From NCBI GenBank assembly GCA_050249955.1, contig JBFWPN010000004.1, positions 224,850 through 288,849 on the forward strand: 64,000 nt of DNA, written 5' to 3'. The translations under genes and the position numbers were made by a program. The DNA is from Vicinamibacterales bacterium. GTDB taxonomy: Bacteria > Acidobacteriota > Vicinamibacteria > Vicinamibacterales > CAVVIG01. Each line of letters begins with the position of its first letter. The first letter of the stretch is position 1. The notes beneath the pieces were generated by a model. The model searched no databases, was not told the origin of the DNA, and was given only the letters and a program-made list of their open reading frames with translations. Positions 1 to 64,000 of the stretch are shown here, piece by piece.

Positions 1-1
1 G

Positions 2-967
2 CTGGAGAATGTCGATATCGAAGTCCGTTCGCTGTCCGGCGTCGGCCCCCTCGGCGGTCACGTTCGATCCTTCAATGCCGACCTCGACGGAACCGGTTCG
101 ATCACGATCGACCGGCTGCCCGCCGGCGCGTTCACGGTGCACGTGTACAGCCCGCTGCGGGGAATGGACGCCGCGGCCACGGGCACCGCGACAGCACCGC
201 AGCCCACGACGACCCAGCTGCAGCTGTCCTTCGACGTGGTCGGCCTGACGAGCACGAGCTTCACCATCGGCGGTGCCGACCAGTTCCTGTACGGCATCGG
301 CCAGCGGGGCACGCTGGAGTACGGCGCGTTCTTCGACGGTGTCCAGGCGGTGGGGCAGGACGCCTTCTCGCTCGAGAGCGATCCCCATACCGGCCAGGCC
401 GCCGTGTGCTGTCCGCTATCCGCGACCACCAGCGGGTCGGAGGTGACGCTGTCGCCGCTGGCGGTGCCGTCTGCTCCGGGCGTGCAGATGGTGCGACGGT
501 TGACGGTGCCCCAGGCAGGCCGCTTCCTGCGCTACTACGACCTGTTCACGAACACGGGCAGCGTGCCCCGCACCTTCCAGGTGTCGCTGTGGACCACGCC
601 GAACCTGAGCCAGGTGGTCGAGGCCGACGTCACCCCGTCGGTGTCGAACTCGGGCTACTTCGTGAACGCCGACGCCAACGGCCAGGCGCTGTCGTTCGCG
701 TCGGTGTACGCGGGACCGGACGCTCCGGTGGCCGTGGATCGCCAGTTCAGCATCGACCAGACGGTGGTCCAGCCTACGGCAACCCTCACGCTCGCACCTG
801 GCGAGAGCGCGGCGCTCCTGCACTATGTGGTGCTGGCGGCTCCCACCGGTGCCGGCGACGCGATCGTCACGGCCGAAGGGCTGGGCGCACTGACCGACCC
901 CGACGCGCTGACCGGGTTGACAACGACCGACCGCGCCATCATCGTGAACTTCCGGCTGACGCCATGA
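2..967 (+). CDS. hypothetical exported/surface protein, 5' end cut by window edge
   Basis: The frame of ORF 137..967 stays open back to nt 2 (LENVDIEVRSLSG...). Third-position G/C is high. The N-terminal 'GSITIDRLPAGAFTV' looks like a carboxypeptidase-regulatory-like beta-sandwich. No family recognised for the rest. Confidence 0.5.
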   Translation: MENVDIEVRSLSGVGPLGGHVRSFNADLDGTGSITIDRLPAGAFTVHVYSPLRGMDAAATGTATAPQPTTTQLQLSFDVVGLTSTSFTIGGADQFLYGIGQRGTLEYGAFFDGVQAVGQDAFSLESDPHTGQAAVCCPLSATTSGSEVTLSPLAVPSAPGVQMVRRLTVPQAGRFLRYYDLFTNTGSVPRTFQVSLWTTPNLSQVVEADVTPSVSNSGYFVNADANGQALSFASVYAGPDAPVAVDRQFSIDQTVVQPTATLTLAPGESAALLHYVVLAAPTGAGDAIVTAEGLGALTDPDALTGLTTTDRAIIVNFRLTP

Positions 968-981
968 TCGGCGAGGCACAC

Positions 982-1485
982 ATGCTGAAGAAGATGCAGA
1001 CGAGCACGATTGCCGGGATGGTCCTGGCACTGGTCACGAGCCTGACACCGCCCAGCGCCGTCGCCGCCGACAAGCGGCCGGTGCCGGCCAGTGCCGTGCA
1101 GACGACGGACGGGGCCACGTTGACGCTCGACCGGTCCGCCGGTACGGAGTCGCGTGTCTACATCTACGTCCTGCCCGACTCGCAGGTGTCGGGCCGGCTG
1201 CTCTCGGCGCTGCGGACCTGGCCCCTCGCCGCGCCCGACCGCGTCACCATTGTCGTGGGCGGCGACGTGGCGAAGGCGCGGGCGTTCGCCACAGCGGATC
1301 ACGGCCTCGCCGTGCAGTGGCTCGTCGACGCCGAGCGGGCCGTCTGGACCGACCTCGAAGTGGCCGGCGTTCCGACGCTTCTGGGTGTCCGCAACGGCAT
1401 CGTCGAGTGGCGGCTGGCTGGCGTGCTGAACAACCCGTCGGCCCTGCAGAACGTGGTCTCGGGCTGGGTGGACGGCCCCCGCTGA
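982..1485 (+). CDS. secreted thioredoxin-fold-like protein lacking CxxC
   Basis: ORF 406..1485 is over-extended. ATG 982 (alternative 964) gives the signal peptide MLKKMQTSTIAGMVLALVTSLTPPSAVAA. 'VAGVPTLLGVRNG' resembles TlpA/DsbA-like folds, but no cysteine pair is present. Confidence 0.5.
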   Translation: MLKKMQTSTIAGMVLALVTSLTPPSAVAADKRPVPASAVQTTDGATLTLDRSAGTESRVYIYVLPDSQVSGRLLSALRTWPLAAPDRVTIVVGGDVAKARAFATADHGLAVQWLVDAERAVWTDLEVAGVPTLLGVRNGIVEWRLAGVLNNPSALQNVVSGWVDGPR

Positions 1486-1561
1486 CCGCCGGCGGATTGC
1501 ACAGTTTCTTTTCCTCCTGCGCCTCCAACCCCGTGCGCCGAGGCTAGACTCGTCGGCGTTC

Positions 1562-2503
1562 GTGCTGTTCCGGGAGGGATCGGTGGAAACGCGCATCTAC
1601 TGCGAGGCCTGCGACGCGTCCGCGGCGGTTCGCATCGGCCGTACGTCGTTCTTTGCGGCGGCGAGCGACGAAGACAACATCCTGCGGGTCTTCGACCGCA
1701 AGCGACCAGGCACCCCGATCGCCAGGCTCGACGTCACCCCATTCCTCGAACTGGACGACCCCGAACACCCCGAGGCCGATCTCGAGGGTGCGGCGATCAT
1801 CGGCGACCGCATCTACTGGATCGGTTCGCACGGGCGCAGCAGCAAGGGCAAGGAGCGCAAGGTGCGTCGCCGCCTTTTTGCCACCACCGTCCGCCACGAC
1901 GACGACCGCGTGGAACTCGAACCGGTCGGCATTCCGTACAAGCGCCTGATCAAGGATCTGCTCACGGCCGAGGCGCTGGCCCACTTCGGCATCGACGACC
2001 TGGAGGGCAGGTCGCCCGAGGAGCCGGGGGCCATCAACATCGAGGGATTGGCTGCCACCCCGGACGGTCAACTCCTGATCGGGTTCCGCAACCCGATCCC
2101 GCAGGGGCGGGCCCTGATCGTGCGCATGGCGAATCCCGCAGCCGTGGTCGAGGGGCGGGAGCGGGCGGTGCTCCACCTGGGTGGACACCTGGACCTGGGC
2201 GGCCGCGGCATCCGGGCCATCGAGTACATCCCCGCGTCGTCCACCTACCTCGTGATTGCCGGTGCGCACGACGACAGCGGCAACTTCGCGATGTATCACT
2301 GGAACGGCACGGCGCGCCACGCGCCGGTGCACCTGGCCGTCGAGGGGCTCGACACGATCAATCCGGAGGAGCTGGCCCTGGCTGGCATCGGCCCGGTCGA
2401 CCTGCTCGTCGACGTGTTCAGCGACGATGGAACCAGCCGCTGCAAGAACGTGGCAGTGGCGCGGCGCACGTTCCGCGGCACAACCCTGCCGGTCAGGATC
2501 TGA
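1562..2503 (+). CDS. DUF3616-like protein
   Basis: 313-aa ORF with a GTG start. The blocks 'DLEGAAIIGDRIYWIGSHGRS' and 'NIEGLAATPDGQLLIGFRNP' resemble DUF3616 from memory. Not verified by search. Confidence 0.55.
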   Translation: MLFREGSVETRIYCEACDASAAVRIGRTSFFAAASDEDNILRVFDRKRPGTPIARLDVTPFLELDDPEHPEADLEGAAIIGDRIYWIGSHGRSSKGKERKVRRRLFATTVRHDDDRVELEPVGIPYKRLIKDLLTAEALAHFGIDDLEGRSPEEPGAINIEGLAATPDGQLLIGFRNPIPQGRALIVRMANPAAVVEGRERAVLHLGGHLDLGGRGIRAIEYIPASSTYLVIAGAHDDSGNFAMYHWNGTARHAPVHLAVEGLDTINPEELALAGIGPVDLLVDVFSDDGTSRCKNVAVARRTFRGTTLPVRI

Positions 2504-2509
2504 CCGGCG

Positions 2510-3313
2510 TCAGCCGCGCCCGGTCAGCCGGCGGAACCATCCACCGCCGCCCGGGCCGGGCGCCGTCCGCAGCCTGCCGGAGAGCCAGAACCAGCCCGCC
2601 ACGATGTTGCCGGGGCGCACGGGCTCCTCGATCAGGTCCGGGTCGATGACGACGTCGAACGTGCCACCGACTGTGTCGACCAATGCCCAGAAGAACGGCT
2701 CGCCCGACACGGTATTGACCTGCTGCGAGGCCTCGATCACCCGACCGGTGATGAGCGCATGCGACTCGGGCGGATTCACCGGCTGGCCGTCTGGCGACAC
2801 CAGGCCGGACGGGATGAATGCCCTTGGGCCGAATGGCAGTCCGTCGGCCCGCTGTGCCGCGAGGTATGCGGCTTCCGACGCGTAGACGGTGAGCTGCTGG
2901 GCGAAGGCGGCAATCTGGGCTTCCACCCGCAGGGGCAGCTCGAGCGCGGCGTGGACGGCGCCGTCGGGACAGTCGAACGCGAACGGGTAGTCGCCCCCCG
3001 TGCTGGCCCCCTCGGGCGGATTGGCCCACGCGAGGAACGTGGTGTCCAGCGGCGTGTGCGTTTTCCGCGACACCCGGGCTTCTACCCCGACCACCACCCT
3101 GGACCGACCCTCGAAGTGCGGGTTCATGCCCATGGCATCGCCCGACCGAGTGAGTTGCAACCACAGCTGTTCCCCGGACGCCGGTGACCACTTGAGGTAC
3201 TGGCCCTCGGCGGCATCGATGGTGGTGGCCCGTTCGGCGACATGCGTGGCGAGGGCAGCCAGGTCTTCGCCGGACGAGACCTGGAATCCGATGGCAGAGA
3301 ATTGGCTGGGCAC
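2510..3313 (-). CDS. hypothetical protein
   Basis: 267-aa ORF with ordinary amino-acid composition, convergent with the previous gene. No family recognised. Confidence 0.6.
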   Translation of the reverse strand: MPSQFSAIGFQVSSGEDLAALATHVAERATTIDAAEGQYLKWSPASGEQLWLQLTRSGDAMGMNPHFEGRSRVVVGVEARVSRKTHTPLDTTFLAWANPPEGASTGGDYPFAFDCPDGAVHAALELPLRVEAQIAAFAQQLTVYASEAAYLAAQRADGLPFGPRAFIPSGLVSPDGQPVNPPESHALITGRVIEASQQVNTVSGEPFFWALVDTVGGTFDVVIDPDLIEEPVRPGNIVAGWFWLSGRLRTAPGPGGGGWFRRLTGRG

Positions 3314-3536
3314 AGCCCGATTCTAGCCCGTCGCCTGACGGGCGCGGGTCGGCCCGTGTAGCCGGAACGGACGTACGCCCTGACCTCATCCGTGTAAAGC
3401 ATTGCCTCGGGGCCGATCGGCCCCTGAGTGGCGTTGGCAGCGTCTTATGCAAGGGAGCGACGCGCGGCGATGGCCCGGTGCAGCCCACCCGAACGTGGGC
3501 GCGACGAAGCCGAAGGCTGAGCCAGGGGGTGCAAAC

Positions 3537-3986
3537 GTGGCGACGAGGGCCAACAGGATAGAGGCGGCGGTCGGGGCCTGGCCGGGAGTGGAGGTCGTAG
3601 CCCACCGGTTCGGTGGCCGTGAATTCCGGGTCGGACGACGGGAACTGGGGCACCTGCATGGCGATCGCCTGCTGGACGTGCCGTTCCCGGTGAGCGTCCG
3701 AAAGCAGCTGGTGGCGGCCGGGCGGGCGTCGGCGCACCATGTGCTGCCCGAGTCGGGCTGGGTCACGTTCCACATCCGAACGGCGGCCGACGTGCCGGCC
3801 GCCATTGCCCTGCTGCGGATGAACTACGACCGTCCGTGGCTGGCCGAGTCGCCGCACGACGCCGATGAGCGGCTGGTGGACGAGGCATCCATGGAATCGT
3901 TCCCGGCCAGCGACCCGCCGTCGTTCGTGGTGTCGACCGGTCCGCAGGCCGTCAGAATCGCAGGAAGCGGTTCACCTTCACGATGA
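3537..3986 (+). CDS. luciferase-like (DUF5519-type) small protein with C-terminal ESFPASDPP motif
   Basis: ORF 3402..3986. An in-frame GTG at 3537 is preceded by a G-rich stretch. The 'GHLHGDRLLDVPF' block is recognised by eye. Start is uncertain. The 3' end overlaps the convergent gene by 35 nt. Confidence 0.5.
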   Translation: MATRANRIEAAVGAWPGVEVVAHRFGGREFRVGRRELGHLHGDRLLDVPFPVSVRKQLVAAGRASAHHVLPESGWVTFHIRTAADVPAAIALLRMNYDRPWLAESPHDADERLVDEASMESFPASDPPSFVVSTGPQAVRIAGSGSPSR

Positions 3987-6234
3987 ACGACCGGTTCAGC
4001 AGACCCGGCAGGCCGATGGCCGCCTCGCTGTCGCGCTCCTCGTTGTAGACGATGAAGAGCTCGCTGCCCGGGCGGTACTCCCAGCGCATCCGTGCGTTGG
4101 TGCTGACCGAGTGCGTGCTCGAGTTGTACTGGATGAGCGCACTCGCGAAGAGGAGCGGCGTCACGGTGTAGGTGACGCGCGAGCCGACGAGGCGCTGCGA
4201 GAAGTCGCCGGCCGCGAGCGAAAACCAGTTCAGCGAGATGTTGGGTTCCACCGCAAGCTGCGGCGACACGTTGATGCGCGACCGGTTCAGCGTAAGGCCG
4301 GTGCGGCGGCCGTCGTAGAACGTGCCGCTCTCAAGCTGCACGGCGGCCGACACCTTGCGCTGCTGGCCCATCACGTAGCCGATGCGCCCCTGCGTGAACT
4401 CGTAGCCGCCCGCCGGCACCCGTGCACCGGGCACCACGGTGAAGGGCCGCAGCAGCAGTTCGTAGTCGCGGTTGATGCCGACGGCGAAGCGGTCGCTGCT
4501 CTGGAATTCCAGGGCGAACTCGGCGTCTGACATCCGTGTGCTCAGGTTGCCGAGCCCATCCTCGATGTAGGTGAAGGCGCCGATCGAGGAGTACTTGCGC
4601 ACGAGCCGGCTGCGGCGCGGGCGTGGACTGAAGCGGAGCTGCGCGTAGTTCTTGCGCATGTCGGACCGGCGCAGGAACCCGACGTCGGGGTTGAAGTTGC
4701 GGTCCACGGTCAGCCGCTCCACCTGGACGCCGTACCGGTCGCCGCTGTACTCCATCTGTGCGCGGTAGCTCATGTCGTCCGAGTCGACGCCGTCGGTCTT
4801 CGTGCGCGCGAGGTACGTGGCGAAGGTCAGGTTACTGAAGAACCCGAACGTACCGTCGACGCCGTACATCTGGTTCGAGCCGATCCCGGCCTGCGCCTGC
4901 GACCGGTTCGTGGCCAGCACACCGATGCTGCTCTTGCGCAGGATGTCGCGCTTGATGCGAACCACGGAGAAGTTCGTGGACTCCGCGCCTGCCGCCGGTG
5001 CGTCCTTCGTCTGCATGTTCACCAGGCCGACCTGGTAGCGACCCATCCGCCCCGTGAGCCTGCCGCCCCCGAGGATCGGCACCTGCCGGTTGCCCGCCAG
5101 CCCGATGCGGCGGCTGTAGAACATGATCGGCACGTCCGAGTTGCCCTGGCCCTGCCCGAACGTGTTGTTGCCGAACGTGAAGAGCCCCTGGTTCTCGAGG
5201 AAGAAGTCGCGCTTCTCCGGGAAGAAGAGGCTGAAGCGCGTCAGGTTCACCTGCTGCTCGTCGGCCTCCACCTGCGCGAAGTCGGTGTTGTAGGTCAGGT
5301 CGGCGGTCATGTTCTGGGTGACCGCCCACTTCGAGTCGACGCCGATGTTGGCGTCCGGATCGTTCGACCGCCGCGGATTCGCCACGTTGTCGGTGGTGAG
5401 GTTGGCGATCGCGTAGGGCTTCAGCTCGAGTGTGCGCGACTGCGGCGGGGCCTCGAGCCCCACCAGGTTCGCGTAGAGCGAAGCCGAGAAGTCTGCCCTC
5501 CCGAGGCCGAGCGACGGCGGCAGCCGGGTCAGGTACGCGATCTCGTTCTTCGACTTGTTCGTGCGCCTGGCCTGGAAACCCCAGTCCTGCACGCGGCCGG
5601 GTGCGTACCGGATGGACTTGAAGGGGAGCGCCGCCTCGATGGTCCACCCTCCGTCGAACCGGCCGGCCCTCAGCTGCCACACCGGATTCCAGTCCGGGTT
5701 GAACTGACGCTCGTTGGTTGCCTGGAGGTCGGTGCGGCCACCGAGCGAGTTGGCCTCGAACAGGATGGCATTGCGACGGTCCCGGAACGTGTCGAAGCCG
5801 AACTCGACCGAGTCGCCCTGGCGGATGTTGTTGCTGTCGCGCCGCATCTCGTTGACGATGACGTGGGACGGGTCGCTCTCCCAGGCCTTGAAGCTCACAT
5901 ACACATTCGCATCGTCGTAGAAGACCCAGACTTCGGTCTTCTCGGTGGCGGGCTGGCCGGCCCGCGGCTCCATCTGGATGAAGCCGGACGCCGGATGCAC
6001 GGCGGCGTAGATCGCTTCGTCGAGCCGCCCGTCGATGCGCATCGGCGTGGTGACCCGCACGGCACGCACGGTGGCGCGTCCCTGGTCGTCGCGGGAGATG
6101 GTGTCGGGCAGGGTGGGCGGGGGCGGACCGGCGGGTGGTGGCGCGGCGGGGCGCGGAGGGGGCTGCTGAGCCTGGGCCGCGGGACCGATCGACACCAGCA
6201 GCACGCACCAGGCGGCCGCGAAGGCTCTGTTCAT
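3952..6234 (-). CDS. CBM9/DUF5916-type outer-membrane protein
   Basis: The 1291-aa ORF was trimmed to ATG 6234, which gives the signal peptide MNRAFAAAWCVLLVSIGPAAQAQ. It has an 'MRIDGRLDE' CBM9-like N-terminus and a long beta-rich C-terminal part ending in ...RFLRF. Paralog of 24130..26316. Confidence 0.8.
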   Translation of the reverse strand: MNRAFAAAWCVLLVSIGPAAQAQQPPPRPAAPPPAGPPPPTLPDTISRDDQGRATVRAVRVTTPMRIDGRLDEAIYAAVHPASGFIQMEPRAGQPATEKTEVWVFYDDANVYVSFKAWESDPSHVIVNEMRRDSNNIRQGDSVEFGFDTFRDRRNAILFEANSLGGRTDLQATNERQFNPDWNPVWQLRAGRFDGGWTIEAALPFKSIRYAPGRVQDWGFQARRTNKSKNEIAYLTRLPPSLGLGRADFSASLYANLVGLEAPPQSRTLELKPYAIANLTTDNVANPRRSNDPDANIGVDSKWAVTQNMTADLTYNTDFAQVEADEQQVNLTRFSLFFPEKRDFFLENQGLFTFGNNTFGQGQGNSDVPIMFYSRRIGLAGNRQVPILGGGRLTGRMGRYQVGLVNMQTKDAPAAGAESTNFSVVRIKRDILRKSSIGVLATNRSQAQAGIGSNQMYGVDGTFGFFSNLTFATYLARTKTDGVDSDDMSYRAQMEYSGDRYGVQVERLTVDRNFNPDVGFLRRSDMRKNYAQLRFSPRPRRSRLVRKYSSIGAFTYIEDGLGNLSTRMSDAEFALEFQSSDRFAVGINRDYELLLRPFTVVPGARVPAGGYEFTQGRIGYVMGQQRKVSAAVQLESGTFYDGRRTGLTLNRSRINVSPQLAVEPNISLNWFSLAAGDFSQRLVGSRVTYTVTPLLFASALIQYNSSTHSVSTNARMRWEYRPGSELFIVYNEERDSEAAIGLPGLLNRSFIVKVNRFLRF

Positions 6235-6290
6235 GGATGGGAGAGCGTAAACGGGAACCGCCGGCTCATGTGTCGCAAGTTGTCGCGCGG

Positions 6291-7073
6291 CTAGCGCCAG
6301 GTGAGGCGCTGAATCCAGCCGAGGCCGGCTTCGGTGCGACCCTGTGGGTGGTACTCCGCGCCGACCCACCCGTCGTAGCCCAGCGTCTCGAGGGTGTGGA
6401 GGATGTGGACCCAGTTGATCTCGCCGGTGCCCGGCTCGCCGCGGCCTGGGACATCCGCGATCTGCACGTGCCGGATCAGGTCGATGTTCGCTTCGAGGCT
6501 GCGGGTGATGTCGCCCTCCATGATCTGCATGTGGTAGCAGTCGAACTGGAGGAACAGGTTGTCGGCGCCAACCTCCGCGATGATGGCCCGCGCCTCGCGC
6601 GTGCCGGCGACATAGTAGCCAGGCATGTCGCGCGTATTGATCGGCTCGACCAGTACCCGGATGCCGGCAGTTCGCGCCACGCCGGCCGCGTACGCCAGGT
6701 TGCGCAGCAGCGTGTCCCGTGCCAGCGACTCCGGCACATTGCCGGGCGGGATTCCGGCCAGGCAGTTCACCTGCGGGCATCCGAGCGTGGTGGCGTACGC
6801 AATGGCCGTGGCGACGCCCTCCTCGAACTCCGCGATGCGGTGCGGATGGCAGGCGATGCCGCGGTCGCCGGCGGCCCAGTCGCCGGGTGGGAGGTTGTGC
6901 AGGACGAGTGACATCCCCCAGGTGTCGAGGGCCGCCTTCAGCGCACCCGCAGGATGCGCATACGGAAACTGGCACTCGATGGCTGCGAAGCCTGCCGCCG
7001 CGGCCCGCTCCACCCGGTCGAGGAATGGAGCGTCGGTGAAGAGCATCGAGATATTGGCGGCTATGCGGAGCAT
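6291..7073 (-). CDS. hyi: hydroxypyruvate isomerase (or related 2-oxo-tetronate isomerase OtnI subgroup)
   Basis: Colinear with E. coli Hyi over the full length (MLR.AANISMLF, HNLPPGDWAAGDRGIAC, EPIN, GEPGTGEINW). Confidence 0.9.
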   Translation of the reverse strand: MLRIAANISMLFTDAPFLDRVERAAAAGFAAIECQFPYAHPAGALKAALDTWGMSLVLHNLPPGDWAAGDRGIACHPHRIAEFEEGVATAIAYATTLGCPQVNCLAGIPPGNVPESLARDTLLRNLAYAAGVARTAGIRVLVEPINTRDMPGYYVAGTREARAIIAEVGADNLFLQFDCYHMQIMEGDITRSLEANIDLIRHVQIADVPGRGEPGTGEINWVHILHTLETLGYDGWVGAEYHPQGRTEAGLGWIQRLTWR

Positions 7074-7097
7074 CGGGTCGGTGCCGTCCGGTGGCGC

Positions 7098-7967
7098 TCA
7101 GTCGCCGTCCTCGACAATGGTGAAGACCGCTGCCGAATCGAGCCTGGCGCCGCCCCGCTCCTGCAGCGCTGCCAGGGTCTCGGCGGCGAGGGCACTCGCC
7201 CTGGCCCGCACGCCGAGTCGTTCGGCCAGGCTCAAGGCCATCAGGATGTCCTTGTGGTGCAGGCGCGACTCGATCCGCCCCTCGAAGCTGCGGGCGGCCA
7301 TCTTCGGTCCCTGCAACTCCAGCACGCGGCTGGCGGCGAACCCGCCCTGGAGCGCCTCGATGAGCGCCGCCCTGTCGAGACCCGCACGTTCGGCGACGAG
7401 CAACGCCTCGGCCACCCCGAGCTGGTTCACCACGATGCACATCTGGTTGCAGGCCTTGGCCACCTGGCCGGCACCGCTCGGTCCCATGTAGACGACCCGG
7501 CTGGCATTCGCGGCAAGGAGCGGCCGGCAGCGGTCCAGGACGGAGACCGCGCCTCCCACCATCATCACCAGCGAACCGGCCTGCGCACCAGCCACACCGC
7601 CGGACACCGGCGCATCGAGCATCTCGATACCGTGCCGGTGCAGTTCGGTCGCAATCCGGCGTGTCACCTCGGGGTCGATCGTGCTGTGGTCCACGACGAT
7701 GGTGCCGGGCCTGGCGCCGGAGACGATTCCTGCCGCGCCCAGGCACACCGCCTCGACGGCGGCCGTGTCGGTGACCATCGTGAACACGATGTCGCTCTGC
7801 CCGGCCACGTCGGCGGGTGAGGTGCACGCCTGCGCCCCAAGGGCAACGAGCGGCGCGGCGCTCTGGGGCCGGCGTGAGTACACGAGAACCTCGTGGCCGG
7901 CCCTGAGGAGGTTGGCTGCCATGGGCACGCCCATGGCGCCGAGACCGATGAACCCTGCGCGTGTCAT
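7098..7967 (-). CDS. NAD(P)-dependent beta-hydroxyacid dehydrogenase (tartronate semialdehyde / 3-hydroxyisobutyrate reductase family)
   Basis: ORF 7098..8255 trimmed to ATG 7967 (MTRAGFIGLGAMG, Rossmann GxGxxG). Family-typical 'DAPVSGG' and 'GAGQ..K..NQ' blocks. 24-nt gap to hyi. Confidence 0.85.
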   Translation of the reverse strand: MTRAGFIGLGAMGVPMAANLLRAGHEVLVYSRRPQSAAPLVALGAQACTSPADVAGQSDIVFTMVTDTAAVEAVCLGAAGIVSGARPGTIVVDHSTIDPEVTRRIATELHRHGIEMLDAPVSGGVAGAQAGSLVMMVGGAVSVLDRCRPLLAANASRVVYMGPSGAGQVAKACNQMCIVVNQLGVAEALLVAERAGLDRAALIEALQGGFAASRVLELQGPKMAARSFEGRIESRLHHKDILMALSLAERLGVRARASALAAETLAALQERGGARLDSAAVFTIVEDGD

Positions 7968-8005
7968 GGCGGCGTCGATTGTAGCCGCCAACCCGCGCGG
8001 CGGGA

Positions 8006-8563
8006 TCAGCTCCGCAGGGTCTTCATCGCCGTCCCCCACGCCACCACCTGGTCGAACAGGGCGTTCAGGGTCTTCTCGTGCACCGGCGAGGGGGTGAAGG
8101 TGGTGTACTTCTCGAAGTCCGTATACAGCGACAGCGCCACCTGCGCGCGGACGTCGGCCACCTGCAGTTCGGCCATGATGAGCCGCAGGTGTTCCACGGC
8201 ACGCGCGGCGCCCACCTGGCCGTAGCCGACGAAGCCGGCCGCCTTGTTGCCCCACTCCCGGTAGAGGAAGTCGATGGCGTTCTTCAGGGCGCCCGACGTG
8301 CCGTGGTTGTACTCCGGCGTCACGAAGATGAAGGCGTCGAGCGAGGCGATCTGTGCCGACCAGCGCTTCGTGTGCTCGTGCTCGTACTGGCCCATCGCCG
8401 GCGGCTTTGCCTCGTCCAGCAGCGGCAGCGCGTAGTCCTGCAGGTCGACGATCTCGTACTCGGCGTTTCCCTTGCGGACCGCGTGTTCATGCACCCACTG
8501 CGCCACGGTCAGGGCCTTGCGACCCGGTCGCGTACTGCCGACGATGATCCCGATCTTGAGCAC
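8006..8563 (-). CDS. NADPH-dependent FMN reductase
   Basis: GTG at 8563 is preceded by GGAGG (8568..8572). 'KIGIIVGSTRPGR' and 'FVTPEYNHG' flavodoxin-like signatures. Confidence 0.85.
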   Translation of the reverse strand: MLKIGIIVGSTRPGRKALTVAQWVHEHAVRKGNAEYEIVDLQDYALPLLDEAKPPAMGQYEHEHTKRWSAQIASLDAFIFVTPEYNHGTSGALKNAIDFLYREWGNKAAGFVGYGQVGAARAVEHLRLIMAELQVADVRAQVALSLYTDFEKYTTFTPSPVHEKTLNALFDQVVAWGTAMKTLRS

Positions 8564-8869
8564 GATGCCTCCACTGAACCGGGCGCTCGGCAGCAGGAGC
8601 GCTGCCATGGCCCGCCGGCGTTTCGACGCGCCGTGATGGCCGCACGTTGCAGGGCTTCGTGTCCGTGCCGGCACCGCCGCCTTCATCGTCGCCACGCGCC
8701 GGCTCGAGCGCGCCCTCATCAGGTGACCCGCTCGCAGGCAGCGGCCTGCCGCTTGCAGACCGAGCGCCGATTGCCACCGCAACAGTGGCTGGCGTCGTGT
8801 ATTGGTACGCGACGACGGCCTCCCTGTCGCGAAACACTGTCCAGCCGAGCGCCTCACCACAAGGACCAC

Positions 8870-9760
8870 ATGAGCTACGCGCGACTTGCCGCCGCCCTCC
8901 GGACCGACCATGACCGTATCGTCGACGACTGGCTTCATGCACTGGAGTCGAACCGCGTGGTGCGCAGCGAGCTGATCTCCAGGACCGAGATGCAGCAGCA
9001 GGCACGCGACTTCCTGTCCGGCCTCATCCGTGCGCTCGAGGGCGGAGCGTCCGACATCAGCGCGCGGGACTGGGAGCCGGTGCGCGACCTGCTCGTGCGG
9101 ATCTCACGTTCGCGCGCGCAGCAGGGGTTCAGGCCGAGCGAAACGGCCACCTTCGTGTTCTCGCTCAAGGAACCGATCTTCAAGGTCGTACGTGAACGGG
9201 CCACGTCGGTCCCGGAAGTGGCCGAGGACACCTGGACCGTCACCACGTTGCTCGACGAACTCGGGCTCTTCACGATGGAGGCGTTCCAGAAGACGCGCGA
9301 GGAGGTCATCGCCCGGCAGCAGCAGGAGGTGCTCGAGCTGTCCACGCCGGTCGTCACGCTCTGGCGGGGCATCCTCGCGCTGCCGCTCATCGGCACGCTC
9401 GACAGCGCGCGCACGCAGATCGTCATGGAGAACCTGCTGCAGCGCATCGTCGACACCGGCTCGATGATCGCCATCCTCGACATCACCGGTGTGCCGACCG
9501 TCGACACGCTGGTGGCGCAGCACCTGCTCAAGACGGTGGCGGCTGCGAGGCTCATGGGAGCGGACTGCATCATCAGCGGCATCCGGCCGCAGATTGCGCA
9601 GACCATCGTCCACCTCGGCGTGGACCTGAACTCGGTCACGACGAAAGCCACGCTGGCCGACGCCTTCGCCGTGGCGCTGAGGCGTTCGAGCCTGGCCGTG
9701 GTGGGGGCGCCTGTCGCGGCGTCCACTGTCGCCGCCCCGATCCCGGCCGTGGAGGGCTGA
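8870..9760 (+). CDS. rsbR: stressosome sensor protein RsbR (non-heme-globin-like N-domain + STAS)
   Basis: ORF 8078..9760 trimmed to ATG 8870. C-terminal STAS domain with 'PLIGTLDSARTQ' and 'LDITGVPTVDT' phospho-acceptor contexts. Directly followed by rsbS and rsbT. Confidence 0.85.
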   Translation: MSYARLAAALRTDHDRIVDDWLHALESNRVVRSELISRTEMQQQARDFLSGLIRALEGGASDISARDWEPVRDLLVRISRSRAQQGFRPSETATFVFSLKEPIFKVVRERATSVPEVAEDTWTVTTLLDELGLFTMEAFQKTREEVIARQQQEVLELSTPVVTLWRGILALPLIGTLDSARTQIVMENLLQRIVDTGSMIAILDITGVPTVDTLVAQHLLKTVAAARLMGADCIISGIRPQIAQTIVHLGVDLNSVTTKATLADAFAVALRRSSLAVVGAPVAASTVAAPIPAVEG

Positions 9761-9762
9761 GC

Positions 9763-10122
9763 ATGGAACGCATCCCGATCCTGAAGATGGGGAGCTTCCT
9801 CCTGGTCTCCATCCAGGTGGACATGCACGACCGGCTGGCGCTGCAGTTGCAGGACGACCTCACCACCCGCATTGCGGACACCGGCGCCAGCGGCGTGCTG
9901 ATCGACATCTCGGCGCTCGAGATGGTGGACTCCTTCATCGGGCGCATGCTGGCCAACATCGCCGGCATGTCGCGCGTCCTCGATGCCGAGACCGTCGTGG
10001 TCGGCATGCGGCCCGCGGTCGCCATCACGCTCGTGGAACTCGGCATGTCGCTGCCCGGCGTGCGCACGGCGCTCAACGTCGAGAAGGGCATGGAACTGCT
10101 CGACGCGGCTGTGCAGCGATGA
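9763..10122 (+). CDS. rsbS: stressosome scaffold/antagonist RsbS (single STAS domain)
   Basis: 119-aa STAS protein with 'IPILKMGSFLLVSIQ' and the 'MVDSF' serine context. 2-nt gap after rsbR. Confidence 0.9.
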   Translation: MERIPILKMGSFLLVSIQVDMHDRLALQLQDDLTTRIADTGASGVLIDISALEMVDSFIGRMLANIAGMSRVLDAETVVVGMRPAVAITLVELGMSLPGVRTALNVEKGMELLDAAVQR

Positions 10123-10523
10123 ACCACGGCGCCGATGAGTCGCTTCCGCTCGAGTCGGACGAGCACGTGGTGCGCGTCCGGCAGGCGGTCCGTGCCCGGG
10201 CGGTGGAACTGGGGTTCAGCCTGGTGGAGCAGACGAAGGTCGTGACGGCGGCCAGCGAGCTCGCGCGCAACACGATCCAGCACGGCGGCGGCGGGCAGGC
10301 GCACATCGAATCGCTGGTCGATGGGCATCGGCGGGGCCTGCGGCTCACCTTCAGCGATACGGGCCCCGGCATTGCGGATATCCAGCAGGCCCTCAAGGAC
10401 GGCTACTCGACAGGAGGTGGGCTGGGCCTCGGGCTGTCCGGCGCCAGGCGCCTCTCGAGCGAGTTCGCGATCGAGTCAACGCCCGGACGCGGCACCCGCG
10501 TGGTGATCACACGATGGAAGTAG
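10119..10523 (+). CDS. rsbT: stressosome serine kinase RsbT (GHKL, HATPase_c_2 type)
   Basis: 134 aa. 'ELARNTIQHGGGG' N-box and 'DTGPGI...GLGLGL' G-boxes. ATGA overlap with rsbS. Confidence 0.9.
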   Translation: MNHGADESLPLESDEHVVRVRQAVRARAVELGFSLVEQTKVVTAASELARNTIQHGGGGQAHIESLVDGHRRGLRLTFSDTGPGIADIQQALKDGYSTGGGLGLGLSGARRLSSEFAIESTPGRGTRVVITRWK

Positions 10524-11527
10524 CCGAGGCACACCGCACGATCGCCGTCGTCGAGGCGTCGCAGCCCGCCGCGGCCCGGTTCCTCGTGCGTGAACTGGCC
10601 GATGCGGCGGGGTTCGGCGAGGAAGACAGCTATCGTGCCGGGCTCGTGGCCACCGAGCTGGCCACCAACCTGGTGAAGCACGCGCGTGCGGGCGAGATGC
10701 TGGCGCGCATCGTGCGCGACGGCGGGGAGCCCGGTGTCGAGGTGCTCTCGGTCGATCGCGGTCCCGGCATCCGCGACGTGAGCCTCGCCCTGTCGGACGG
10801 GCACTCCACCACCGGCACCGCGGGCCACGGCCTCGGTGCCGTCAGGCGGCTTGCTGATGCGTTCGACATCCACTCAACAGAGGGACGGGGCACGATCGTC
10901 CTGGCCCGCCTCACGTTGCGGCGGCGCGGGCCAGGCCGCGGCAGCGTCGAGTGCGCCGGCGTGTCGGTTGCGGTGGACGGCGAACCGGTGTGCGGCGACG
11001 GCTGGCGGGTGAAGGATCACCCGGAGCAGGCCTCTGTCGCAGTCGTGGACGGCCTGGGGCACGGTCTCCGGGCGGCCGAGGCTGCCGCGGCCACGCTGCA
11101 GGCGTTCACCGAGGCCAACGGCGGCGGCGCGGCCCGTACGCTCGAGGCGATGCACGACGCTGCCAGGCACACCCGCGGTGCGGCGGGCACGGTGGTCAAC
11201 CTGCTGCCCTCGCGCGGGCTCCTCGTCTGCGCCGGCATCGGCAACGTGGCCACCAGCATCGTCTCGCCGGCAGGCATCGTCCGGCACGCGGTGACGCTAC
11301 CGGGCACCCTTGGCCACCAGGTACGTGGCGTGCGGGAGTTCAGCTATCCGTGGGATGCCGACTCCGTGGTCGTCATGCACTCCGACGGGCTCACCTCGCA
11401 GTGGACCTTCGACGGGCTCGCCGGCATCCAACGGCGTCATCCGGCGGTCATGGCCGCGGCGCTGTACCGGGACTTCCGGCGGGTCCGCGACGACGTGACC
11501 GTGGTCGTGGGACGGATGCCGCGATGA
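10514..11527 (+). CDS. RsbT/RsbW-like GHKL domain fused to PP2C (SpoIIE/RsbX-like) phosphatase
   Basis: The N-terminal ~125 aa are paralogous to RsbT (ELATNLVKHA, DRGPGI, GHGLG). The C-terminal part has 'GDGW.....VVDGLGHG' and 'MHSDGL' PP2C motifs. Overlaps rsbT by 10 nt. Confidence 0.85.
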   Translation: MEVAEAHRTIAVVEASQPAAARFLVRELADAAGFGEEDSYRAGLVATELATNLVKHARAGEMLARIVRDGGEPGVEVLSVDRGPGIRDVSLALSDGHSTTGTAGHGLGAVRRLADAFDIHSTEGRGTIVLARLTLRRRGPGRGSVECAGVSVAVDGEPVCGDGWRVKDHPEQASVAVVDGLGHGLRAAEAAAATLQAFTEANGGGAARTLEAMHDAARHTRGAAGTVVNLLPSRGLLVCAGIGNVATSIVSPAGIVRHAVTLPGTLGHQVRGVREFSYPWDADSVVVMHSDGLTSQWTFDGLAGIQRRHPAVMAAALYRDFRRVRDDVTVVVGRMPR

Positions 11528-13647
11528 CGAGCCGGCTGCTCACCGTGCGCATTGCGCGCGAGGACGATGTGGTGGCGGCGCGCCAGCGGGCACGGCAGGT
11601 GGCGGGTGCCCTGGGCTTCGACGGCACCGACCAGACCCGCGTGGCCACTGCGGTGTCGGAGCTGGCCCGCAACGCGTTCCAGTATGCGCACGGCGGCACC
11701 GTCGCCTTCGAGCTCGAGGGCGACAGGCCTCCGCAGGTGCTGACCATCAGCGTCAGCGACAGGGGCCCGGGGATTGCGAACCTCTCCGACGTGCTGTCGG
11801 GGCGGTACCGGTCGTCGACCGGCATGGGGCTCGGGCTGGTCGGCACGCGCCGGCTGATGGATGGCTTCGCGATCGAGTCGTCCGAGGGTGGGACCACCGT
11901 GACCGTGCGGAAGCTGCTCCCGAGGCGGGCGCACTTCGTGCCGCCGTCCGAGGTGGGCGCGCTCGTCCAGCAGCTGGCCCTCGAGCGCCCTCGCGGCATG
12001 CTGGACGAGGTGCAGTTCCAGAACCAGGAACTGCTGCGCGCGCTGGACGAACTGCGGCGCCGACAGGAGGAGCTCGAGCGGGTGAACGGCGAGCTCCAGG
12101 ACACGAACAGGGGCGTCGTCGCGCTCTATGCCGAGCTGGACGAGCGGGCCGACCACCTGCGCCGGGCTGACGAACTCAAGACCAGGTTCCTGTCGAACAT
12201 GACGCACGAGTTCCGGACCCCGGTGAACTCCATCCTCGCGCTCACGAGCCTGCTTGCCGACCGGCTGGAATCGGGTCCCGACCAGAAGGACGAGGTCTAC
12301 TACATTCGGCGATCGGCCCAGCAGCTCTCCGACCTGGTCAACGACCTGCTCGACATCGCGAAGGTGGAGGCGGGAAAGATCGACGTCCGATCGTCTGCGT
12401 TCGAGGTCGACTCGCTGTTCGGCGCCCTGCGTGGCATGCTGCGGCCCCTGCTGGTGAACCAGTCGCTCAGCCTGGTCTTCGAGGACGCCGCCGGGCTTCC
12501 GCCCCTGCTGTCGGACGAGAGCAAGGTGTCGCAGATCCTGCGCAACTTCATCTCGAATGCGCTCAAGTACACCGAGCGCGGCGAGGTGCGGGTGAGCGCG
12601 GTGCTCACCGACGCGCGCGACCAGATCGTCTTCTCGGTGGCCGACACCGGCATCGGCATCCCGGAGGCCGACATCGCCCGCGTGTTCGACGAGTTCGTGC
12701 AGATCGAGAATCCGCTGCAACGACGGTCGAAGGGCACGGGCCTGGGCCTGCCGCTGTCCAAGCGCCTCGCCGAACTGCTCGGCGGCAGCATCAGCGTGAT
12801 CAGCACGCTTGGCGTCGGCTCGACCTTCTCGCTGACCCTGCCGCTCCTGTTCCGCGATCCCGTGACGGCCGCGCCCATCCGCATCGAGCCCGGGCGCGTG
12901 CCGGTGCTCGTCGTGGAGGACTCCGACGAGGACATGCTGCTCTACGAGCGGGCGCTCATGGGGTCACGGTTCCAGGTCGTACCCACGCGCTCGGTGTCCA
13001 CCGCGCTGGCGGCGCTCGACGCGGTGACACCTGCGGTCATCGTCCTGGACATCAGGCTGCAGTCCGAGGATTCGTGGAGCCTGCTGGCCCGCCTCAAGAG
13101 GGACGACGGGACACGCGGCATTCCGCTGGTGCTGGTCTCGGGCCTGGACGATCGGCAGAAGGGGTTCGCGCTTGGAGCCGATGCCTACCTGGTCAAGCCG
13201 GTCGATCGCCACCACCTGCTGGAACTGCTGGAGACGCTCACCAGCCATTCGTCGACCCTCCGGATCCTCTCGGTGGATGACGAGGAGACGTTCCGCTTCA
13301 TCATCCGCGAGATGATTGGGACCGAGTTCGACGTCGAGTTCGCGGAGTCCGGCGGGCAGGCGCTCCAGCGCGTCCAGGAACGCCGGCCCGACATCGTCTT
13401 GATGGACCTGGAGCTGGGCGACATGGACGGCGTCGAGCTTCATGCGCACCTGCGGTCCGACCCGGTGACGGCCGATCTGCCCATCGTGGTCGTGTCGTCG
13501 CAGCCGGTATCCGACGCCGATCGCCTCCGGTTCGGGCCCTCCCTGGTGCTGCCCAAGTCGCAGCTCTCGCGTGAGCGCCTTGTCACCACCATCCGCGGCG
13601 CCCTGCCGCGCGGTGTCGCCGGGCGTCGTCCGGCGGGAGGACCCTGA
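11524..13647 (+). CDS. hybrid sensor histidine kinase: RsbT-like GHKL domain + coiled coil + HisKA/HATPase_c + two receiver domains
   Basis: ORF 10951..13647 trimmed to ATG 11524 (ATGA overlap with the previous stop). H-box 'SNMTHEFRTP'. 'GTGLGL' G-box. Two receivers: 'VLVVEDSDED...VLDIRL' and 'ILSVDDEE...VLMDLELGDMDG'. Confidence 0.9.
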   Translation: MTSRLLTVRIAREDDVVAARQRARQVAGALGFDGTDQTRVATAVSELARNAFQYAHGGTVAFELEGDRPPQVLTISVSDRGPGIANLSDVLSGRYRSSTGMGLGLVGTRRLMDGFAIESSEGGTTVTVRKLLPRRAHFVPPSEVGALVQQLALERPRGMLDEVQFQNQELLRALDELRRRQEELERVNGELQDTNRGVVALYAELDERADHLRRADELKTRFLSNMTHEFRTPVNSILALTSLLADRLESGPDQKDEVYYIRRSAQQLSDLVNDLLDIAKVEAGKIDVRSSAFEVDSLFGALRGMLRPLLVNQSLSLVFEDAAGLPPLLSDESKVSQILRNFISNALKYTERGEVRVSAVLTDARDQIVFSVADTGIGIPEADIARVFDEFVQIENPLQRRSKGTGLGLPLSKRLAELLGGSISVISTLGVGSTFSLTLPLLFRDPVTAAPIRIEPGRVPVLVVEDSDEDMLLYERALMGSRFQVVPTRSVSTALAALDAVTPAVIVLDIRLQSEDSWSLLARLKRDDGTRGIPLVLVSGLDDRQKGFALGADAYLVKPVDRHHLLELLETLTSHSSTLRILSVDDEETFRFIIREMIGTEFDVEFAESGGQALQRVQERRPDIVLMDLELGDMDGVELHAHLRSDPVTADLPIVVVSSQPVSDADRLRFGPSLVLPKSQLSRERLVTTIRGALPRGVAGRRPAGGP

Positions 13648-15116
13648 TGCCTCGCGCGGTTGTCCTGGTGGTGGACGATGACGAGTCGGGCCGCTTCGCG
13701 AGGGCCCAGGTGCTGCGCCGCGCCGGCTTCGAGGTGGTCGAGGCTGGTTCGGGAGCGGAGGCGTTCGAACGCCTGAGCACCGTCGTGCCTGACGCCATCG
13801 TGCTCGACGTGAACCTGCCCGACATCAACGGCATGGAGATCAGCCGCCGCGTGCGGTCCGGCGAGGGCGACACCAGCATGGTACCGATCCTCCAGGTGTC
13901 GTCGACCGCCGTGTCCGCTGCCGAGCAGGTGAAGGGGCTGGAGCTGGGCGCGGACGTGTACGTGACCGAGCCGATCCATCCCGACGTGTTCGTCGCCGCC
14001 GTCCGTGCCCTGGTGCGCGTGCGCAGGGCGGAGCGCGAGCTCGGCCTCGCGCTCCAGCGCGAGCGGGCGGCCCGGCTCGAGGCGGAAGAGGCGAACGCCA
14101 CGAAGAACGACTTCATCGCCACTCTCTCGCACGAGCTACGCACGCCGCTGAACGCGCTGCTCGGCTCGGTATGGCAGCTCCGGCATGCTGCCGGTGACGA
14201 GGCGGCGCGCCAGCGGGCGCTCGACCGGATCGAGCGCAGTGCCGCGGCGCAGGCGCGGCTGATCAACGACCTGCTGGATCTCTCCCGCATCGCGCGCGGC
14301 AAGCTGACGCTCGCGCTCCGGCTGGTCGACGTGGCCGACATCCTCGAGGACAGCGTGGACGCCGTCAGGCCGGCCGCGGCCCAGAAGCGCGTGACCCTCC
14401 AGACCACGTGGGATCACGTCCGGGTGGTGGCCGATCCCGACCGCCTGCAGCAGATCTTCGTGAACCTGCTGACCAACGCGGTGCAGTTCACGCCGCCGGG
14501 CGGCGTCATCCGCGTGTCGGCCGGAATCGATCGACGGGACGTCGTCATCCGCGTGGACGACTCGGGTGCGGGGATTGCGGCCGACTTCCTGCCGCTGGTG
14601 TTCGAGCAGTTCCGCCAGGGCGAGGCCGGCATGAGCCGCAAGCACGGCGGCCTGGGGCTGGGGCTTGCCGTCGTGAAGCAACTCGTCGACCTGCACGACG
14701 GGCAGGTATCGGTGACGAGCGCCGGGCGGGATCGAGGGTCGTCCTTCACGGTGCGGATCCCCTGCGAATCGGTGGCGACGACGGCAGCCGAAGCCGAGGG
14801 CCGCCCGCTCGAGCGCGTGCGCGTGGTCCTGGCGCCAGATGCCGACATGCCTGCGGACCTGCCGGCGGTGCTGGCAGCCGCCGGCGCCACGGTAGAGTCG
14901 GTGCGGGACCTGCCAGGCGTGGAGGCCCACGTGCGGGGCTCGGACTGCGACGCGGTGGTGATCTCACCGACGTATGCCGCGCGCCTGCCGGCGTCGCTCA
15001 GCGATGCCCGTGGCCGGGTGCCCCTCGCCATCACCGCGTGGGTGACCGAGCAGCCGATTGCCGTGGTGCGGAGGCTCAGCCGCGGTGTCCGGAACGGGAA
15101 TGGCAGTGCCGGCTGA
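13647..15116 (+). CDS. receiver-histidine kinase hybrid (REC + HisKA + HATPase_c + uncharacterised C-terminal ~110 aa)
   Basis: 'VLVVDDDE...VLDVNLPDINGME' receiver. H-box 'LSHELRTPLN'. 'HGGLGLGLAV' G-box. The start overlaps the previous stop (TGATG). Confidence 0.9.
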   Translation: MPRAVVLVVDDDESGRFARAQVLRRAGFEVVEAGSGAEAFERLSTVVPDAIVLDVNLPDINGMEISRRVRSGEGDTSMVPILQVSSTAVSAAEQVKGLELGADVYVTEPIHPDVFVAAVRALVRVRRAERELGLALQRERAARLEAEEANATKNDFIATLSHELRTPLNALLGSVWQLRHAAGDEAARQRALDRIERSAAAQARLINDLLDLSRIARGKLTLALRLVDVADILEDSVDAVRPAAAQKRVTLQTTWDHVRVVADPDRLQQIFVNLLTNAVQFTPPGGVIRVSAGIDRRDVVIRVDDSGAGIAADFLPLVFEQFRQGEAGMSRKHGGLGLGLAVVKQLVDLHDGQVSVTSAGRDRGSSFTVRIPCESVATTAAEAEGRPLERVRVVLAPDADMPADLPAVLAAAGATVESVRDLPGVEAHVRGSDCDAVVISPTYAARLPASLSDARGRVPLAITAWVTEQPIAVVRRLSRGVRNGNGSAG

Positions 15117-15133
15117 CGCGGCGCACGCGGGGG

Positions 15134-15700
15134 CTACTCCGTGGCTGCTGGTGCGTCCGCCCGCCGCATCGGCGCCAGCGCGCGCGCGAACGACCGCACC
15201 CGACCCTCGCACGGGGGCAGTGGGTCGCACGCCAGCACGTAGAGCACGACGGTGGTGAGCAGCGCGAGCGCCTCGGTCGTCAGCATGAACCGCATGCCGG
15301 ACGCCAGGTAGGCCATCCAGAGCGGACCCGAGAGGAGCACCGAGATCGTCAGGAACGCAATCCGGAGCTGTGCGTCCCTCACACGGCGCGGGTTCCGGAG
15401 GCCGCGAGCCACCCGCCCATACGCCTGTGCCTCGGCTGCCTCGAGCGACATCCGGAAGAGCGTGCGCGTGAGCATGACGAAGACCGCGCCACCGAAGCCG
15501 GCCACGAACACCCGCAGTGCGAACATGCCGCTCAGCCAGTAGAGCACCGACACCCAGCCGAAGTAGATGACGATGCTGAGGTTGGTGAGCTGGAAGGCGA
15601 GCCAGACATTGCTGCGCCCGGTCCACCGCTGAAACCAGCGGCAGAGCCGTTCCACCAGGTCGAGAACCGCAGAGTCGACATAGGCCATGGAGGATGACAC
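15134..15700 (-). CDS. hypothetical polytopic membrane protein
   Basis: 188-aa ORF with about 4 hydrophobic helices. GTG start at 15700 or ATG at 15688. No family recognised. Confidence 0.55.
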   Translation of the reverse strand: MSSSMAYVDSAVLDLVERLCRWFQRWTGRSNVWLAFQLTNLSIVIYFGWVSVLYWLSGMFALRVFVAGFGGAVFVMLTRTLFRMSLEAAEAQAYGRVARGLRNPRRVRDAQLRIAFLTISVLLSGPLWMAYLASGMRFMLTTEALALLTTVVLYVLACDPLPPCEGRVRSFARALAPMRRADAPAATE

Positions 15701-15857
15701 CCTCGCGCGTGTGACTGCTTAGACACCACAGGCCGGCGTCCGGTTCGGCCGGCCGTGTGCCCAGTGGTCCCGGCCTTCCGGGCGTTCCCGGCGTCCTGCC
15801 ATATCCGCGCCGGGTTCTGGCAGCCGGGCGGGCGCGGGGATTGCGTGGCACAGCTCC

Positions 15858-17141
15858 GTGCGCCTGCGCCCGAGCCGTCTCCTCACCGGTCTCCTCATCG
15901 TCGTCGCAGCCATCGCCCTGGCGCTGGCGGTGGCGCAGGACCAGGAGACGCTGCAGCTTCGGAGTGGTGTGGCGGCCGCCGATGCCGGCTCGCCGGCCTA
16001 CCTGGCGGCCCTGACAGGCGCGCCGGTTTCGACGGGCAACCGGTTCACCATCCTGAACAACGGCGACGAGATGTTCCCGGCGATGCTCGGGGCGATCGAC
16101 CGGGCCAGGGCGCGGGTGCGCTTCGAGACGTTCGTCTTCGAGGATGGCGAACTGGCCACACGCTTCGTCGAGGCCTTCGAACGGGCCGCCCATCGCGGTG
16201 TGACGGTCGACATCGTGGTGGACTTCATCGGGGCGAGCGACATGGCCGAGCAGCACCTGGAGCGGCTGCGTGCTGCCGGATGCCGGGTCATCAGCTACAA
16301 CGAGGCGGAGTGGTACCACCTCGAGGAAGTGAACTACCGCACGCACCGGAAGATCCTGGTGGTCGACGGACAGGTGGCGTTCACCGGAGGGGCCGGGCTG
16401 GCGGACCATTGGCTGGGGCACGCGCAGGATCCGGAGCACTGGCGTGACATCCAGGTGGGCATCCAGGGGCCGGTTGCGCGGCTGCTCGAAGCGGCCTTCT
16501 ACGAGAACTTCGTCGAGCTCGGAGCGCCGGTGACACCGCGGATCGGCCCGGCGCCCTCCGTCTGGGCGGGCGGGGCGATGGAGGTAGCGACCGGATCGAG
16601 CCTCGTGGTGCGGAGCTCCGCAAGCGGTGGCAGCAGCGACATGAAGCGGCTCTACCTGCTGCTGATTGCCTCGGCGCGCCGGACCCTGGACATAGCGAGC
16701 CCGTATTTCGTGAGCGACGAGTCGTCCGAGTGGGCGCTGGACGATGCGGTGAAGCGGGGCGTGCGGGTGCGGGTACTCACCGAGGGGGACCACACGGATG
16801 CCCGGCCGGTGAAGTATGCCTCGCGCCGGAACTACGACCGGCTGATCGCGCGAGGCATCCAGATCGCGGAGTACCAGCCGACCATGTTCCACGCGAAGGT
16901 GATGGTGGTGGACGGCGTCTGGAGCATGTTCGGGTCGGCCAACTTCGACAATCGGTCGCTCGAACTGAACGACGAACTGAACGTGGCGGTGCACGACGCC
17001 GACCTCGCCTCGCGATTCGGACGCATCTTCGAAGACGACCTGCGTCGTGCGAAGGCGCTCACGCTGCCGGAGTGGCGGCGCCGTCCGCTCGGCGAGAAGG
17101 CGCGGGAGTTCTTCTGGGGGTACTGGGGCGAAATCTTCTGA
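15858..17141 (+). CDS. cls: cardiolipin synthase / phospholipase D family
   Basis: Two HKD motifs (HRKILVVDGQVAFTGGAG and HAKVMVVDGVWSMFGSANFDNRS) and an N-terminal TM helix. Confidence 0.9.
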   Translation: MRLRPSRLLTGLLIVVAAIALALAVAQDQETLQLRSGVAAADAGSPAYLAALTGAPVSTGNRFTILNNGDEMFPAMLGAIDRARARVRFETFVFEDGELATRFVEAFERAAHRGVTVDIVVDFIGASDMAEQHLERLRAAGCRVISYNEAEWYHLEEVNYRTHRKILVVDGQVAFTGGAGLADHWLGHAQDPEHWRDIQVGIQGPVARLLEAAFYENFVELGAPVTPRIGPAPSVWAGGAMEVATGSSLVVRSSASGGSSDMKRLYLLLIASARRTLDIASPYFVSDESSEWALDDAVKRGVRVRVLTEGDHTDARPVKYASRRNYDRLIARGIQIAEYQPTMFHAKVMVVDGVWSMFGSANFDNRSLELNDELNVAVHDADLASRFGRIFEDDLRRAKALTLPEWRRRPLGEKAREFFWGYWGEIF

Positions 17142-17154
17142 GCGCCCCTGTCGT

Positions 17155-17802
17155 TCACGGCTTCGGGATCCGCAGCGTGGCGCTGATCATGGCACTGCCA
17201 CTGAGCCCGTAGAGCAGGCTGAGGGGATGGAATCCGGCGAACCCGAGCCGGTAATGCCCGAACCAGAGGTGTTCGTCGGTGGCGCCCGTGAAGAACGCCA
17301 CCGCCAGGAGGGCGACGATGGCGATGCTGGTGGGGATGGGGGTGCCTTCGAAGTACTGCACCTTGCCGGTGGCCGCGTCGGCGAGTGCGCTCGCGGTGAC
17401 GTTGAAGCGGGCCAGGCGGCTGACGCCGCACACCACGAAGTAGGCCAGCACGACCATGTCCCAGCCGCCGCGAAGCCCCAGTGTGAAGCCGAGCACGGCT
17501 GGGGCGACGCCGAAGGAGATGACGTCGGCCAATGAGTCGAGGTCGCCGCCGAGCACCGACTGCCGCCGGCGGTCCAGCCGGGCCACGTAGCCGTCGAGGA
17601 TGTCGCACAGCAGGGCAAGCGGCAGCAGCACGAACGCGATCGCCAGGATCGACGGGCGGCGGTCTTCGGCCAGGTAGTTCAGGCAGAGGAAGATGGCGAT
17701 GGTGCCGCAGGTTGCATTGCCGATGGTGAGGAGGTCGGCAGCCGTGTACGACCGGAGCATGGAGAGGTGACGGGGACGCTCCGGTGCCTGCGGTCCGCTC
17801 AT
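17155..17802 (-). CDS. pssA: CDP-diacylglycerol--serine O-phosphatidyltransferase (CDP-alcohol phosphatidyltransferase family)
   Basis: ORF 17155..18045 trimmed to ATG 17802 (alternative 17760). Signature DGxxARx8Gx3Dx3D present as 'DILDGYVARLDRRRQSVLGGDLDSLAD'. Confidence 0.85.
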   Translation of the reverse strand: MSGPQAPERPRHLSMLRSYTAADLLTIGNATCGTIAIFLCLNYLAEDRRPSILAIAFVLLPLALLCDILDGYVARLDRRRQSVLGGDLDSLADVISFGVAPAVLGFTLGLRGGWDMVVLAYFVVCGVSRLARFNVTASALADAATGKVQYFEGTPIPTSIAIVALLAVAFFTGATDEHLWFGHYRLGFAGFHPLSLLYGLSGSAMISATLRIPKP

Positions 17803-17886
17803 GGCCTCATCCGGTTCAGCAACATGAGGGCCATTGTGGCACTGCCGGGCAGGTGGAGCTGGTCGGGCAGGTGGGGCTGCCCGGGA

Positions 17887-17924
17887 ACAAAAAAGCACGG
17901 AGGCCCCATTGGAACCTCCGTGCT
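17887..17924 (-). terminator. intrinsic terminator downstream of 17960..19366
   Basis: On the minus strand: AGCACGGAGG-(11 nt loop)-CCTCCGTGCT followed by TTTTTTG. Confidence 0.7.
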
Positions 17925-17959
17925 CGGGTCGTGCATCGCGGCGCCCGGGGGGCGCGCGG

Positions 17960-19366
17960 TTACTGCTGCTGGGTGCCGGTCGTCGGCTTGACGCCGTTGG
18001 TGACGCCCTCGCCGTACTTGGCGACGCGCTCGGCGTATTCCGCATCGTCCAGGTAGACCACGTTCATCCAGGCGTGGGCCATCTCGTCGACCGTGCGGTC
18101 ACCGTAGCCGACCCACTGGTCCGGGTCGGGGTTCGACTTGTTCGCCTTCGTGTTGTCGTAGTACGCCGTGACGTGGATGATGGTGCCCTTCGGGAAGACC
18201 GGCGACGCCTCGTCCGTGTAGATGTAGTTGGTCATCCAGTTGAAGTTGAAGTCCTTCACGTAGCTGACCACCTGGGTCCGGCCGTCGGGGAAGATCGCCT
18301 CGACCTGCATCGCCTTGCCGCGCAGGTGGAAGTGCGGCTGGAAGTTCGTGATGATCGTGTTCTGGCGCAGGACGGTGAAGCCCTCGGTGTGCGCCACCGA
18401 GTTCGGCGGAATGTCGAGGCCGGCCGTGCCGTTCTTGAGGCCCGTGAACGGGATCAGGTAGCTGCGCTTCTTCGGCTCCTGGCCTTTCGGGTAGAGCCAC
18501 AGGCCGATCTCCGACCCACCGGTGATGGCCTCACCAGCCGCGTGAATGTGCTGGTCCCAGGAAATCTTCTCTCCCGGCATGATGACCTTGCCGGTGCCTT
18601 CGAGGTAGCGGTCGTAGCCCTTGCCGATCGCCCACTCCATCAGCGAGGGACGACGGGCCACGAGGTCGGCTGCCGCCTGCGAGGCGGAGCCGGACACCGA
18701 GATCTGGCGACCCTGGCTCGGGTTGACGGCAGCGGCGTTCTCGGGGCTGAGGATGTGGTACGCGATCGAGTGGTGCAGGATCTTGCGCGACTGGATGTTG
18801 GTCGGACGAATCTCGACCATCTTCACCCAGCGGGGTTCCGTCACCGGAATCTCGCTGATCGGGCGCCACCACTGGTCCTGCGAGACGGCAGGCATCGTGT
18901 ACTCCGGCGCCTTGACGACGATGTCCGGCGGGCCGTAGCCATCGCGCTCGCCCATCCAGAACAGGTCCTTCGCCACCGGCTTGGCCTTGAAGTCCGACGG
19001 GTTGCCCTCGAGGGCGCCGCCGTCGACCCAGGCCACGACCGTCGCGACCTGCTCGTCGGTCAGCGACATGTCGTTCTTGAACTTCTGCACGCCGACCGAG
19101 CGGTCGATGTGCCACGGCGGCATCTGCCGCGATTCGACACGCTGCTTGATCGAGCGGGCCCACGGACGCGCGTCCTGGTAGGTGACCAGCGACATCGGGC
19201 CGATCGAGCCGGGCTCGTGGCACGACTGGCACTTGGCCTGGAGGATGGGTGCCACGTCCTTGCTGAACGTGACCTGCTTCTGCTGCGCGGCTGCCGTGCC
19301 AGGGAGGGCGATGACCGCTCCGAGAACGAGCGCGCCAGCTCCGAGGTGAATCGTCGAACGTGCCAT
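17960..19366 (-). CDS. exported cytochrome c domain fused to PHM/DBH-like (copper type II monooxygenase-like) two-domain scaffold, paralog 1
   Basis: Signal peptide. CQSCH heme-c motif at residues 46-50, in a planctomycete-type cytochrome c context (FSKDVAPILQAKCQSCH). Then HH (198-199), HxH (273/275), HFH (345/347) and Met (429/434), with spacings similar to the PHM CuH/CuM ligands. Confidence 0.85.
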   Translation of the reverse strand: MARSTIHLGAGALVLGAVIALPGTAAAQQKQVTFSKDVAPILQAKCQSCHEPGSIGPMSLVTYQDARPWARSIKQRVESRQMPPWHIDRSVGVQKFKNDMSLTDEQVATVVAWVDGGALEGNPSDFKAKPVAKDLFWMGERDGYGPPDIVVKAPEYTMPAVSQDQWWRPISEIPVTEPRWVKMVEIRPTNIQSRKILHHSIAYHILSPENAAAVNPSQGRQISVSGSASQAAADLVARRPSLMEWAIGKGYDRYLEGTGKVIMPGEKISWDQHIHAAGEAITGGSEIGLWLYPKGQEPKKRSYLIPFTGLKNGTAGLDIPPNSVAHTEGFTVLRQNTIITNFQPHFHLRGKAMQVEAIFPDGRTQVVSYVKDFNFNWMTNYIYTDEASPVFPKGTIIHVTAYYDNTKANKSNPDPDQWVGYGDRTVDEMAHAWMNVVYLDDAEYAERVAKYGEGVTNGVKPTTGTQQQ

Positions 19367-19435
19367 TGAAGGCTCCTTGAAAGAGACTGAAGAACTGACC
19401 CGGACAGCATAGCGGCCGGCCGGCCACCTGGTCGT

Positions 19436-19451
19436 TATCCAAATGTGGATA
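19436..19451. promoter_or_regulatory. AT-rich palindrome TATCCAAATGTGGATA (TATC-N8-GATA), candidate operator
   Basis: Lies 70-85 nt upstream of the start codon of paralog 1. Shares 12/16 positions with the site at 21145..21160, upstream of paralog 2. Confidence 0.4.
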
Positions 19452-19490
19452 GCGACGGGCCGGGTGGGACGAGCCAGGTTGGACTGGCCG

Positions 19491-19535
19491 GAAAAGACAA
19501 AAGCACGGAGGTCCCGGGTGGGAACCTCCGTGCTT
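19491..19535 (-). terminator. intrinsic terminator downstream of 19571..20989
   Basis: On the minus strand: AAGCACGGAGGT-(11 nt)-ACCTCCGTGCTT followed by TTGTCTTTTC. Homologous to the terminator at 17887..17924. Confidence 0.6.
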
Positions 19536-19570
19536 CCGGTCGTGCCTCGCGGCGCCCTGGGGCGCCGTGA

Positions 19571-20989
19571 TTACTGCTGCTGCTGCGTGCGGGCTTCCGG
19601 CTTCACGCCGTTGGTGACGCCCTCACCGAACTTGGCGACGCGCTCGGCGTATTCCGCGTCGGTCAGGTAGACCACGTTCATCCAGGCGTGCGCCATCTCG
19701 TCGACGGTGCGGTCGCCGTAACCCACCCACTGCTCGGGGTCGGGGTTCGACTTGTTCGCCTTGGTGTTGTCGTACCACGCGCTCACCTTGATGATGGTCC
19801 CCTTCGGGAACACCGGGGCGGCCTCGTCGGTGTAGATGTAGTTCGTCATCCAGTTGAAGTTGAAGTCCTTCACGTAGCTGATGGTCTGCGAACGGCCATC
19901 GGGGAACAGCGCCTCGACCTGCATGGCCTTGCCGCGCAGGTGGAAGTGCGGCTGGAAGTTCGTGATGACGGTGTTCTCCTTCAGCACGTTGAAGCCTTCC
20001 GTGTACGCCACCGCGTTCGGCGGAATGTCCAGGCCCTCGGCGCCGTTCTTCAGGCCCGTGAAGCCCACGAGGTAGCTGCGCTTCTTCGGCTCCTGGCCTT
20101 TCGGGTAGAGCCAGAGGCCCAGTTCCGAACCGCCCTTGATCTCTTCACCCACGGCATGGATGTGCTGGTCCCAGGAGATCTTCTCTCCCGGCATGATCAT
20201 CTTGCCGGTGCCTTCCATGTAGCGGTCGTAGCCCTTGCCAATCGCCCACTCCATGATCTGCGGGCGACGGAGCGCGAGCTCCTGCTGGCTCGGGGCGGCC
20301 GAACCGGAGACGGCGGCGCCACGCGCCACCTGGACGCCGGTGTTCACGGCCGAGACGTTGTTCTCGTTCAGGATGTGGTACGCGATCGAGTGGTGCAGGA
20401 TCTTGCGCGACGCGATGTTGGTCGGACGGATTTCGACCATCTTGATCCAGCGCGGTTCCGTGATCGGAATCTCGCTGATCGGGCGCCACCACTGGTCCTG
20501 CGAGACCGCAGGCATCGTGTACTCAGGAGCGCTGATCACGATGTCCGGCGGGCCGTAGCCATCGCGCTCGCCCATCCAGAACAGTTCCTTGGCAACCGGC
20601 TTGGCCTTGAAGTCGGCCGGGTTGCCCTCGAGGGCGCCACCGTCGACCCAGGCCGAGATCGTGGCCACCTGCTCGTCGGTCAGCGACATGTCGTTCTTGA
20701 ACTTGGTCACGCCGACCGACCGGTCGATGTGCCACGGCGGCATCTGCCGCGATTCGACACGCTGCTTGATCGAACGCGCCCACGGGCGCGCATCCTGGTA
20801 GGTGACCAGTGACATCGGGCCGATCGAGCCGGGCTCGTGGCACGACTGGCACTTGGCCTGCAGGATGGGAGCCACGTCCTTGCTGAACGTGACCTGCTTC
20901 TGCTGCGCGGACGCAACGCCCGGAGCAGCCAGCAGGGCGCCGAGCACGAGCGCGCCTGCCCCGACATGGAACTTCGTCTCTGCCATCAT
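19571..20989 (-). CDS. exported cytochrome c domain fused to PHM/DBH-like scaffold, paralog 2
   Basis: 472 aa, colinear with 17960..19366 with long identical runs. The same CQSCH, HH, HxH, HFH and Met positions are kept. Confidence 0.85.
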   Translation of the reverse strand: MMAETKFHVGAGALVLGALLAAPGVASAQQKQVTFSKDVAPILQAKCQSCHEPGSIGPMSLVTYQDARPWARSIKQRVESRQMPPWHIDRSVGVTKFKNDMSLTDEQVATISAWVDGGALEGNPADFKAKPVAKELFWMGERDGYGPPDIVISAPEYTMPAVSQDQWWRPISEIPITEPRWIKMVEIRPTNIASRKILHHSIAYHILNENNVSAVNTGVQVARGAAVSGSAAPSQQELALRRPQIMEWAIGKGYDRYMEGTGKMIMPGEKISWDQHIHAVGEEIKGGSELGLWLYPKGQEPKKRSYLVGFTGLKNGAEGLDIPPNAVAYTEGFNVLKENTVITNFQPHFHLRGKAMQVEALFPDGRSQTISYVKDFNFNWMTNYIYTDEAAPVFPKGTIIKVSAWYDNTKANKSNPDPEQWVGYGDRTVDEMAHAWMNVVYLTDAEYAERVAKFGEGVTNGVKPEARTQQQQ

Positions 20990-21144
20990 TTCCTCCTAGC
21001 GACACCGGCACGGAGGCAATCCGCATCCGATGCAGCGACACCACGGGACGCTGCGCCGAACTCTGCCGGTACGAACGCGCGAATGTTATCGGAGCCGGCG
21101 GCCGGTTTCACTAAGGGAATCGTTAAAACGGGCACTTTCAGGCC

Positions 21145-21160
21145 TATCTAAATACAGATA
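21145..21160. promoter_or_regulatory. AT-rich palindrome TATCTAAATACAGATA (TATC-N8-GATA), candidate operator
   Basis: Lies about 155-170 nt upstream of the start codon of paralog 2, in a locally AT-rich intergenic region. Confidence 0.4.
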
Positions 21161-21182
21161 GGGGGACTCTCGCGGCGCGGGA

Positions 21183-21389
21183 TCACCGCCGTCGCCGGCG
21201 GCGCCTGGCCTTCAGGTTGGCGTAGAGCTGCGGGTCGCTGTGCCGCACGAGGTCGTGCCGGCTCGGGCTGGCTGGACACCGCCACGCCACCGGTTGCCCG
21301 CTCAGGAAGGCGGCCATTTCCCGCTCCCATGCGAGGAGGATCCGCGAGGCCAGCTGCTCATCGGGCTCTTCGAAGGCCACGCCGACCAC
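21183..21389 (-). CDS. possible small protein with poly-Arg tail
   Basis: C-terminal part of ORF 21183..21971, starting from an in-frame GTG at 21389. Almost every third position is G/C. Sits directly downstream of the GT87-like gene. No family recognised. Confidence 0.3.
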   Translation of the reverse strand: MVGVAFEEPDEQLASRILLAWEREMAAFLSGQPVAWRCPASPSRHDLVRHSDPQLYANLKARRRRRRR

Positions 21390-21417
21390 GCTGCAAGCCG
21401 CGGTCCTTGTCGGCGGT

Positions 21418-22659
21418 TCAGGCGCCGGGGGCAGCACTCGGCCTGAAGGCCCGCCACCACAGGCAGGCCACGACCAGTGCGCCCAGGTTGCCGGTGACCA
21501 GCGTCGCCAGCCACGGCAGACCCCACAGGTTCGGCCACAACGGCAGGACGGCCAGTGCCAGCACGGCCAGGTACGGGCCCGGGCCCGCCAGCCAGTGCTC
21601 GTGGCGACCCAGCGCCAGCGCCGCGGGCAGCGCCCACCAGATGTAATACATCCAGGCCAGGGGCGACACCAGCCACGCCGCGCACCAGAGCCCCAGCCAG
21701 GCCCGGTCCGGAGTGGCCCGCCGCAACTGCCACACGCTCCAGGCGCCGACCCCCACACAGGCCAGCCAGCCTGCCAGCCGCACACCGGCAGATGGCAGGG
21801 GCAGTGGCTGGAACACGTGCGACGGTCCGGTGACCCGCGTGACCAGCCCCCAGATCGACACGTTGCCGAACATCGACAGTTCGTCGACCGCACCCACCGC
21901 CCGCACCCAGTCGACGTACGTGCCCGGACCGAACACGACGGCGCCTGCCGCCCCGAGCCCGGCAGACACACCGGCCATCGCGGCCACGGCGCGCCAGTGC
22001 CCCCGCCACACCGGGTAGATCAGCAGCAGCCAGGGATACGGCTTGCTGCTGGCCACCACGCCGAGCCACGCACACGCCGCCACCAGCCGGTCCCGCCGCC
22101 ACGCCCGCCACCCGAGTGTTGCCGGCAGCATCAGCAGCCAGACGTACTGCCCGTACACCAGCGTCGACACCGTCGCGAGTGTCGACAGCAGCACGGCGTT
22201 CACGAACCAGACGACGGTCACGTCCCGCCACCGGATGCCGAGCTCCCTGGAGATGACGGCCAGGGAGGCGATGAACGCGCCAGCGTTGGCCGTAATCCAG
22301 ACACCGTACGCGACCCGGTCGGGCAGCGACACGAGCGGCCAGACGAGCAGGTGCAGGTGGGGGGGCGCGAGGTCGAGCAGGTCCCTGTCGAATGGATACC
22401 CCCACTGGCTCGCGACGGTCAGGTCGTAGAACGAACCTCCCGTCTGCTGCGACCGCAGGCCGTAGAGGAACAGCCCGAAATCGGTCTGCGTAACGCCCGC
22501 GTTCCGGGCCAGTGCCGTGGCATACGCGGCGACCAGCGGCAGGCAGACGACGACCCCAAAGGTCAGCACGAGGCCGTCGAACGCTGAACTGCGCTGCGCT
22601 GAATGGTTGAGCTGTGGCGGCGTGATACTCAACAATAGCCCACCACGTGCCGCCCCCAT
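21418..22659 (-). CDS. polytopic membrane glycosyltransferase, DUF2029/GT87-like
   Basis: The 887-aa ORF was trimmed to ATG 22659. About 10 TM helices rich in W/L/A. The family call is from general resemblance only. Confidence 0.6.
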   Translation of the reverse strand: MGAARGGLLLSITPPQLNHSAQRSSAFDGLVLTFGVVVCLPLVAAYATALARNAGVTQTDFGLFLYGLRSQQTGGSFYDLTVASQWGYPFDRDLLDLAPPHLHLLVWPLVSLPDRVAYGVWITANAGAFIASLAVISRELGIRWRDVTVVWFVNAVLLSTLATVSTLVYGQYVWLLMLPATLGWRAWRRDRLVAACAWLGVVASSKPYPWLLLIYPVWRGHWRAVAAMAGVSAGLGAAGAVVFGPGTYVDWVRAVGAVDELSMFGNVSIWGLVTRVTGPSHVFQPLPLPSAGVRLAGWLACVGVGAWSVWQLRRATPDRAWLGLWCAAWLVSPLAWMYYIWWALPAALALGRHEHWLAGPGPYLAVLALAVLPLWPNLWGLPWLATLVTGNLGALVVACLWWRAFRPSAAPGA

Positions 22660-22758
22660 GCGGCAGGGAGCAGCCGACCGGCCTGCCCCCGCGGGTGGCG
22701 CGGCCAATCGCTTCCGCCGACAACAGGGTGTGATGGTCCCGGTATTCAAGGAGCGGCG

Positions 22759-24111
22759 ATGACGAGAATGGCTCGGCGGGTGAAGGCGGCGGCGATGGTG
22801 GTGCTCACGTCCGCACTGTTGCTCGTATCCGGTGTGACACCGCGTGCAGAAGGGGCACCCCCGCGGCTGCGCGTGGACGCCACCGGCCGCGGATTCGAGA
22901 CGGTCACTGGCCAGCGATTCGTCTACATGGCCGACACCGCCTGGGGGCTCCTCACCGAACTCTCCAGCACGGAAGCCACCACCTACCTGAAGAACCGGTC
23001 TGCCAAGGGCATGACGGTGATTCAGATGGTGGCGGGCTGGGATCTCTGCGCCGGGTTCCGCAACTGCGATCCCGCCCGGCCGATTGCCACCTACTGGAAG
23101 AAGCTCGACGGGATCGTCACCCAGGCCGAAGGGGTGGGGCTCTACGTGGCGCTGCTCCCGATCTGGGGAACCGCGGTCGAGAACGGACGGGTGGATGCGG
23201 TGCGCATGGAGGCCTACGGCCGGTTCCTTGGCGCCCGCTATCGCCAGCACCCGCTCATCTGGATCATCGGAGGCGACACGATTCCCGCCGGCTTCGAGGC
23301 GACCTGGCGCGCCCTCGCTCGCGGCATTGCCATCGGCCAGAACGGCACGGAGACCTACGCGAACACGCTGATGACGTTCCATCCGCGCCCGTACTTCGAC
23401 GGCTCGCGCTGGTACGGCAGCTCCGCGTACTGGTTCGCCAACGAACCCTGGCTGTCGTTCACGATGCTCCAGACCGGCCACTGCCTCGCGTGTGTCACCT
23501 ACCCCTGGGTGGAGGAGGAGTACGCGCGGATGCCGGTCCGGCCGGTCATCACGGGCGAGCCGGCCTACGAACACATCCCCGACCAGCTCACCGCTGGCAA
23601 CCCGCTCATCACGGCCGACGATGTGGAGCGGTTCGCGTATGAGGCGACGTTCGCCGGTGCTCCCGGCCACGCGTACGGCGCCAACGAGGTGTACGGCTTC
23701 TGGAACCCGGGCGACCCGGCGCAGTACGGGTACGACGTGTGGGGCGCCAGCGTCCCCTGGCCTCAGGCGCTGGACTTCCCGGGCGCCTCGCGCATGGGCC
23801 TGCTGCGCGGGCTGCTGGCCGCCTATCCCGGTCGCGTCCCGGCTCCGTCCGTGCTGCTCTCGCCGAACCCGTGGGGCCAACTTCACGTCGGCGTGACCCG
23901 TGCGGCGAACGGCGACTTCGTGCTGGCCTACGTGCCCGATGGCAGCGCGATCACCATCGACACCGGTGCCCTGCGCTCGCCCACTGCGTCCTGCGCGTGG
24001 TGGAGCCCGCGCGACGGCGCCTCGGTTAACTGCGGCACGACCACCACCGGGGCCCGGGTGTTCACGCCGCCGACGCTGCATAGCTGGGTGCTGGTCCTGA
24101 AGGCGCAGTAG
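22759..24111 (+). CDS. secreted glycoside hydrolase, DUF4038/GH140-like
   Basis: Signal peptide. 'FVYMADTAWGL', 'IWIIGGD' and 'GEPAYEHI' blocks are typical of DUF4038, followed by a C-terminal beta-sandwich. Confidence 0.7.
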   Translation: MTRMARRVKAAAMVVLTSALLLVSGVTPRAEGAPPRLRVDATGRGFETVTGQRFVYMADTAWGLLTELSSTEATTYLKNRSAKGMTVIQMVAGWDLCAGFRNCDPARPIATYWKKLDGIVTQAEGVGLYVALLPIWGTAVENGRVDAVRMEAYGRFLGARYRQHPLIWIIGGDTIPAGFEATWRALARGIAIGQNGTETYANTLMTFHPRPYFDGSRWYGSSAYWFANEPWLSFTMLQTGHCLACVTYPWVEEEYARMPVRPVITGEPAYEHIPDQLTAGNPLITADDVERFAYEATFAGAPGHAYGANEVYGFWNPGDPAQYGYDVWGASVPWPQALDFPGASRMGLLRGLLAAYPGRVPAPSVLLSPNPWGQLHVGVTRAANGDFVLAYVPDGSAITIDTGALRSPTASCAWWSPRDGASVNCGTTTTGARVFTPPTLHSWVLVLKAQ

Positions 24112-24129
24112 GCGAGGCCCCCCGCGGGC

Positions 24130-26316
24130 TCAGAGCCGGAACAGGTACGACACCTTGGTGAAGAACCCCCGCTGGCTCTGCTGGAAGGCCCCGGCCCCCA
24201 CGCTCCAGCGGCCGTCCTCGAACGCGCGTCGCTCGATGAGCGACCCGTAGCCGACGTAGAAGACCGACCCCGGCCGCAGTTCGAAGGACAGCAGCGTGTC
24301 GGTGAGCACGCGGTGGCGCGAGCTGTCGTACTGCACCAGCCCGCGCAGGAACAGCTGCCGCGTGAACTGCCAGGTCGTCTTCGAGTTGACGATGTCGACG
24401 GTGTAGAGGCGGGCGCTGGTGTCGCGCCGGTCGAAGCTGACGCGGTCCACCGAGAGCGACTGAGAGAACTGGCCGTTCGGCTGCAGCACGAACCCGCCGT
24501 TCAGCCGCTGCCGCTTGCCGGCAAGCGGAGCTGCCGGGTCGTAGAAGACCGCGCGTCCCCCCTCGTAGCGACCGTCGAGCTTCAGCCACCGGAAGATCTG
24601 GACGTTGCCCCACACGCGCACGTTGCCCCGCTCGAAGCGCTGGCCGGCCCAGTGCTCGAATCCCCACGATCGGTCCACGCGCAGGAAGCCCAGGCGCGTG
24701 AAGTTGAACCGGACGCCGGTCACCTCGAGCTGCTCGCGTCCGCCCGCGTTCCGGTCGGTGCCACCCTGCGCGAAGACGAACGGTGAGATGCGCCGCACCC
24801 AGGCGAACGGGCCGCTGCCCGGGTAGAAATTGTGATCGAGGTAGGCCCATCCGCTCGTGAGACCCACGCGGTTCAGGAAGGCGCTGTCCATCTGGAACCC
24901 CCGGCTGTAGTGCTCGACGGCCCCCTGCGCCGCCATGGCGCGCGTGCTGTAGTTGTAGCTGAGGGTGCTGCCCACGCCCTCCTGCGCGGAGGTCCCCCGC
25001 GCCTGCGTCCTCGATCCGAGCACGAACCCCTCGATGCGCTGCGTAGGGGTCAGCCGCTTCGAGAAGTCGGCACCGGCCACGCGGTTCGACCGCCCGGAGA
25101 ACTCCGTGTCGGTGGCGATGGCGCCCACATACTCGCTCGGGCCCACGCTCACCTGCATGCGGCCGATGTTCACCAGGCGGTCCCTGCCGAGTGCCGGGTC
25201 GCCCGCGGCCAGCCCGCGCCCGGGTGCCTGATCCGACGCGGTGAGCGTGGCGAATGTCAGGCGTCCGCGGCTGCCCGTGAGTTTCACGCCGGCAATGGGG
25301 TCGACCACGCGCCGCGTGTGGACGGCGCGCTGCATGCTGTTGTCGCCGCCCGAGGCCGCGAGCGAGAAGATGCCCGCACCCTCCATGAAGAACGGGCGCT
25401 TCTCGGAATAGAAGACGGGGAAGCGCTGGTTCACGTCCACCTGGAAGGCGTCGCTCTCCACCTGGCTGAAGTCGGGGTTCAGGGTGGCGTCCACCGAGAT
25501 CTGCGAGCTCAGTCCGAGCTTCACGCTCAGGCCGGAGTCGGCCACCTGGTCCATCGGCGACCAGCTGGTGGGCGTGCGCCGATCCTGGCGCTCGGAGAGG
25601 CTGACGCTCGGGATGATGTCGCGCGGCAGGCGCGGGTCGAGGTGGGGCATGCGCAGTGACGCGTGCTTCTCGAACACCCACTTGCTCGGCTCGAGGGGCG
25701 GCCACGCCACCGACACACCGGTGCGGCTGACCTTGCGCCAGAACAGCACGCCCATCCGCACATCGTCGCCGCTGGCGAACCGGATGCTGCGGAGGGGGAG
25801 CTTCACCTCGACCGAGTAGCCGGTGGACGTGAGGCGGCCGGCGCTTTCCCACACCCAGTCGACGGAGGCGTCCTCGTTGCTGCCCACGGTGTTCAGCATG
25901 TCGAGCTGGATGCCGTTGGGGTTCACCATCATGTGGTAGGCGAGCTGGCCCGTGCCGGTGGCGTCGAGGCTCAGTCCCACCCAGTCGTCGGCGCCGAAGT
26001 TGTCGCGCCGCGCCACCGAGGTCTTGATGCGGGCCGGTTCAGGGTCGTCGCACTTGAAGGCGAAGTAGAGCGCGTCCGCGTCGTAGGCCACCCACACCGT
26101 GGTGGTTTGCGGGATCGCGTCGCCGTAGAGCGGCTGGTACGAGCGCCACCCGGTGGCGGCGACGGGCGGGTCGGCCCAGGCTCGATCGTCGAGGACACCG
26201 TCGATGCGTGGTGGGGTGGAGGGGTGGCCGGGAGTGATGGTGAACGCGGCAGTGTCCGCGGCTGAGGCGGCGTGCGCGAGGAGCGACGCGGCCACCAGGC
26301 ACGCCAGGATTCGCAT
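24130..26316 (-). CDS. CBM9/DUF5916-type outer-membrane protein
   Basis: Signal peptide MRILACLVAASLLAHAASA. 'PRIDGVLDDRAW' CBM9-like N-terminus. Ends in ...YLFRL. Paralog of 3952..6234. Confidence 0.8.
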   Translation of the reverse strand: MRILACLVAASLLAHAASAADTAAFTITPGHPSTPPRIDGVLDDRAWADPPVAATGWRSYQPLYGDAIPQTTTVWVAYDADALYFAFKCDDPEPARIKTSVARRDNFGADDWVGLSLDATGTGQLAYHMMVNPNGIQLDMLNTVGSNEDASVDWVWESAGRLTSTGYSVEVKLPLRSIRFASGDDVRMGVLFWRKVSRTGVSVAWPPLEPSKWVFEKHASLRMPHLDPRLPRDIIPSVSLSERQDRRTPTSWSPMDQVADSGLSVKLGLSSQISVDATLNPDFSQVESDAFQVDVNQRFPVFYSEKRPFFMEGAGIFSLAASGGDNSMQRAVHTRRVVDPIAGVKLTGSRGRLTFATLTASDQAPGRGLAAGDPALGRDRLVNIGRMQVSVGPSEYVGAIATDTEFSGRSNRVAGADFSKRLTPTQRIEGFVLGSRTQARGTSAQEGVGSTLSYNYSTRAMAAQGAVEHYSRGFQMDSAFLNRVGLTSGWAYLDHNFYPGSGPFAWVRRISPFVFAQGGTDRNAGGREQLEVTGVRFNFTRLGFLRVDRSWGFEHWAGQRFERGNVRVWGNVQIFRWLKLDGRYEGGRAVFYDPAAPLAGKRQRLNGGFVLQPNGQFSQSLSVDRVSFDRRDTSARLYTVDIVNSKTTWQFTRQLFLRGLVQYDSSRHRVLTDTLLSFELRPGSVFYVGYGSLIERRAFEDGRWSVGAGAFQQSQRGFFTKVSYLFRL

Positions 26317-26448
26317 GCCACGAATACCGACGTGCGGCCGCGCAGGTTACGTGCCCAGCCGTATGCATGCGCGTGCACGGAACCAGCTGATCTGGAATAC
26401 ACTTCTCGACAGCCCCTGACGATACGTCGGTCGAAAGGTTTTCCAGCG

Positions 26449-26790
26449 ATGCGGCTGCGTCTTCTCTCTGCCGTGCTGCTCACCACGTCTGCGTGTGCGG
26501 CGCCGTCTCCAACCGTGCCATCGGCCGGGCCCTGGCGTTTCACCGGGAACATCCTGGAGCTGAATGGCGGACGCGTGGGTGCGCCGATCGCCAATGCGGA
26601 CCTGGTGGTGGTGAGCGGCGTGAACAAGAATGCCCATGCCACCACCGACGGCAAGGGCCGATTCGTCTTTCCCCGGCTCGACAGCGGCCGGTTCACCGTG
26701 AGCATTGCGGCGCCCGGCTACGTGAGCAACGCACCGGTGGTGGATCTCTACCGCGACGTCGACGCGAACTTCGGCCTCATTCCACGCTGA
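26449..26790 (+). CDS. lipoprotein with carboxypeptidase-regulatory-like domain
   Basis: ATG 26449 within ORF 26272..26790. Lipobox LLTTSAC. 'TTDGKGRFVFPRLDSGRFTVSIAAPGY' motif. Confidence 0.7.
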   Translation: MRLRLLSAVLLTTSACAAPSPTVPSAGPWRFTGNILELNGGRVGAPIANADLVVVSGVNKNAHATTDGKGRFVFPRLDSGRFTVSIAAPGYVSNAPVVDLYRDVDANFGLIPR

Positions 26791-26796
26791 GCGCCG

Positions 26797-26814
26797 GCCC
26801 GGCTGAAGCCGGGC
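26797..26814 (+). terminator. GC hairpin after lipoprotein gene (no U-tract)
   Basis: GCCCGGC-TGAA-GCCGGGC, 7 nt after the stop codon. Confidence 0.35.
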
Positions 26815-26848
26815 ACACACCTCGCCCCGGTGCGCGCCTCCTCGTCAT

Positions 26849-26866
26849 GTCCGCCTTCAGGCGGAC
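26849..26866 (-). terminator. GC hairpin after 26873..27523 (no U-tract)
   Basis: GTCCGCC-TTCA-GGCGGAC, a few nt beyond the stop codon of the minus-strand gene. Confidence 0.35.
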
Positions 26867-26872
26867 CACCCC

Positions 26873-27523
26873 TCAGATCTTGACGTAGGTGACGCCCTTC
26901 TCCTGCACCAGTCCGAGCGCCATCACGTGCGACGGCACGATGCGCACGCCGGGGTTCAGCCCGGCTTCCAGATCCGCGCGCACCTCCGCCACCGCCAGCC
27001 TGCGCGCGGTGGCGAGCTGCTGCGCCACGCCATTCAGCGCAATCGCGCACTGCCAGAAGATGGTGCCCCGCGCCTGCAGCGCCTTCACGCCCAGCGTCGG
27101 CTCGTCCATGTAGATGTTGCGGACGGCGTGCGCCTTCGTGGCCGGGTCGATGATGTTCGAGCGTTCGCCCAGCGCATACTTCTCCCACAGCCGGTCCGAG
27201 GCGTTGATGGCGAAGGCGGTGCCCGAGATGCCGACCACGGTGCGCACCACCGGGTGCTCCTGCTTGTAGACGTTCCGGAAGGCGTCCATGTAATTGCGCG
27301 GCAGACGCAGCGGCGGCGGCTGGCCGGCGGGGTTGGTGTCGGCCATGTCGAAGACCTGCATGTGCGTGCCCTTCAGGTCGTCGATCCATCGCAGGTCGAA
27401 ACCCTTCGGCGTGGCGGGCGCCTGCGCGGCTTCGGCGCCGGTGGCTTCGAGCGCCGACAGACCGGCGAAGGCGGACAACACCGAGATGAACGACCGGCGG
27501 CTCTGACGGGGCTGCTTGGACAT
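26873..27523 (-). CDS. Tat-exported protein of unknown function (possibly DsrE/YchN-like fold)
   Basis: ORF trimmed to ATG 27523, preceded by GAAGGAG. Twin-arginine motif 'SRRSFISVLSAFAG'. The fold guess is weak. Confidence 0.7.
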   Translation of the reverse strand: MSKQPRQSRRSFISVLSAFAGLSALEATGAEAAQAPATPKGFDLRWIDDLKGTHMQVFDMADTNPAGQPPPLRLPRNYMDAFRNVYKQEHPVVRTVVGISGTAFAINASDRLWEKYALGERSNIIDPATKAHAVRNIYMDEPTLGVKALQARGTIFWQCAIALNGVAQQLATARRLAVAEVRADLEAGLNPGVRIVPSHVMALGLVQEKGVTYVKI

Positions 27524-27725
27524 GGACAGGCTCCTTCGACGCGTGGGCGCGCCGTGACTGGACGGGACATTGTGGCAGAGGACGGGAGGGGCGGGAAGGG
27601 GACGGGGGGCGGGAAGGGCGGGAGGGGGATTGGGCAGGGTTGGCGTGGCGGGTGGGCTGAGTGGCACTAGGATCGGGCGGTGCGCGCGCGCCGAGCCTCT
27701 GCGTCGCGCGTCAGGGAGATGACTG

Positions 27726-28121
27726 ATGGCAACCGTTCCGTTGATTGAGTACGACCAGGCGCCGCCCGAGGTGCGGGCGGTGTTCGACGACATCAAGCGC
27801 ACGCGCAAGGTCGACGATGTGAACAACTTCTGGAAGGCGCTGGCGAACGACCCGGTCACGCTGAAGCGCACGTGGGAGTCGGCACGCGACGTGATGCAGG
27901 CCGGCGCGCTCGATGCCCTGACGAAGGAGCTGATCTACATCGCCGTGTCCGTGACGAACGGCTGCGAGTACTGCACCTACTCGCACACCGCCGCTGCGGT
28001 GGCGAAGGGGATGACGCCGGCGCAGCATGGCGAACTGCTGGCCGTCGTCGGCATGGCCAACCAGACCAATGCGCTCGTGAACGGGCTGCGCGTGCCTGTG
28101 GATCCGCAGTTCGTGAAGTAG
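27726..28121 (+). CDS. carboxymuconolactone decarboxylase (AhpD-like) family protein
   Basis: 131 aa. 'ELIYIAVSVTNGCEYCTYSH' CxxC signature of the CMD/AhpD family. Confidence 0.85.
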   Translation: MATVPLIEYDQAPPEVRAVFDDIKRTRKVDDVNNFWKALANDPVTLKRTWESARDVMQAGALDALTKELIYIAVSVTNGCEYCTYSHTAAAVAKGMTPAQHGELLAVVGMANQTNALVNGLRVPVDPQFVK

Positions 28122-28178
28122 CGCCCTGCGTCGGCGCGGGCGAGCGGGCGTGCGACGAGCGCACGTCGTTCGCGGCGG

Positions 28179-28262
28179 TCAGCAGCCTCCCTGCGAGAGC
28201 AAGTACCACACGGCAATGACACTGAACGGCACACCCAGCAGCCACGCGGCGATGTAGCGCAT
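28179..28262 (-). CDS. 27-aa hydrophobic peptide (MRYIAAWLLGVPFSVIAVWYLLSQGGC)
   Basis: ATG 28262 is preceded at 7 nt by AGGAGG. It has a single TM helix. The longer ORF 28179..28424 has no supported start. Confidence 0.5.
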   Translation of the reverse strand: MRYIAAWLLGVPFSVIAVWYLLSQGGC

Positions 28263-28409
28263 CGAGTTCCTCCTGAGGGAGCTGGAGCAATCTCCGATCC
28301 AGTGGGGGGGCGTGTGCGGGGGCCGGCGTGTCCGAGTCCCTCGACGTGGCCGTGGGGTGGAAGCGCCGTGAGGGAGCGCAGGCGTGCCCTTCCTGAGAGA
28401 GGGGTAACA

Positions 28410-29678
28410 CCGTATTCCGGACACATGGGTGACACTTTCTGCCCTCTTCGAAAGGAGGAGAGGGCATGCCGTGGAAGGAGTGTCACGTCATGGACGAGCG
28501 GCTGCGGTTTGTGGCCCGGCTACTCGAGGGCGAGATGATGGCCCCGCTGTGTACCGAGTTCGGCATCTCCCGCAAGACGGGCTACAGAATCTTCGAGCGC
28601 TACAAGGACTGCGGCGTGGCGGCGTTCACCGATCGCAGTCGACGTCCCTACCGTCAGGCCAATCGCCTCCCGCCGCAGGTCGAAGCGGTGATTGTGCGGC
28701 TCAAGCGGGAGTATCCGGGCTGGGGCGCCCCCAAGATTCGCGAGAAACTGCGGCGGGAGCTCAGTGGTCCCCACCTGCCCGCGATTAGCACCGTGCACGC
28801 GGTGCTCGACCGGCACGGCCTGGTGCAGCATCGGCGGCGAGGCCGTCCGCGGGCCACCGGTACGGCGCTGTCCCGGCCGCTCGCGCCCAACGCCCTCTGG
28901 TGCGCCGACTACAAGGGCGAATTCCGGCTCGGCGACCGCCGGTACTGTTATCCGCTGACCATCACCGACTTCGCCAGTCGCTACCTGCTCACCTGTGAAG
29001 CGCTGTTGACGACACAAGAGCAGTTTGCCTTCACCGTCTTCGAGCGCACGTTCAAAGACTTCGGCTTGCCGGACACCATTCGCACCGATAACGGTGTGCC
29101 CTTCGCGTCGGCGCACGCGCTCTATGGCTTGAGCAAACTGTCGGTGTGGTGGTTACGGCTGGGGATTCAGATCGAGCGCAGCAAGCCGGGGCACCCGCAA
29201 GACAACGGGCGGCACGAGCGCATGCACTTGACGCTGAAGAAGGAAGCCACCAAGCCGGCCGCCGCGAACGTGCTGCAGCAGCAGGCCCGCTTCGATACCT
29301 GGATGGCGCAGTACAACCGTGACCGGCCGCATCAGGCTCTCGGGATGAAGGTGCCGGCCGACCTCTACACCCGCGCCACGCGGGCGTATCACGGCCTCGA
29401 CGAGCTGACCTACCCCTTCCATGACGACACGGTCACCGTCACGCAATGCGGCCGGATCTGCTTCAAGGCGCGCAAGATCAACCTCAGTCATGTCTTCGCG
29501 GGACAGAACGTCGGCGTGACGCAGGTCGGCGATCACGTCTGGCTCGTGACCTTCATGCGCTACGATTTGGGGTATTTCGACGACGAGACGTGCCGGCTGG
29601 AACCGATCGAGAATCCGTTCACCCCGAAACTGTTACCCATGTCTTCGGAATGAACTGTTACCCATGTGTCCAGAACGG
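28410..29678 (+). mobile_element. IS481-family insertion sequence (boundaries approximate)
   Basis: Imperfect ~25-bp terminal inverted repeats: left CCGTATTCCGGACACATGGGTGACAC, and the reverse complement of the right end CCGTTCTGGACACATGGGTAACAG. They flank a single rve transposase gene. No target-site duplication could be defined. Confidence 0.6.
28466..29653 (+). CDS. IS481-family DDE transposase (HTH + rve integrase core)
   Basis: 395 aa. The N-terminal 'MPWKE..MDERLRFV....GISRKTGY' HTH is typical of this IS481 subgroup. 'DNG.PF' and 'PGHPQDNGRHERMH' rve core. RBS AAGGAGGAG. Confidence 0.9.
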   Translation: MPWKECHVMDERLRFVARLLEGEMMAPLCTEFGISRKTGYRIFERYKDCGVAAFTDRSRRPYRQANRLPPQVEAVIVRLKREYPGWGAPKIREKLRRELSGPHLPAISTVHAVLDRHGLVQHRRRGRPRATGTALSRPLAPNALWCADYKGEFRLGDRRYCYPLTITDFASRYLLTCEALLTTQEQFAFTVFERTFKDFGLPDTIRTDNGVPFASAHALYGLSKLSVWWLRLGIQIERSKPGHPQDNGRHERMHLTLKKEATKPAAANVLQQQARFDTWMAQYNRDRPHQALGMKVPADLYTRATRAYHGLDELTYPFHDDTVTVTQCGRICFKARKINLSHVFAGQNVGVTQVGDHVWLVTFMRYDLGYFDDETCRLEPIENPFTPKLLPMSSE

Positions 29679-29690
29679 ACCGCGACCGAG

Positions 29691-29767
29691 TGGCGCGCCC
29701 AGCAGGACTCGAACCTGCGACCCCCGGCTTAGAAGGCCGGTGCTCTATCCAGCTGAGCTATGGGCGC
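29691..29767 (-). tRNA. tRNA-Arg (anticodon TCT), CCA encoded
   Basis: The minus strand reads GCGCCCATAGCTCAGCTGGATAGAGCACCGGCCTTCTAAGCCGGGGGTCGCAGGTTCGAGTCCTGCTGGGCGCGCCA. Full cloverleaf with 7-bp acceptor stem. Anticodon loop is CTTCTAA. Confidence 0.95.
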
Positions 29768-29802
29768 TCGACGTGCCAGTGTAGCAAGGGCACGCCTGTT
29801 CT

Positions 29803-31668
29803 TCACGCGGTCAGGTACCGCGCGGCGACCCATGCTTCGAACCGGTCGCACATCGCGTCCTCGCCCTGGCTCGAGTCCGCGATCAACTCCGCGCCGTGCA
29901 CCACGCGGATGGTCGCGTCCAGCGACGGCGCCTCGTCCGCCGTGTCCGGCGACTCCGCGGCAATCGACATCATCGTCTGCGCCGCGGTCCACACCTCGTC
30001 GGCCGAGAGGTTGACGTCCTCCGCCAGGTAGCTGGCGGAGAACCCTTCGCCCGTGAGGTTGCGCAGCGTCTCGTTGTGCGTGACGCTGTTGCCGGGCGCC
30101 CAGTAGTACCGGCTCAGGTCCGGGCCGATGGCAGGGTTGTCCGTGAGGAACCCGTCGCGCTCGAAGAAGAACGCACGCGTCTGCGCCACCGCCATCTCCG
30201 CGAGCAGGTAGCCCTGGTACGACGCCGCCGACTCCTGGTTCAACAGGTGCGGAATCGCCAGCGTGGGCCGCGGATGCTCGAAGCCCATCACCCGCACCTC
30301 GGTCTCGCGCGCGAGCTGCAGCACCCGCGCCGGCGTGCGCTCGGCGTCGGCCATCGCATAGAGCGTCGACTCGAAGTAGGGCACCACCGCCAGCGACCGC
30401 GTCTCGACGGTGCGGTAGCCCTGCCGGCTCGCGATGTGATCGCGGATCACGTCGTCGGGCATCGGATCGCCGTGCCGGTTCAGCGCGTACGTCTTCAGCC
30501 AGTCGGCGTCGTCCAGCAGGCTGTCGCAGAACATCGACTGCGTCTCGGCATAGGCCATCGACGTGGGTGCGTACTCCTGCGAGAAGCAGGGGGCGTTCTG
30601 GACCACGTTCGCGAAGTGCGCCGCATGCCCCCCCTCGTGGAAGAGGGTCATGATGGCGCGGCTGCCGCTACCCACCTGATCGGGCTTGGCCACCGACGTG
30701 AAGTTGATGTGACCGGGAATCCACTCGCCCCGCTCGTTCACCCATGCGGGGACCGGCGAGTGACAGAAGCCGTTGTCGAACTTGCCGGGCCGCTCCACCA
30801 GGTCGAGCTGCATGGTCGCGCCGCGGAAGCCGATGTGCAGGCGCCGGAAGCTCTTCACCCACCGCCGGAGCGCCGACGCGAAGGACAGGTACTCGTCCAT
30901 GCGGCGCGTGACGTCGCCGATGGCCATGTACCGGAGGTTCCACGGCGACGACACCGCGTCGCCATGCACGGCACGCCGCACGGCCATGGCCCGCGTGTTC
31001 GCCGCGTCGGTGCGCGCCAGGAAGTCGTCCATCAGCCCGAGCAGTTGCGCACGCGACATCCGCTCGTTCTTCCGCAGCTTGAACTCGAAGTAGTCGCTGA
31101 AGCCGAGCGCCCGCGCATAGCGGTTGCGCAGGTCGACGATCTCGAGGAATCCGTTTGCCAGCACCCACTGCTCGATGCCGCGCATCGCCTCGAAGGAACT
31201 GCGGCGGTAGCCCTCCACCGGGTTCGTTGTGAGGTTCGTGGCCAGCCCGGCCAGCGAGGCGTCCTCCTCCTCGCCCTTCTCATTGAGGTGCTTCGGCGCA
31301 TACCCCCGCCGTCGGGCGAAGAGGTCTGCCTCGGCCTGCACGATCGCGTGCATCAGCGAGCGCGCCTCGTCGCCCTCGACGATGTTCGCTTCGAAGGTGG
31401 CCTGCCAGCCGGTCAGCCCGTGCACGAGTGCGTCGCGCTCCTCGCCGGCAGGCAGTGTGGCCAGGGCGGCCAGGTGCTCGCGTACCTCGCGCAGCCGCCC
31501 CGGCTCGGAGATGAAGTCCTTGAAGGCCTGCTCGGCCTTCGCGAATCCGGCGTCGTCCTGGCTCAGGCCCATGTAGGTGGCCCAGAAGAGCTCCTCCTTG
31601 GCCTGGTGGACGGCGGCGTAGTCGCGATTCAGCGCGTCGAAGCATGTGCGGGCGGCGGCGAGTGACAT
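29803..31668 (-). CDS. M3-family zinc oligoendopeptidase (PepF-like)
   Basis: 621 aa. HEGGHAAH (HExxH) motif, with overall length and organisation typical of the M3B family. Confidence 0.8.
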   Translation of the reverse strand: MSLAAARTCFDALNRDYAAVHQAKEELFWATYMGLSQDDAGFAKAEQAFKDFISEPGRLREVREHLAALATLPAGEERDALVHGLTGWQATFEANIVEGDEARSLMHAIVQAEADLFARRRGYAPKHLNEKGEEEDASLAGLATNLTTNPVEGYRRSSFEAMRGIEQWVLANGFLEIVDLRNRYARALGFSDYFEFKLRKNERMSRAQLLGLMDDFLARTDAANTRAMAVRRAVHGDAVSSPWNLRYMAIGDVTRRMDEYLSFASALRRWVKSFRRLHIGFRGATMQLDLVERPGKFDNGFCHSPVPAWVNERGEWIPGHINFTSVAKPDQVGSGSRAIMTLFHEGGHAAHFANVVQNAPCFSQEYAPTSMAYAETQSMFCDSLLDDADWLKTYALNRHGDPMPDDVIRDHIASRQGYRTVETRSLAVVPYFESTLYAMADAERTPARVLQLARETEVRVMGFEHPRPTLAIPHLLNQESAASYQGYLLAEMAVAQTRAFFFERDGFLTDNPAIGPDLSRYYWAPGNSVTHNETLRNLTGEGFSASYLAEDVNLSADEVWTAAQTMMSIAAESPDTADEAPSLDATIRVVHGAELIADSSQGEDAMCDRFEAWVAARYLTA

Positions 31669-31682
31669 GGCTGCATTATGGC

Positions 31683-32852
31683 CTACTGCTGTGCGGTGGC
31701 CTTCGAGGTGAGCACGCGACGGAAGACCTCCACCGCCTGCTTCATCTCGTCCATCGTTCCCAGCGTGATGCGGCTGTGCGTCTTCTCGTAGGGCGGGAAG
31801 TCGCGGCCCACCTGGACGCTCTGCTTCAGGCAGGCGTCGCGGAAGGCCGGCGCCGACCCCTTCACGTCCACGAAGATGCAGTTGGCGTGCGAGTCGAGCA
31901 CGGTGTAACCCATGTCACGGAACGCCTTGATCGTGAACTCGCGGACGCGCGCGTTCTCCGCCACCTCGTCGGCAATGTGCTTCGTGTCCTTCATCGACGC
32001 GATGCCCGCCGCTGCCGTGAGCGTGTTCATGCTCCCGAGCTGCCATGCCTTCGGGATCGCCTGCACCGTGGCTTCCTGTCCGATGGCGTAGCCGAGCCTG
32101 AGGCCGGCCATGCCGTGCGCCTTCGAGAACGAGCGCGTGATGAACACACCGGGCAGCTCCATGGCCAGCGGCTTGGCCGTCCTGATGGCCGGATCGTGGG
32201 CGTAGTCGAGGTAGGCCTCGTCGATCAGGATGGTGGTGGCCGGCGAGTCCTGCTTCACGCGCCGCACGAACTGCTCGATGGTGGCGGCGGTGTGGGCGAG
32301 GCCGGTCGGGTTGTTCGGGTTGCAGACGTAGACCAGTCCCGCACCTTTCGACGCCGCAGCCATGGCCGCCAGGTCGAGCTGCATCGCCCGGTCGACCGGG
32401 ATGAGCGTCACCGGCACGTTCATCCGCTTGGCCATGTTCTCGCAGGTCGCGTAGGTCGGCGCCACCGTGACGAGGTGCCTGTCCGCCGCACAGAACGCGC
32501 GGACCGCCCCCTCGAGGATGGGGCCCGACCCGGTGCCGACGATGACGTTGGCGCGGGTGACGGACCAGGCAGTGGCGATGACGTCGGGCAGTTCGTTGAC
32601 GTGGTCGGGGGGATAGCCGCGTCCGTTCCGGACGCCCAGCGTGTTCCGCGCCGCGTCGAGTGCGCTGGCGCCGGGGCCGCGGTTGTTCTCGTTGTTGCTC
32701 AGGCGGATGATGCCGCTCGTGTCCGCGGCCGCCGCCGGCTCTGCGCCGCCCAGTCCGAGCGCCTCGGTCGGAGCGGTGGTGACGAACGAGGTGGAGAGCG
32801 CCGTGGTGCCGAGACCGAGAGTCCGGACGAAAGACCGACGCGAGACTGACAT
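31683..32852 (-). CDS. Tat-signal-bearing class II PLP aminotransferase (HisC-like)
   Basis: ORF trimmed to ATG 32852, preceded by AAGGAGGG. 'SRRSFVRTLGLG' twin-arginine motif. 'LSNNENNRGP', 'NPNNPTG' and 'RSFSKAHGMAGLRLGY' (PLP lysine) are HisC-family blocks. Confidence 0.85.
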   Translation of the reverse strand: MSVSRRSFVRTLGLGTTALSTSFVTTAPTEALGLGGAEPAAAADTSGIIRLSNNENNRGPGASALDAARNTLGVRNGRGYPPDHVNELPDVIATAWSVTRANVIVGTGSGPILEGAVRAFCAADRHLVTVAPTYATCENMAKRMNVPVTLIPVDRAMQLDLAAMAAASKGAGLVYVCNPNNPTGLAHTAATIEQFVRRVKQDSPATTILIDEAYLDYAHDPAIRTAKPLAMELPGVFITRSFSKAHGMAGLRLGYAIGQEATVQAIPKAWQLGSMNTLTAAAGIASMKDTKHIADEVAENARVREFTIKAFRDMGYTVLDSHANCIFVDVKGSAPAFRDACLKQSVQVGRDFPPYEKTHSRITLGTMDEMKQAVEVFRRVLTSKATAQQ

Positions 32853-32998
32853 GAACCCTCCTTGCCGCCGGGCGCAGGGTCGCCCGGGCGGACGACCAGC
32901 GGAGTATACGGCCGATGCCCTGCCCCGGAGGCAGATTCCGGGGGCGGAACGCGCGGAGCCGGGGGGGCGTCTCACCCGAATCAGGACAGGAGGATTCC

Positions 32999-33355
32999 AT
33001 GATGCGTTCCCGCTCAGCCATCGCCGCCGTCCTCGTCGCCGTGCCGCTGGCTGTCACGGCCGTTGCCCACCACGGCTGGGGCGAGTACGACAGCCGCAAG
33101 CCCATCACGCTCACCGGCACAATCAAGGCGTCGGGGTATGAGAACCCGCATGCGTTCGTGGATCTCGACGTGGACGGGAAGCCGTGGCACGCCGTGCTGG
33201 CGCCACCCAACCGGATGCAGTCGCGCGGCGTCGCCCGCGAGCAGCTGGCCGTCGACTCGACCGTGACGGTGATGGGGTTTCCGCACCGCTCGCGTACCAC
33301 CGAGATGAAGGCCGAGCAGATCAAGGTGGGGGAGAAGACGACCTACATCAGGTGA
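32999..33355 (+). CDS. DUF6152-like secreted protein
   Basis: ATG 32999 is preceded by AGGAGG. Signal peptide ending AVAHHGW, and 'HHGW..Y' is typical of DUF6152. Confidence 0.65.
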   Translation: MMRSRSAIAAVLVAVPLAVTAVAHHGWGEYDSRKPITLTGTIKASGYENPHAFVDLDVDGKPWHAVLAPPNRMQSRGVAREQLAVDSTVTVMGFPHRSRTTEMKAEQIKVGEKTTYIR

Positions 33356-33425
33356 AGCAGGCATCTAGGTATGGACACGAGCCTAAGGAAGGCGTATTTT
33401 TCTCCGAAATCCAGGAGGGCACGAA

Positions 33426-35900
33426 GTGGCCGATCCGAAAGCTCATCGTCTTGTCGGACAGAACTACATCACGCCGGACCTTGTTGCGAAGGTGACCGGC
33501 AAGGCGAAGTACGCGGAAGACTACCAGGCAGACGGGATGCTCTGGGCAAAGCTGCTGCTGAGCCCCATGCCGCACGCGCGGGTGAGGCGCCTCGATACGA
33601 GTCGTGCCCTGGCAATCCCCGGCGTGAAGGCCATCCTCACGGTGGACGACCTGCCGGCGGTGGTGGCTGGTGCGAACCTCGGTGAGGGGATCATCGCCAG
33701 CACGCTGAGCGAGCGGGGCCTGACGAACGAGCCGCTCTACGAGGGGGAGCCGGTGCTGGCCGTGGCCGCCGTCGACGAGACGACGGCCGCTGAGGCCATC
33801 GAGGCGATCGACATCGAGTTCGAGCCGCTGCCGTTCGTGACCGACCCACTCGAGGCCATGCGTCCGGGCAGCCCGAACGCCCGCGCCGAGGGCAACGTGT
33901 GGGTGCGTCCTGCGCCGGGCGCGACGGGGAACCCCGAGCCGAAGCCGATCAAGTGGACGGAGGCCGACTTCGCTGCCGCCGGCGACGGACAGCTGCCGCT
34001 CGGCCCGACGACCGACGAGTGGAGCTACGGCGACCTGGAGAAGGGGTTTGCCGACGCGGCGCTGGTGATCGAGGAGACCTGCGTAGGCCCGAACACGAGC
34101 CACGTGTCGCTCGAGTCGCGCAGCGCGATGGCCTACTGGCAGAACGGCAAGCTCTACATGCACTGCTCCACGCAGAGCGTGATGCGCACCGTGTCGGCGG
34201 TGGCCCGCTGGGTGGGCGTGAAGCCCGAGGACGTCGTCATCATCAGCGAGTACACCGGCGGCGGCTTCGGCAGCAAGGGATCCAGCTCGGTGTTCACCGT
34301 CATTCCCGCGCTCCTCTCGAAGAAGGCGAATGCGCCGGTGATGATGCGCATCAGCCGCGACGAGGAGTACTTCATCGGGCGCGCACGGCCGGCCCTCCAC
34401 TCGCGGGTGAAGGTGGGCTTCGCGAAGGATGGCCGCATCACGGCCATCGACGGCCTGGCGCTGGTCGACAACGGTCCGTACGATGCGGTCTCCGACGGAC
34501 GGTCGGCCGGCGACCATATCTCGCTCGCCTACCAGCCGCTCGCCATGCGGTGGCGCTATTCGACGGTGCTCACCAACACGCCGCCGCGCGGTGCGCAGCG
34601 CGCGCCGGGCGGGCTCCAGGGGATTGCCATGATCGAGCCGGTGCTGGCCAAGGCGGCCACGAAGCTGGGCATCGACCAGGTCGCGATCCACCGGATCAAC
34701 GCGCCGGAAGGGAAGGCCCGCTTCGGCGGACCGAACGCGCGCGGGTCGCGGCAGTACACCACCTCCGCCTTCGCGAAGCAGGCGCTCGACAAGGGGGCCG
34801 AACTCTTCGACTGGGAGAACCGGAAGAACAGCGGCGGCAAGCGGAACGGATCGAAGGTCCGCGGTGTCGGCGTGGCGTTGAGCACGTACTCGGCCGGTTC
34901 CATCGGCTTCGACGGCCTGCTCGTCATCAAACCGGACGGGCGCGTGGCCATCCAGTCGGGCATCGGCAATCTGGGCACCGAGTCGGTCTTCGACTCGCAC
35001 CGCATCGCGGCGGAGCTTCTCGGCGTGCCGTGGGAGAAGTGCGACATCGCCTGGGGCAACACCTCGCGCCACTTCCCGAATACGTGCGGGCAGGGCGGCA
35101 GCCAGACCGCGCACGCGATGCCGCGCGCGGCGCATGCCGCGGCGTCCGACGCGGTGAAGAAGCTCCAGGAGATTGCGGCGAAGACGCTCGGCGGCAGTCC
35201 CGACAGCTATGTCGTGGCGAACGAGCGGGTATCGGCTGGTGGCCGCAGCATGTCCCTGGCCGACGCGGCGAAGAAGGCCATCGAGCTTGGCGGGAAGTTC
35301 GATGGGCATGAACTGCCGGCCGACATCAACACCTTCACCAGGAACTCGGCGTCGGCCCTGGCGGGGCAGGGGCTCATGGGCGTCGCGAAGGACAACTACC
35401 CGCGCGACGGCGTGTCGAAGTCGTATGTCGCCGGGTTCGCCGAGGTGGAAGTCGACGTCGAGACCGGCCGCTACCAGCTGCTCGAACTGGTGGCGGTGCT
35501 GGACTGCGGCACGGTACTACACCCGCGCGTGCTGGGCGGCCAGCTCTGGGGCGGGTTCGTCCTCGGCGTGAGCCACGCCACCGGCATGCGCTTCGTCTAC
35601 GACCAGCACTTCGGTGTCGGGCTCGCGAAGCGCTGGTACAACAGCAAGCCGCCGACGATCCTGGACATGCCGCCGACGATGAAGTGGGCCGCGCTGGACA
35701 TACCGGATCCGGAAACCCCGGTCGGGTCGCGTGGCATGGGTGAGTCGCCGGTGGGCGCGGGGTATGCGGCGGTGGCCAACGCCATCGCGAACGCGGTGGG
35801 GCACGACGTGTTCCGGCGCGCCCCGATCATGGCCGACATGATCCTGATGGCGCTCGAGACCGGGCGCCCGGCCCACGAGCCGCTCACCGCCAACATCTAG
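33426..35900 (+). CDS. xanthine dehydrogenase/aldehyde oxidase family molybdopterin-binding large subunit
   Basis: 824 aa. GTG start preceded by AGGAGGG. 'VTGKAKYAEDY' N-terminus, 'GGGFG' and 'MGES' family blocks. No Fe-S or FAD subunit gene is adjacent. Confidence 0.9.
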   Translation: MADPKAHRLVGQNYITPDLVAKVTGKAKYAEDYQADGMLWAKLLLSPMPHARVRRLDTSRALAIPGVKAILTVDDLPAVVAGANLGEGIIASTLSERGLTNEPLYEGEPVLAVAAVDETTAAEAIEAIDIEFEPLPFVTDPLEAMRPGSPNARAEGNVWVRPAPGATGNPEPKPIKWTEADFAAAGDGQLPLGPTTDEWSYGDLEKGFADAALVIEETCVGPNTSHVSLESRSAMAYWQNGKLYMHCSTQSVMRTVSAVARWVGVKPEDVVIISEYTGGGFGSKGSSSVFTVIPALLSKKANAPVMMRISRDEEYFIGRARPALHSRVKVGFAKDGRITAIDGLALVDNGPYDAVSDGRSAGDHISLAYQPLAMRWRYSTVLTNTPPRGAQRAPGGLQGIAMIEPVLAKAATKLGIDQVAIHRINAPEGKARFGGPNARGSRQYTTSAFAKQALDKGAELFDWENRKNSGGKRNGSKVRGVGVALSTYSAGSIGFDGLLVIKPDGRVAIQSGIGNLGTESVFDSHRIAAELLGVPWEKCDIAWGNTSRHFPNTCGQGGSQTAHAMPRAAHAAASDAVKKLQEIAAKTLGGSPDSYVVANERVSAGGRSMSLADAAKKAIELGGKFDGHELPADINTFTRNSASALAGQGLMGVAKDNYPRDGVSKSYVAGFAEVEVDVETGRYQLLELVAVLDCGTVLHPRVLGGQLWGGFVLGVSHATGMRFVYDQHFGVGLAKRWYNSKPPTILDMPPTMKWAALDIPDPETPVGSRGMGESPVGAGYAAVANAIANAVGHDVFRRAPIMADMILMALETGRPAHEPLTANI

Positions 35901-36022
35901 GCGGTTCAGCCGTTTCCTTCCGCGGGGGCCCCGGTGCTGGCCGGGCCCCCGTTGCCGTTCCCGCTTCCGTGCACCCGTTCCGGGTGCCTGCCTCCCTTGT
36001 GTGAAAAGTCTGTGACACTCGG

Positions 36023-37291
36023 TTGGGTGATGGTGTAGGCTCACCCTCTCCGGTGTCAGTCTTTCTCTTACGGTGGCCCGCGCTCGGGAGGCGGGTTGCG
36101 GCATCTGCGCGTCCAGACGGCGCAGAGCAGGCGACCCAGCCGCGGCTGTTCGGTGCCGTCGAGGCACGCCTGGCGGCGATCGGCGTGGGCGTGCGGCTGC
36201 TCGCCTACGCCGTGGCACTGTTCGGCACCATACTCTTCCCGTTGTATCGCCCCCAGCAGTTCAGCGTGCTGCCGCGTCCCAACCAGGTGTGGGACGTGTT
36301 CGCTCGCTTCGACTCGGGCTGGTACTTCGGTGTGGCCCGCTACGGGTACGAGTTCGTCGAGGGGGGACGCAGCAACCTCGCATTCTTCCCGGTCTACCCG
36401 ATGCTGATGCGTTACGTGGCGCTGGCGCTCGGGGGCGGCCGGACCAACGTGTACCTGGCTGGCATCATCGTGTCGTGGGTGGCGTTCTGCGTCGCCTGCG
36501 TGCTGCTGTACCGCCTGGCGCGCGAGTACGTCACCGATGCCCAGGCGCAGTGTGCCGTGCTGCTGCTGATGCTGTTCCCGTTCGCGTTCTTCTACGGAGT
36601 GGTCTACACCGAGTCGGTCTTCCTGCTGTGCTCCGTGTCGGCGTTCCTCGCCTTCAGGAAGGGCCGCTGGCTGCTCGGCGGGCTGGCCGGTGCGGCACTG
36701 ACCGCCACACGGGTGAACGGCATCGTGGCGTGGCCGGCGCTTGCGCTCGTGGCGCTCGAGACCGTGCGCGAGCGTCCAGACGAGCGGCTCCGGGCCGCGC
36801 TCGGCGTGCTCCTGGTGCCCCTGGGGCTCGGGGCGTATGCCGCGTTCTCTTACGCGCTGAGCGGATCGGCCGTGGAGTGGATGCGCAGCATCGAGCGCTG
36901 GGACTATCACCCGGGCGGCTACCCGTGGACGCCGTTCGTCAACCTCTTCCTGCCGCTGCTGACGTCGCCCTACCAGTTCCTGCTCGAGAACGTCCAGGCC
37001 CGGTACGACCTGCTGAACGGAGTGGCGGCACTGTTTGCGCTGGCGCTGGTGCCGCGCGTGGTGCGGACGCTGGGGTGGGGCCACGCCCTGCTGGTGGTCG
37101 GCAACCTCTGGCTGCCGCTGTCGTCGGGCGTGTTCGAGGGGCTGGGGCGTTACGTGGCGGTGCTCTTCCCGCTGTTCATCGCGCTGTCGACCGTCCAGTC
37201 ACAGACCGTCCGGCAGGTGGTGTTCTTCTCGTTCGGGCTGCTCTTCGCGCTCTGCTGCATGCTGTTCACGAACCTGCACCCGATCTTCTAG
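36023..37291 (+). CDS. membrane mannosyltransferase family protein (PIG-V-like GT-C)
   Basis: 'FARFDSGWYFGVARYGYEF...NLAFFPVYPMLMR' signature and about 9 TM helices. The true start may lie downstream of 36023. Confidence 0.7.
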   Translation: MGDGVGSPSPVSVFLLRWPALGRRVAASARPDGAEQATQPRLFGAVEARLAAIGVGVRLLAYAVALFGTILFPLYRPQQFSVLPRPNQVWDVFARFDSGWYFGVARYGYEFVEGGRSNLAFFPVYPMLMRYVALALGGGRTNVYLAGIIVSWVAFCVACVLLYRLAREYVTDAQAQCAVLLLMLFPFAFFYGVVYTESVFLLCSVSAFLAFRKGRWLLGGLAGAALTATRVNGIVAWPALALVALETVRERPDERLRAALGVLLVPLGLGAYAAFSYALSGSAVEWMRSIERWDYHPGGYPWTPFVNLFLPLLTSPYQFLLENVQARYDLLNGVAALFALALVPRVVRTLGWGHALLVVGNLWLPLSSGVFEGLGRYVAVLFPLFIALSTVQSQTVRQVVFFSFGLLFALCCMLFTNLHPIF

Positions 37292-37380
37292 TGGCCGGGC
37301 CGCGTCGCTCCCGCCGAACGAGACAGGGCCGGGATGCCAGGGCGCGATTCCTGGCTCTCCCGGCTGTCCCGGTCTTGTTC

Positions 37381-38436
37381 CTACCGGAACGTCCGCATCA
37401 GCTTTGCCAGCTCCGCTGAACCCGGGCAGAGCTGTTCGTAGGGAAGCTGCACGAGCGGCGTGGACACGGTGCCCGCCTGGGCGTGCATGTCCTTGCTGTC
37501 GGGATTGATGTAGAGCAGGCCGGTCACCACCTCGCCCTCGGCCTGCTTCTTCCGGATGTAGTTGTAGGCCACGTCGCGGTCGGTCGGGTCGTAGTCGTCG
37601 GCCACCTTCCGCAGCCGCACCGTGCTCCCGTCGTGCATGGTCACTTCGCGGACGGCCCCCGGGTCGTACTGGGTGACGATGGCCCTGGCCGGCGCCACGA
37701 AGTCGGCCTGCACCACTTCCACCGTGTTCTCGCGCGTGTAGGCGTAGCTCTTCGTCGACCCTTCATGGTCGTTGAAGGTGACGCACGGCGAGATCACGTC
37801 GATGAAGGCGAACCCCTTGTGCTTCAGGCCCGCCTTCAGCAGCGGCACGAGCTGTGCCTTGTCGCCGGAGAAGCTGCGCGCCACGAAGGTGGCCCCCAGC
37901 GTCAGCGCCATCAGCGCGCCGTCGATCGCCTCCATCGTGTTCGGTTCACCCTTCTTGCTGAGCGAGCCCGGATCGGCCGACGCCGAGAACTGCCCCTTGG
38001 TCAGGCCGTACACGCCGTTGTTCTCGAGCACGTAGAGCACGTTCACGTTGCGGCGGATGGCGTGGCACAGCTGGCCCAGTCCGATCGACAGCGAGTCGCC
38101 GTCGCCGGAGACGCCGATGTAGGTGATGTCGCCGTTCGCGGCGTTCGCACCCGTGACGAGCGACGGCATGCGGCCGTGCACGCTGTTGAACCCGTGCGCC
38201 TCCTTCAGGAAGTAGGCCGGGGTCTTGGACGAGCAGCCGATGCCGGAGAGCTTGGCCACCGTGTGCGGCGGAATGGACAGCTCCCAGAACGCATGGACGA
38301 TGGCGGCGGTGATGGAGTCGTGGCCGCAGCCCGCACACAGCGTGGTGACCGTCCCCTCGTAGTCGCGCCTGGTGAGGCCGATCTCGTTCTTCTGGAGCGA
38401 GGGATGGTGAACCTTGGGTTTCGGGATGTAGGTCAT
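37381..38436 (-). CDS. korB: 2-oxoglutarate/2-oxoacid:ferredoxin oxidoreductase beta subunit
   Basis: ORF trimmed to ATG 38436. 'CAGCGHDSI' and 'GDGDSLSIGLGQ' TPP-binding blocks. ATGA overlap with korA. Confidence 0.9.
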   Translation of the reverse strand: MTYIPKPKVHHPSLQKNEIGLTRRDYEGTVTTLCAGCGHDSITAAIVHAFWELSIPPHTVAKLSGIGCSSKTPAYFLKEAHGFNSVHGRMPSLVTGANAANGDITYIGVSGDGDSLSIGLGQLCHAIRRNVNVLYVLENNGVYGLTKGQFSASADPGSLSKKGEPNTMEAIDGALMALTLGATFVARSFSGDKAQLVPLLKAGLKHKGFAFIDVISPCVTFNDHEGSTKSYAYTRENTVEVVQADFVAPARAIVTQYDPGAVREVTMHDGSTVRLRKVADDYDPTDRDVAYNYIRKKQAEGEVVTGLLYINPDSKDMHAQAGTVSTPLVQLPYEQLCPGSAELAKLMRTFR

Positions 38437-40229
38437 GCCACTTTCTCCAGACGGGCCCGGATGCCGGCAAGCACGTGGTGCGCGCTCATGGGGAAGCCGC
38501 CGTAATACCGGACCGACTCCATCTTCGCGAGCGGCACGCCGGTTTCGAGCGTCAGCAGGTTCCGCAGCTGGCCGTCGCGGTTCTGCTCGACCACGAAGGT
38601 CACCTCGTGGCGCTCGAGGAAGGCCCGTACCTCGTCGCCGAACGGGAAACCGCGGACCCGCATGAAGTCCACGTGAATGCCCTCGGCCGTGAGCTGGTCC
38701 ATCGCCTCGACGCAGGCGGCGTGGCAGCCGCCGACGGTGAGGACCCCCACCTTGTTGCTGCCGCTGCCGGCGGTGACCGGCGGCGGCACGGCCTTCGCGG
38801 CGCTGTTGATCTTGCGCGCGATGCGGTCGACCACCTCGGTGTATTCCTCGGCATCCTCGGTGTAGCCCGCGAACTTGTTGTGGCCGGAGCCGCGCGTGAA
38901 GTAGGCCCCCTTCGGGTGGGTGCCGGGGAGCGAGCGCGTGGGGATGCCGTCGCCGTCCGTGTCGAGGTACCGGGCGAAGCTCTTTGCCGCCGCCAGCTGC
39001 TCCGCGTTCAGCACCTTGCCACGATCCGGACGGTAGCTGTCGTCCCACTGCAACGTCGGCACCATCCAGTCGTTCATGCCGATGTCGAGGTCCGTCAGGA
39101 CGAACACGGGCGTCTGGAACCGCTCGGCCAGGTCGAACGACGTCGCCGCGAACTCGAACGCCTCCTTCGGGTCGGACGGGTACAGGCAGATGTGCTTCGT
39201 GTCCCCGTGCGAGGCGTACGCGCACATCATCAGGTCGCACTGCTGCGTGCGGGTCGGCATGCCGGTCGAGGGACCCGTGCGCTGCACGTCGAACACGACC
39301 GTCGGCACCTCGGCGTAGTAGGCCAGCCCCAGGAACTCGTTCATCAGCGAGATGCCTGGGCCCGAGGTGGGCGTGAACGCCCGCGCGCCGGCCCAGCCGG
39401 CACCGATCACCATGCCGATGGCCGAGAGTTCGTCCTCGGCCTGGAGGATCGCGAAGCGGTTCGCGTTGGCCTCGGCATCACGGCGGTACTTCTGGCAGAA
39501 GCGCTTGAACGCCTCCATCATCGACGTGGAGGGCGTGATCGGATACCAGGCGCCCACCGTGGCGCCGGCGTACACGCACCCGAGCGCCGCGGCCGTGTTG
39601 CCGTCGATGAGGATCGAGTCCTTCGTCCTGTCCAGCGGGGCGAGCTGGATCGGGAGCGGGCAGGGGAAGTGCTCGCGCGCAAAGCCGTAGCCGAGGTCGA
39701 CCGCCTTCTGGTTCGACTCGATGAGGGCCGGCTTCCTGCCGTACTTCTCCTTCAGCAGTGCCTTGATCACATCGGTGTCGATGCCGAGGAGCGCCGCCAG
39801 CGCCCCCGCATAGGCGATGTTCTTCATCAGGATGCGCTCACGCACACCGTTGAACGCCTCGTTGCACATCTGCGCCAGCGGGATGCCAAGGAGCGTGATG
39901 TCCGGCCGGCGCAGCCGATCGTCCAGCGGCCAGGTGGAGTCGTGCAGCAGCCAGCCGCCCGATGCCACCTCCTTCACGTCCTTGTCGTAGGTGGCCGGGT
40001 TGAGGGCCACCATCAGGTCGAAGCTCGCGGTGCGCGCGGTGTAGCCGCGTCCGCTGACCCGGATTTCGTACCAGGTGGGCAGCCCCTGGATGTTCGACGG
40101 GAAGACGTTCTTGCCCGTGACCGGCACGCCCATCCGGAAGATGGCCTGCATGATCAGGCTGTTGGCCGATGCCGATCCGCTCCCGTTGGCGGTGGCGATC
40201 TTGAAGGCGAACTCGTTGACGCGACTCAT
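38433..40229 (-). CDS. korA: 2-oxoglutarate/2-oxoacid:ferredoxin oxidoreductase alpha subunit
   Basis: 598 aa with colinear KorA-type organisation (gamma-like N-domain followed by the pyrimidine-binding domain). Confidence 0.9.
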   Translation of the reverse strand: MSRVNEFAFKIATANGSGSASANSLIMQAIFRMGVPVTGKNVFPSNIQGLPTWYEIRVSGRGYTARTASFDLMVALNPATYDKDVKEVASGGWLLHDSTWPLDDRLRRPDITLLGIPLAQMCNEAFNGVRERILMKNIAYAGALAALLGIDTDVIKALLKEKYGRKPALIESNQKAVDLGYGFAREHFPCPLPIQLAPLDRTKDSILIDGNTAAALGCVYAGATVGAWYPITPSTSMMEAFKRFCQKYRRDAEANANRFAILQAEDELSAIGMVIGAGWAGARAFTPTSGPGISLMNEFLGLAYYAEVPTVVFDVQRTGPSTGMPTRTQQCDLMMCAYASHGDTKHICLYPSDPKEAFEFAATSFDLAERFQTPVFVLTDLDIGMNDWMVPTLQWDDSYRPDRGKVLNAEQLAAAKSFARYLDTDGDGIPTRSLPGTHPKGAYFTRGSGHNKFAGYTEDAEEYTEVVDRIARKINSAAKAVPPPVTAGSGSNKVGVLTVGGCHAACVEAMDQLTAEGIHVDFMRVRGFPFGDEVRAFLERHEVTFVVEQNRDGQLRNLLTLETGVPLAKMESVRYYGGFPMSAHHVLAGIRARLEKVA

Positions 40230-40244
40230 GACTGCCGGCTCCCG

Positions 40245-42041
40245 CTACGTGGTGGCCACCATCGGCAGCAGCTTGGCGCCGGCGTGTGGATAGATGAGCG
40301 CGAACTTGCGCATGTCGAACGCGTGCGTGGGGCAGCGTTCCGCGCAGAGCCCGCAGTGCAGGCAGACGTTCTCGTCCTTCGTCATCACCCGCCCGGTCTG
40401 CCGCAGCAGCCCGGAGACGAAGATCGCCTGGTCGGTCTCGCCGGCCGGCTCCGCGAGCAGCTTCTCGCGCAGCACCGGCTCGTCGCCGTTGACGCTGATC
40501 GCCAGGCAGTCCACCGGGCAGATGTCCACGCACGCGTCACACTCGATGCACAGCCAGTCGGTGAAGTGCGTCTGCACGTCGCAGTTCAGGCAGCGCTCCA
40601 CCTCCCGGCGCGTCTGTTCCGGCGTGAAGCCCTTCTCCACCTCGGTCGCCATCGTGAGGAAGCGCTCCGACAGCTCGACGTGCTCCATCTTCTGGCGCTT
40701 CGAGGTGTCGTAGTTGTTGCTGTAGGCCCACTCGTGGAGGCCCATCTTGGTGGAGGAGAGCGTCAGCCCCGCCGGCGGCCGCTCGGTGACCGGCTTGCCC
40801 TGGCAGAAGAGGTCGATCGAAATCGCCGCCTGGTGGCCGTGCTCGACCGCCCAGATGATGTTCAGCGGGCCGAAGGCGGCGTCACCACCGAAGAACACCC
40901 CCGGGCGGGACGACATGTGCGTGGCCTTGTCCACCACCGGCATGTCCCACTTGCCGAACTCGATCCCGATTTCGCGCTCGATCCAGGGGAACGAGTTGTC
41001 CTGGCCGATGGCGAGAATCACCGAGTCGCAGGGGATGACCGTACGGCCGATGACTTCCTGGTGCAGCTGGCCGTCGCGCTCTTCCGAGCGGAACTGGTCG
41101 AACTCCATGCCCGTGAGCCTGCCGTCTTCGACGATGAAGCGGACCGGCTGGAGGTTCTCGACGATCTCGATGCCCTCTTCCTCGGCATCCTCGAGCTCCC
41201 AGGGCGACGCCTTGAAGTACTTGCGCGTCTTGCGCGCGATCACCTTCACGTCCTTTGCCCCGAGCCGCTTCGACGACCGGCAGCAGTCCATGGCCGTGTT
41301 GCCGACGCCGATGATGAGGACCCGCTCGCCGATCGAGTCGATGTGCTGGAAGTGGATGTTCTGCAGCCACTCGATGCCGATGAACACCTGGTCGGTGTCG
41401 AACCTCCCCGGGATCTTCAGTTCCTTGCCCTTCGGTGCGCCGCTGCCCACGAACACCGCGTCGAACTCGCCGCTGTCGAGCAGCGCCTTCATGCTCTCGA
41501 TGGGCGAGTTGTAGCGCATCTCCACGCCCATATCCACGATGTAGCCGATCTCATCGTCCAGGACGTCGGTCGGCAGGCGGAACGACGGGATGTTGATGCG
41601 CATGAGGCCGCCGGGCTGCGGCAGCTTCTCGAAGATGGTCACCTGGTAGCCGAGCGGCATCAGGTCGTTGGCCACGGTCAATGACGCCGGGCCGGCGCCG
41701 ATGCAGGCCACCTTCTTGCCGTTCTTCTGTACGGGCGCGGTGGGCAGCAGGTGCTTCACCTCACCCCTGTGATCCGCAGCCACCCGCTTGAGGCGGCAGA
41801 TGGCGACCGGCTTGTCGTCGACGCGCCCGCGCCGGCAGGCCGGCTCGCACGGACGATCGCAGGTGCGCCCCAGGATGCCGGGGAAGACGTTCGACGCGCG
41901 GTTGAGCAGGTACGCGTCGGTGTACCGCTCCTGGGCGATCAGCCTGATGTACTCCGGCACGTTGGTATGCGCCGGGCAGGCCCACTGACAATCGACGACC
42001 CGGTGGTAGTAATTGGGATCGTCGGTATTGGTTCGCTGCAT
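40245..42041 (-). CDS. GltD-like NAD(P)H-dependent FAD oxidoreductase fused to a C-terminal 2x[4Fe-4S] ferredoxin domain
   Basis: Start at ATG 42041 (alternative 42104). N-terminal Cys cluster 'CQWACPAH...CDRPCEPAC'. 'VACIGAGPASL' and 'VLIIGVGNTAMD' dinucleotide folds. C-terminal 'CLNCD...CIECDACVDICP' and 'CLHCGLCAERCP'. 15-nt gap to korA. Confidence 0.85.
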   Translation of the reverse strand: MQRTNTDDPNYYHRVVDCQWACPAHTNVPEYIRLIAQERYTDAYLLNRASNVFPGILGRTCDRPCEPACRRGRVDDKPVAICRLKRVAADHRGEVKHLLPTAPVQKNGKKVACIGAGPASLTVANDLMPLGYQVTIFEKLPQPGGLMRINIPSFRLPTDVLDDEIGYIVDMGVEMRYNSPIESMKALLDSGEFDAVFVGSGAPKGKELKIPGRFDTDQVFIGIEWLQNIHFQHIDSIGERVLIIGVGNTAMDCCRSSKRLGAKDVKVIARKTRKYFKASPWELEDAEEEGIEIVENLQPVRFIVEDGRLTGMEFDQFRSEERDGQLHQEVIGRTVIPCDSVILAIGQDNSFPWIEREIGIEFGKWDMPVVDKATHMSSRPGVFFGGDAAFGPLNIIWAVEHGHQAAISIDLFCQGKPVTERPPAGLTLSSTKMGLHEWAYSNNYDTSKRQKMEHVELSERFLTMATEVEKGFTPEQTRREVERCLNCDVQTHFTDWLCIECDACVDICPVDCLAISVNGDEPVLREKLLAEPAGETDQAIFVSGLLRQTGRVMTKDENVCLHCGLCAERCPTHAFDMRKFALIYPHAGAKLLPMVATT

Positions 42042-42217
42042 ATGCGTGCAGGATACGTCGATCTTGCCGACTGGGCTAGTCCGGCCGTGCCTCGGCGTCA
42101 CCACGACGTCAGGGAGGGCAGGAACGGGAAGTTGGCGACTGGACCGCGCGCCATCGTACCCCAGCCTCGCCAGGCGCGCTACACTTCGCGCCGGGGCTCA
42201 GCCTCCCTCCGCTGACC

Positions 42218-43162
42218 CTACTTGCCGAATCGGTACAGCCAGAACTGCTGGTCCATTCGCTTGTCCTGGTCAGCCGAGAAGGTGTTCATGCACGAGTCGT
42301 CCGTGAAGTCCATGTAGTTGGTGACCGGATCGAGACCGGGATGGAAGGGGCAGCTGTCCCGCGTCACGGGGCACCCGAACGCCGCCGATTGTTCCGCGGC
42401 GGTGTCCGTCGCGAAGTCTCCGGCCGTCGGCCCCATCGCGCAACCACCCTGGAAGGTGTGATAGAGCCCCATCCAGTGCCCCACCTCGTGCACCGCCGTG
42501 TCGCCGAGGTTGTAGGGGGCCCATGACCCGCCGGGCAGTGTGTCCGCGTCGAGCACCACCCCATCGTCCTTCGGCTGGCCCGCATAGGAGGATGGCATGC
42601 TCGACCAGCCGACCATGCCGCCACTCAGCTGTGTGATGTAGATATTGAGGTCGTCAGCCGTGCCCTGTCTCAGGAGGTTCTTCATCTGGTGCTCCGCCGA
42701 GGACCCCTGGGACATCTGCATCCACTGCGGCATGACCGTGACGTCGAAGTTGGCGAGCGTGAAGGACCACTGGGTGGGAGCGAATGCCTTGTTGAGCACC
42801 TTCAGCTGGCTGTCGATCACCGTCGTCGGCAGGGGAGAGCTGATGCCGTCGGTGATGATGTGGAAGTACACCCGGATCACGCCCCCAGGAGTCGCGTAGT
42901 AGAACTGCATGGCGCCGTTCCCATCCAGGTAGGCGAGGCCGGCACCCAGCGCGTCCTTCCGGAAGGTCAGTTCCAGCGCGTTCGCCTGTTCGGGCGTCAG
43001 CATGTTGCCATCGCGGCGACCCGTGGCCGCCGTCGTGTCGGTCGTGCCGAGAGAGATGGCCAGCATGGCCACGAGGGCCACGGTAACGGCGGAGACCGCC
43101 CCGGTCACCAGGCGCAACCGAAACCCGCGGGGCATGAGCTGACGACGGTGGTGCATGGACAT
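42218..43162 (-). CDS. secreted M43 (pappalysin/ulilysin-like) metzincin protease
   Basis: 'HEVGHWMGLYHTF' HExxHxxGxxH motif. N-terminal TM/signal segment. Confidence 0.8.
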   Translation of the reverse strand: MSMHHRRQLMPRGFRLRLVTGAVSAVTVALVAMLAISLGTTDTTAATGRRDGNMLTPEQANALELTFRKDALGAGLAYLDGNGAMQFYYATPGGVIRVYFHIITDGISSPLPTTVIDSQLKVLNKAFAPTQWSFTLANFDVTVMPQWMQMSQGSSAEHQMKNLLRQGTADDLNIYITQLSGGMVGWSSMPSSYAGQPKDDGVVLDADTLPGGSWAPYNLGDTAVHEVGHWMGLYHTFQGGCAMGPTAGDFATDTAAEQSAAFGCPVTRDSCPFHPGLDPVTNYMDFTDDSCMNTFSADQDKRMDQQFWLYRFGK

Positions 43163-43220
43163 GGGTCCTCGCCTCCTGCAGCAGGAACCGGGATCCGTCC
43201 GCTGCGCGAATGGTGTTCCA

Positions 43221-43272
43221 GAAATAGAAAAGGCGGAGAACCGACAGGGACGCTCCCCTGGGTTCTCCGCCT
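43221..43272 (-). terminator. intrinsic terminator downstream of cytochrome c gene
   Basis: On the minus strand: AGGCGGAGAACC-(18 nt)-GGTTCTCCGCCT followed by TTTTCTATTTCT. Confidence 0.65.
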
Positions 43273-43300
43273 GTTCAGTTCGTGAGTGCTCCGTGACGGC

Positions 43301-43792
43301 TCAGTTCGTGCCGCCGTGGTGCACGCCAAGCGACTTCAGGTAGGCGAGCACGGCCTCGGCGTCGGCCTGCGACATCCGGAACTGCGGCATCGGCTGACGG
43401 AGCCGGAGGCCGTTGTTGCGCGACTCACCGGTCATCAGCAGGTGGATGAACTGCTCGTCCGTGCCGGGAGGCGCGCCCGCGATCCTCGGGGCGACGATGG
43501 CCCAGTTATCGGTGGCCACGGTCGGAGCCAGGCCGACGGCGCCACCCTGGAGCCAGTGCGTGGTGTCCCGGTTGCCGTGCATGTCCACCGGCGAGTGGCA
43601 CCGTCCGCACATCGCCACTTCCTCGACGATGTAACGGCCGCGTGCAACCTTGTCTTCGCCGGCGGGCGCCGCCGCTGCGGCTGCGGGCTTGGCGGGTTCC
43701 GTGCGCTGGGTCTGGGCAGCGGGTGGGTTGCCGCCTGCAAGCAGGACGAACGCGGGGACCACCAGCATCGGCCAGAGTTTGGAACGCGACAT
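43301..43792 (-). CDS. exported mono-heme cytochrome c
   Basis: ORF trimmed to ATG 43792. Signal peptide. CGRCH heme motif, with a distal 'QPMPQF' Met. Confidence 0.75.
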   Translation of the reverse strand: MSRSKLWPMLVVPAFVLLAGGNPPAAQTQRTEPAKPAAAAAAPAGEDKVARGRYIVEEVAMCGRCHSPVDMHGNRDTTHWLQGGAVGLAPTVATDNWAIVAPRIAGAPPGTDEQFIHLLMTGESRNNGLRLRQPMPQFRMSQADAEAVLAYLKSLGVHHGGTN

Positions 43793-43881
43793 GTGTCGAT
43801 CCTTTCGTCGAACTGACGGATCCCGGTGAGGACCGGGATTTTCCACTGCGCAGAGTCTAGAACCTTCCGGGTCATTGAGCA

Positions 43882-44829
43882 ATGGTGTTCTGCAGGTCCA
43901 TCAGGCGCCGGGCCGCAATTTCAGGGGCCGCCCTGCCCGCCGACCCGCCACATGTTGCGGTGCCGGCGTATGCTGGCTCGGTGAAGCCGCTCGACGTCGG
44001 GCTGGGGCTGCGGTTGCTGCGATTTCTGCGGACCCCGAAAGGGACGGTGCTCGCGATTCTGGTGTGCCTGGTGGCCGGTGCCCCGGTCGTGCGCACGGGC
44101 GGCACGACGCTCCTGTGGCTGGCGCCGACCGTCCTCTGCCCGGCGCTCGTCGACGCAGCGGTGCTCCGCTGGCGGCGCGGTCGCCTGGTCTTCCCCGGTG
44201 GAGCGGCCATCACCGGGCTGCTGGTGGGCATGGTGCTCAGGGTGCAGGAGCCCTGGTACGTCGCCACCGCACTGGCCACGGCGGCCGTCGCCCTGAAGTA
44301 CCCGCTGCGCGTTCGTCACGCGAACGTGTTCAACCCGGCCGCGCTGGCGCTGGTCGCCGCGTCGCAGCTGTTCGGGGCGGGGCATAGCTGGTGGGGCGCC
44401 CTCACGGAGGTGGTGCCGGCCGCCGCGATCCCGCTGCTGCTGGCGAGTGCCGCATTCATCACGGTCCGCGTGCACAAGCTGCCGCTCGTCCTGGCGTTCA
44501 CGGGCACCTACTACGTGTGCTGCCTCCTCACGGCGGTCCTCGTAGACCCGGCGCTCGTGGCCGATCTCTTCGTGCCGCCAGACCTGCAGGCCACGATCTT
44601 CTTTGCCGGCTTCTTCCTGACCGACCCGCCAACCTCGCCCACCCGCCGGGGCGCACAGGTGACCCACGGTGTCGTGGTGGCCGTCGCCAGCATGTCGGCC
44701 CTGCTCGCCACGGGCATGGTGGATTACCTCTTTGTCGGCGTGCTGGTGGGCAACGTGTGGGAAGCGGGTCACCGGCTGCTGCGGACCCGCATGCACGTGA
44801 GGCTGCAGGCCCGCACAGCCTCTCCCTGA
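43882..44829 (+). CDS. polytopic membrane protein (weak RnfD/NqrB-like resemblance)
   Basis: About 8 TM helices and an 'ANVFNPAALAL' motif. An in-frame GTG at 43981 is an alternative start. Function not established. Confidence 0.5.
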   Translation: MVFCRSIRRRAAISGAALPADPPHVAVPAYAGSVKPLDVGLGLRLLRFLRTPKGTVLAILVCLVAGAPVVRTGGTTLLWLAPTVLCPALVDAAVLRWRRGRLVFPGGAAITGLLVGMVLRVQEPWYVATALATAAVALKYPLRVRHANVFNPAALALVAASQLFGAGHSWWGALTEVVPAAAIPLLLASAAFITVRVHKLPLVLAFTGTYYVCCLLTAVLVDPALVADLFVPPDLQATIFFAGFFLTDPPTSPTRRGAQVTHGVVVAVASMSALLATGMVDYLFVGVLVGNVWEAGHRLLRTRMHVRLQARTASP

Positions 44830-44843
44830 GGTCCGGGTCCGAC

Positions 44844-47012
44844 TCAGGCCTTCTGCGCGAGCGAGGTCTTCCGCAGCGGCAGTTCCCGCACCCGGATGCC
44901 CGTGGCCGCGAAGATGGCGTTCGTCAGCGCGGGTGCCAGCGGCGGCACTGCCGGTTCGCCGAGCCCGCCGAGCGGCCCGTCCGATCGGACGAAGGCGGTC
45001 TCGATCCGCGGCACGTCGTTGATGTGGATCATCGGGTAGTCGCGGAAGTTCCCTTCCACCACCCGTCCCTTGTCGATGGTGATCCCGCTCAGCAGCGCGG
45101 CGGACAGCGCGAAGACGATGCCCCCCTCGACCTGCGCGGCGGCGCTGTCCGTGTTCACGACGTCTCCGCAGTCGACCGCCGCGTGGACGCTGCGCACCGT
45201 CAGCCGTCCCGCGGCCGACACGGCCACGTGCACCACCTCGGCGACGATGGAGCCGAAGCACTCGCAGATGGCGATGCCGCGACCCTCGCCGTTCGGCAGC
45301 GGCGTGCCCCAGCCGGCCATGCTGGCCGCCTTCGCAAGCACCGCCTGGAAGCGAGGCCGGTCGTGCAGGAAGAACCTGCGGAACTCGTAGGGATCGCGGC
45401 CGGCGGCGTGCGCCACCTCGTCGATGAACGACTCCTTGAAGAACCCGTGCTGGGAGTTGTTGACCGAGCGCCACTGTCCCGTGCGAATGGGGTGCGTCGC
45501 CTTGACGCTCTCGGCCTCCTTCTCCGTCAGGTACGGCATGTAGGTCGACTCGCGGTCGCCTCCGCCGGTGTACTTCGAGCTGAGGGCCAGCAGCCGCCCG
45601 TTGGCGTCCAGGGCGGCGGCGTGCCGCGAGAGCGCCGCCGGCCGGTAGTAGTCGTGGCGGATGTCATTCTCGCGGGTCCAGATGGTCTTCACTGGCGTGG
45701 GAGACATCGCCTTCGCAATCCGGACGCCGATGTCCACGTAGTCGAAGGTGTAGGGGAGCCGGCGACCGAAGCCGCCACCGAGCAGGAGGTTGGTGAGCCG
45801 CACCTGCGAGGTGTCGAAATCGAGCGCCTTCGCCGCGGTGGCGCGCGCGTTCAACGGGTCCTGGACGCCGGCCCAGACCTCCGCGGCCGATGCGTCGACC
45901 CGCGCCGTGCACACCATCGGCTCCATGGTGGCGTGCGCGAGGAACGGCACGCGGTACTCGGCGGTGACCACCTTCGCGGAGTCGGAAGGCATCTCGGGGA
46001 AGGCGCCGACCGCCTTGTCGAAGTCCGCGAAGATGGACGCCGTGGATACCTGCCCGTGTCCCGCGTCGCTGAACTCGGGCTTCAGCGCCGCGAGGGCGCG
46101 GCGGGCTCGCCAGAAGCTGTCGGCCACCACAGCCACGGCGTTGTCGAGCGTGACGACCTTCTTCACCCCAGGCATGGACGCGGCCGGGGCCGGGTCGACC
46201 GACGTGAGGGTGCCCCCCTGCACGGGCGCCATCTCGATGGCGGCGTACAGCATTCCCGGCAGCGCGACGTCGATGCCGTACTTGGCCGTGCCGTCCACCT
46301 TGGCCGGGATATCGAGCCGCTTCGTGGCGGTTCGGCGAAGCGTGAACGTGTCGGGCGTCTTGAGGGCGGGGCTCGTCGGCACCGGCAGGGCGGCGGCCTC
46401 CCGGGCCAGTTCGCCGAAGGCAGCACTGCGACCGGAGGCGGCATGGTTCACGCGCGAAGCCTTCGCCGTACACGTGGACGGGTCGACACCCCAGCGCCGC
46501 GCGGCGGCAGCCACCAGCATTTCCTTCGCGGCGGCACCGGCCACGCGCATGCCGTATTCGCCCGTGCTGCGGACGGCCGTGGAGCCGCCGGTGACCTGGA
46601 ACCCGAACCACTCCGAGAGCTTGAACGCGCCGTAGTCGACGCCGCGTGCCAGCACGGCCGGCACGTACTGGCCGCCGGCGGCCCTGATGACGTAGCCATT
46701 CGCGTACTCGTCCAGCGCGGGCGCCTCCTGGATGCGCACACCCGCCCAGTCGGCCTCCATCTCTTCCGCCGCCATCATGGCCAGCGCATTGGGCGTGCCC
46801 TGGCCCATCTCGCAGTGAGGGATGAGGACCGTCACCACGCTGTCGGGCGACACCGTGATCCAGGTGGTCAGCTGTCCCTTGTCGGTCGCATCTGCCGACA
46901 CGAGCGCGTGCCTGCCGGGTGCCAGCGTGAAGCCGGCGACACCGAGGAGGAAGCCGCCGCCAGCGATGGTGCCGGCGCCGATGAACGTGCGTCGCGTCCA
47001 CTTGTTCATCAC
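44844..47012 (-). CDS. Tat-exported molybdopterin-binding oxidoreductase subunit (IorB / membrane aldehyde dehydrogenase large-subunit type)
   Basis: '[16 protein letters not shown]' Tat motif. 'CEMGQGT' and 'GGGFGRR' family blocks. 4-nt overlap with the upstream 2Fe-2S subunit gene. Confidence 0.9.
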
Positions 47013-47491
47013 GCCGCTCCTTCCGGAGCCGCCTGGGCACCGGCTCTGGCCACGGCGTGGATGGCCGCACGCACGCGCGCGAAGGTGCCGCAGCGGCAGA
47101 CGTTCGTCAGTCCGGCGTCGATCTCAGCGTCGGTGGGGGCTGGGTTCTGGGCGAGCAGGCCGACGACCGCCATGATCATCCCCGACTGGCAGTAGCCGCA
47201 CTGGGGCACCTGGTGATCGATCCAGGCCTGCTGCACGGCGTGCAGGACGCCGCCCTGCGCGAGCCCCTCGATGGTCGTCACCGTCCTGCCGTCGGCGGCG
47301 GAAACGGGCAGCGTGCAGGACCGGACCGGTCGACCATCCAGGTGCACGGTACACGCGCCGCACGCCGAGATGCCGCAGCCGAACTTCGTGCCGGTGAGGC
47401 CGAGCTGCTCGCGCAGGGCCCAGAGCAGCGGCATCTCGGGCTCCACGTCCAGCGTGTGGACGATGCCATTGACGGTGATGGACAGGGCCAT
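47009..47491 (-). CDS. (2Fe-2S)-binding small subunit (IorA type)
   Basis: '[12 protein letters not shown]' and 'QCGYCQSG...CRCG' double [2Fe-2S] motifs. Confidence 0.9.
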
Positions 47492-47529
47492 GGCGACGAT
47501 CCTAACGCCGGCTCCGGAAATTCCCTAGA

Positions 47530-49419
47530 ATGTCCCCCATGACCAGAGTGGCGGCGACGCTGATGGTGCTGGTCGGCCTGCTGGCCGCTCCGGCCCCCGC
47601 GTGGGCGACGTGGACCCGCATCACCTCCGAGCACTTCACGTTCGTGGGCGATGCTCCCGAGCGTGACATCAGGCTCATTGCCCAGCAGCTCGAGCAGTTC
47701 CGCACGGTGGTCGGCCAGGTCTTCTCCAGCGACGCGACCCACTCGCCGGTGCCCACTGTCGTGGTCGTCTTCCAGGACCAGCGATCGTTCGCGCAGTTCC
47801 GGCCGATGTTCCAGGGTCGGCCGGTCGACGTGGCCGGCTACTTCGTCGGCATGGAAGACGGGAACTACATTGCGGTGAACGCCGAGCGCGAGGCTGCGGC
47901 CTACGGCGTGATCTTCCACGAGTACGCACACTTCCTCGTCGGGAGCGCCGTGGGCGAGGTGCCGGTCTGGGTGAACGAAGGGCTCGCCGAGCTCTACCAG
48001 ACGTTCGAGGTGAGCAACGGCGGACGGACCGCCCTCATCGGCAAGCCCGGGCGCGACAACCTGGAACTCCTCCAGGCCGCATCGTCGCTCATGCCGGTGT
48101 CCGAACTCATCGCCGTGCAGCGCGAGTCACCGCTCTACAACGAGGGCGACCGTCGGGGGCTCTTCTATGCGCAGGCGTGGGCGCTGGTGCACTACCTGAC
48201 GCTGGGCTCCCCTTCGCGCACGGGGCAGCTCAAGGCCTACCTGACGGCGGTCGGCGACGGCGCCAACCCGGGCGAGGCGTTCACGGCGGCGTTCGGGGCC
48301 GACGTCCAGGCGCTCGATCGCGAGCTGCGCCAGTACGTCCGCGCCTACCAGTTCCGCGCGCTGCGCGTGGAGTTCGACGACCGGCTGACAGCGACGCGCC
48401 TCACCCCGGCGCAGGAGCTGAGCGAGGCCGACGCGGCCGGGTACCTCGGCGACATGATGGCGCGGCTCAACCGGGCCGACGATGCCCGCGCCTTCCTGAA
48501 CGGGACGTTGAAGGGGCACCCCGAGACGGCGCGCGCGCTGAGCGCGCTCGGGCTGATAGAACTCCGGGCGGGGAACGAGGACGCCGCGTTCCTGCTGCTC
48601 GAGAAGGCAGCGGCGCTGGCCCCGGCCGACGCGGCGATTCAGGGGGCGTTCGGACGGGCGCTCACCCGCCGCGCGGACCGGGGCCTCGCCGACGAAGACG
48701 AGATGTACCGGAAGGCGAGGACGGTGCTCGCCCGGGCGCTCGAGATGGATCCCGGCAATGTGTCGATGCTGGTCACGCTGGCCGAGGTGGAGATGGGCAG
48801 CGGCGCCAACACGCCGAAGGCCGTGCAGTTGATGGAGCGGGTGGTGCAGGCCGCGCCTGCCCGCGAGGAGTACCGGCTGCTGCTCGCACAGGCACTCGCC
48901 GTGAACGGCGACTACCGCGCCGCGCGAGACACGCTCGGCGTGCTCATGTCGCGTGGGAGCCGGCAGGACATCAGGGACGCGGCCGAGCGGGCCGCCACGC
49001 GCGTGGAGACTGCGGAGAAGTCGGCCCGGGCGCTTGCGTCCGCGCCGGGTGTTCGCCCGCCAGAGCCCGACACGCCGCGCGAGACCATGCCGCAGGGGGT
49101 GTTCATTCCGACGCTGCGCTCGATTCAGCCGGGGGAGTCGCGGGTGGTGGGGGCGTTCTCGGCGGTCGAGTGCATCAAGGGAGCCATCGTGCTCCAGGTG
49201 GACCTAGGCACGGGCCCGGTGAGGCTTGCCGTGAAGGCATTCGACGAGGTGGAGTTCCTCAGCTATCGGCAGGATGCCCCGGCCTCGATTGCGTGCGGCC
49301 CGCAGCGGCCCTCCTATCGGGTGCTCGCCACGTTCAGGACCGATGCCCCGGTGACCGGCGCCGGTACGCCGAATCGGGCGGTGGCCATCGAACTGCTGCC
49401 CGACGGCTTCAACCCCTGA
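47530..49419 (+). CDS. secreted peptidase-MA-like (DUF1570-type, HExxH...NEGLAE) protein with TPR repeats
   Basis: Signal peptide. 'IFHEYAHFL' plus 'WVNEGLAELY'. The central region is TPR-like (ARALSALGLIELRAGNEDAA...). Confidence 0.7.
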   Translation: MSPMTRVAATLMVLVGLLAAPAPAWATWTRITSEHFTFVGDAPERDIRLIAQQLEQFRTVVGQVFSSDATHSPVPTVVVVFQDQRSFAQFRPMFQGRPVDVAGYFVGMEDGNYIAVNAEREAAAYGVIFHEYAHFLVGSAVGEVPVWVNEGLAELYQTFEVSNGGRTALIGKPGRDNLELLQAASSLMPVSELIAVQRESPLYNEGDRRGLFYAQAWALVHYLTLGSPSRTGQLKAYLTAVGDGANPGEAFTAAFGADVQALDRELRQYVRAYQFRALRVEFDDRLTATRLTPAQELSEADAAGYLGDMMARLNRADDARAFLNGTLKGHPETARALSALGLIELRAGNEDAAFLLLEKAAALAPADAAIQGAFGRALTRRADRGLADEDEMYRKARTVLARALEMDPGNVSMLVTLAEVEMGSGANTPKAVQLMERVVQAAPAREEYRLLLAQALAVNGDYRAARDTLGVLMSRGSRQDIRDAAERAATRVETAEKSARALASAPGVRPPEPDTPRETMPQGVFIPTLRSIQPGESRVVGAFSAVECIKGAIVLQVDLGTGPVRLAVKAFDEVEFLSYRQDAPASIACGPQRPSYRVLATFRTDAPVTGAGTPNRAVAIELLPDGFNP

Positions 49420-49441
49420 ATCTCCAGGCGCCGTCACGCCC

Positions 49442-50536
49442 GTGATCACCCTTGACGACCTGCGACGCCATGCCGTGCGCCGCAGTCTCTTCACCGCGCC
49501 AGACCTCCAGGGCGCCATCGATACGTTCGGCTTCGTGCAGGCCGATCCGATCCAGGCCCCTGCCCGCGCACAGGACCTCGTGCTGCGGCACCGTGTGCCC
49601 GGCTATCGCGCGGGAGACCTCGAGCGTCACTACGCTCGGCTCGACGTCGAGGAAGAGTTCTTCATCAACTACGGGTTCGTGACGCCGGCGGTCCGTGCGC
49701 TGATGCACCCGCGGGCGGCATCGGCGTCCTGGCCGCCCGTCCGGCGTCGTCGTGCCGACGCGTTGCTCGCTTTCGTGCAGGCTCGTGGGCGTGTGCATCC
49801 GCGCGATGCCGAGGCGCACTTCCAGCACGGGCGCGCGCGCAATTACTGGGGTGGCTCCTCGAACGCCACGACGATGCTGATGGAGGCGATGCACTATCGC
49901 GGGCTGCTCAGCGTGGTCGGTCGGGAGAACGGCATCAGGATCTACGGGGTTCGTGACGGGGCGACCACGGCGCGGGTCCCTGGTCCTCCGACGGCCGAGA
50001 TCGACGCACGCCTGGAGGCACTCGCGGACCTGGTGGTGGGTGTCTACGCACCCGTGTCCGCAGCAACCCTCGGCATGCTCGTGCGGAGGCTGCGCTACGC
50101 CGTGCCGCAGTGGCGCCTGCGGGTTCCACGGGTGCTGGGCCGGGTGCGCGACAGGCTGGCGCACGCGCGGATCGAGGGTGTGGACTGGTACTGGCCCGCG
50201 GGTGAGGCCCCGGCGGCCGCCGGCGCCGACGATGCCGTGCGGCTGCTGGCACCGTTCGACCCCGTGGTGTGGGATCGACGCCGCTTCGAGGCCTTCTGGG
50301 GCTGGCCGTACCGCTTCGAGGCCTACACGCCGGCGTCGAGGCGGCAGTTCGGCTATTACGCCCTGCCGCTCCTGTGGCGCGAGCGGGTCATCGGGTGGGG
50401 CAACGTCGCCCTCCCGCCGGACGGCTCGCTCAGCGTCGACCTCGGGTACGTGCGCGGCCGCGCGCCGCGGGACCGCGGATTCCGGCATGCGCTGGAACTC
50501 GAACTGGCACGCCTGCGCGCGTTCCTCGGCGGGTAG
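49442..50536 (+). CDS. YcaQ/AlkZ-family winged-helix DNA glycosylase (DUF1006)
   Basis: GTG start. 'FGFVQADPI' and 'YALPLLW' blocks are typical of the family. Confidence 0.75.
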   Translation: MITLDDLRRHAVRRSLFTAPDLQGAIDTFGFVQADPIQAPARAQDLVLRHRVPGYRAGDLERHYARLDVEEEFFINYGFVTPAVRALMHPRAASASWPPVRRRRADALLAFVQARGRVHPRDAEAHFQHGRARNYWGGSSNATTMLMEAMHYRGLLSVVGRENGIRIYGVRDGATTARVPGPPTAEIDARLEALADLVVGVYAPVSAATLGMLVRRLRYAVPQWRLRVPRVLGRVRDRLAHARIEGVDWYWPAGEAPAAAGADDAVRLLAPFDPVVWDRRRFEAFWGWPYRFEAYTPASRRQFGYYALPLLWRERVIGWGNVALPPDGSLSVDLGYVRGRAPRDRGFRHALELELARLRAFLGG

Positions 50537-50585
50537 TTCAGCACTGCAGATTGCAGATTGGAGACTGCCGATTTCAGAGTGCCGA
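50537..50585. repeat. seven tandem heptamers (TTCAGCA CTGCAGA TTGCAGA TTGGAGA CTGCCGA TTTCAGA GTGCCGA)
   Basis: Read directly. The array fills the 37-nt gap between two convergent stop codons and runs 12 nt into the 3' end of acuI. Confidence 0.6.
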
Positions 50586-51569
50586 GGGGAGCGTCACCAC
50601 GAAGCGTCCGCGCGCCCGGCCGGTCAGCAGCGTGTCGAACGCCGCCGGCAGGCCGTCCAGCCCGATCTCGGTCGTTGTGCGGTCGAGGTGCCCGGGACGG
50701 AGGTCGGTGGCCAGCCTGGCCCACACCTCGCGACGGAGCGGCATCGGACACATGGCCGAGTCGATGCCGAGCAGCTTTACGCCCCTCAGGATGAACGGCA
50801 TCACGGTGGTGTGCAGGTCGTGGCCGGCTGTGAGGCCCGTCGCGGCGATGCAGCCACCGTAGTCCATGGTGCGCGTGAGCCAGGCGAGCACCTCGCCGCC
50901 TGCCACGTCCACCGCGCCTGCCCACGTTGCCTTCTCGAGCGGGCGCGTCCCCATCTGCACCTCGCCGCGATTGAGCACTGCGGATGCGCCGATGGACCTG
51001 AGGAAGTCGGCCTCGTCCGGTTTCCCGGTGAGCGCCGTCACCGCGTAGCCGCGGGCGGCGAGCGACTGGACGGCCATGCAGCCGACACCGCCGGTGGCCC
51101 CGGTAACCACGACCGGCCCACGTTCCGGTGCAAGTCCGTTCCGTTCCATCTCGACGACGGACAGGGCCGCCGTGAACCCGGCCGTGCCGATGGCCATCGC
51201 GTCGCGAAGCGACAGGCCTGGCGGGAGCGGCACCACCCAGTCGCCCGGCACCCGTGCCATGCCCGCGTAGCCGCCGTCGTGGGACACGCCGAGGTCGTAC
51301 GACGTGGCGATCACGGCGTCGCCAGCGGCAAACCGCGGGTCCTCGCTCGAGACAACCGTGCCCGCGAGGTCGATGCCGCCGTTGACGGGGAAGCGGCGGA
51401 CCACCTTCCCGGTGCCCGTGGCGGCCAGTGCGTCCTTGTAGTTGACGCTCGAGTAGGCGCAACGGATGACGACAGTGCCCGGCGAGAGATCGTCGACGGT
51501 CATCGAGGTGGGGCGCGCGACCGTCCGCTGCGTGTCGTTGAAGAGGCGGAGTGCGGTGAAGCCGGTCAT
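50574..51569 (-). CDS. acuI: acrylyl-CoA reductase / YhdH-type MDR quinone oxidoreductase
   Basis: Colinear with E. coli YhdH (SSVNYKDALA.TG.GK, GTAGFTA, VTGATGGVG, NYGGC.AA.GL, TVMPFILRGV.L.G.DS). Confidence 0.9.
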   Translation of the reverse strand: MTGFTALRLFNDTQRTVARPTSMTVDDLSPGTVVIRCAYSSVNYKDALAATGTGKVVRRFPVNGGIDLAGTVVSSEDPRFAAGDAVIATSYDLGVSHDGGYAGMARVPGDWVVPLPPGLSLRDAMAIGTAGFTAALSVVEMERNGLAPERGPVVVTGATGGVGCMAVQSLAARGYAVTALTGKPDEADFLRSIGASAVLNRGEVQMGTRPLEKATWAGAVDVAGGEVLAWLTRTMDYGGCIAATGLTAGHDLHTTVMPFILRGVKLLGIDSAMCPMPLRREVWARLATDLRPGHLDRTTTEIGLDGLPAAFDTLLTGRARGRFVVTLPSAL

Positions 51570-51611
51570 CGGGCCGGATGATAGCGCGGCCGGCGCGCCG
51601 GGGGCGCAGGG

Positions 51612-52475
51612 TTACGCGGCGATCTTCGCGGCGACGTCGAGAATGGCCGGTGCGTGCGAGTCGAGCCGTTCCATGAAGCGTTCATCCAGCCCGAGCTGGA
51701 CGAAGACCGGATCCTGCTGGAGATCGGCCGGGTCGGGCTCGCACCCGAACCCGTAGCGATGCGCCAGCCTGTTCGCCAGGTACGCGACGGCGGCGCTGCG
51801 CTGCTCGCCGGTGGCAGCGGCGGGGTCGTGATGGAAGGCGACCGGCAGCCGGATTTCCCGGGCAAAGCGCCACAGCTCGAGTGCCCTCGCGCCCACCGCG
51901 GCGTGGCGGCTCTCGATGCAGGCCGCGAGCCGTGCCTGCCCCATCGTGGGTGGAATGGGCTTGTCGTCGTGGGCCAGCTTGAGGATGACGAACTTGCCGA
52001 TGTCGTGCAGCAACCCGTACAGGAAGGCGGCGTCGGGGTCGGCGCCGATCCGCTCGGCCACCTGTGAGGCGAGATATCCGGCACCCACCGAGTGGTCCAC
52101 CATCTGTCGTGCGTGGCTGCCGAAGGTCTTCGGGTTGCGCAGGCGCGAGGTGAGGCACGCGGCGGTGACGAGCTGGCGCACCGCGCGGGTGCCCATGCGC
52201 ACGACCGCCTCGTTCAGGGACGTGATGGTGGTGGCCGATGCGCTGAAGGCCGAGTTCGCGAGCCGGACCACGTTCACCGCGAGGATCGGGTCCTTGCCGA
52301 CGACCTGGGCCAGGCGGGCGGCCGAGATCTCGGGGTCGCGCACCTCCCAGGCGATCTCCACGGCCAGAGCCGGGACCATCGGGCTGAAGGTGTCGAGGGT
52401 TCTGGTCCAGCCGCCCTCGTCGAGCCAGCTGACCCATCCCTGTCCGTGTGCGGCACTCTGCCAGGCCGAAGCCAT
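51612..52475 (-). CDS. stand-alone HDOD domain protein, paralog A
   Basis: ORF trimmed to ATG 52475. 'LAQVVGKDPILAVNVVRLANSAFS' and 'GLLHDIGKFV' HDOD blocks. Confidence 0.8.
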   Translation of the reverse strand: MASAWQSAAHGQGWVSWLDEGGWTRTLDTFSPMVPALAVEIAWEVRDPEISAARLAQVVGKDPILAVNVVRLANSAFSASATTITSLNEAVVRMGTRAVRQLVTAACLTSRLRNPKTFGSHARQMVDHSVGAGYLASQVAERIGADPDAAFLYGLLHDIGKFVILKLAHDDKPIPPTMGQARLAACIESRHAAVGARALELWRFAREIRLPVAFHHDPAAATGEQRSAAVAYLANRLAHRYGFGCEPDPADLQQDPVFVQLGLDERFMERLDSHAPAILDVAAKIAA

Positions 52476-52565
52476 CACTGCGCAGTCTCTCAGAAGAGGG
52501 CGCACGACGACAACCGCCGGGTCTGCCCGGTGGTGCAATCGGCCCGACCTGGTCGTACCTTCAGG

Positions 52566-53432
52566 TCAGGCGGCGATCTTTCTCGCGACTTCGTAGAGGC
52601 CGGGTGCCTTGCCGTCCAGTTCCGCCAGGAAGTCCGCATCGATCCCCAGCTTCACGAACACCACGTCGTCCAGGGGCGAGTCCTGGTTGAGTGAGCAGCC
52701 GAAGCCGTAACGGTGGGAGAGGCGGTTGGCGGCGTAGGTGATGGCGGCCTGGGGGAGGTGGCCGTGCGCCTGGGCCGGCTCGTGGTGCCAGGTGACCGGC
52801 AGCCGGATTTCGTCGGCGAACATCCAGCGCGCGAGCGCACGGCCGCCAATGGCGGCGTGCCGGGCCTGGACGACCGCCGCCAGGCGCGCCTCGGTCATCG
52901 AGGCGGGCACCGGCCGATCCTGGTACGCCAGCTTGAGCAGGACGAACTTGCCGATGTCGTGGAGCAGGCCGCAGAGAAACGCGGCATCGGAGTCTTCGTC
53001 CACGCGGTCGGCCACGAGCCAGGCCAGGTAGGCGGTGCCGATGGCGTGATCGACCATCTCGCGCGCCGCTGCGCCGTATGCCCGCGGATTGCGCAGTTCG
53101 GACGTGAGGCAGCTGGCGGTGACCAACTGGCGCACCGCCCGGGTGCCGACCCGGACGACGGCGTCACTGAGTGAGGTGATGGTGGTGGCCGAGGCGCTGA
53201 AGGCGGAGTTGGCCAGCCGGACCACGTTGGCGGCCATGATCGGATCCTTGCTGATCACCTGCGTGAGGCGGATGGCCGAGACGTCGGGGTCCTGGGCAAT
53301 CCGCGCCACCTCGACGGCGAGCGCCGGGATCATCGCGTTGGTGGAGTCGAGCGTGCGCTCCCAGGCCCCGGAATCGAGCCAGTCTATCCAGGCCTGTGCG
53401 TCGCCGCCGCCGTGCTGTCCCCGGTCGTTCAT
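52566..53432 (-). CDS. stand-alone HDOD domain protein, paralog B
   Basis: ORF trimmed to ATG 53432. Colinear with 51612..52475, including the identical 'VVRLANSAFSASATTITSL' run and the C-terminal 'KIAA'. Confidence 0.8.
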   Translation of the reverse strand: MNDRGQHGGGDAQAWIDWLDSGAWERTLDSTNAMIPALAVEVARIAQDPDVSAIRLTQVISKDPIMAANVVRLANSAFSASATTITSLSDAVVRVGTRAVRQLVTASCLTSELRNPRAYGAAAREMVDHAIGTAYLAWLVADRVDEDSDAAFLCGLLHDIGKFVLLKLAYQDRPVPASMTEARLAAVVQARHAAIGGRALARWMFADEIRLPVTWHHEPAQAHGHLPQAAITYAANRLSHRYGFGCSLNQDSPLDDVVFVKLGIDADFLAELDGKAPGLYEVARKIAA

Positions 53433-53548
53433 CGTGAAATGCCCGCGCCTCTGTGCCGCCTTGTCCCTATCTATCGGCAGCAGGTGGGGACACAGCAGTC
53501 CGGGGGCGACGTGGTGTCCGCCTGGCGGCGGACACACGGACGCGGCGG

Positions 53549-54634
53549 CTAGCGCGGCGCGGCGCCGTCCTCCCGGTCGCGCGATCGGGCGCCGCGGAGC
53601 ACGTTCTCCATGGCGTGGTTCCCCTCGTGGCACGCGTACTCGTACATGAGTTCGTCGGTCTGCACCCACGGATACTCACCGGTCCACGGGCGGTCCCAGG
53701 TCTCGGGGTCCTCGATGGTGAAGCGATAGAGGATCGTCTTCTCGTCGATGCGCGTGAAGCGTTCCACCACGTGCAGCTTGTCGCTCGAGCCCTGGAACTG
53801 GGTCTTGTCGGTGAAGTTCGTGGTGTCGACCACCAGCGTGTTGCCGTCCCAGCGGCCGATCGAATCGCCGTTCCAGCGCCGGACGTTCGCGGGCAGGTGG
53901 GTACCGTTGATCCGGATCACCCGCGCATCGTGGACCATCTCGTTGAGGATCATCACCGTCGTCGGCGTCTGCACGATCTGCTTGAGGTTGTTGTAGAAGT
54001 AGTTCGGCAGCGTGGGCGGGCCGGAGGTGGACCCGAAGCCCAGCAGGCAGCGCTCCGCCAGCGGGCGCGCTTCGGGATTGTCGAAGGCCGTCGGAGGCCC
54101 GGCCGACGAACTCGACTCGTCGGCGCCCGGCGCCACCGCGCGGCGCGCGTAGGCGGCGTTGCGCTCGCGTGCCGCCGCCTTCATGGGCGGGATGCGCCCA
54201 TCAGGTGGATCGACGACGATGGAGGTGCGGTATTCGCCGTTGATCTTGATGACCGTGGAGCCCATGGCCACCCAGAACTGGTTGTAGCCGCCGACCACGC
54301 CGCCACCGCCACGCCAGAGCTGTTCCAGGTACGACTTCGTGGGGGAGGTGTCGCCGCCGACGGGGGGCGCGGCCCGGTTGGGGTCGTCCGGGGCTGCGGC
54401 GGCTTCCTGCCGCTTTGCCTCGTACTCCTCCATGGCCCTGGCTTCCTCGGGTGTGAGCTTCGCGCGGCCCTTGAACTCGGCGGGACGCTCGAGCGGGGTC
54501 ATCGTGGCGACGTCGTAGGTTCCCTGGAGGTCGGGAACCTTCTGGCCCTGGGCGGAGGGGACTGGGGCGAACGGCGCCGAAATGGCCAGGACGACCGCAC
54601 ATCCGAGGGCTTTCCACACACGCTGATCCATCAC
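53549..54634 (-). CDS. conserved secreted protein of unknown function (C-terminal YEYACHEGNHAMENVLRGAR motif)
   Basis: 361 aa with a signal peptide. Divergent from the first TonB-dependent receptor gene. No named family recognised. Confidence 0.75.
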   Translation of the reverse strand: MMDQRVWKALGCAVVLAISAPFAPVPSAQGQKVPDLQGTYDVATMTPLERPAEFKGRAKLTPEEARAMEEYEAKRQEAAAAPDDPNRAAPPVGGDTSPTKSYLEQLWRGGGGVVGGYNQFWVAMGSTVIKINGEYRTSIVVDPPDGRIPPMKAAARERNAAYARRAVAPGADESSSSAGPPTAFDNPEARPLAERCLLGFGSTSGPPTLPNYFYNNLKQIVQTPTTVMILNEMVHDARVIRINGTHLPANVRRWNGDSIGRWDGNTLVVDTTNFTDKTQFQGSSDKLHVVERFTRIDEKTILYRFTIEDPETWDRPWTGEYPWVQTDELMYEYACHEGNHAMENVLRGARSRDREDGAAPR

Positions 54635-54822
54635 TGCACCTCAGTGCCCCAGATTCTACGGCAAGGTTGTCGCCCGCGGCGCGACGGTGTCCTGGCGGTC
54701 TGGCACCGGCTGGGTCCCTCCGACCAATGGGGTATCCATCGATTTGGATGTACCGGAGCAGCTGAAGCATACGTTCGCGTCATTTTCCCTTGGCGTATAC
54801 CCCAAACAGGGGATACTCATGT

Positions 54823-54859
54823 GCTGCCTCAGGCGGAATAGCGAGCCTGAGGCGCCAGC
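54823..54859 (+). promoter_or_regulatory. leader hairpin upstream of TonB-dependent receptor 1
   Basis: GCTGCCTCAGG-(12 nt)-CCTGAGGC-gc-CAGC. A homologous stem with a different loop occurs upstream of receptor 2. Confidence 0.3.
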
Positions 54860-54925
54860 TCGCCGGTTCGGGGCGACGGGCTGGGATGGTTCCAGGTGAC
54901 GTGGAGACCCCGGGAGGATCGTGGA

Positions 54926-57900
54926 ATGAGGATTGGCTCCATCAAGAAGGCCCTGTTCATGGCGCTGGCTGCCATCAGCCTGCTGCCCATGGCGGCCCAC
55001 GCCCAGAGCGTGTTCACGGGTGTGGTGAAGGATACGTCGGGCGCCGTGCTGCCCGGTGTGACGGTCGAAGCGGCCAGCGACGCACTCATCGAAAAGACGC
55101 GTTCGGTCATCACCGACGCGGATGGCGGTTACCGCCTGGTCGACCTGCGGCCCGGCACCTACTCGTTGACGTTCTCGCTCGAGGGCTTCTCGACGGTCCG
55201 TCGTGAAGGGATCGCGCTGTCGTCCGACTTCACGATGACCATCAACACCGAGATGAAGGTTGGCGCGCTCGAAGAGACGCTGACGGTCACCGGTGCGGCG
55301 CCGACGGTCGACGTGCAGAGCACGACGAAGTCGCAGGTGCTGAACCGCGAGGCGCTGGACGCGATCCCCACGGGCCGCACCATCCAGGGCATGGGCCAGC
55401 TCATCACGGGCATCTCGCTGAACGCGCCGGACGTTGGCGGTTCGAAGGCGATGCAGCAGACCTACATGTCCGGTCACGGCATGGGCGCGTCGCAGACGAC
55501 GGTGCAGGTGGACGGCCTCCTGGTCAACGGCCTCGACGTCGACGGCGCCGTGCAGAACTACTTCAACAGCTCGATGTCGCAGGAAATGGTCTACACGACG
55601 TCGGGCGCGGGCGCGGATGCGGCCGGCGGCGGCGTGCGCCTGAACATGATCCCGCGCGACGGCGGCAACCTCCTCAGCGGCAGCCTCTTCACGGGCTTCC
55701 AGAACGAGTCGTTCCAGGCGGACAACATCACCGACGCCCTGCGCGCGCGTAACGTCCGCACGGCGGACGGCATCGGCAAGCTGTTCAACATCGAAGGCGC
55801 AATCGGCGGCCCGATCAAGAAGGACAAGGTCTGGTACTTCGCCTCGGCCCGCAACTTCATCCTCGACACCCTGCCGGCCAACACGTTCTACGGTCAGGCC
55901 GGCACGGGCTCGAACTTCGTCGCTCCGACGCCGACCTCCGAGAAGGCGGTCGACCCGCAGAGCATCCGCTCGGTGCAGGCCCGCATCGTCTGGCAGATGT
56001 CGCAGAAGAACAAGCTGGCCGTCTACAACGACCGCCTGCTGAAGAACCGCGGCTCCGCCATGACCGCCGGCTTCGACCCGCGTACGGCCGGTATCGTCTG
56101 GAACTCGCCGATCTACACGACCGGCTCGATCAAGTTCACCTCGACCCTGTCGAACACGCTGTTCTTCGAGACCGGCTTCTCGACGAACTTCGAGCGCTAC
56201 AACACGATGTACCAGGAGGGGCTCTTCAAAGAGCGCGGCACGCCGGAGTGGTACACGGTGATCAACCGCACCGACACCGCGCGCGGCACCGCGTGGGGCA
56301 ACGGCGCCGGCTTCAACGGGATGTACCCGGACCGCCTGGCGGTGAGCGCGTCGCTCTCCTACGTGACCGGCTCGCACAACGTGAAGGTAGGCATCCAGGA
56401 CAACTGGGGCAGCTACCGCAACACGCGTCTGGCGAACGGCGACCTCCGGGCACAGTTCAACAACGGCGTGCCGTTCCAGGTGACGATCCTGAACACGCCG
56501 GTGGACTACACCGACAAGCTGAAGGCCGACTTCGGCATCTTCGGGCAGGACTCGTGGACGCTGAAGCGCCTCACGATCAACTACGGCGCCCGCTGGGAGA
56601 TCTTCGCGCACGGCATTCCGGAGGAAACCTCGCCCGCCGGTCGCTTCGTCGGCGCCCGCACGTTCGGCCCGATCGACATGCCGACCTGGAAGAGCATCGC
56701 GCCGCGCGCGGGTATCGTGTACGACCTGTTCGGCAACCAGAAGACTGCCCTCAAGGCGAGCTTCGGCAAGTACATGCAGGCCGGCACGGTGGGCTTCTCG
56801 CAGTCGCAGAACCCGCTGCTGCTCACCACGCAGAACGTCGCGTGGAACGACCTGAACGGCGACGGCAACCCGCAGGGTGAGCTCGGCTGCGTGTACCTGA
56901 CACCCGGCTGTGAAATCAACGTGGCCGGCAACGCGACGACGGCCCGGCAGCTGCCGGCGAACTTCGGCGTTGTCCGGCCGATCGAGTACGCGTCGGACAT
57001 CAAGCGCATGTACAACGTCGAGATGTCGGGCAGCATCCAGCACGAGATCGTCAGCGGCGTGTCGGTGACCGCCGGCTGGTACCGTCGTGAGTTCTTCAAC
57101 CTGCGCCGCCGCTTCAACACCGGCGTCGGGCTGAACGACTTCACGCCGTTCACGCTCTACAGCCCGATCGACGGCTCGCCGATCACCTACTACAACATCA
57201 GCTCGGCGAAGGTGTCACAGATTGCCACGAACCTCGTGGACCAGAACGCGCCCGACCGCACGATGAAGTACAACGGCTTCGAGTACAACTTCAGCGCGCG
57301 GCTCGGCAAGGGCATCACCCTCTTCGGTGGTGGCATGACCGAGCGCATGCTGACCAACACCTGCGACGACGGCTGGAACCCGAACCTGCTCCTGTACTGC
57401 GATCAGTCGCAGACCGGCGTGCCGTTCCGGACCCAGTTCAAGATCGCGGGTTCGGTGCCGCTGAAGTACGGCATCAACGTTGGCGTGGCGTTCCAGAGCC
57501 TGCCGGGCTATGTCTACGGCACGACTGCCCAGTACGCCCTCACCGGCGTCTCGGGCCCGTCGGGCATCACGACGAACAACCCGCCGGCCGGGCAGGGTTC
57601 GGTGTGGCTCATCACCCGTACGACCACCTACAACGCCAGCAGCCCCTGCGTTGCGCAGGGCAAGTGCACGGCGGGCCAGGTGGTGAACCCGGGCCAGACG
57701 CAGGCCTCGCTGAGCGTGCCGCTCGTGGCTCCGATGACGGAGTACGGCGACCGCATCAACCAGCTCGACATCAACTTCACGAAGAACATCAAGATCGGCC
57801 GCTTCAACATCCAGCCGAAGCTCGACATGTTCAACGTGCTGAACGTCGCGTCGGTGACCAACGTGCTCGGCCTGAACTACGGCACGTCGGCCTACTACAC

Positions 57901-57958
57901 GCCGTCGGTCATCCTGAACCCGCGCACGTTCCAGATCGGCGCGAACGTCCGCTTCTAG
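54926..57958 (+). CDS. TonB-dependent receptor with N-terminal carboxypeptidase-regulatory-like domain, paralog 1
   Basis: ORF trimmed to ATG 54926 (RBS GGGAGGA). Signal peptide ...AAHAQS. 'GVVKDTSGAVLPGVTVEA....TDADGGYRLVDLRPGTYSLTF'. Ends in ...GANVRF. Confidence 0.9.
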   Translation: MRIGSIKKALFMALAAISLLPMAAHAQSVFTGVVKDTSGAVLPGVTVEAASDALIEKTRSVITDADGGYRLVDLRPGTYSLTFSLEGFSTVRREGIALSSDFTMTINTEMKVGALEETLTVTGAAPTVDVQSTTKSQVLNREALDAIPTGRTIQGMGQLITGISLNAPDVGGSKAMQQTYMSGHGMGASQTTVQVDGLLVNGLDVDGAVQNYFNSSMSQEMVYTTSGAGADAAGGGVRLNMIPRDGGNLLSGSLFTGFQNESFQADNITDALRARNVRTADGIGKLFNIEGAIGGPIKKDKVWYFASARNFILDTLPANTFYGQAGTGSNFVAPTPTSEKAVDPQSIRSVQARIVWQMSQKNKLAVYNDRLLKNRGSAMTAGFDPRTAGIVWNSPIYTTGSIKFTSTLSNTLFFETGFSTNFERYNTMYQEGLFKERGTPEWYTVINRTDTARGTAWGNGAGFNGMYPDRLAVSASLSYVTGSHNVKVGIQDNWGSYRNTRLANGDLRAQFNNGVPFQVTILNTPVDYTDKLKADFGIFGQDSWTLKRLTINYGARWEIFAHGIPEETSPAGRFVGARTFGPIDMPTWKSIAPRAGIVYDLFGNQKTALKASFGKYMQAGTVGFSQSQNPLLLTTQNVAWNDLNGDGNPQGELGCVYLTPGCEINVAGNATTARQLPANFGVVRPIEYASDIKRMYNVEMSGSIQHEIVSGVSVTAGWYRREFFNLRRRFNTGVGLNDFTPFTLYSPIDGSPITYYNISSAKVSQIATNLVDQNAPDRTMKYNGFEYNFSARLGKGITLFGGGMTERMLTNTCDDGWNPNLLLYCDQSQTGVPFRTQFKIAGSVPLKYGINVGVAFQSLPGYVYGTTAQYALTGVSGPSGITTNNPPAGQGSVWLITRTTTYNASSPCVAQGKCTAGQVVNPGQTQASLSVPLVAPMTEYGDRINQLDINFTKNIKIGRFNIQPKLDMFNVLNVASVTNVLGLNYGTSAYYTPSVILNPRTFQIGANVRF

Positions 57959-57967
57959 CGTTCCGAA

Positions 57968-57995
57968 GTTAGAACTGAGAACTTAGAAGTTAGAA
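57968..57995 (+). repeat. four tandem heptamers (GTTAGAA CTGAGAA CTTAGAA GTTAGAA)
   Basis: Read directly, between the stop codon (57956..57958) and the terminator hairpin. Confidence 0.6.
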
Positions 57996-57998
57996 CTG

Positions 57999-58039
57999 GG
58001 GGCGGCTCCTCGAAAGAGGGGCCGCCCCTTTGTCTTTTT
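57999..58039 (+). terminator. intrinsic terminator of receptor 1
   Basis: 13-bp stem GGGGCGGCTCCTC-GAAA-GAGGGGCCGCCCC followed by TTTGTCTTTTT. Confidence 0.75.
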
Positions 58040-58215
58040 GCCACGACTCCTGCAAATACCTGGGCTGTAACTCCCCCGGAGGCCCGAGGTGCATCTACCC
58101 CCTTTACGCTAGAAATGCCCTGATCTCTCCAAGTGATTGGAGTGCCAAGCACAACCGTCAACTTTTTCCGAGGCCGGAACGGGGTGTCGGCCGAAACGCC
58201 GGTGCATACTGACGC

Positions 58216-58246
58216 GCTGCCTCGAGATGTCGCCTCAGAGGCCAGC
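58216..58246 (+). promoter_or_regulatory. leader hairpin upstream of TonB-dependent receptor 2
   Basis: GCTGCCTC-(14 nt)-GAGGC-c-CAGC. Counterpart of 54823..54859. Confidence 0.3.
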
Positions 58247-58289
58247 TCATGTAATTGGTGTGCAAAGCGTTGCTATGGAGGAGTGTGTA

Positions 58290-61200
58290 ATGAGGATTGG
58301 CTCCATCAGGAAGGCCCTGGTCATGGCGCTGGCTGCCATCAGCCTGCTGCCCATGGCGGCCTACGCCCAGAGTGCGTTCACGGGCGTGGTGAAGGACACG
58401 TCGGGCGCCGTGCTGCCCGGCGTCACGGTTGAAGTTGCCAGCGATGCGCTGATCGAGAAGACACGCTCGGTGGTCACCGATGCGGACGGCGGGTATCGAG
58501 TGGTCGACCTGCGGCCCGGCACGTACACGTTGACGTACTCACTCGAGGGCTTCTCGACTGTGAAGCGCGACGCCGTCCAGCTGCCGTCCGACTTCACGAT
58601 GACCATCAACACCGAGATGAGGGTTGGCGCGCTCGAAGAGACGCTGACGGTCACCGGTGCGGCGCCAACGGTCGACGTGCAGAGCACGACGAAGTCGCAG
58701 GTGCTGAACCGCGAGGCGCTGGACGCGATCCCCACGGGCCGCACCATCCAGGGCATGGGCCAGCTCATCACGGGTGTCTCGCTCAATGCGCCAGACGTCG
58801 GCGGCAGCCGCGCCATGCAGCAGACCTACATGTCTGCCCACGGCGCGGGCGCCTCGCAGACGACGGTGCAGGTGGACGGCCTCCTGGTCAACGGCCTCGA
58901 CGTCGACGGCGCGGTGCAGAACTACTTCAACAGCTCGATGTCGCAGGAAATGGTCTACACCACCTCGGGCGCAGGCGCCGACGTGGCGGGCGGCGGTGTC
59001 CGCCTGAACATGATTCCGCGTGACGGCGGCAACCAGGTCAGCGGCAGCCTGTTCCTCGGCTACCAGAATGAGTCGTTCCAGGCGGACAACATCACTGACG
59101 ACCTGATCGCCCGCGGCGTCCGCACGGCGGACGGCATCGGCAAGCTGGCCAACGTCGAGGGAGCCATGGGTGGCCCGATCAAGAAGGACAAGGTCTGGTT
59201 CTTCGCCTCGGCCCGTAACTTCATCCTCGACACCCTGCCGGCCAACACGTTCTACGGCCAGGCCGGCACGGGCTCGAACTTCGTCGCCCCGACGCCGACC
59301 TCCGAGAAGGCGGTCGACCCGCAGAGCATCCGTTCGGTGCAGGCCCGCATCACCTGGCAGATGTCGCAGAAGAACAAGCTGGCTGTCTACAACGACCGCC
59401 TGCTGAAGAACCGCGGCTCGGCCATGACGGCCGGCTTCGATCCCGCCACCGCGGGCATCGTCTGGAACTCGCCGATCTACACGACCGGCTCGATCAAGTT
59501 CACCTCGACCCTGTCGAACACGCTGTTCCTCGAGACCGGCTTCTCGACGAACTTCGAGCGCTACAACACGATGTACCAGGAGGGGCTCTTCAAGGAGCGC
59601 GGTACGCCGGAGTGGTACTCCGTGATCAACCGCACCGACACCGCGCGCGGCACCGCGTGGGGCGCCGGCGCCGGCTACAACGGGATGTACCCCGATCGTC
59701 TTGCCCTGATGGCGGCCTTGTCCTACGTGACCGGCACGCACAACGTGAAGGTAGGCATCCAGGACAACTGGGGCAGCTACCGCAACACGCGTCTGGCGAA
59801 CGGTGACCTGCGGGCGCAGTTCAACAACGGCGTGCCGTTCCAGGTGACCATCCTGAACACGCCGGTGGACTACATGGACAAGCTGAAGGCCGACTTCGGC
59901 ATCTTCGCGCAGGACTCGTGGACGCTGAAGCGCCTGACGGTCAACTACGGCGCCCGCTGGGAACTCTTCGCGCACGGCATTCCGGAGGAAACCTCGCCGG
60001 CCGGCCGCTTCGTCGGCGCCCGCACGTTCGGCCCGATCGACATGCCGACCTGGAAGAGCATCGCGCCGCGCGCGGGCATCGTGTACGACCTGTTCGGCAA
60101 CCAGAAGACTGCCCTCAAGGCGAGCTTCGGCAAGTACATGCAGGCCGGCACGGTGGGCTTCTCGCAGTCGCAGAACCCGCTGCTGCTCACCACGCAGAAC
60201 GTCGCGTGGAACGACCTGAACGGCGACGGCAACCCGCAGGGTGAGCTCGGCTGCGTGTACCTGACACCCGGCTGTGAAATCAACGTGGCCGGCAACGCGA
60301 CGACGGCCCGGCAGCTGCCGGCGAACTTCGGCGTCGTGTCGCCGATCGAATATGCGTCGGACATCAAGCGCATGTACAACGTCGAGATGTCGGGCAGCAT
60401 CCAGCACGAGATCGTCAGCGGTGTGTCGGTGACCGCCGGCTGGTACCGTCGTGAATACTTCAACCTGCGCCGCCGCTTCAACACGGGGGTCACGGCCAGC
60501 GACTTCACGCCGTTCACGCTCTACAGCCCGATCGATGGCTCGCCGATCACCTACTACAACGTCAGCTCCGCGAAGGTGTCGCAGCTCAACACGAACCTCG
60601 TGGACCAGAACGCCCCCAACCGCACGATGAAGTACAACGGCTTCGAGTACAACTTCAGCGCGCGCCTCGGCAAGGGCATCACCCTCTTCGGCGGTGGCAT
60701 GAGCGAGCGCATGCTGACCAACACCTGCGACAACGAATGGAATCCGAACCTGCAGCTCTACTGCGACCAGTCGCAGAGCGGCCTGCCGTTCCGGACCCAG
60801 TTCAAGATCGCGGGTTCGGTGCCGCTGAAGTACGGCATCAACTTCGGCGTGGCGTTCCAGAGCCTGCCGGGCTACGTCTACGGCACGACTGCCCAGTACG
60901 CCCTCACCGGCGTCTCGGGCCCGTCGGGCATCACGACGAACAACCCGCCGGCCGGGCAGGGTTCGGTGTGGCTCGTCACCCGCACTACGCGCTACACGGC
61001 GGACATGCCGTGTGCGGCGCAGGGCAAGTGCACGGCCGGCGCACTGGTCAACCCGGCCCAGACCCAGGCGTCGCTGAACGTGCCGCTCGTGGCTCCGATG
61101 ACCGAGTTCGGCGACCGCATCAACCAGCTCGACTTCAACGTGACGAAGAACATCAAGATCGGCCGCTTCAACATCCAGCCGAAGCTCGACATCTTCAACG

Positions 61201-61322
61201 TCCTGAACGTCGCGTCGGTGACCAGCGTGCAGGGGCTGAACTTCGGCACGGCGGCCTACATGCGGCCGTCCGTGATCCTGAACCCGCGCACGATCCAGAT
61301 CGGCGCGAACGTCCGCTTCTAG
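58290..61322 (+). CDS. TonB-dependent receptor with N-terminal carboxypeptidase-regulatory-like domain, paralog 2
   Basis: ORF trimmed to ATG 58290 (RBS GGAGGAG). 1010 aa, the same length as paralog 1 and colinear with it, with very long identical runs. Confidence 0.9.
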   Translation: MRIGSIRKALVMALAAISLLPMAAYAQSAFTGVVKDTSGAVLPGVTVEVASDALIEKTRSVVTDADGGYRVVDLRPGTYTLTYSLEGFSTVKRDAVQLPSDFTMTINTEMRVGALEETLTVTGAAPTVDVQSTTKSQVLNREALDAIPTGRTIQGMGQLITGVSLNAPDVGGSRAMQQTYMSAHGAGASQTTVQVDGLLVNGLDVDGAVQNYFNSSMSQEMVYTTSGAGADVAGGGVRLNMIPRDGGNQVSGSLFLGYQNESFQADNITDDLIARGVRTADGIGKLANVEGAMGGPIKKDKVWFFASARNFILDTLPANTFYGQAGTGSNFVAPTPTSEKAVDPQSIRSVQARITWQMSQKNKLAVYNDRLLKNRGSAMTAGFDPATAGIVWNSPIYTTGSIKFTSTLSNTLFLETGFSTNFERYNTMYQEGLFKERGTPEWYSVINRTDTARGTAWGAGAGYNGMYPDRLALMAALSYVTGTHNVKVGIQDNWGSYRNTRLANGDLRAQFNNGVPFQVTILNTPVDYMDKLKADFGIFAQDSWTLKRLTVNYGARWELFAHGIPEETSPAGRFVGARTFGPIDMPTWKSIAPRAGIVYDLFGNQKTALKASFGKYMQAGTVGFSQSQNPLLLTTQNVAWNDLNGDGNPQGELGCVYLTPGCEINVAGNATTARQLPANFGVVSPIEYASDIKRMYNVEMSGSIQHEIVSGVSVTAGWYRREYFNLRRRFNTGVTASDFTPFTLYSPIDGSPITYYNVSSAKVSQLNTNLVDQNAPNRTMKYNGFEYNFSARLGKGITLFGGGMSERMLTNTCDNEWNPNLQLYCDQSQSGLPFRTQFKIAGSVPLKYGINFGVAFQSLPGYVYGTTAQYALTGVSGPSGITTNNPPAGQGSVWLVTRTTRYTADMPCAAQGKCTAGALVNPAQTQASLNVPLVAPMTEFGDRINQLDFNVTKNIKIGRFNIQPKLDIFNVLNVASVTSVQGLNFGTAAYMRPSVILNPRTIQIGANVRF

Positions 61323-61331
61323 CGTTCCGAA

Positions 61332-61366
61332 GTTAGAACTGAGAAGTTAGAAGTTAGCAGTGAGAA
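61332..61366 (+). repeat. five tandem heptamers (GTTAGAA CTGAGAA GTTAGAA GTTAGCA GTGAGAA)
   Basis: Read directly, between the stop codon and the terminator hairpin. It has one more unit than the copy after paralog 1. Confidence 0.6.
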
Positions 61367-61369
61367 CTG

Positions 61370-61410
61370 GGGGCGGTCCCTCGCACGAGGGGCCGCCCCT
61401 TTTTCGTTCT
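61370..61410 (+). terminator. intrinsic terminator of receptor 2
   Basis: 13-bp stem GGGGCGGTCCCTC-GCAC-GAGGGGCCGCCCC followed by TTTTTCGTTCT. Confidence 0.75.
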
Positions 61411-61411
61411 A

Positions 61412-61664
61412 GGTTCTAAGTTGCCTGATACGGCTGACCTGCATGGAGGGCGGAGCCGTGCTACTCTGTCATCACCGTCGCAGGCGCAGGGCGTCGCGGC
61501 GCAAACAATAGGCTCATCAGCGACCCCAGCCTCCCATTCCGGGGGCACCCAAAATTGGTCGCGGCCGGGAGGTGCATGCATGGCAGACACCACCGGGAGC
61601 AGTCGATAGACGCTCCCAACTGAGTGGGAGAGGCCGGTGGGAAACCACCGGCCTTTCTTTTTTG
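61412..61664 (+). ncRNA. candidate structured RNA or cis-regulatory leader (class not identified)
   Basis: About 250 nt with no convincing ORF and lower GC than the flanks. Contains local hairpins (GGGAGC-11 nt-GCTCCC at 61595..61617) and ends in a strong terminator. The 5' end is unknown. Confidence 0.3.
61631..61664 (+). terminator. intrinsic terminator (or attenuator) upstream of 61719..61979
   Basis: Perfect 10-bp stem AGGCCGGTGG-GAAA-CCACCGGCCT followed by TTCTTTTTTG. Confidence 0.7.
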
Positions 61665-61718
61665 TGCCGGCCTTCCTTTTGCGTAGCTCGCGCCATCGCA
61701 TCTTGCTGGGAGCCGCGC

Positions 61719-61979
61719 ATGACAGACATCCGATTCCAGAGTTTCGAGGACGGGGAACTCGCCGACATCTGGTACGCCCTTGGGGGAGCGGCCGTCCGCC
61801 ATCCGGAACACTTCAAGCCGCTGATGGACTCGGTGGCCACCGAACTGCTCGATCGTCGCGGGGTGGGCCTGAATCCGTGGCTCGAGGAACGCTATCGCCC
61901 GTTCCGCTTCGCGGACTCGCGCGAGGATGCCGAGGCCAACCGGCAGGTCTCACCCGAATCGCCCCACGGCAGCCGATAG
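61719..61979 (+). CDS. small hypothetical protein (86 aa)
   Basis: ATG 61719 within ORF 61572..61979. Acidic, soluble-looking sequence (MTDIRFQSFEDGELADIWYALGG...). No family recognised. Confidence 0.5.
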   Translation: MTDIRFQSFEDGELADIWYALGGAAVRHPEHFKPLMDSVATELLDRRGVGLNPWLEERYRPFRFADSREDAEANRQVSPESPHGSR

Positions 61980-62032
61980 GCGGCGCCGAGCGCCCCGACC
62001 GGCCGCTGGTAGGGCTGTGAGACAATCGCGAC

Positions 62033-62605
62033 ATGACGCGATTTGCGACACTGATGGTCGCTGCTGCGCTCGGGACGACCGCCTGCGGCGGCGATCAGCC
62101 CGCGGATGCCCCGGGCGAGCGCCCACGCATGGTCGAGCAGACTGTGCCAGGCACCGTGACCAGGGGCGACTCGTCGACCGACCTGAGCGCCACCCCCCTG
62201 AGCGCAGCCGACTACCAGATGTATGCGGCGATTATGGGCGGCGCCTCGGCGCTCCTGAGCACGCTGTCGCCGGCCGACACGGAAGCGCTCGAGTTCGCGA
62301 AGCAGGTGGACAGCGGCGCGAAGACGGTTACCCCCGCGACCGAGGCGCTGCTCGCCCGCGCCCGCGCCCTGCAGGCGCGCGACGTGGAACTCGCACGGAT
62401 GCAGGGCATCGAGTCGCGGTACCTGGAGGTGAAGGAAAAGGTCGAGGCGGTGATTGGGCCGAAAGCCGCGCCGCCCGCCGACGCGCTCGCCCGCGAGAAC
62501 CTGCGCTACCTGGAAGCGCACCGGACCACCATCGAGCGGCTGCAGAAGATCCTGGCCGATCCGCTCTCGCGGCCGCCCGGGCCGACGTCCCTGCCGGTGG
62601 AGTAG
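62033..62605 (+). CDS. lipoprotein of unknown function
   Basis: Lipobox 'ALGTTAC'. Ala/Glu-rich helical sequence. Confidence 0.7.
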   Translation: MTRFATLMVAAALGTTACGGDQPADAPGERPRMVEQTVPGTVTRGDSSTDLSATPLSAADYQMYAAIMGGASALLSTLSPADTEALEFAKQVDSGAKTVTPATEALLARARALQARDVELARMQGIESRYLEVKEKVEAVIGPKAAPPADALARENLRYLEAHRTTIERLQKILADPLSRPPGPTSLPVE

Positions 62606-62609
62606 GACC

Positions 62610-63032
62610 GTGGACCCGCTCGACCTCTCTCGCTGGGGCATCGACGACCGCCACCTGGACGAACGCTTCGTGCGTGCCTCAGGGCCAGGCGGACAGAACG
62701 TGAACAAGGTGTCCACGGCGGTCGAGCTCCGGCTGGACCTCGACGCGATTGAGCTGCCGCCGGACATGCGCGAGCGGCTCATCGCCATGGCCGGGAACCG
62801 GATGGTGGGCGAACGTACGCTGCTGATCGACAGCCGCGAGCACCGCACCCAGGCACAGAACCGGGAGGCGGCCCGCGCCCGGCTCTTCGCCCTGCTGCTG
62901 GCCGCATCGAAGCGTCCGCGCGCCCGCCGGAAGACCAGGCCGAGCGCTGCCTCGAAGGAACGGCGCATCGAGACCAAGAAGGTGCGCAGCCGCGTCAAGG
63001 CCACCCGCCGGCGCTCATCGTCCGACGACTGA
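62610..63032 (+). CDS. arfB: alternative ribosome-rescue factor ArfB (peptidyl-tRNA hydrolase, GGQ)
   Basis: GTG 62610 within ORF 62454..63032. 'RASGPGGQNVNKVSTAVELR' GGQ domain plus a basic C-terminal tail. Confidence 0.85.
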   Translation: MDPLDLSRWGIDDRHLDERFVRASGPGGQNVNKVSTAVELRLDLDAIELPPDMRERLIAMAGNRMVGERTLLIDSREHRTQAQNREAARARLFALLLAASKRPRARRKTRPSAASKERRIETKKVRSRVKATRRRSSSDD

Positions 63033-63246
63033 ACCGCTTCTGTTCAGACCTGCTTCGCGGACCCTGGCACAGGGGAACCGCTTCCGCTTGCCGCCTCACG
63101 CACACGTCATTGGACCGGCGGTCGGCCCCCCAGCCCATCGGTGCCACCCGCCGACCCCGCCCGATCGCGTCCGTGGCAATCAGCCGGGCTGGTCGGCGGA
63201 CGTGCTATAAAAATTCCGTTCGTTCATATCCGGGGAGAATCAGAGC

Positions 63247-63789
63247 GTGCATCGTTCGTACACCACCTTCGCCGCGGCGTTGGCCGCGCTGCTGCTGTCC
63301 ACCACACTGGCCGCACAGAAGACCACGCCGCTGAAGACCGGCTCCGGCGGTAGCCCGCACGTCCGCACCGAGTGGACGATCGATGGGGCGGCCATCTCCA
63401 TCGAGTACGGTCGACCGGCCCTGAAGGGACGGGCGGAGGCGGCGCTGATGCCGCCCGGGCAGATCTGGCGTACGGGCGCCGATGAGCAGACCACGCTGAA
63501 GACCGACAGGCCGCTCCGCTTCGGCACACTGGTCGTCCCGCCCGGCACCTACGGCATCCACACGGTCCCGGGCGGGGCCGAGTGGCAGCTGATCATCAGC
63601 AAGCGGGCGAGTGGGTGGGGCATCCCGTATCCGGCCGGGCAGGATCTGGGACGCACGGTGATGAAGGTGGCGCGGACGAAGGCGCCGGTCGAGTCGCTGA
63701 CTTTCCACATCGACGACACTCCGACCGGCGCCACGCTGCGCCTCGAGTGGGGCACGCGCTCGGTGACAGCCCCGTTCACCGTCGGCTGA
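63247..63789 (+). CDS. DUF2911-like secreted protein
   Basis: GTG start with a signal peptide. 'IWRTGADEQTTLKTD' and 'PGTYGIH' blocks resemble DUF2911. Confidence 0.7.
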   Translation: MHRSYTTFAAALAALLLSTTLAAQKTTPLKTGSGGSPHVRTEWTIDGAAISIEYGRPALKGRAEAALMPPGQIWRTGADEQTTLKTDRPLRFGTLVVPPGTYGIHTVPGGAEWQLIISKRASGWGIPYPAGQDLGRTVMKVARTKAPVESLTFHIDDTPTGATLRLEWGTRSVTAPFTVG

Positions 63790-63798
63790 GGCGCGAGG

Positions 63799-64000
63799 TC
63801 AGCGGTCGACCCGTCGATGCGCGGCCGCGCGGAACAGGGGGTCGGCAGACGCCAGCACCATGCGCGTCAGCGCTGCCGGGTAGTCTGCCGGCCGTCCCGC
63901 GACGAACCGGCGGACGGTTGCCGCGGCCTCGGGGAGGCGATGACCTCCCAGCGTCGCGTCGAGCCATCGTTTTGGCAGAAAGATGTCGGCGGTCTGCTTC
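63799..64000 (-). CDS. 3' end of a gene running off the window (possibly alpha/beta-hydrolase C-terminus)
   Basis: The open frame on the minus strand reads ...KQTADIFLPKRWLDATLGGHRLPEAAATVRRFVAG...VDR*. It is absent from the ORF track because no start lies in the window. The product guess is weak. Confidence 0.3.
   Translation of the reverse strand, partial: KQTADIFLPKRWLDATLGGHRLPEAAATVRRFVAGRPADYPAALTRMVLASADPLFRAAAHRRVDR

Follow-up and report, generated by a model that had tools for sequence, protein, structure and literature searches.

Two tandem genes on the minus strand of the window (the whole 64-kb stretch of DNA analyzed here, from a soil acidobacterium) encode proteins that we consider, with some reserve, likely to be periplasmic mono-heme cytochrome c domains fused to a copper monooxygenase core of the PHM/DBH type, with electrons running from the heme to CuH and then to CuM. 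In animals, copper cores of this type serve in the synthesis of noradrenaline and of amidated peptide hormones. PHM has been described as widespread in eukaryotes (PMC8812541). Searches of the open-access literature turned up no account of PHM/DBH-like proteins from prokaryotes, nor of their fusion with cytochrome c; although such absence is not proof, the heme-tethered bacterial family appears to be so far unstudied. The family comprises 5290 clusters at 50% identity, mostly from Acidobacteriota, and thousands of its members go in databases under the names "cytochrome c", "thiol-disulfide isomerase" or "hypothetical protein"; one genome has at least five verified paralogs, probably six.

The tandem pair proposed in the sequence-only reading is real. 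Paralog 1 (17960..19366, minus strand, 468 aa) has a signal peptide, a heme c domain and a PHM/DBH-like two-domain copper core, an assignment based on the open reading frame, an AGGAG box 8 nt 5' of the ATG, and fold and profile evidence. Paralog 2 (19571..20989, minus strand, 472 aa as listed) has the same architecture and opens with ATGATG, an AGGAGG box being spaced 2 nt from the first of these codons and 5 nt from the other; as it is the latter that matches M1 of paralog 1 in the alignment, translation probably begins at 20986, for a product of 471 aa. The two are 84% identical in protein and 85% in DNA sequence, with a dN/dS of 0.26, which indicates purifying selection on both, and there is no third copy in the 64-kb window. 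The N termini of both, judged by inspection, resemble Sec signal peptides, in line with the signal peptides that had been claimed, with predicted cleavage between MARSTIHLGAGALVLGAVIALPGTAAA and QQ; in paralog 1 the putative signal peptide spans residues 1-27 (19286..19366, minus strand, AAA before QQ; read from the translation by inspection), and the model has pLDDT values below 50 at residues 1-28.

A G+C-rich terminator-like hairpin with a T-run, of the intrinsic type, lies 3' of paralog 1 (17893..17925, minus strand), with a homologous one 3' of paralog 2 (19498..19538, minus strand). The proposal that the whole unit had been duplicated thus holds for the coding sequence and terminator, the 3' flanks being homologous over ~90 nt with the hairpin included, but not for the 5' flanks, which are not alignable. 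A 16-bp palindrome, a candidate operator, is located 85 nt 5' of the paralog 1 ATG (TATCCACATTTGGATA, 19436..19451) and 171 nt 5' of the paralog 2 ATG (TATCTGTATTTAGATA, 21145..21160). These are its only two sites in 64 kb, with 0.01 expected, and it is also present 5' of every tandem copy in the related loci L001 and L003 and 5' of the L002 copy closest to paralog 1. A sigma-70 promoter scan of 17600-21400 found none. Since each copy has its own terminator and its own conserved palindromic site, the two are probably transcribed separately but co-regulated.

The CQSCH heme c attachment motif within FSKDVAPILQAKCQSCH occurs in both paralogs at residues 46-50 (19217-19231, minus strand, in paralog 1; 20837-20851 in paralog 2). 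In paralog 1 the heme c domain covers about residues 30-120 (19007..19279, minus strand), and we propose His50 of CxxCH as the proximal heme ligand and Met82, in RQMPPW (19112-19129, minus strand; 20732-20749 in paralog 2), as the distal one. Among cluster representatives C46, C49 and H50 are each kept in 30/30, and M82 in 33/35. The window proteins score just below the Pfam gathering thresholds for cytochromes c (Cytochrome_CBB3, 24.3 versus 27 bits; Cytochrom_C, 20.7 versus 21.3 bits), which are passed in relatives (P0173, 37.1 bits; P0172, 34.1 bits). A CxxCH motif precedes every one of the 271 complete PHM-like domains examined, a count that includes 27/27 from a heme-less-query set and both units of doubled proteins. 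In P0173, AhpC/TSA or thioredoxin-like domains lie ahead of the cytochrome c. The only sequence-level matches of the heme domain are to the C-terminal heme c domain of hydrazine synthase alpha (PDB 5c2v) and to PccH-type cytochromes, through alignment of F-x-x-D-[IV]-x-P-I-[LF]-x-x-x-C-x-x-CH (E 0.003-0.04); these matches are short, weak and uninformative on function, and a single-sequence search of PDB sequences found nothing beyond the hydrazine synthase heme segment. Hydrazine synthase, the rest of which is unrelated, was rejected as a functional lead, the NCBIfam score being 13.8 bits against a cut-off of 800 and the match confined to the heme segment.

The AF2 model, which is of moderate confidence (pLDDT 67, pTM 0.67), predicts for the copper core two consecutive β-sandwich (jelly-roll) domains with the PHMcc topology, i.e. 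a PHM N-domain-like sandwich with the proposed CuH site (about residues 145-300 of paralog 1; 18467..18934, minus strand) and a PHM C-domain-like sandwich with the proposed CuM site (about residues 301-440; 18047..18466, minus strand), the boundaries being approximate and read from the secondary structure of the model. The predicted relationship with PHM and DBH was borne out on comparison of the model with the PDB using Foldseek, in which ranks 1-29 were all PHM or DBH (E 7e-10 to 3e-7, probability 1.00, ~315-360 alignment columns), with target-normalized TM-scores of 0.45-0.58, or 0.34 for the longer DBH chain. The next matches, with E-values of 6e-6 or worse, were viral double jelly-roll capsid proteins and PNGase F-II. 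The ligand loops are the weakest parts of the model, with block mean pLDDT values of 68 for H198/199, 65 for H273, 63 for H345/347 and 44 for M429.

All the residues named in the sequence-only reading are present in paralog 1 (HH198-199, H273/H275, H345-x-H347 and M429/M434), but the proposed PHM-like pattern stands only in part, since H275 (68/98) and M434 (17/84) are not conserved among homologs; the nearby H431 is not conserved either. The remaining six are conserved. Among 150 cluster representatives at 50% identity, counting only those that cover each site, the candidate CuH ligands H198 and H199 (18770-18775, minus strand) are kept in 55/65 and 57/65, and H273 (18548-18550, minus strand) in 93/95; the candidate CuM ligands H345 and H347 (18326-18334, minus strand) are kept in 108/110 and 112/116, and M429 (18080-18082, minus strand) in 87/88. 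The set is also invariant or at least 90% conserved in an alignment of 26-46% identity, and the corresponding paralog 2 motifs are LHHS (20387-20398), DQHIH (20156-20170), PHFHL (19937-19951) and VDEM (19694-19705). The family profile matches human DBH (4zel, E 1.6e-4), with alignment of vHHavv to VHHMEV, dlHlH to EVHYH and PHmHlrGk to LHTHLTGR, such that H198 and H199 fall on VHHMEV, H273 corresponds to the first His of EVHYH and H345-F-H347 falls on LHTHLTGR. M429 sits 82 residues past H347, compared with about 70 for the Met ligand of the superfamily, in a T-x-DEM motif where model confidence is low, and its equivalence to PHM M314 (M487 in DBH) is proposed from conservation and spacing. 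At the level of sequence, H198/H199/H273 have the CuH pattern of PHM and H345/H347, with M429 as the putative Met ligand, its CuM pattern. A chance pattern of His and Met residues was rejected on the basis of the fold match, the DBH profile match and the ligand conservation.

Pfam, in which the superfamily is PF01082 plus PF03712, supports the assignment through relatives rather than through the window proteins, for which Cu2_monoox_C scores 11.3 bits against a threshold of 23 (residues 319-411 of paralog 1) and Cu2_monooxygen gives no match. Cu2_monoox_C exceeds its gathering score in P0391 (27.7 bits) and P0425 (27.5 bits) and is matched in 8/35 diverse family members, and the relative P0194 has cytochrome c, Cu2_monooxygen N and Cu2_monoox_C domains in that order. 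In 47 sequences the alignment columns average 78% identity, and many residues of the surface and the cleft are invariant; no Cys outside CxxCH is conserved.

Examination of related loci, gathered with a 5-sequence alignment as query, reveals a conserved gene for a secreted Ig-like protein beside the family gene in 76/81 loci, usually 25-270 bp downstream. It is present in distant subfamilies too, on either side of the family gene, with an overlap between its coding region and that of the neighboring gene in L049 and L083. The partner family has at least 6863 proteins, all named "hypothetical"; neither Pfam (PKD at E 0.12) nor NCBIfam nor a profile search of the PDB yielded a match for the partner, and the only matches of its AF2 model were generic sandwiches of Ig-like or CBM type (TM ~0.25). 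We propose that in most genomes the enzyme works with this secreted partner; the partner gene is absent from the window. The genes flanking the pair (phospholipid synthesis, GT87, apiosidase-like, CBM9/DUF5916 and hybrid histidine kinase) do not recur in neighbor clustering across 80 relatives' loci and hence are not counted as part of the system. Only the CBM9/DUF5916 gene has a repeat, which lies near the cluster of L001, a close relative.

Two rare relatives, P0405 and P0407, are ordered NHL propeller, cytochrome c, PHM-like domain, and their propellers are collinear with rat PAL (3fvz, E 3.2e-38). The PAL assignment is not exclusive, because generic TRIM-type NHL domains give the propeller a slightly higher score than PAL does, and in sub-queries with the P0405 propeller generic NHL proteins outranked PAL every time. 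H, Y, H, R and H residues of P0405 and P0407 lie near what we take to be the Zn and catalytic positions of PAL, which are approximate as they come from coordinate mapping to a 976-residue PAM chain. A PAL-like NHL gene is located within 6 kb in about 10/80 loci (~12%; the loci are phylogenetically non-independent). By analogy with PAM, these fusions and neighbors hint at PAM-type chemistry in at least part of the family. Neither window paralog has an NHL domain, and there is no PAL-like gene in the 64-kb window; with the partner gene and a PAL-like gene both missing there, conclusions drawn from relatives may not transfer to the window proteins.

In the mechanism that we propose, the Sec-exported, periplasmic protein would bind both heme and copper, and the heme would be reduced, one electron at a time, by periplasmic or respiratory carriers and pass the electrons to CuH (H198, H199, H273), the electron-transfer site, and thence to CuM, thereby standing in for the ascorbate of the eukaryotic enzymes. 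CuM (H345, H347, M429), as the O2- and substrate-binding site, would activate O2 and hydroxylate a C-H bond in a substrate of the periplasm or cell envelope. In at least part of the family this may be PAM-type chemistry, i.e. alpha-hydroxylation of a glycine-like N-substituent and then cleavage by a lyase. We infer, in agreement with the sequence-only reading, that the heme domain is a built-in electron donor, an interpretation strengthened by its obligatory presence (271/271).

Electrons might also flow in reverse, the copper core acting on its substrate as oxidase or dehydrogenase, with the heme c feeding the respiratory chain, as in quinohemoprotein dehydrogenases. The c-type cytochromes fused to periplasmic enzymes are often electron acceptors, an obligatory heme is compatible with either direction, and expanded paralog sets, as in the genome noted above, would suit catabolism. 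We regard this as unlikely, however, given that the full proposed set of PHM ligands is kept, down to the putative Met of the O2-activating site CuM, that to our knowledge all characterized enzymes with a PHM-type CuM site are reductant-consuming monooxygenases, and that the extra thiol-redox (AhpC/TSA) modules ahead of the heme in relatives suggest electron input. Those same peroxiredoxin-like fusions would fit an enzyme that reduces a small molecule (nitrite, NO, O2 or peroxide) for respiration or detoxification and in which the heme c feeds the copper site, as would the parallel in design with cytochrome c-fused NirK, in which a tethered cytochrome c donates to copper, and the presence of a nitrite-bound PHM structure (3mib) among the fold matches. 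Yet the fold is PHM-like rather than that of a cupredoxin, the window proteins match no cupredoxin or Cu-oxidase Pfam domain, and no Cys for a type 1 copper site is conserved, on which grounds a NirK-like identity was rejected; there are, moreover, no denitrification genes nearby in the window or the sampled loci, and the fusions with PAL-like propellers suggest that the substrate is organic. A small-molecule reductase is thus a doubtful prospect, at perhaps one chance in ten.

The lack of a known substrate and a partner protein with no recognizable catalytic fold could suggest that the PHM scaffold has become a non-catalytic binder of copper and heme, such as an electron shuttle or a copper store or chaperone. 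This we think improbable, because conservation extends far beyond the ligands, the paralogs are under purifying selection, and two distinct putative copper sites, needless for a mere carrier, are both kept. The most remote of the readings is a copper-free, glycan-binding or hydrolytic double jelly-roll like PNGase F, sharing only the clan fold. PNGase F-II is among the fold matches (E ~1e-4), PHM and PNGase F belong to one Pfam clan (PMC8812541), and the GT87, apiosidase-like and CBM9/DUF5916 neighbors in the window are carbohydrate-related; but the E-values of PHM and DBH are better by ~5 orders of magnitude and their TM-scores twice as high, the sequence profile matches DBH and not PNGase F, and the proposed copper ligands of PHM type are conserved. 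A PNGase F-like identity was therefore rejected.

The systems closest to the heme-to-copper monooxygenase that we favor are PHM, the catalytic core of PAM (PDB 1PHM/1OPM/1SDW), and DBH (4ZEL), along with TBH and MOXD1/2. The likeness lies in the two-domain β-sandwich and in HH...H and HxH motifs, the latter with a putative Met ligand (HxH...M), of similar spacing, although identity is only about 10-15%. The bacterial proteins differ in being periplasmic rather than in the eukaryotic secretory pathway, in having an obligatory N-terminal c-type heme where the eukaryotic enzymes use free ascorbate (and where DBH has a DOMON domain), in a ~30-residue low-confidence insert after the HH motif of the N domain (residues 216-238), and in the dedicated Ig-like partner of the family. 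P0405 and P0407 resemble PAM (PHM plus PAL) in joining a PHM-like core to a six-bladed NHL propeller, but with the propeller N-terminal and the heme domain between the modules, and a propeller is missing from the window proteins. Copper nitrite reductases with a tethered cytochrome c, and LPMOs reduced by the cytochrome domain of cellobiose dehydrogenase, are analogs in design and not homologs, in that a linked or dedicated cytochrome feeds an extracytoplasmic copper center; the likeness is one of architecture only, the folds and copper sites being unrelated. The electron-donor systems of LPMOs have been reviewed (PMC5987398).

More speculatively, the family could be a bacterial counterpart, and possibly the ancestor, of eukaryotic PAM and DBH, namely a periplasmic, respiratory chain-driven alpha-hydroxylating monooxygenase with heme c in the place of ascorbate that, with PAL-like propellers (part of the same protein in some members) and the dedicated Ig-like subunit, carries out PAM-type oxidative N-dealkylation or amidation; its targets in soil Acidobacteriota might then, just as tentatively, be peptides, N-acyl-amino acids or cell-envelope components. 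Re-annotation may be possible for thousands of database entries, as well as for the partner family. PHM, DBH and TBH, the textbook examples of non-coupled binuclear copper monooxygenases, are treated as eukaryotic and studied with ascorbate as an artificial-looking diffusible reductant. If our assignment is correct, the family would provide a tractable prokaryotic model for triggering electron transfer between the coppers and from heme to copper and following it optically, would enable tests of a descent of the eukaryotic enzymes from periplasmic enzymes of bacteria, and may represent new oxidative chemistry in the abundant, poorly cultured Acidobacteriota of soil.

The tandem paralogs proposed in the sequence-only reading are borne out: two minus-strand ORFs, paralog 1 (17960-19366, 468 aa) and paralog 2 (19571-20989, 472 aa as called), share 84% protein and 85% DNA identity, with no third copy found within the 64-kb window. 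Their dN/dS is 0.26, and selection therefore maintains both. The window has a G+C content of ~68%, and its closest relatives are Vicinamibacterales metagenome-assembled genomes of the phylum Acidobacteriota. Both paralogs contain the motif FSKDVAPILQAKCQSCH and, judged by inspection, appear to have a Sec-type signal peptide; every His/Met residue listed in that reading, as well as the heme-c motif, is found in each of them. Paralog 2 opens with ATGATG (20986-20989); translation probably begins at the second ATG (20986), which agrees better with both the Shine-Dalgarno spacing and the paralog 1 alignment.

The claimed PHM/DBH scaffold finds support in the predicted fold. With an AlphaFold2 model (pLDDT 67, pTM 0.67), the 29 best matches in the PDB were all PHM or DBH (E 7e-10 to 3e-7, probability 1.00); the alignments extend over ~315-360 columns and thus span both domains. 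Other members of the PHM fold class, namely double jelly-roll capsids of viruses and PNGase F-II, came next, at E 6e-6 or worse. A family profile run against all PDB sequences reached human dopamine beta-hydroxylase (E 1.6e-4), in which VHHMEV, EVHYH and LHTHLTGR align with the family's HH, H and HxH, respectively. The comparison with Pfam models suggested earlier gave a divided result: the window proteins themselves stay just under the cytochrome c thresholds and match Cu2_monoox_C faintly (E 0.25), but two relatives, P0391 and P0425, exceed the Cu2_monoox_C gathering score. Among 35 diverse full-length members, 8 matched Cu2_monoox_C and one the N-terminal Cu2_monooxygen model, and in the distant homolog P0194 the domain order is as expected, i.e. 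cytochrome c, Cu2_monooxygen, Cu2_monoox_C. When residues 121-468 by themselves served as query, exhaustive HMMER searching returned 5290 cluster representatives (50% identity) at E <= 0.001.

Conservation analyses narrow the proposed copper ligands. The sole invariant columns in an alignment of 35 sequences at 26-46% identity are H273, H345 and H347, with H198, H199 and M429 each at least 90% conserved. Among 150 representatives, with each count limited to the sequences spanning the site in question, conservation was high for M429 (87/88), H345 (108/110), H273 (93/95), H347 (112/116), H199 (57/65) and H198 (55/65), and lower for H275 (68/98), H431 (47/87) and M434 (17/84). What is conserved is thus precisely the pattern HH...H plus HxH...M. 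It corresponds to that of PHM, in which H107/H108/H172 form the CuH site and H242/H244/M314 the CuM site. The ligand list of the sequence-only reading thus stands for H198/H199/H273 and H345/H347, with M429 as the putative Met ligand, but H275 and M434, being less conserved, drop out.

The heme domain is well preserved too: 30 of 30 representatives have C46, C49 and H50, and 33 of 35 have Met82 (RQMPPW). A CxxCH motif lies upstream of every complete PHM-like domain having at least 100 residues upstream, with counts of 120/120 for close homologs, 27/27 for proteins from the heme-less query set and 124/124 for the distant P0194 subfamily, in the doubled proteins of which each half is preceded by its own CxxCH. 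As this motif precedes every complete PHM-like domain examined, the heme domain appears to be obligatory rather than an optional add-on. Sequence matches to the heme domain came only from hydrazine synthase alpha (its C-terminal heme domain) and PccH-type cytochromes, and both are weak. Some relatives, e.g. P0173, carry AhpC/TSA or thioredoxin-like modules ahead of the cytochrome, and it is because of these modules that some members have the database name "thiol-disulfide isomerase". Doubled members, with two cytochrome c plus PHM-like units per polypeptide, include P0173 (1251 aa), P0172 (1064 aa) and P0391-P0399 (~870 aa), some of them with added AhpC/TSA, thioredoxin-like or EF-hand modules.

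We propose that the paralogs are periplasmic enzymes in which the c-type heme would donate two single electrons, the role taken by ascorbate in PHM and DBH. Electrons would pass from the heme to the His3 CuH site and on to the His2Met CuM site, where O2 would be activated and a C-H bond hydroxylated. That the fusion is obligatory, that the ligand set is intact and that relatives carry additional redox modules would all fit a heme-fed monooxygenase. Electron flow could also run in reverse, with the proteins acting as dehydrogenases that feed the respiratory chain; the conserved CuM-type site fits this less well than it does a monooxygenase, and we regard it as unlikely. The same site is also a poorer fit for a small-molecule reductase, which is somewhat less probable still, and for a non-catalytic carrier, which we consider improbable; a PNGase F-like protein, to which a conserved CuM-type site is likewise less suited, is the least credible of these alternatives.

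Besides its heme, the family has a partner, a secreted protein of ~285 aa, the gene for which accompanies the family gene in 76 of 81 loci, most of which come from GTDB species-representative genomes. It usually lies 25-270 bp downstream, and at locus L049 (7329-8192) the partner's start and the family gene's stop codon overlap; at L088 partner-family genes occur at 3732-4625 and 8282-9211. The partner family has at least 6863 homologs, all named "hypothetical", and no Pfam or NCBIfam model matched it. Its predicted model consists of tandem Ig-like sandwiches, for which no specific structural relative was found. The N-terminal domain is marked by the motif EGW...GY.NRN...P.G..NR..PG..D.GQP..F.PGRQ, and CCW is found close to the C terminus in most members. 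This N-terminal domain recurs beside distant family members: in L084 it lies downstream (8337-9077; hhalign 99.8%), and in L083 it lies upstream, overlapping by 4 nt (6498-7004; hhalign 98.2%). At the level of sequence comparison we therefore conclude that the pairing is old and functional. No partner homolog was found in the window, even by unfiltered profile search (best E 0.73), and none occurs in the closest relative's array of three tandem genes. The same genome has, ~200 kb away, a second family cluster, in the order family gene (471 aa, 87% identical to paralog 1), partner (297 aa), family gene (466 aa), 470-aa ORF, partner (309 aa). The two window genes thus belong, as tandem copies without a partner, to an expanded set of paralogs; a partner may act in trans.

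Other gene contexts touch on possible chemistry. Two relatives, P0405 (L082, 359-2593) and P0407, are fusions of an NHL propeller, cytochrome c and the PHM-like core, a bacterial echo of the PHM plus PAL combination in bifunctional PAM; in L082 the P0405 fusion is followed by a CoA-transferase family III gene. The propeller aligns with the PAL domain of rat PAM (3fvz; E 3.2e-38) as a single collinear stretch, residues 67-317 against 67-319 of 329; scores are slightly higher for TRIM-type NHL domains, yet these match in separate repeat-level pieces. By an approximate mapping via the 976-residue PAM chain, H94, Y160, H192, R207 and H292 of P0405 lie within ~2 residues of the PAL Zn and catalytic positions, which we take to be H585, Y654, H690, R706 and H786. 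PAL-like NHL genes (330-440 aa) occur within 6 kb of a family gene, in varying position and orientation, in ~10 of 80 loci. Such neighbours are suggestive of a PAM-like connection, though not conclusive: the loci are related to one another, NHL proteins are common, and the 64-kb window has none. In a distant subfamily, genes for an AbgT-type (p-aminobenzoyl-glutamate-type) transporter, a partner-like protein of 160-168 aa and a PHM-like protein form an apparent operon (L083, 4916-8377; L085, 4925-8371; L086, 2145-5591), an arrangement that may point to an N-acyl-amino-acid-like substrate.

With respect to expression, a strong hairpin with a T-run lies 3' of each paralog gene, and the 3' flanks are homologous over ~90 nt, the 5' flanks not being alignable. 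Another short inverted repeat rich in G+C, GCGCCCC(C/A)GGGCGC, comes directly after each stop codon (17926-17960 and 19539-19571), upstream of the terminator hairpin, and is conserved between both copies. The 16-bp palindrome TATCYRYATTTRGATA lies 85 nt upstream of the paralog 1 ATG (19436-19451) and 171 nt upstream of that of paralog 2 (21145-21160), these being its two matches in the whole 64 kb, against 0.01 expected. It is also found 5' of every partner-less copy in the tandem arrays L001 and L003 and of one L002 copy, the one closest to paralog 1 (background for a loose form of the pattern, 0.005 per 320 nt). A terminator and a candidate operator are thus present separately for each copy; it is reasonable to describe the copies as independent transcription units, as was done earlier, and they are probably co-regulated as well. 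A scan for sigma-70-like promoters around both paralogs (17600-21400) gave none. An OmpR-type two-component system lies directly upstream of the L001 array.

The genes on both sides of the paralogs (13647-17800 and 21418-26316) encode a hybrid response-regulator/histidine kinase, PLD-type (cardiolipin-synthase-like) and CDP-alcohol phosphatidyltransferase proteins, a GT87 membrane glycosyltransferase, an apiosidase-like glycosidase and a CBM9/DUF5916 protein; we found no sign of a functional link between these neighbours and the paralogs. A CBM9/DUF5916 gene is also present near the L001 array, which may reflect local synteny. The window holds a second tandem duplication on the plus strand (54896-57958 and 58137-61322; ~1020-1060 aa each, 92% identical), both products of which have an N-terminal CarboxypepD_reg domain, generally typical of acidobacterial TonB-dependent-receptor-like outer-membrane proteins.

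Publicly, family members are named "cytochrome c", "mono/diheme cytochrome c family protein", "heme-binding domain-containing protein", "thiol-disulfide isomerase" or "hypothetical protein". Work on PAM evolution reportedly mentioned PHM-like and PAL-like sequences in a few bacteria. In the full text of open-access papers, work on PHM, DBH, TBH and MOXD concerned eukaryotes only, one 2022 paper explicitly placing PHM in eukaryotes (PMC8812541), and nothing was found that described the heme fusion, the partner or how large the family is. The PHM/DBH superfamily is known; what appears to be new here is the electron-input module, the partner and the habitat, and the family is widespread and not peculiar to the window.
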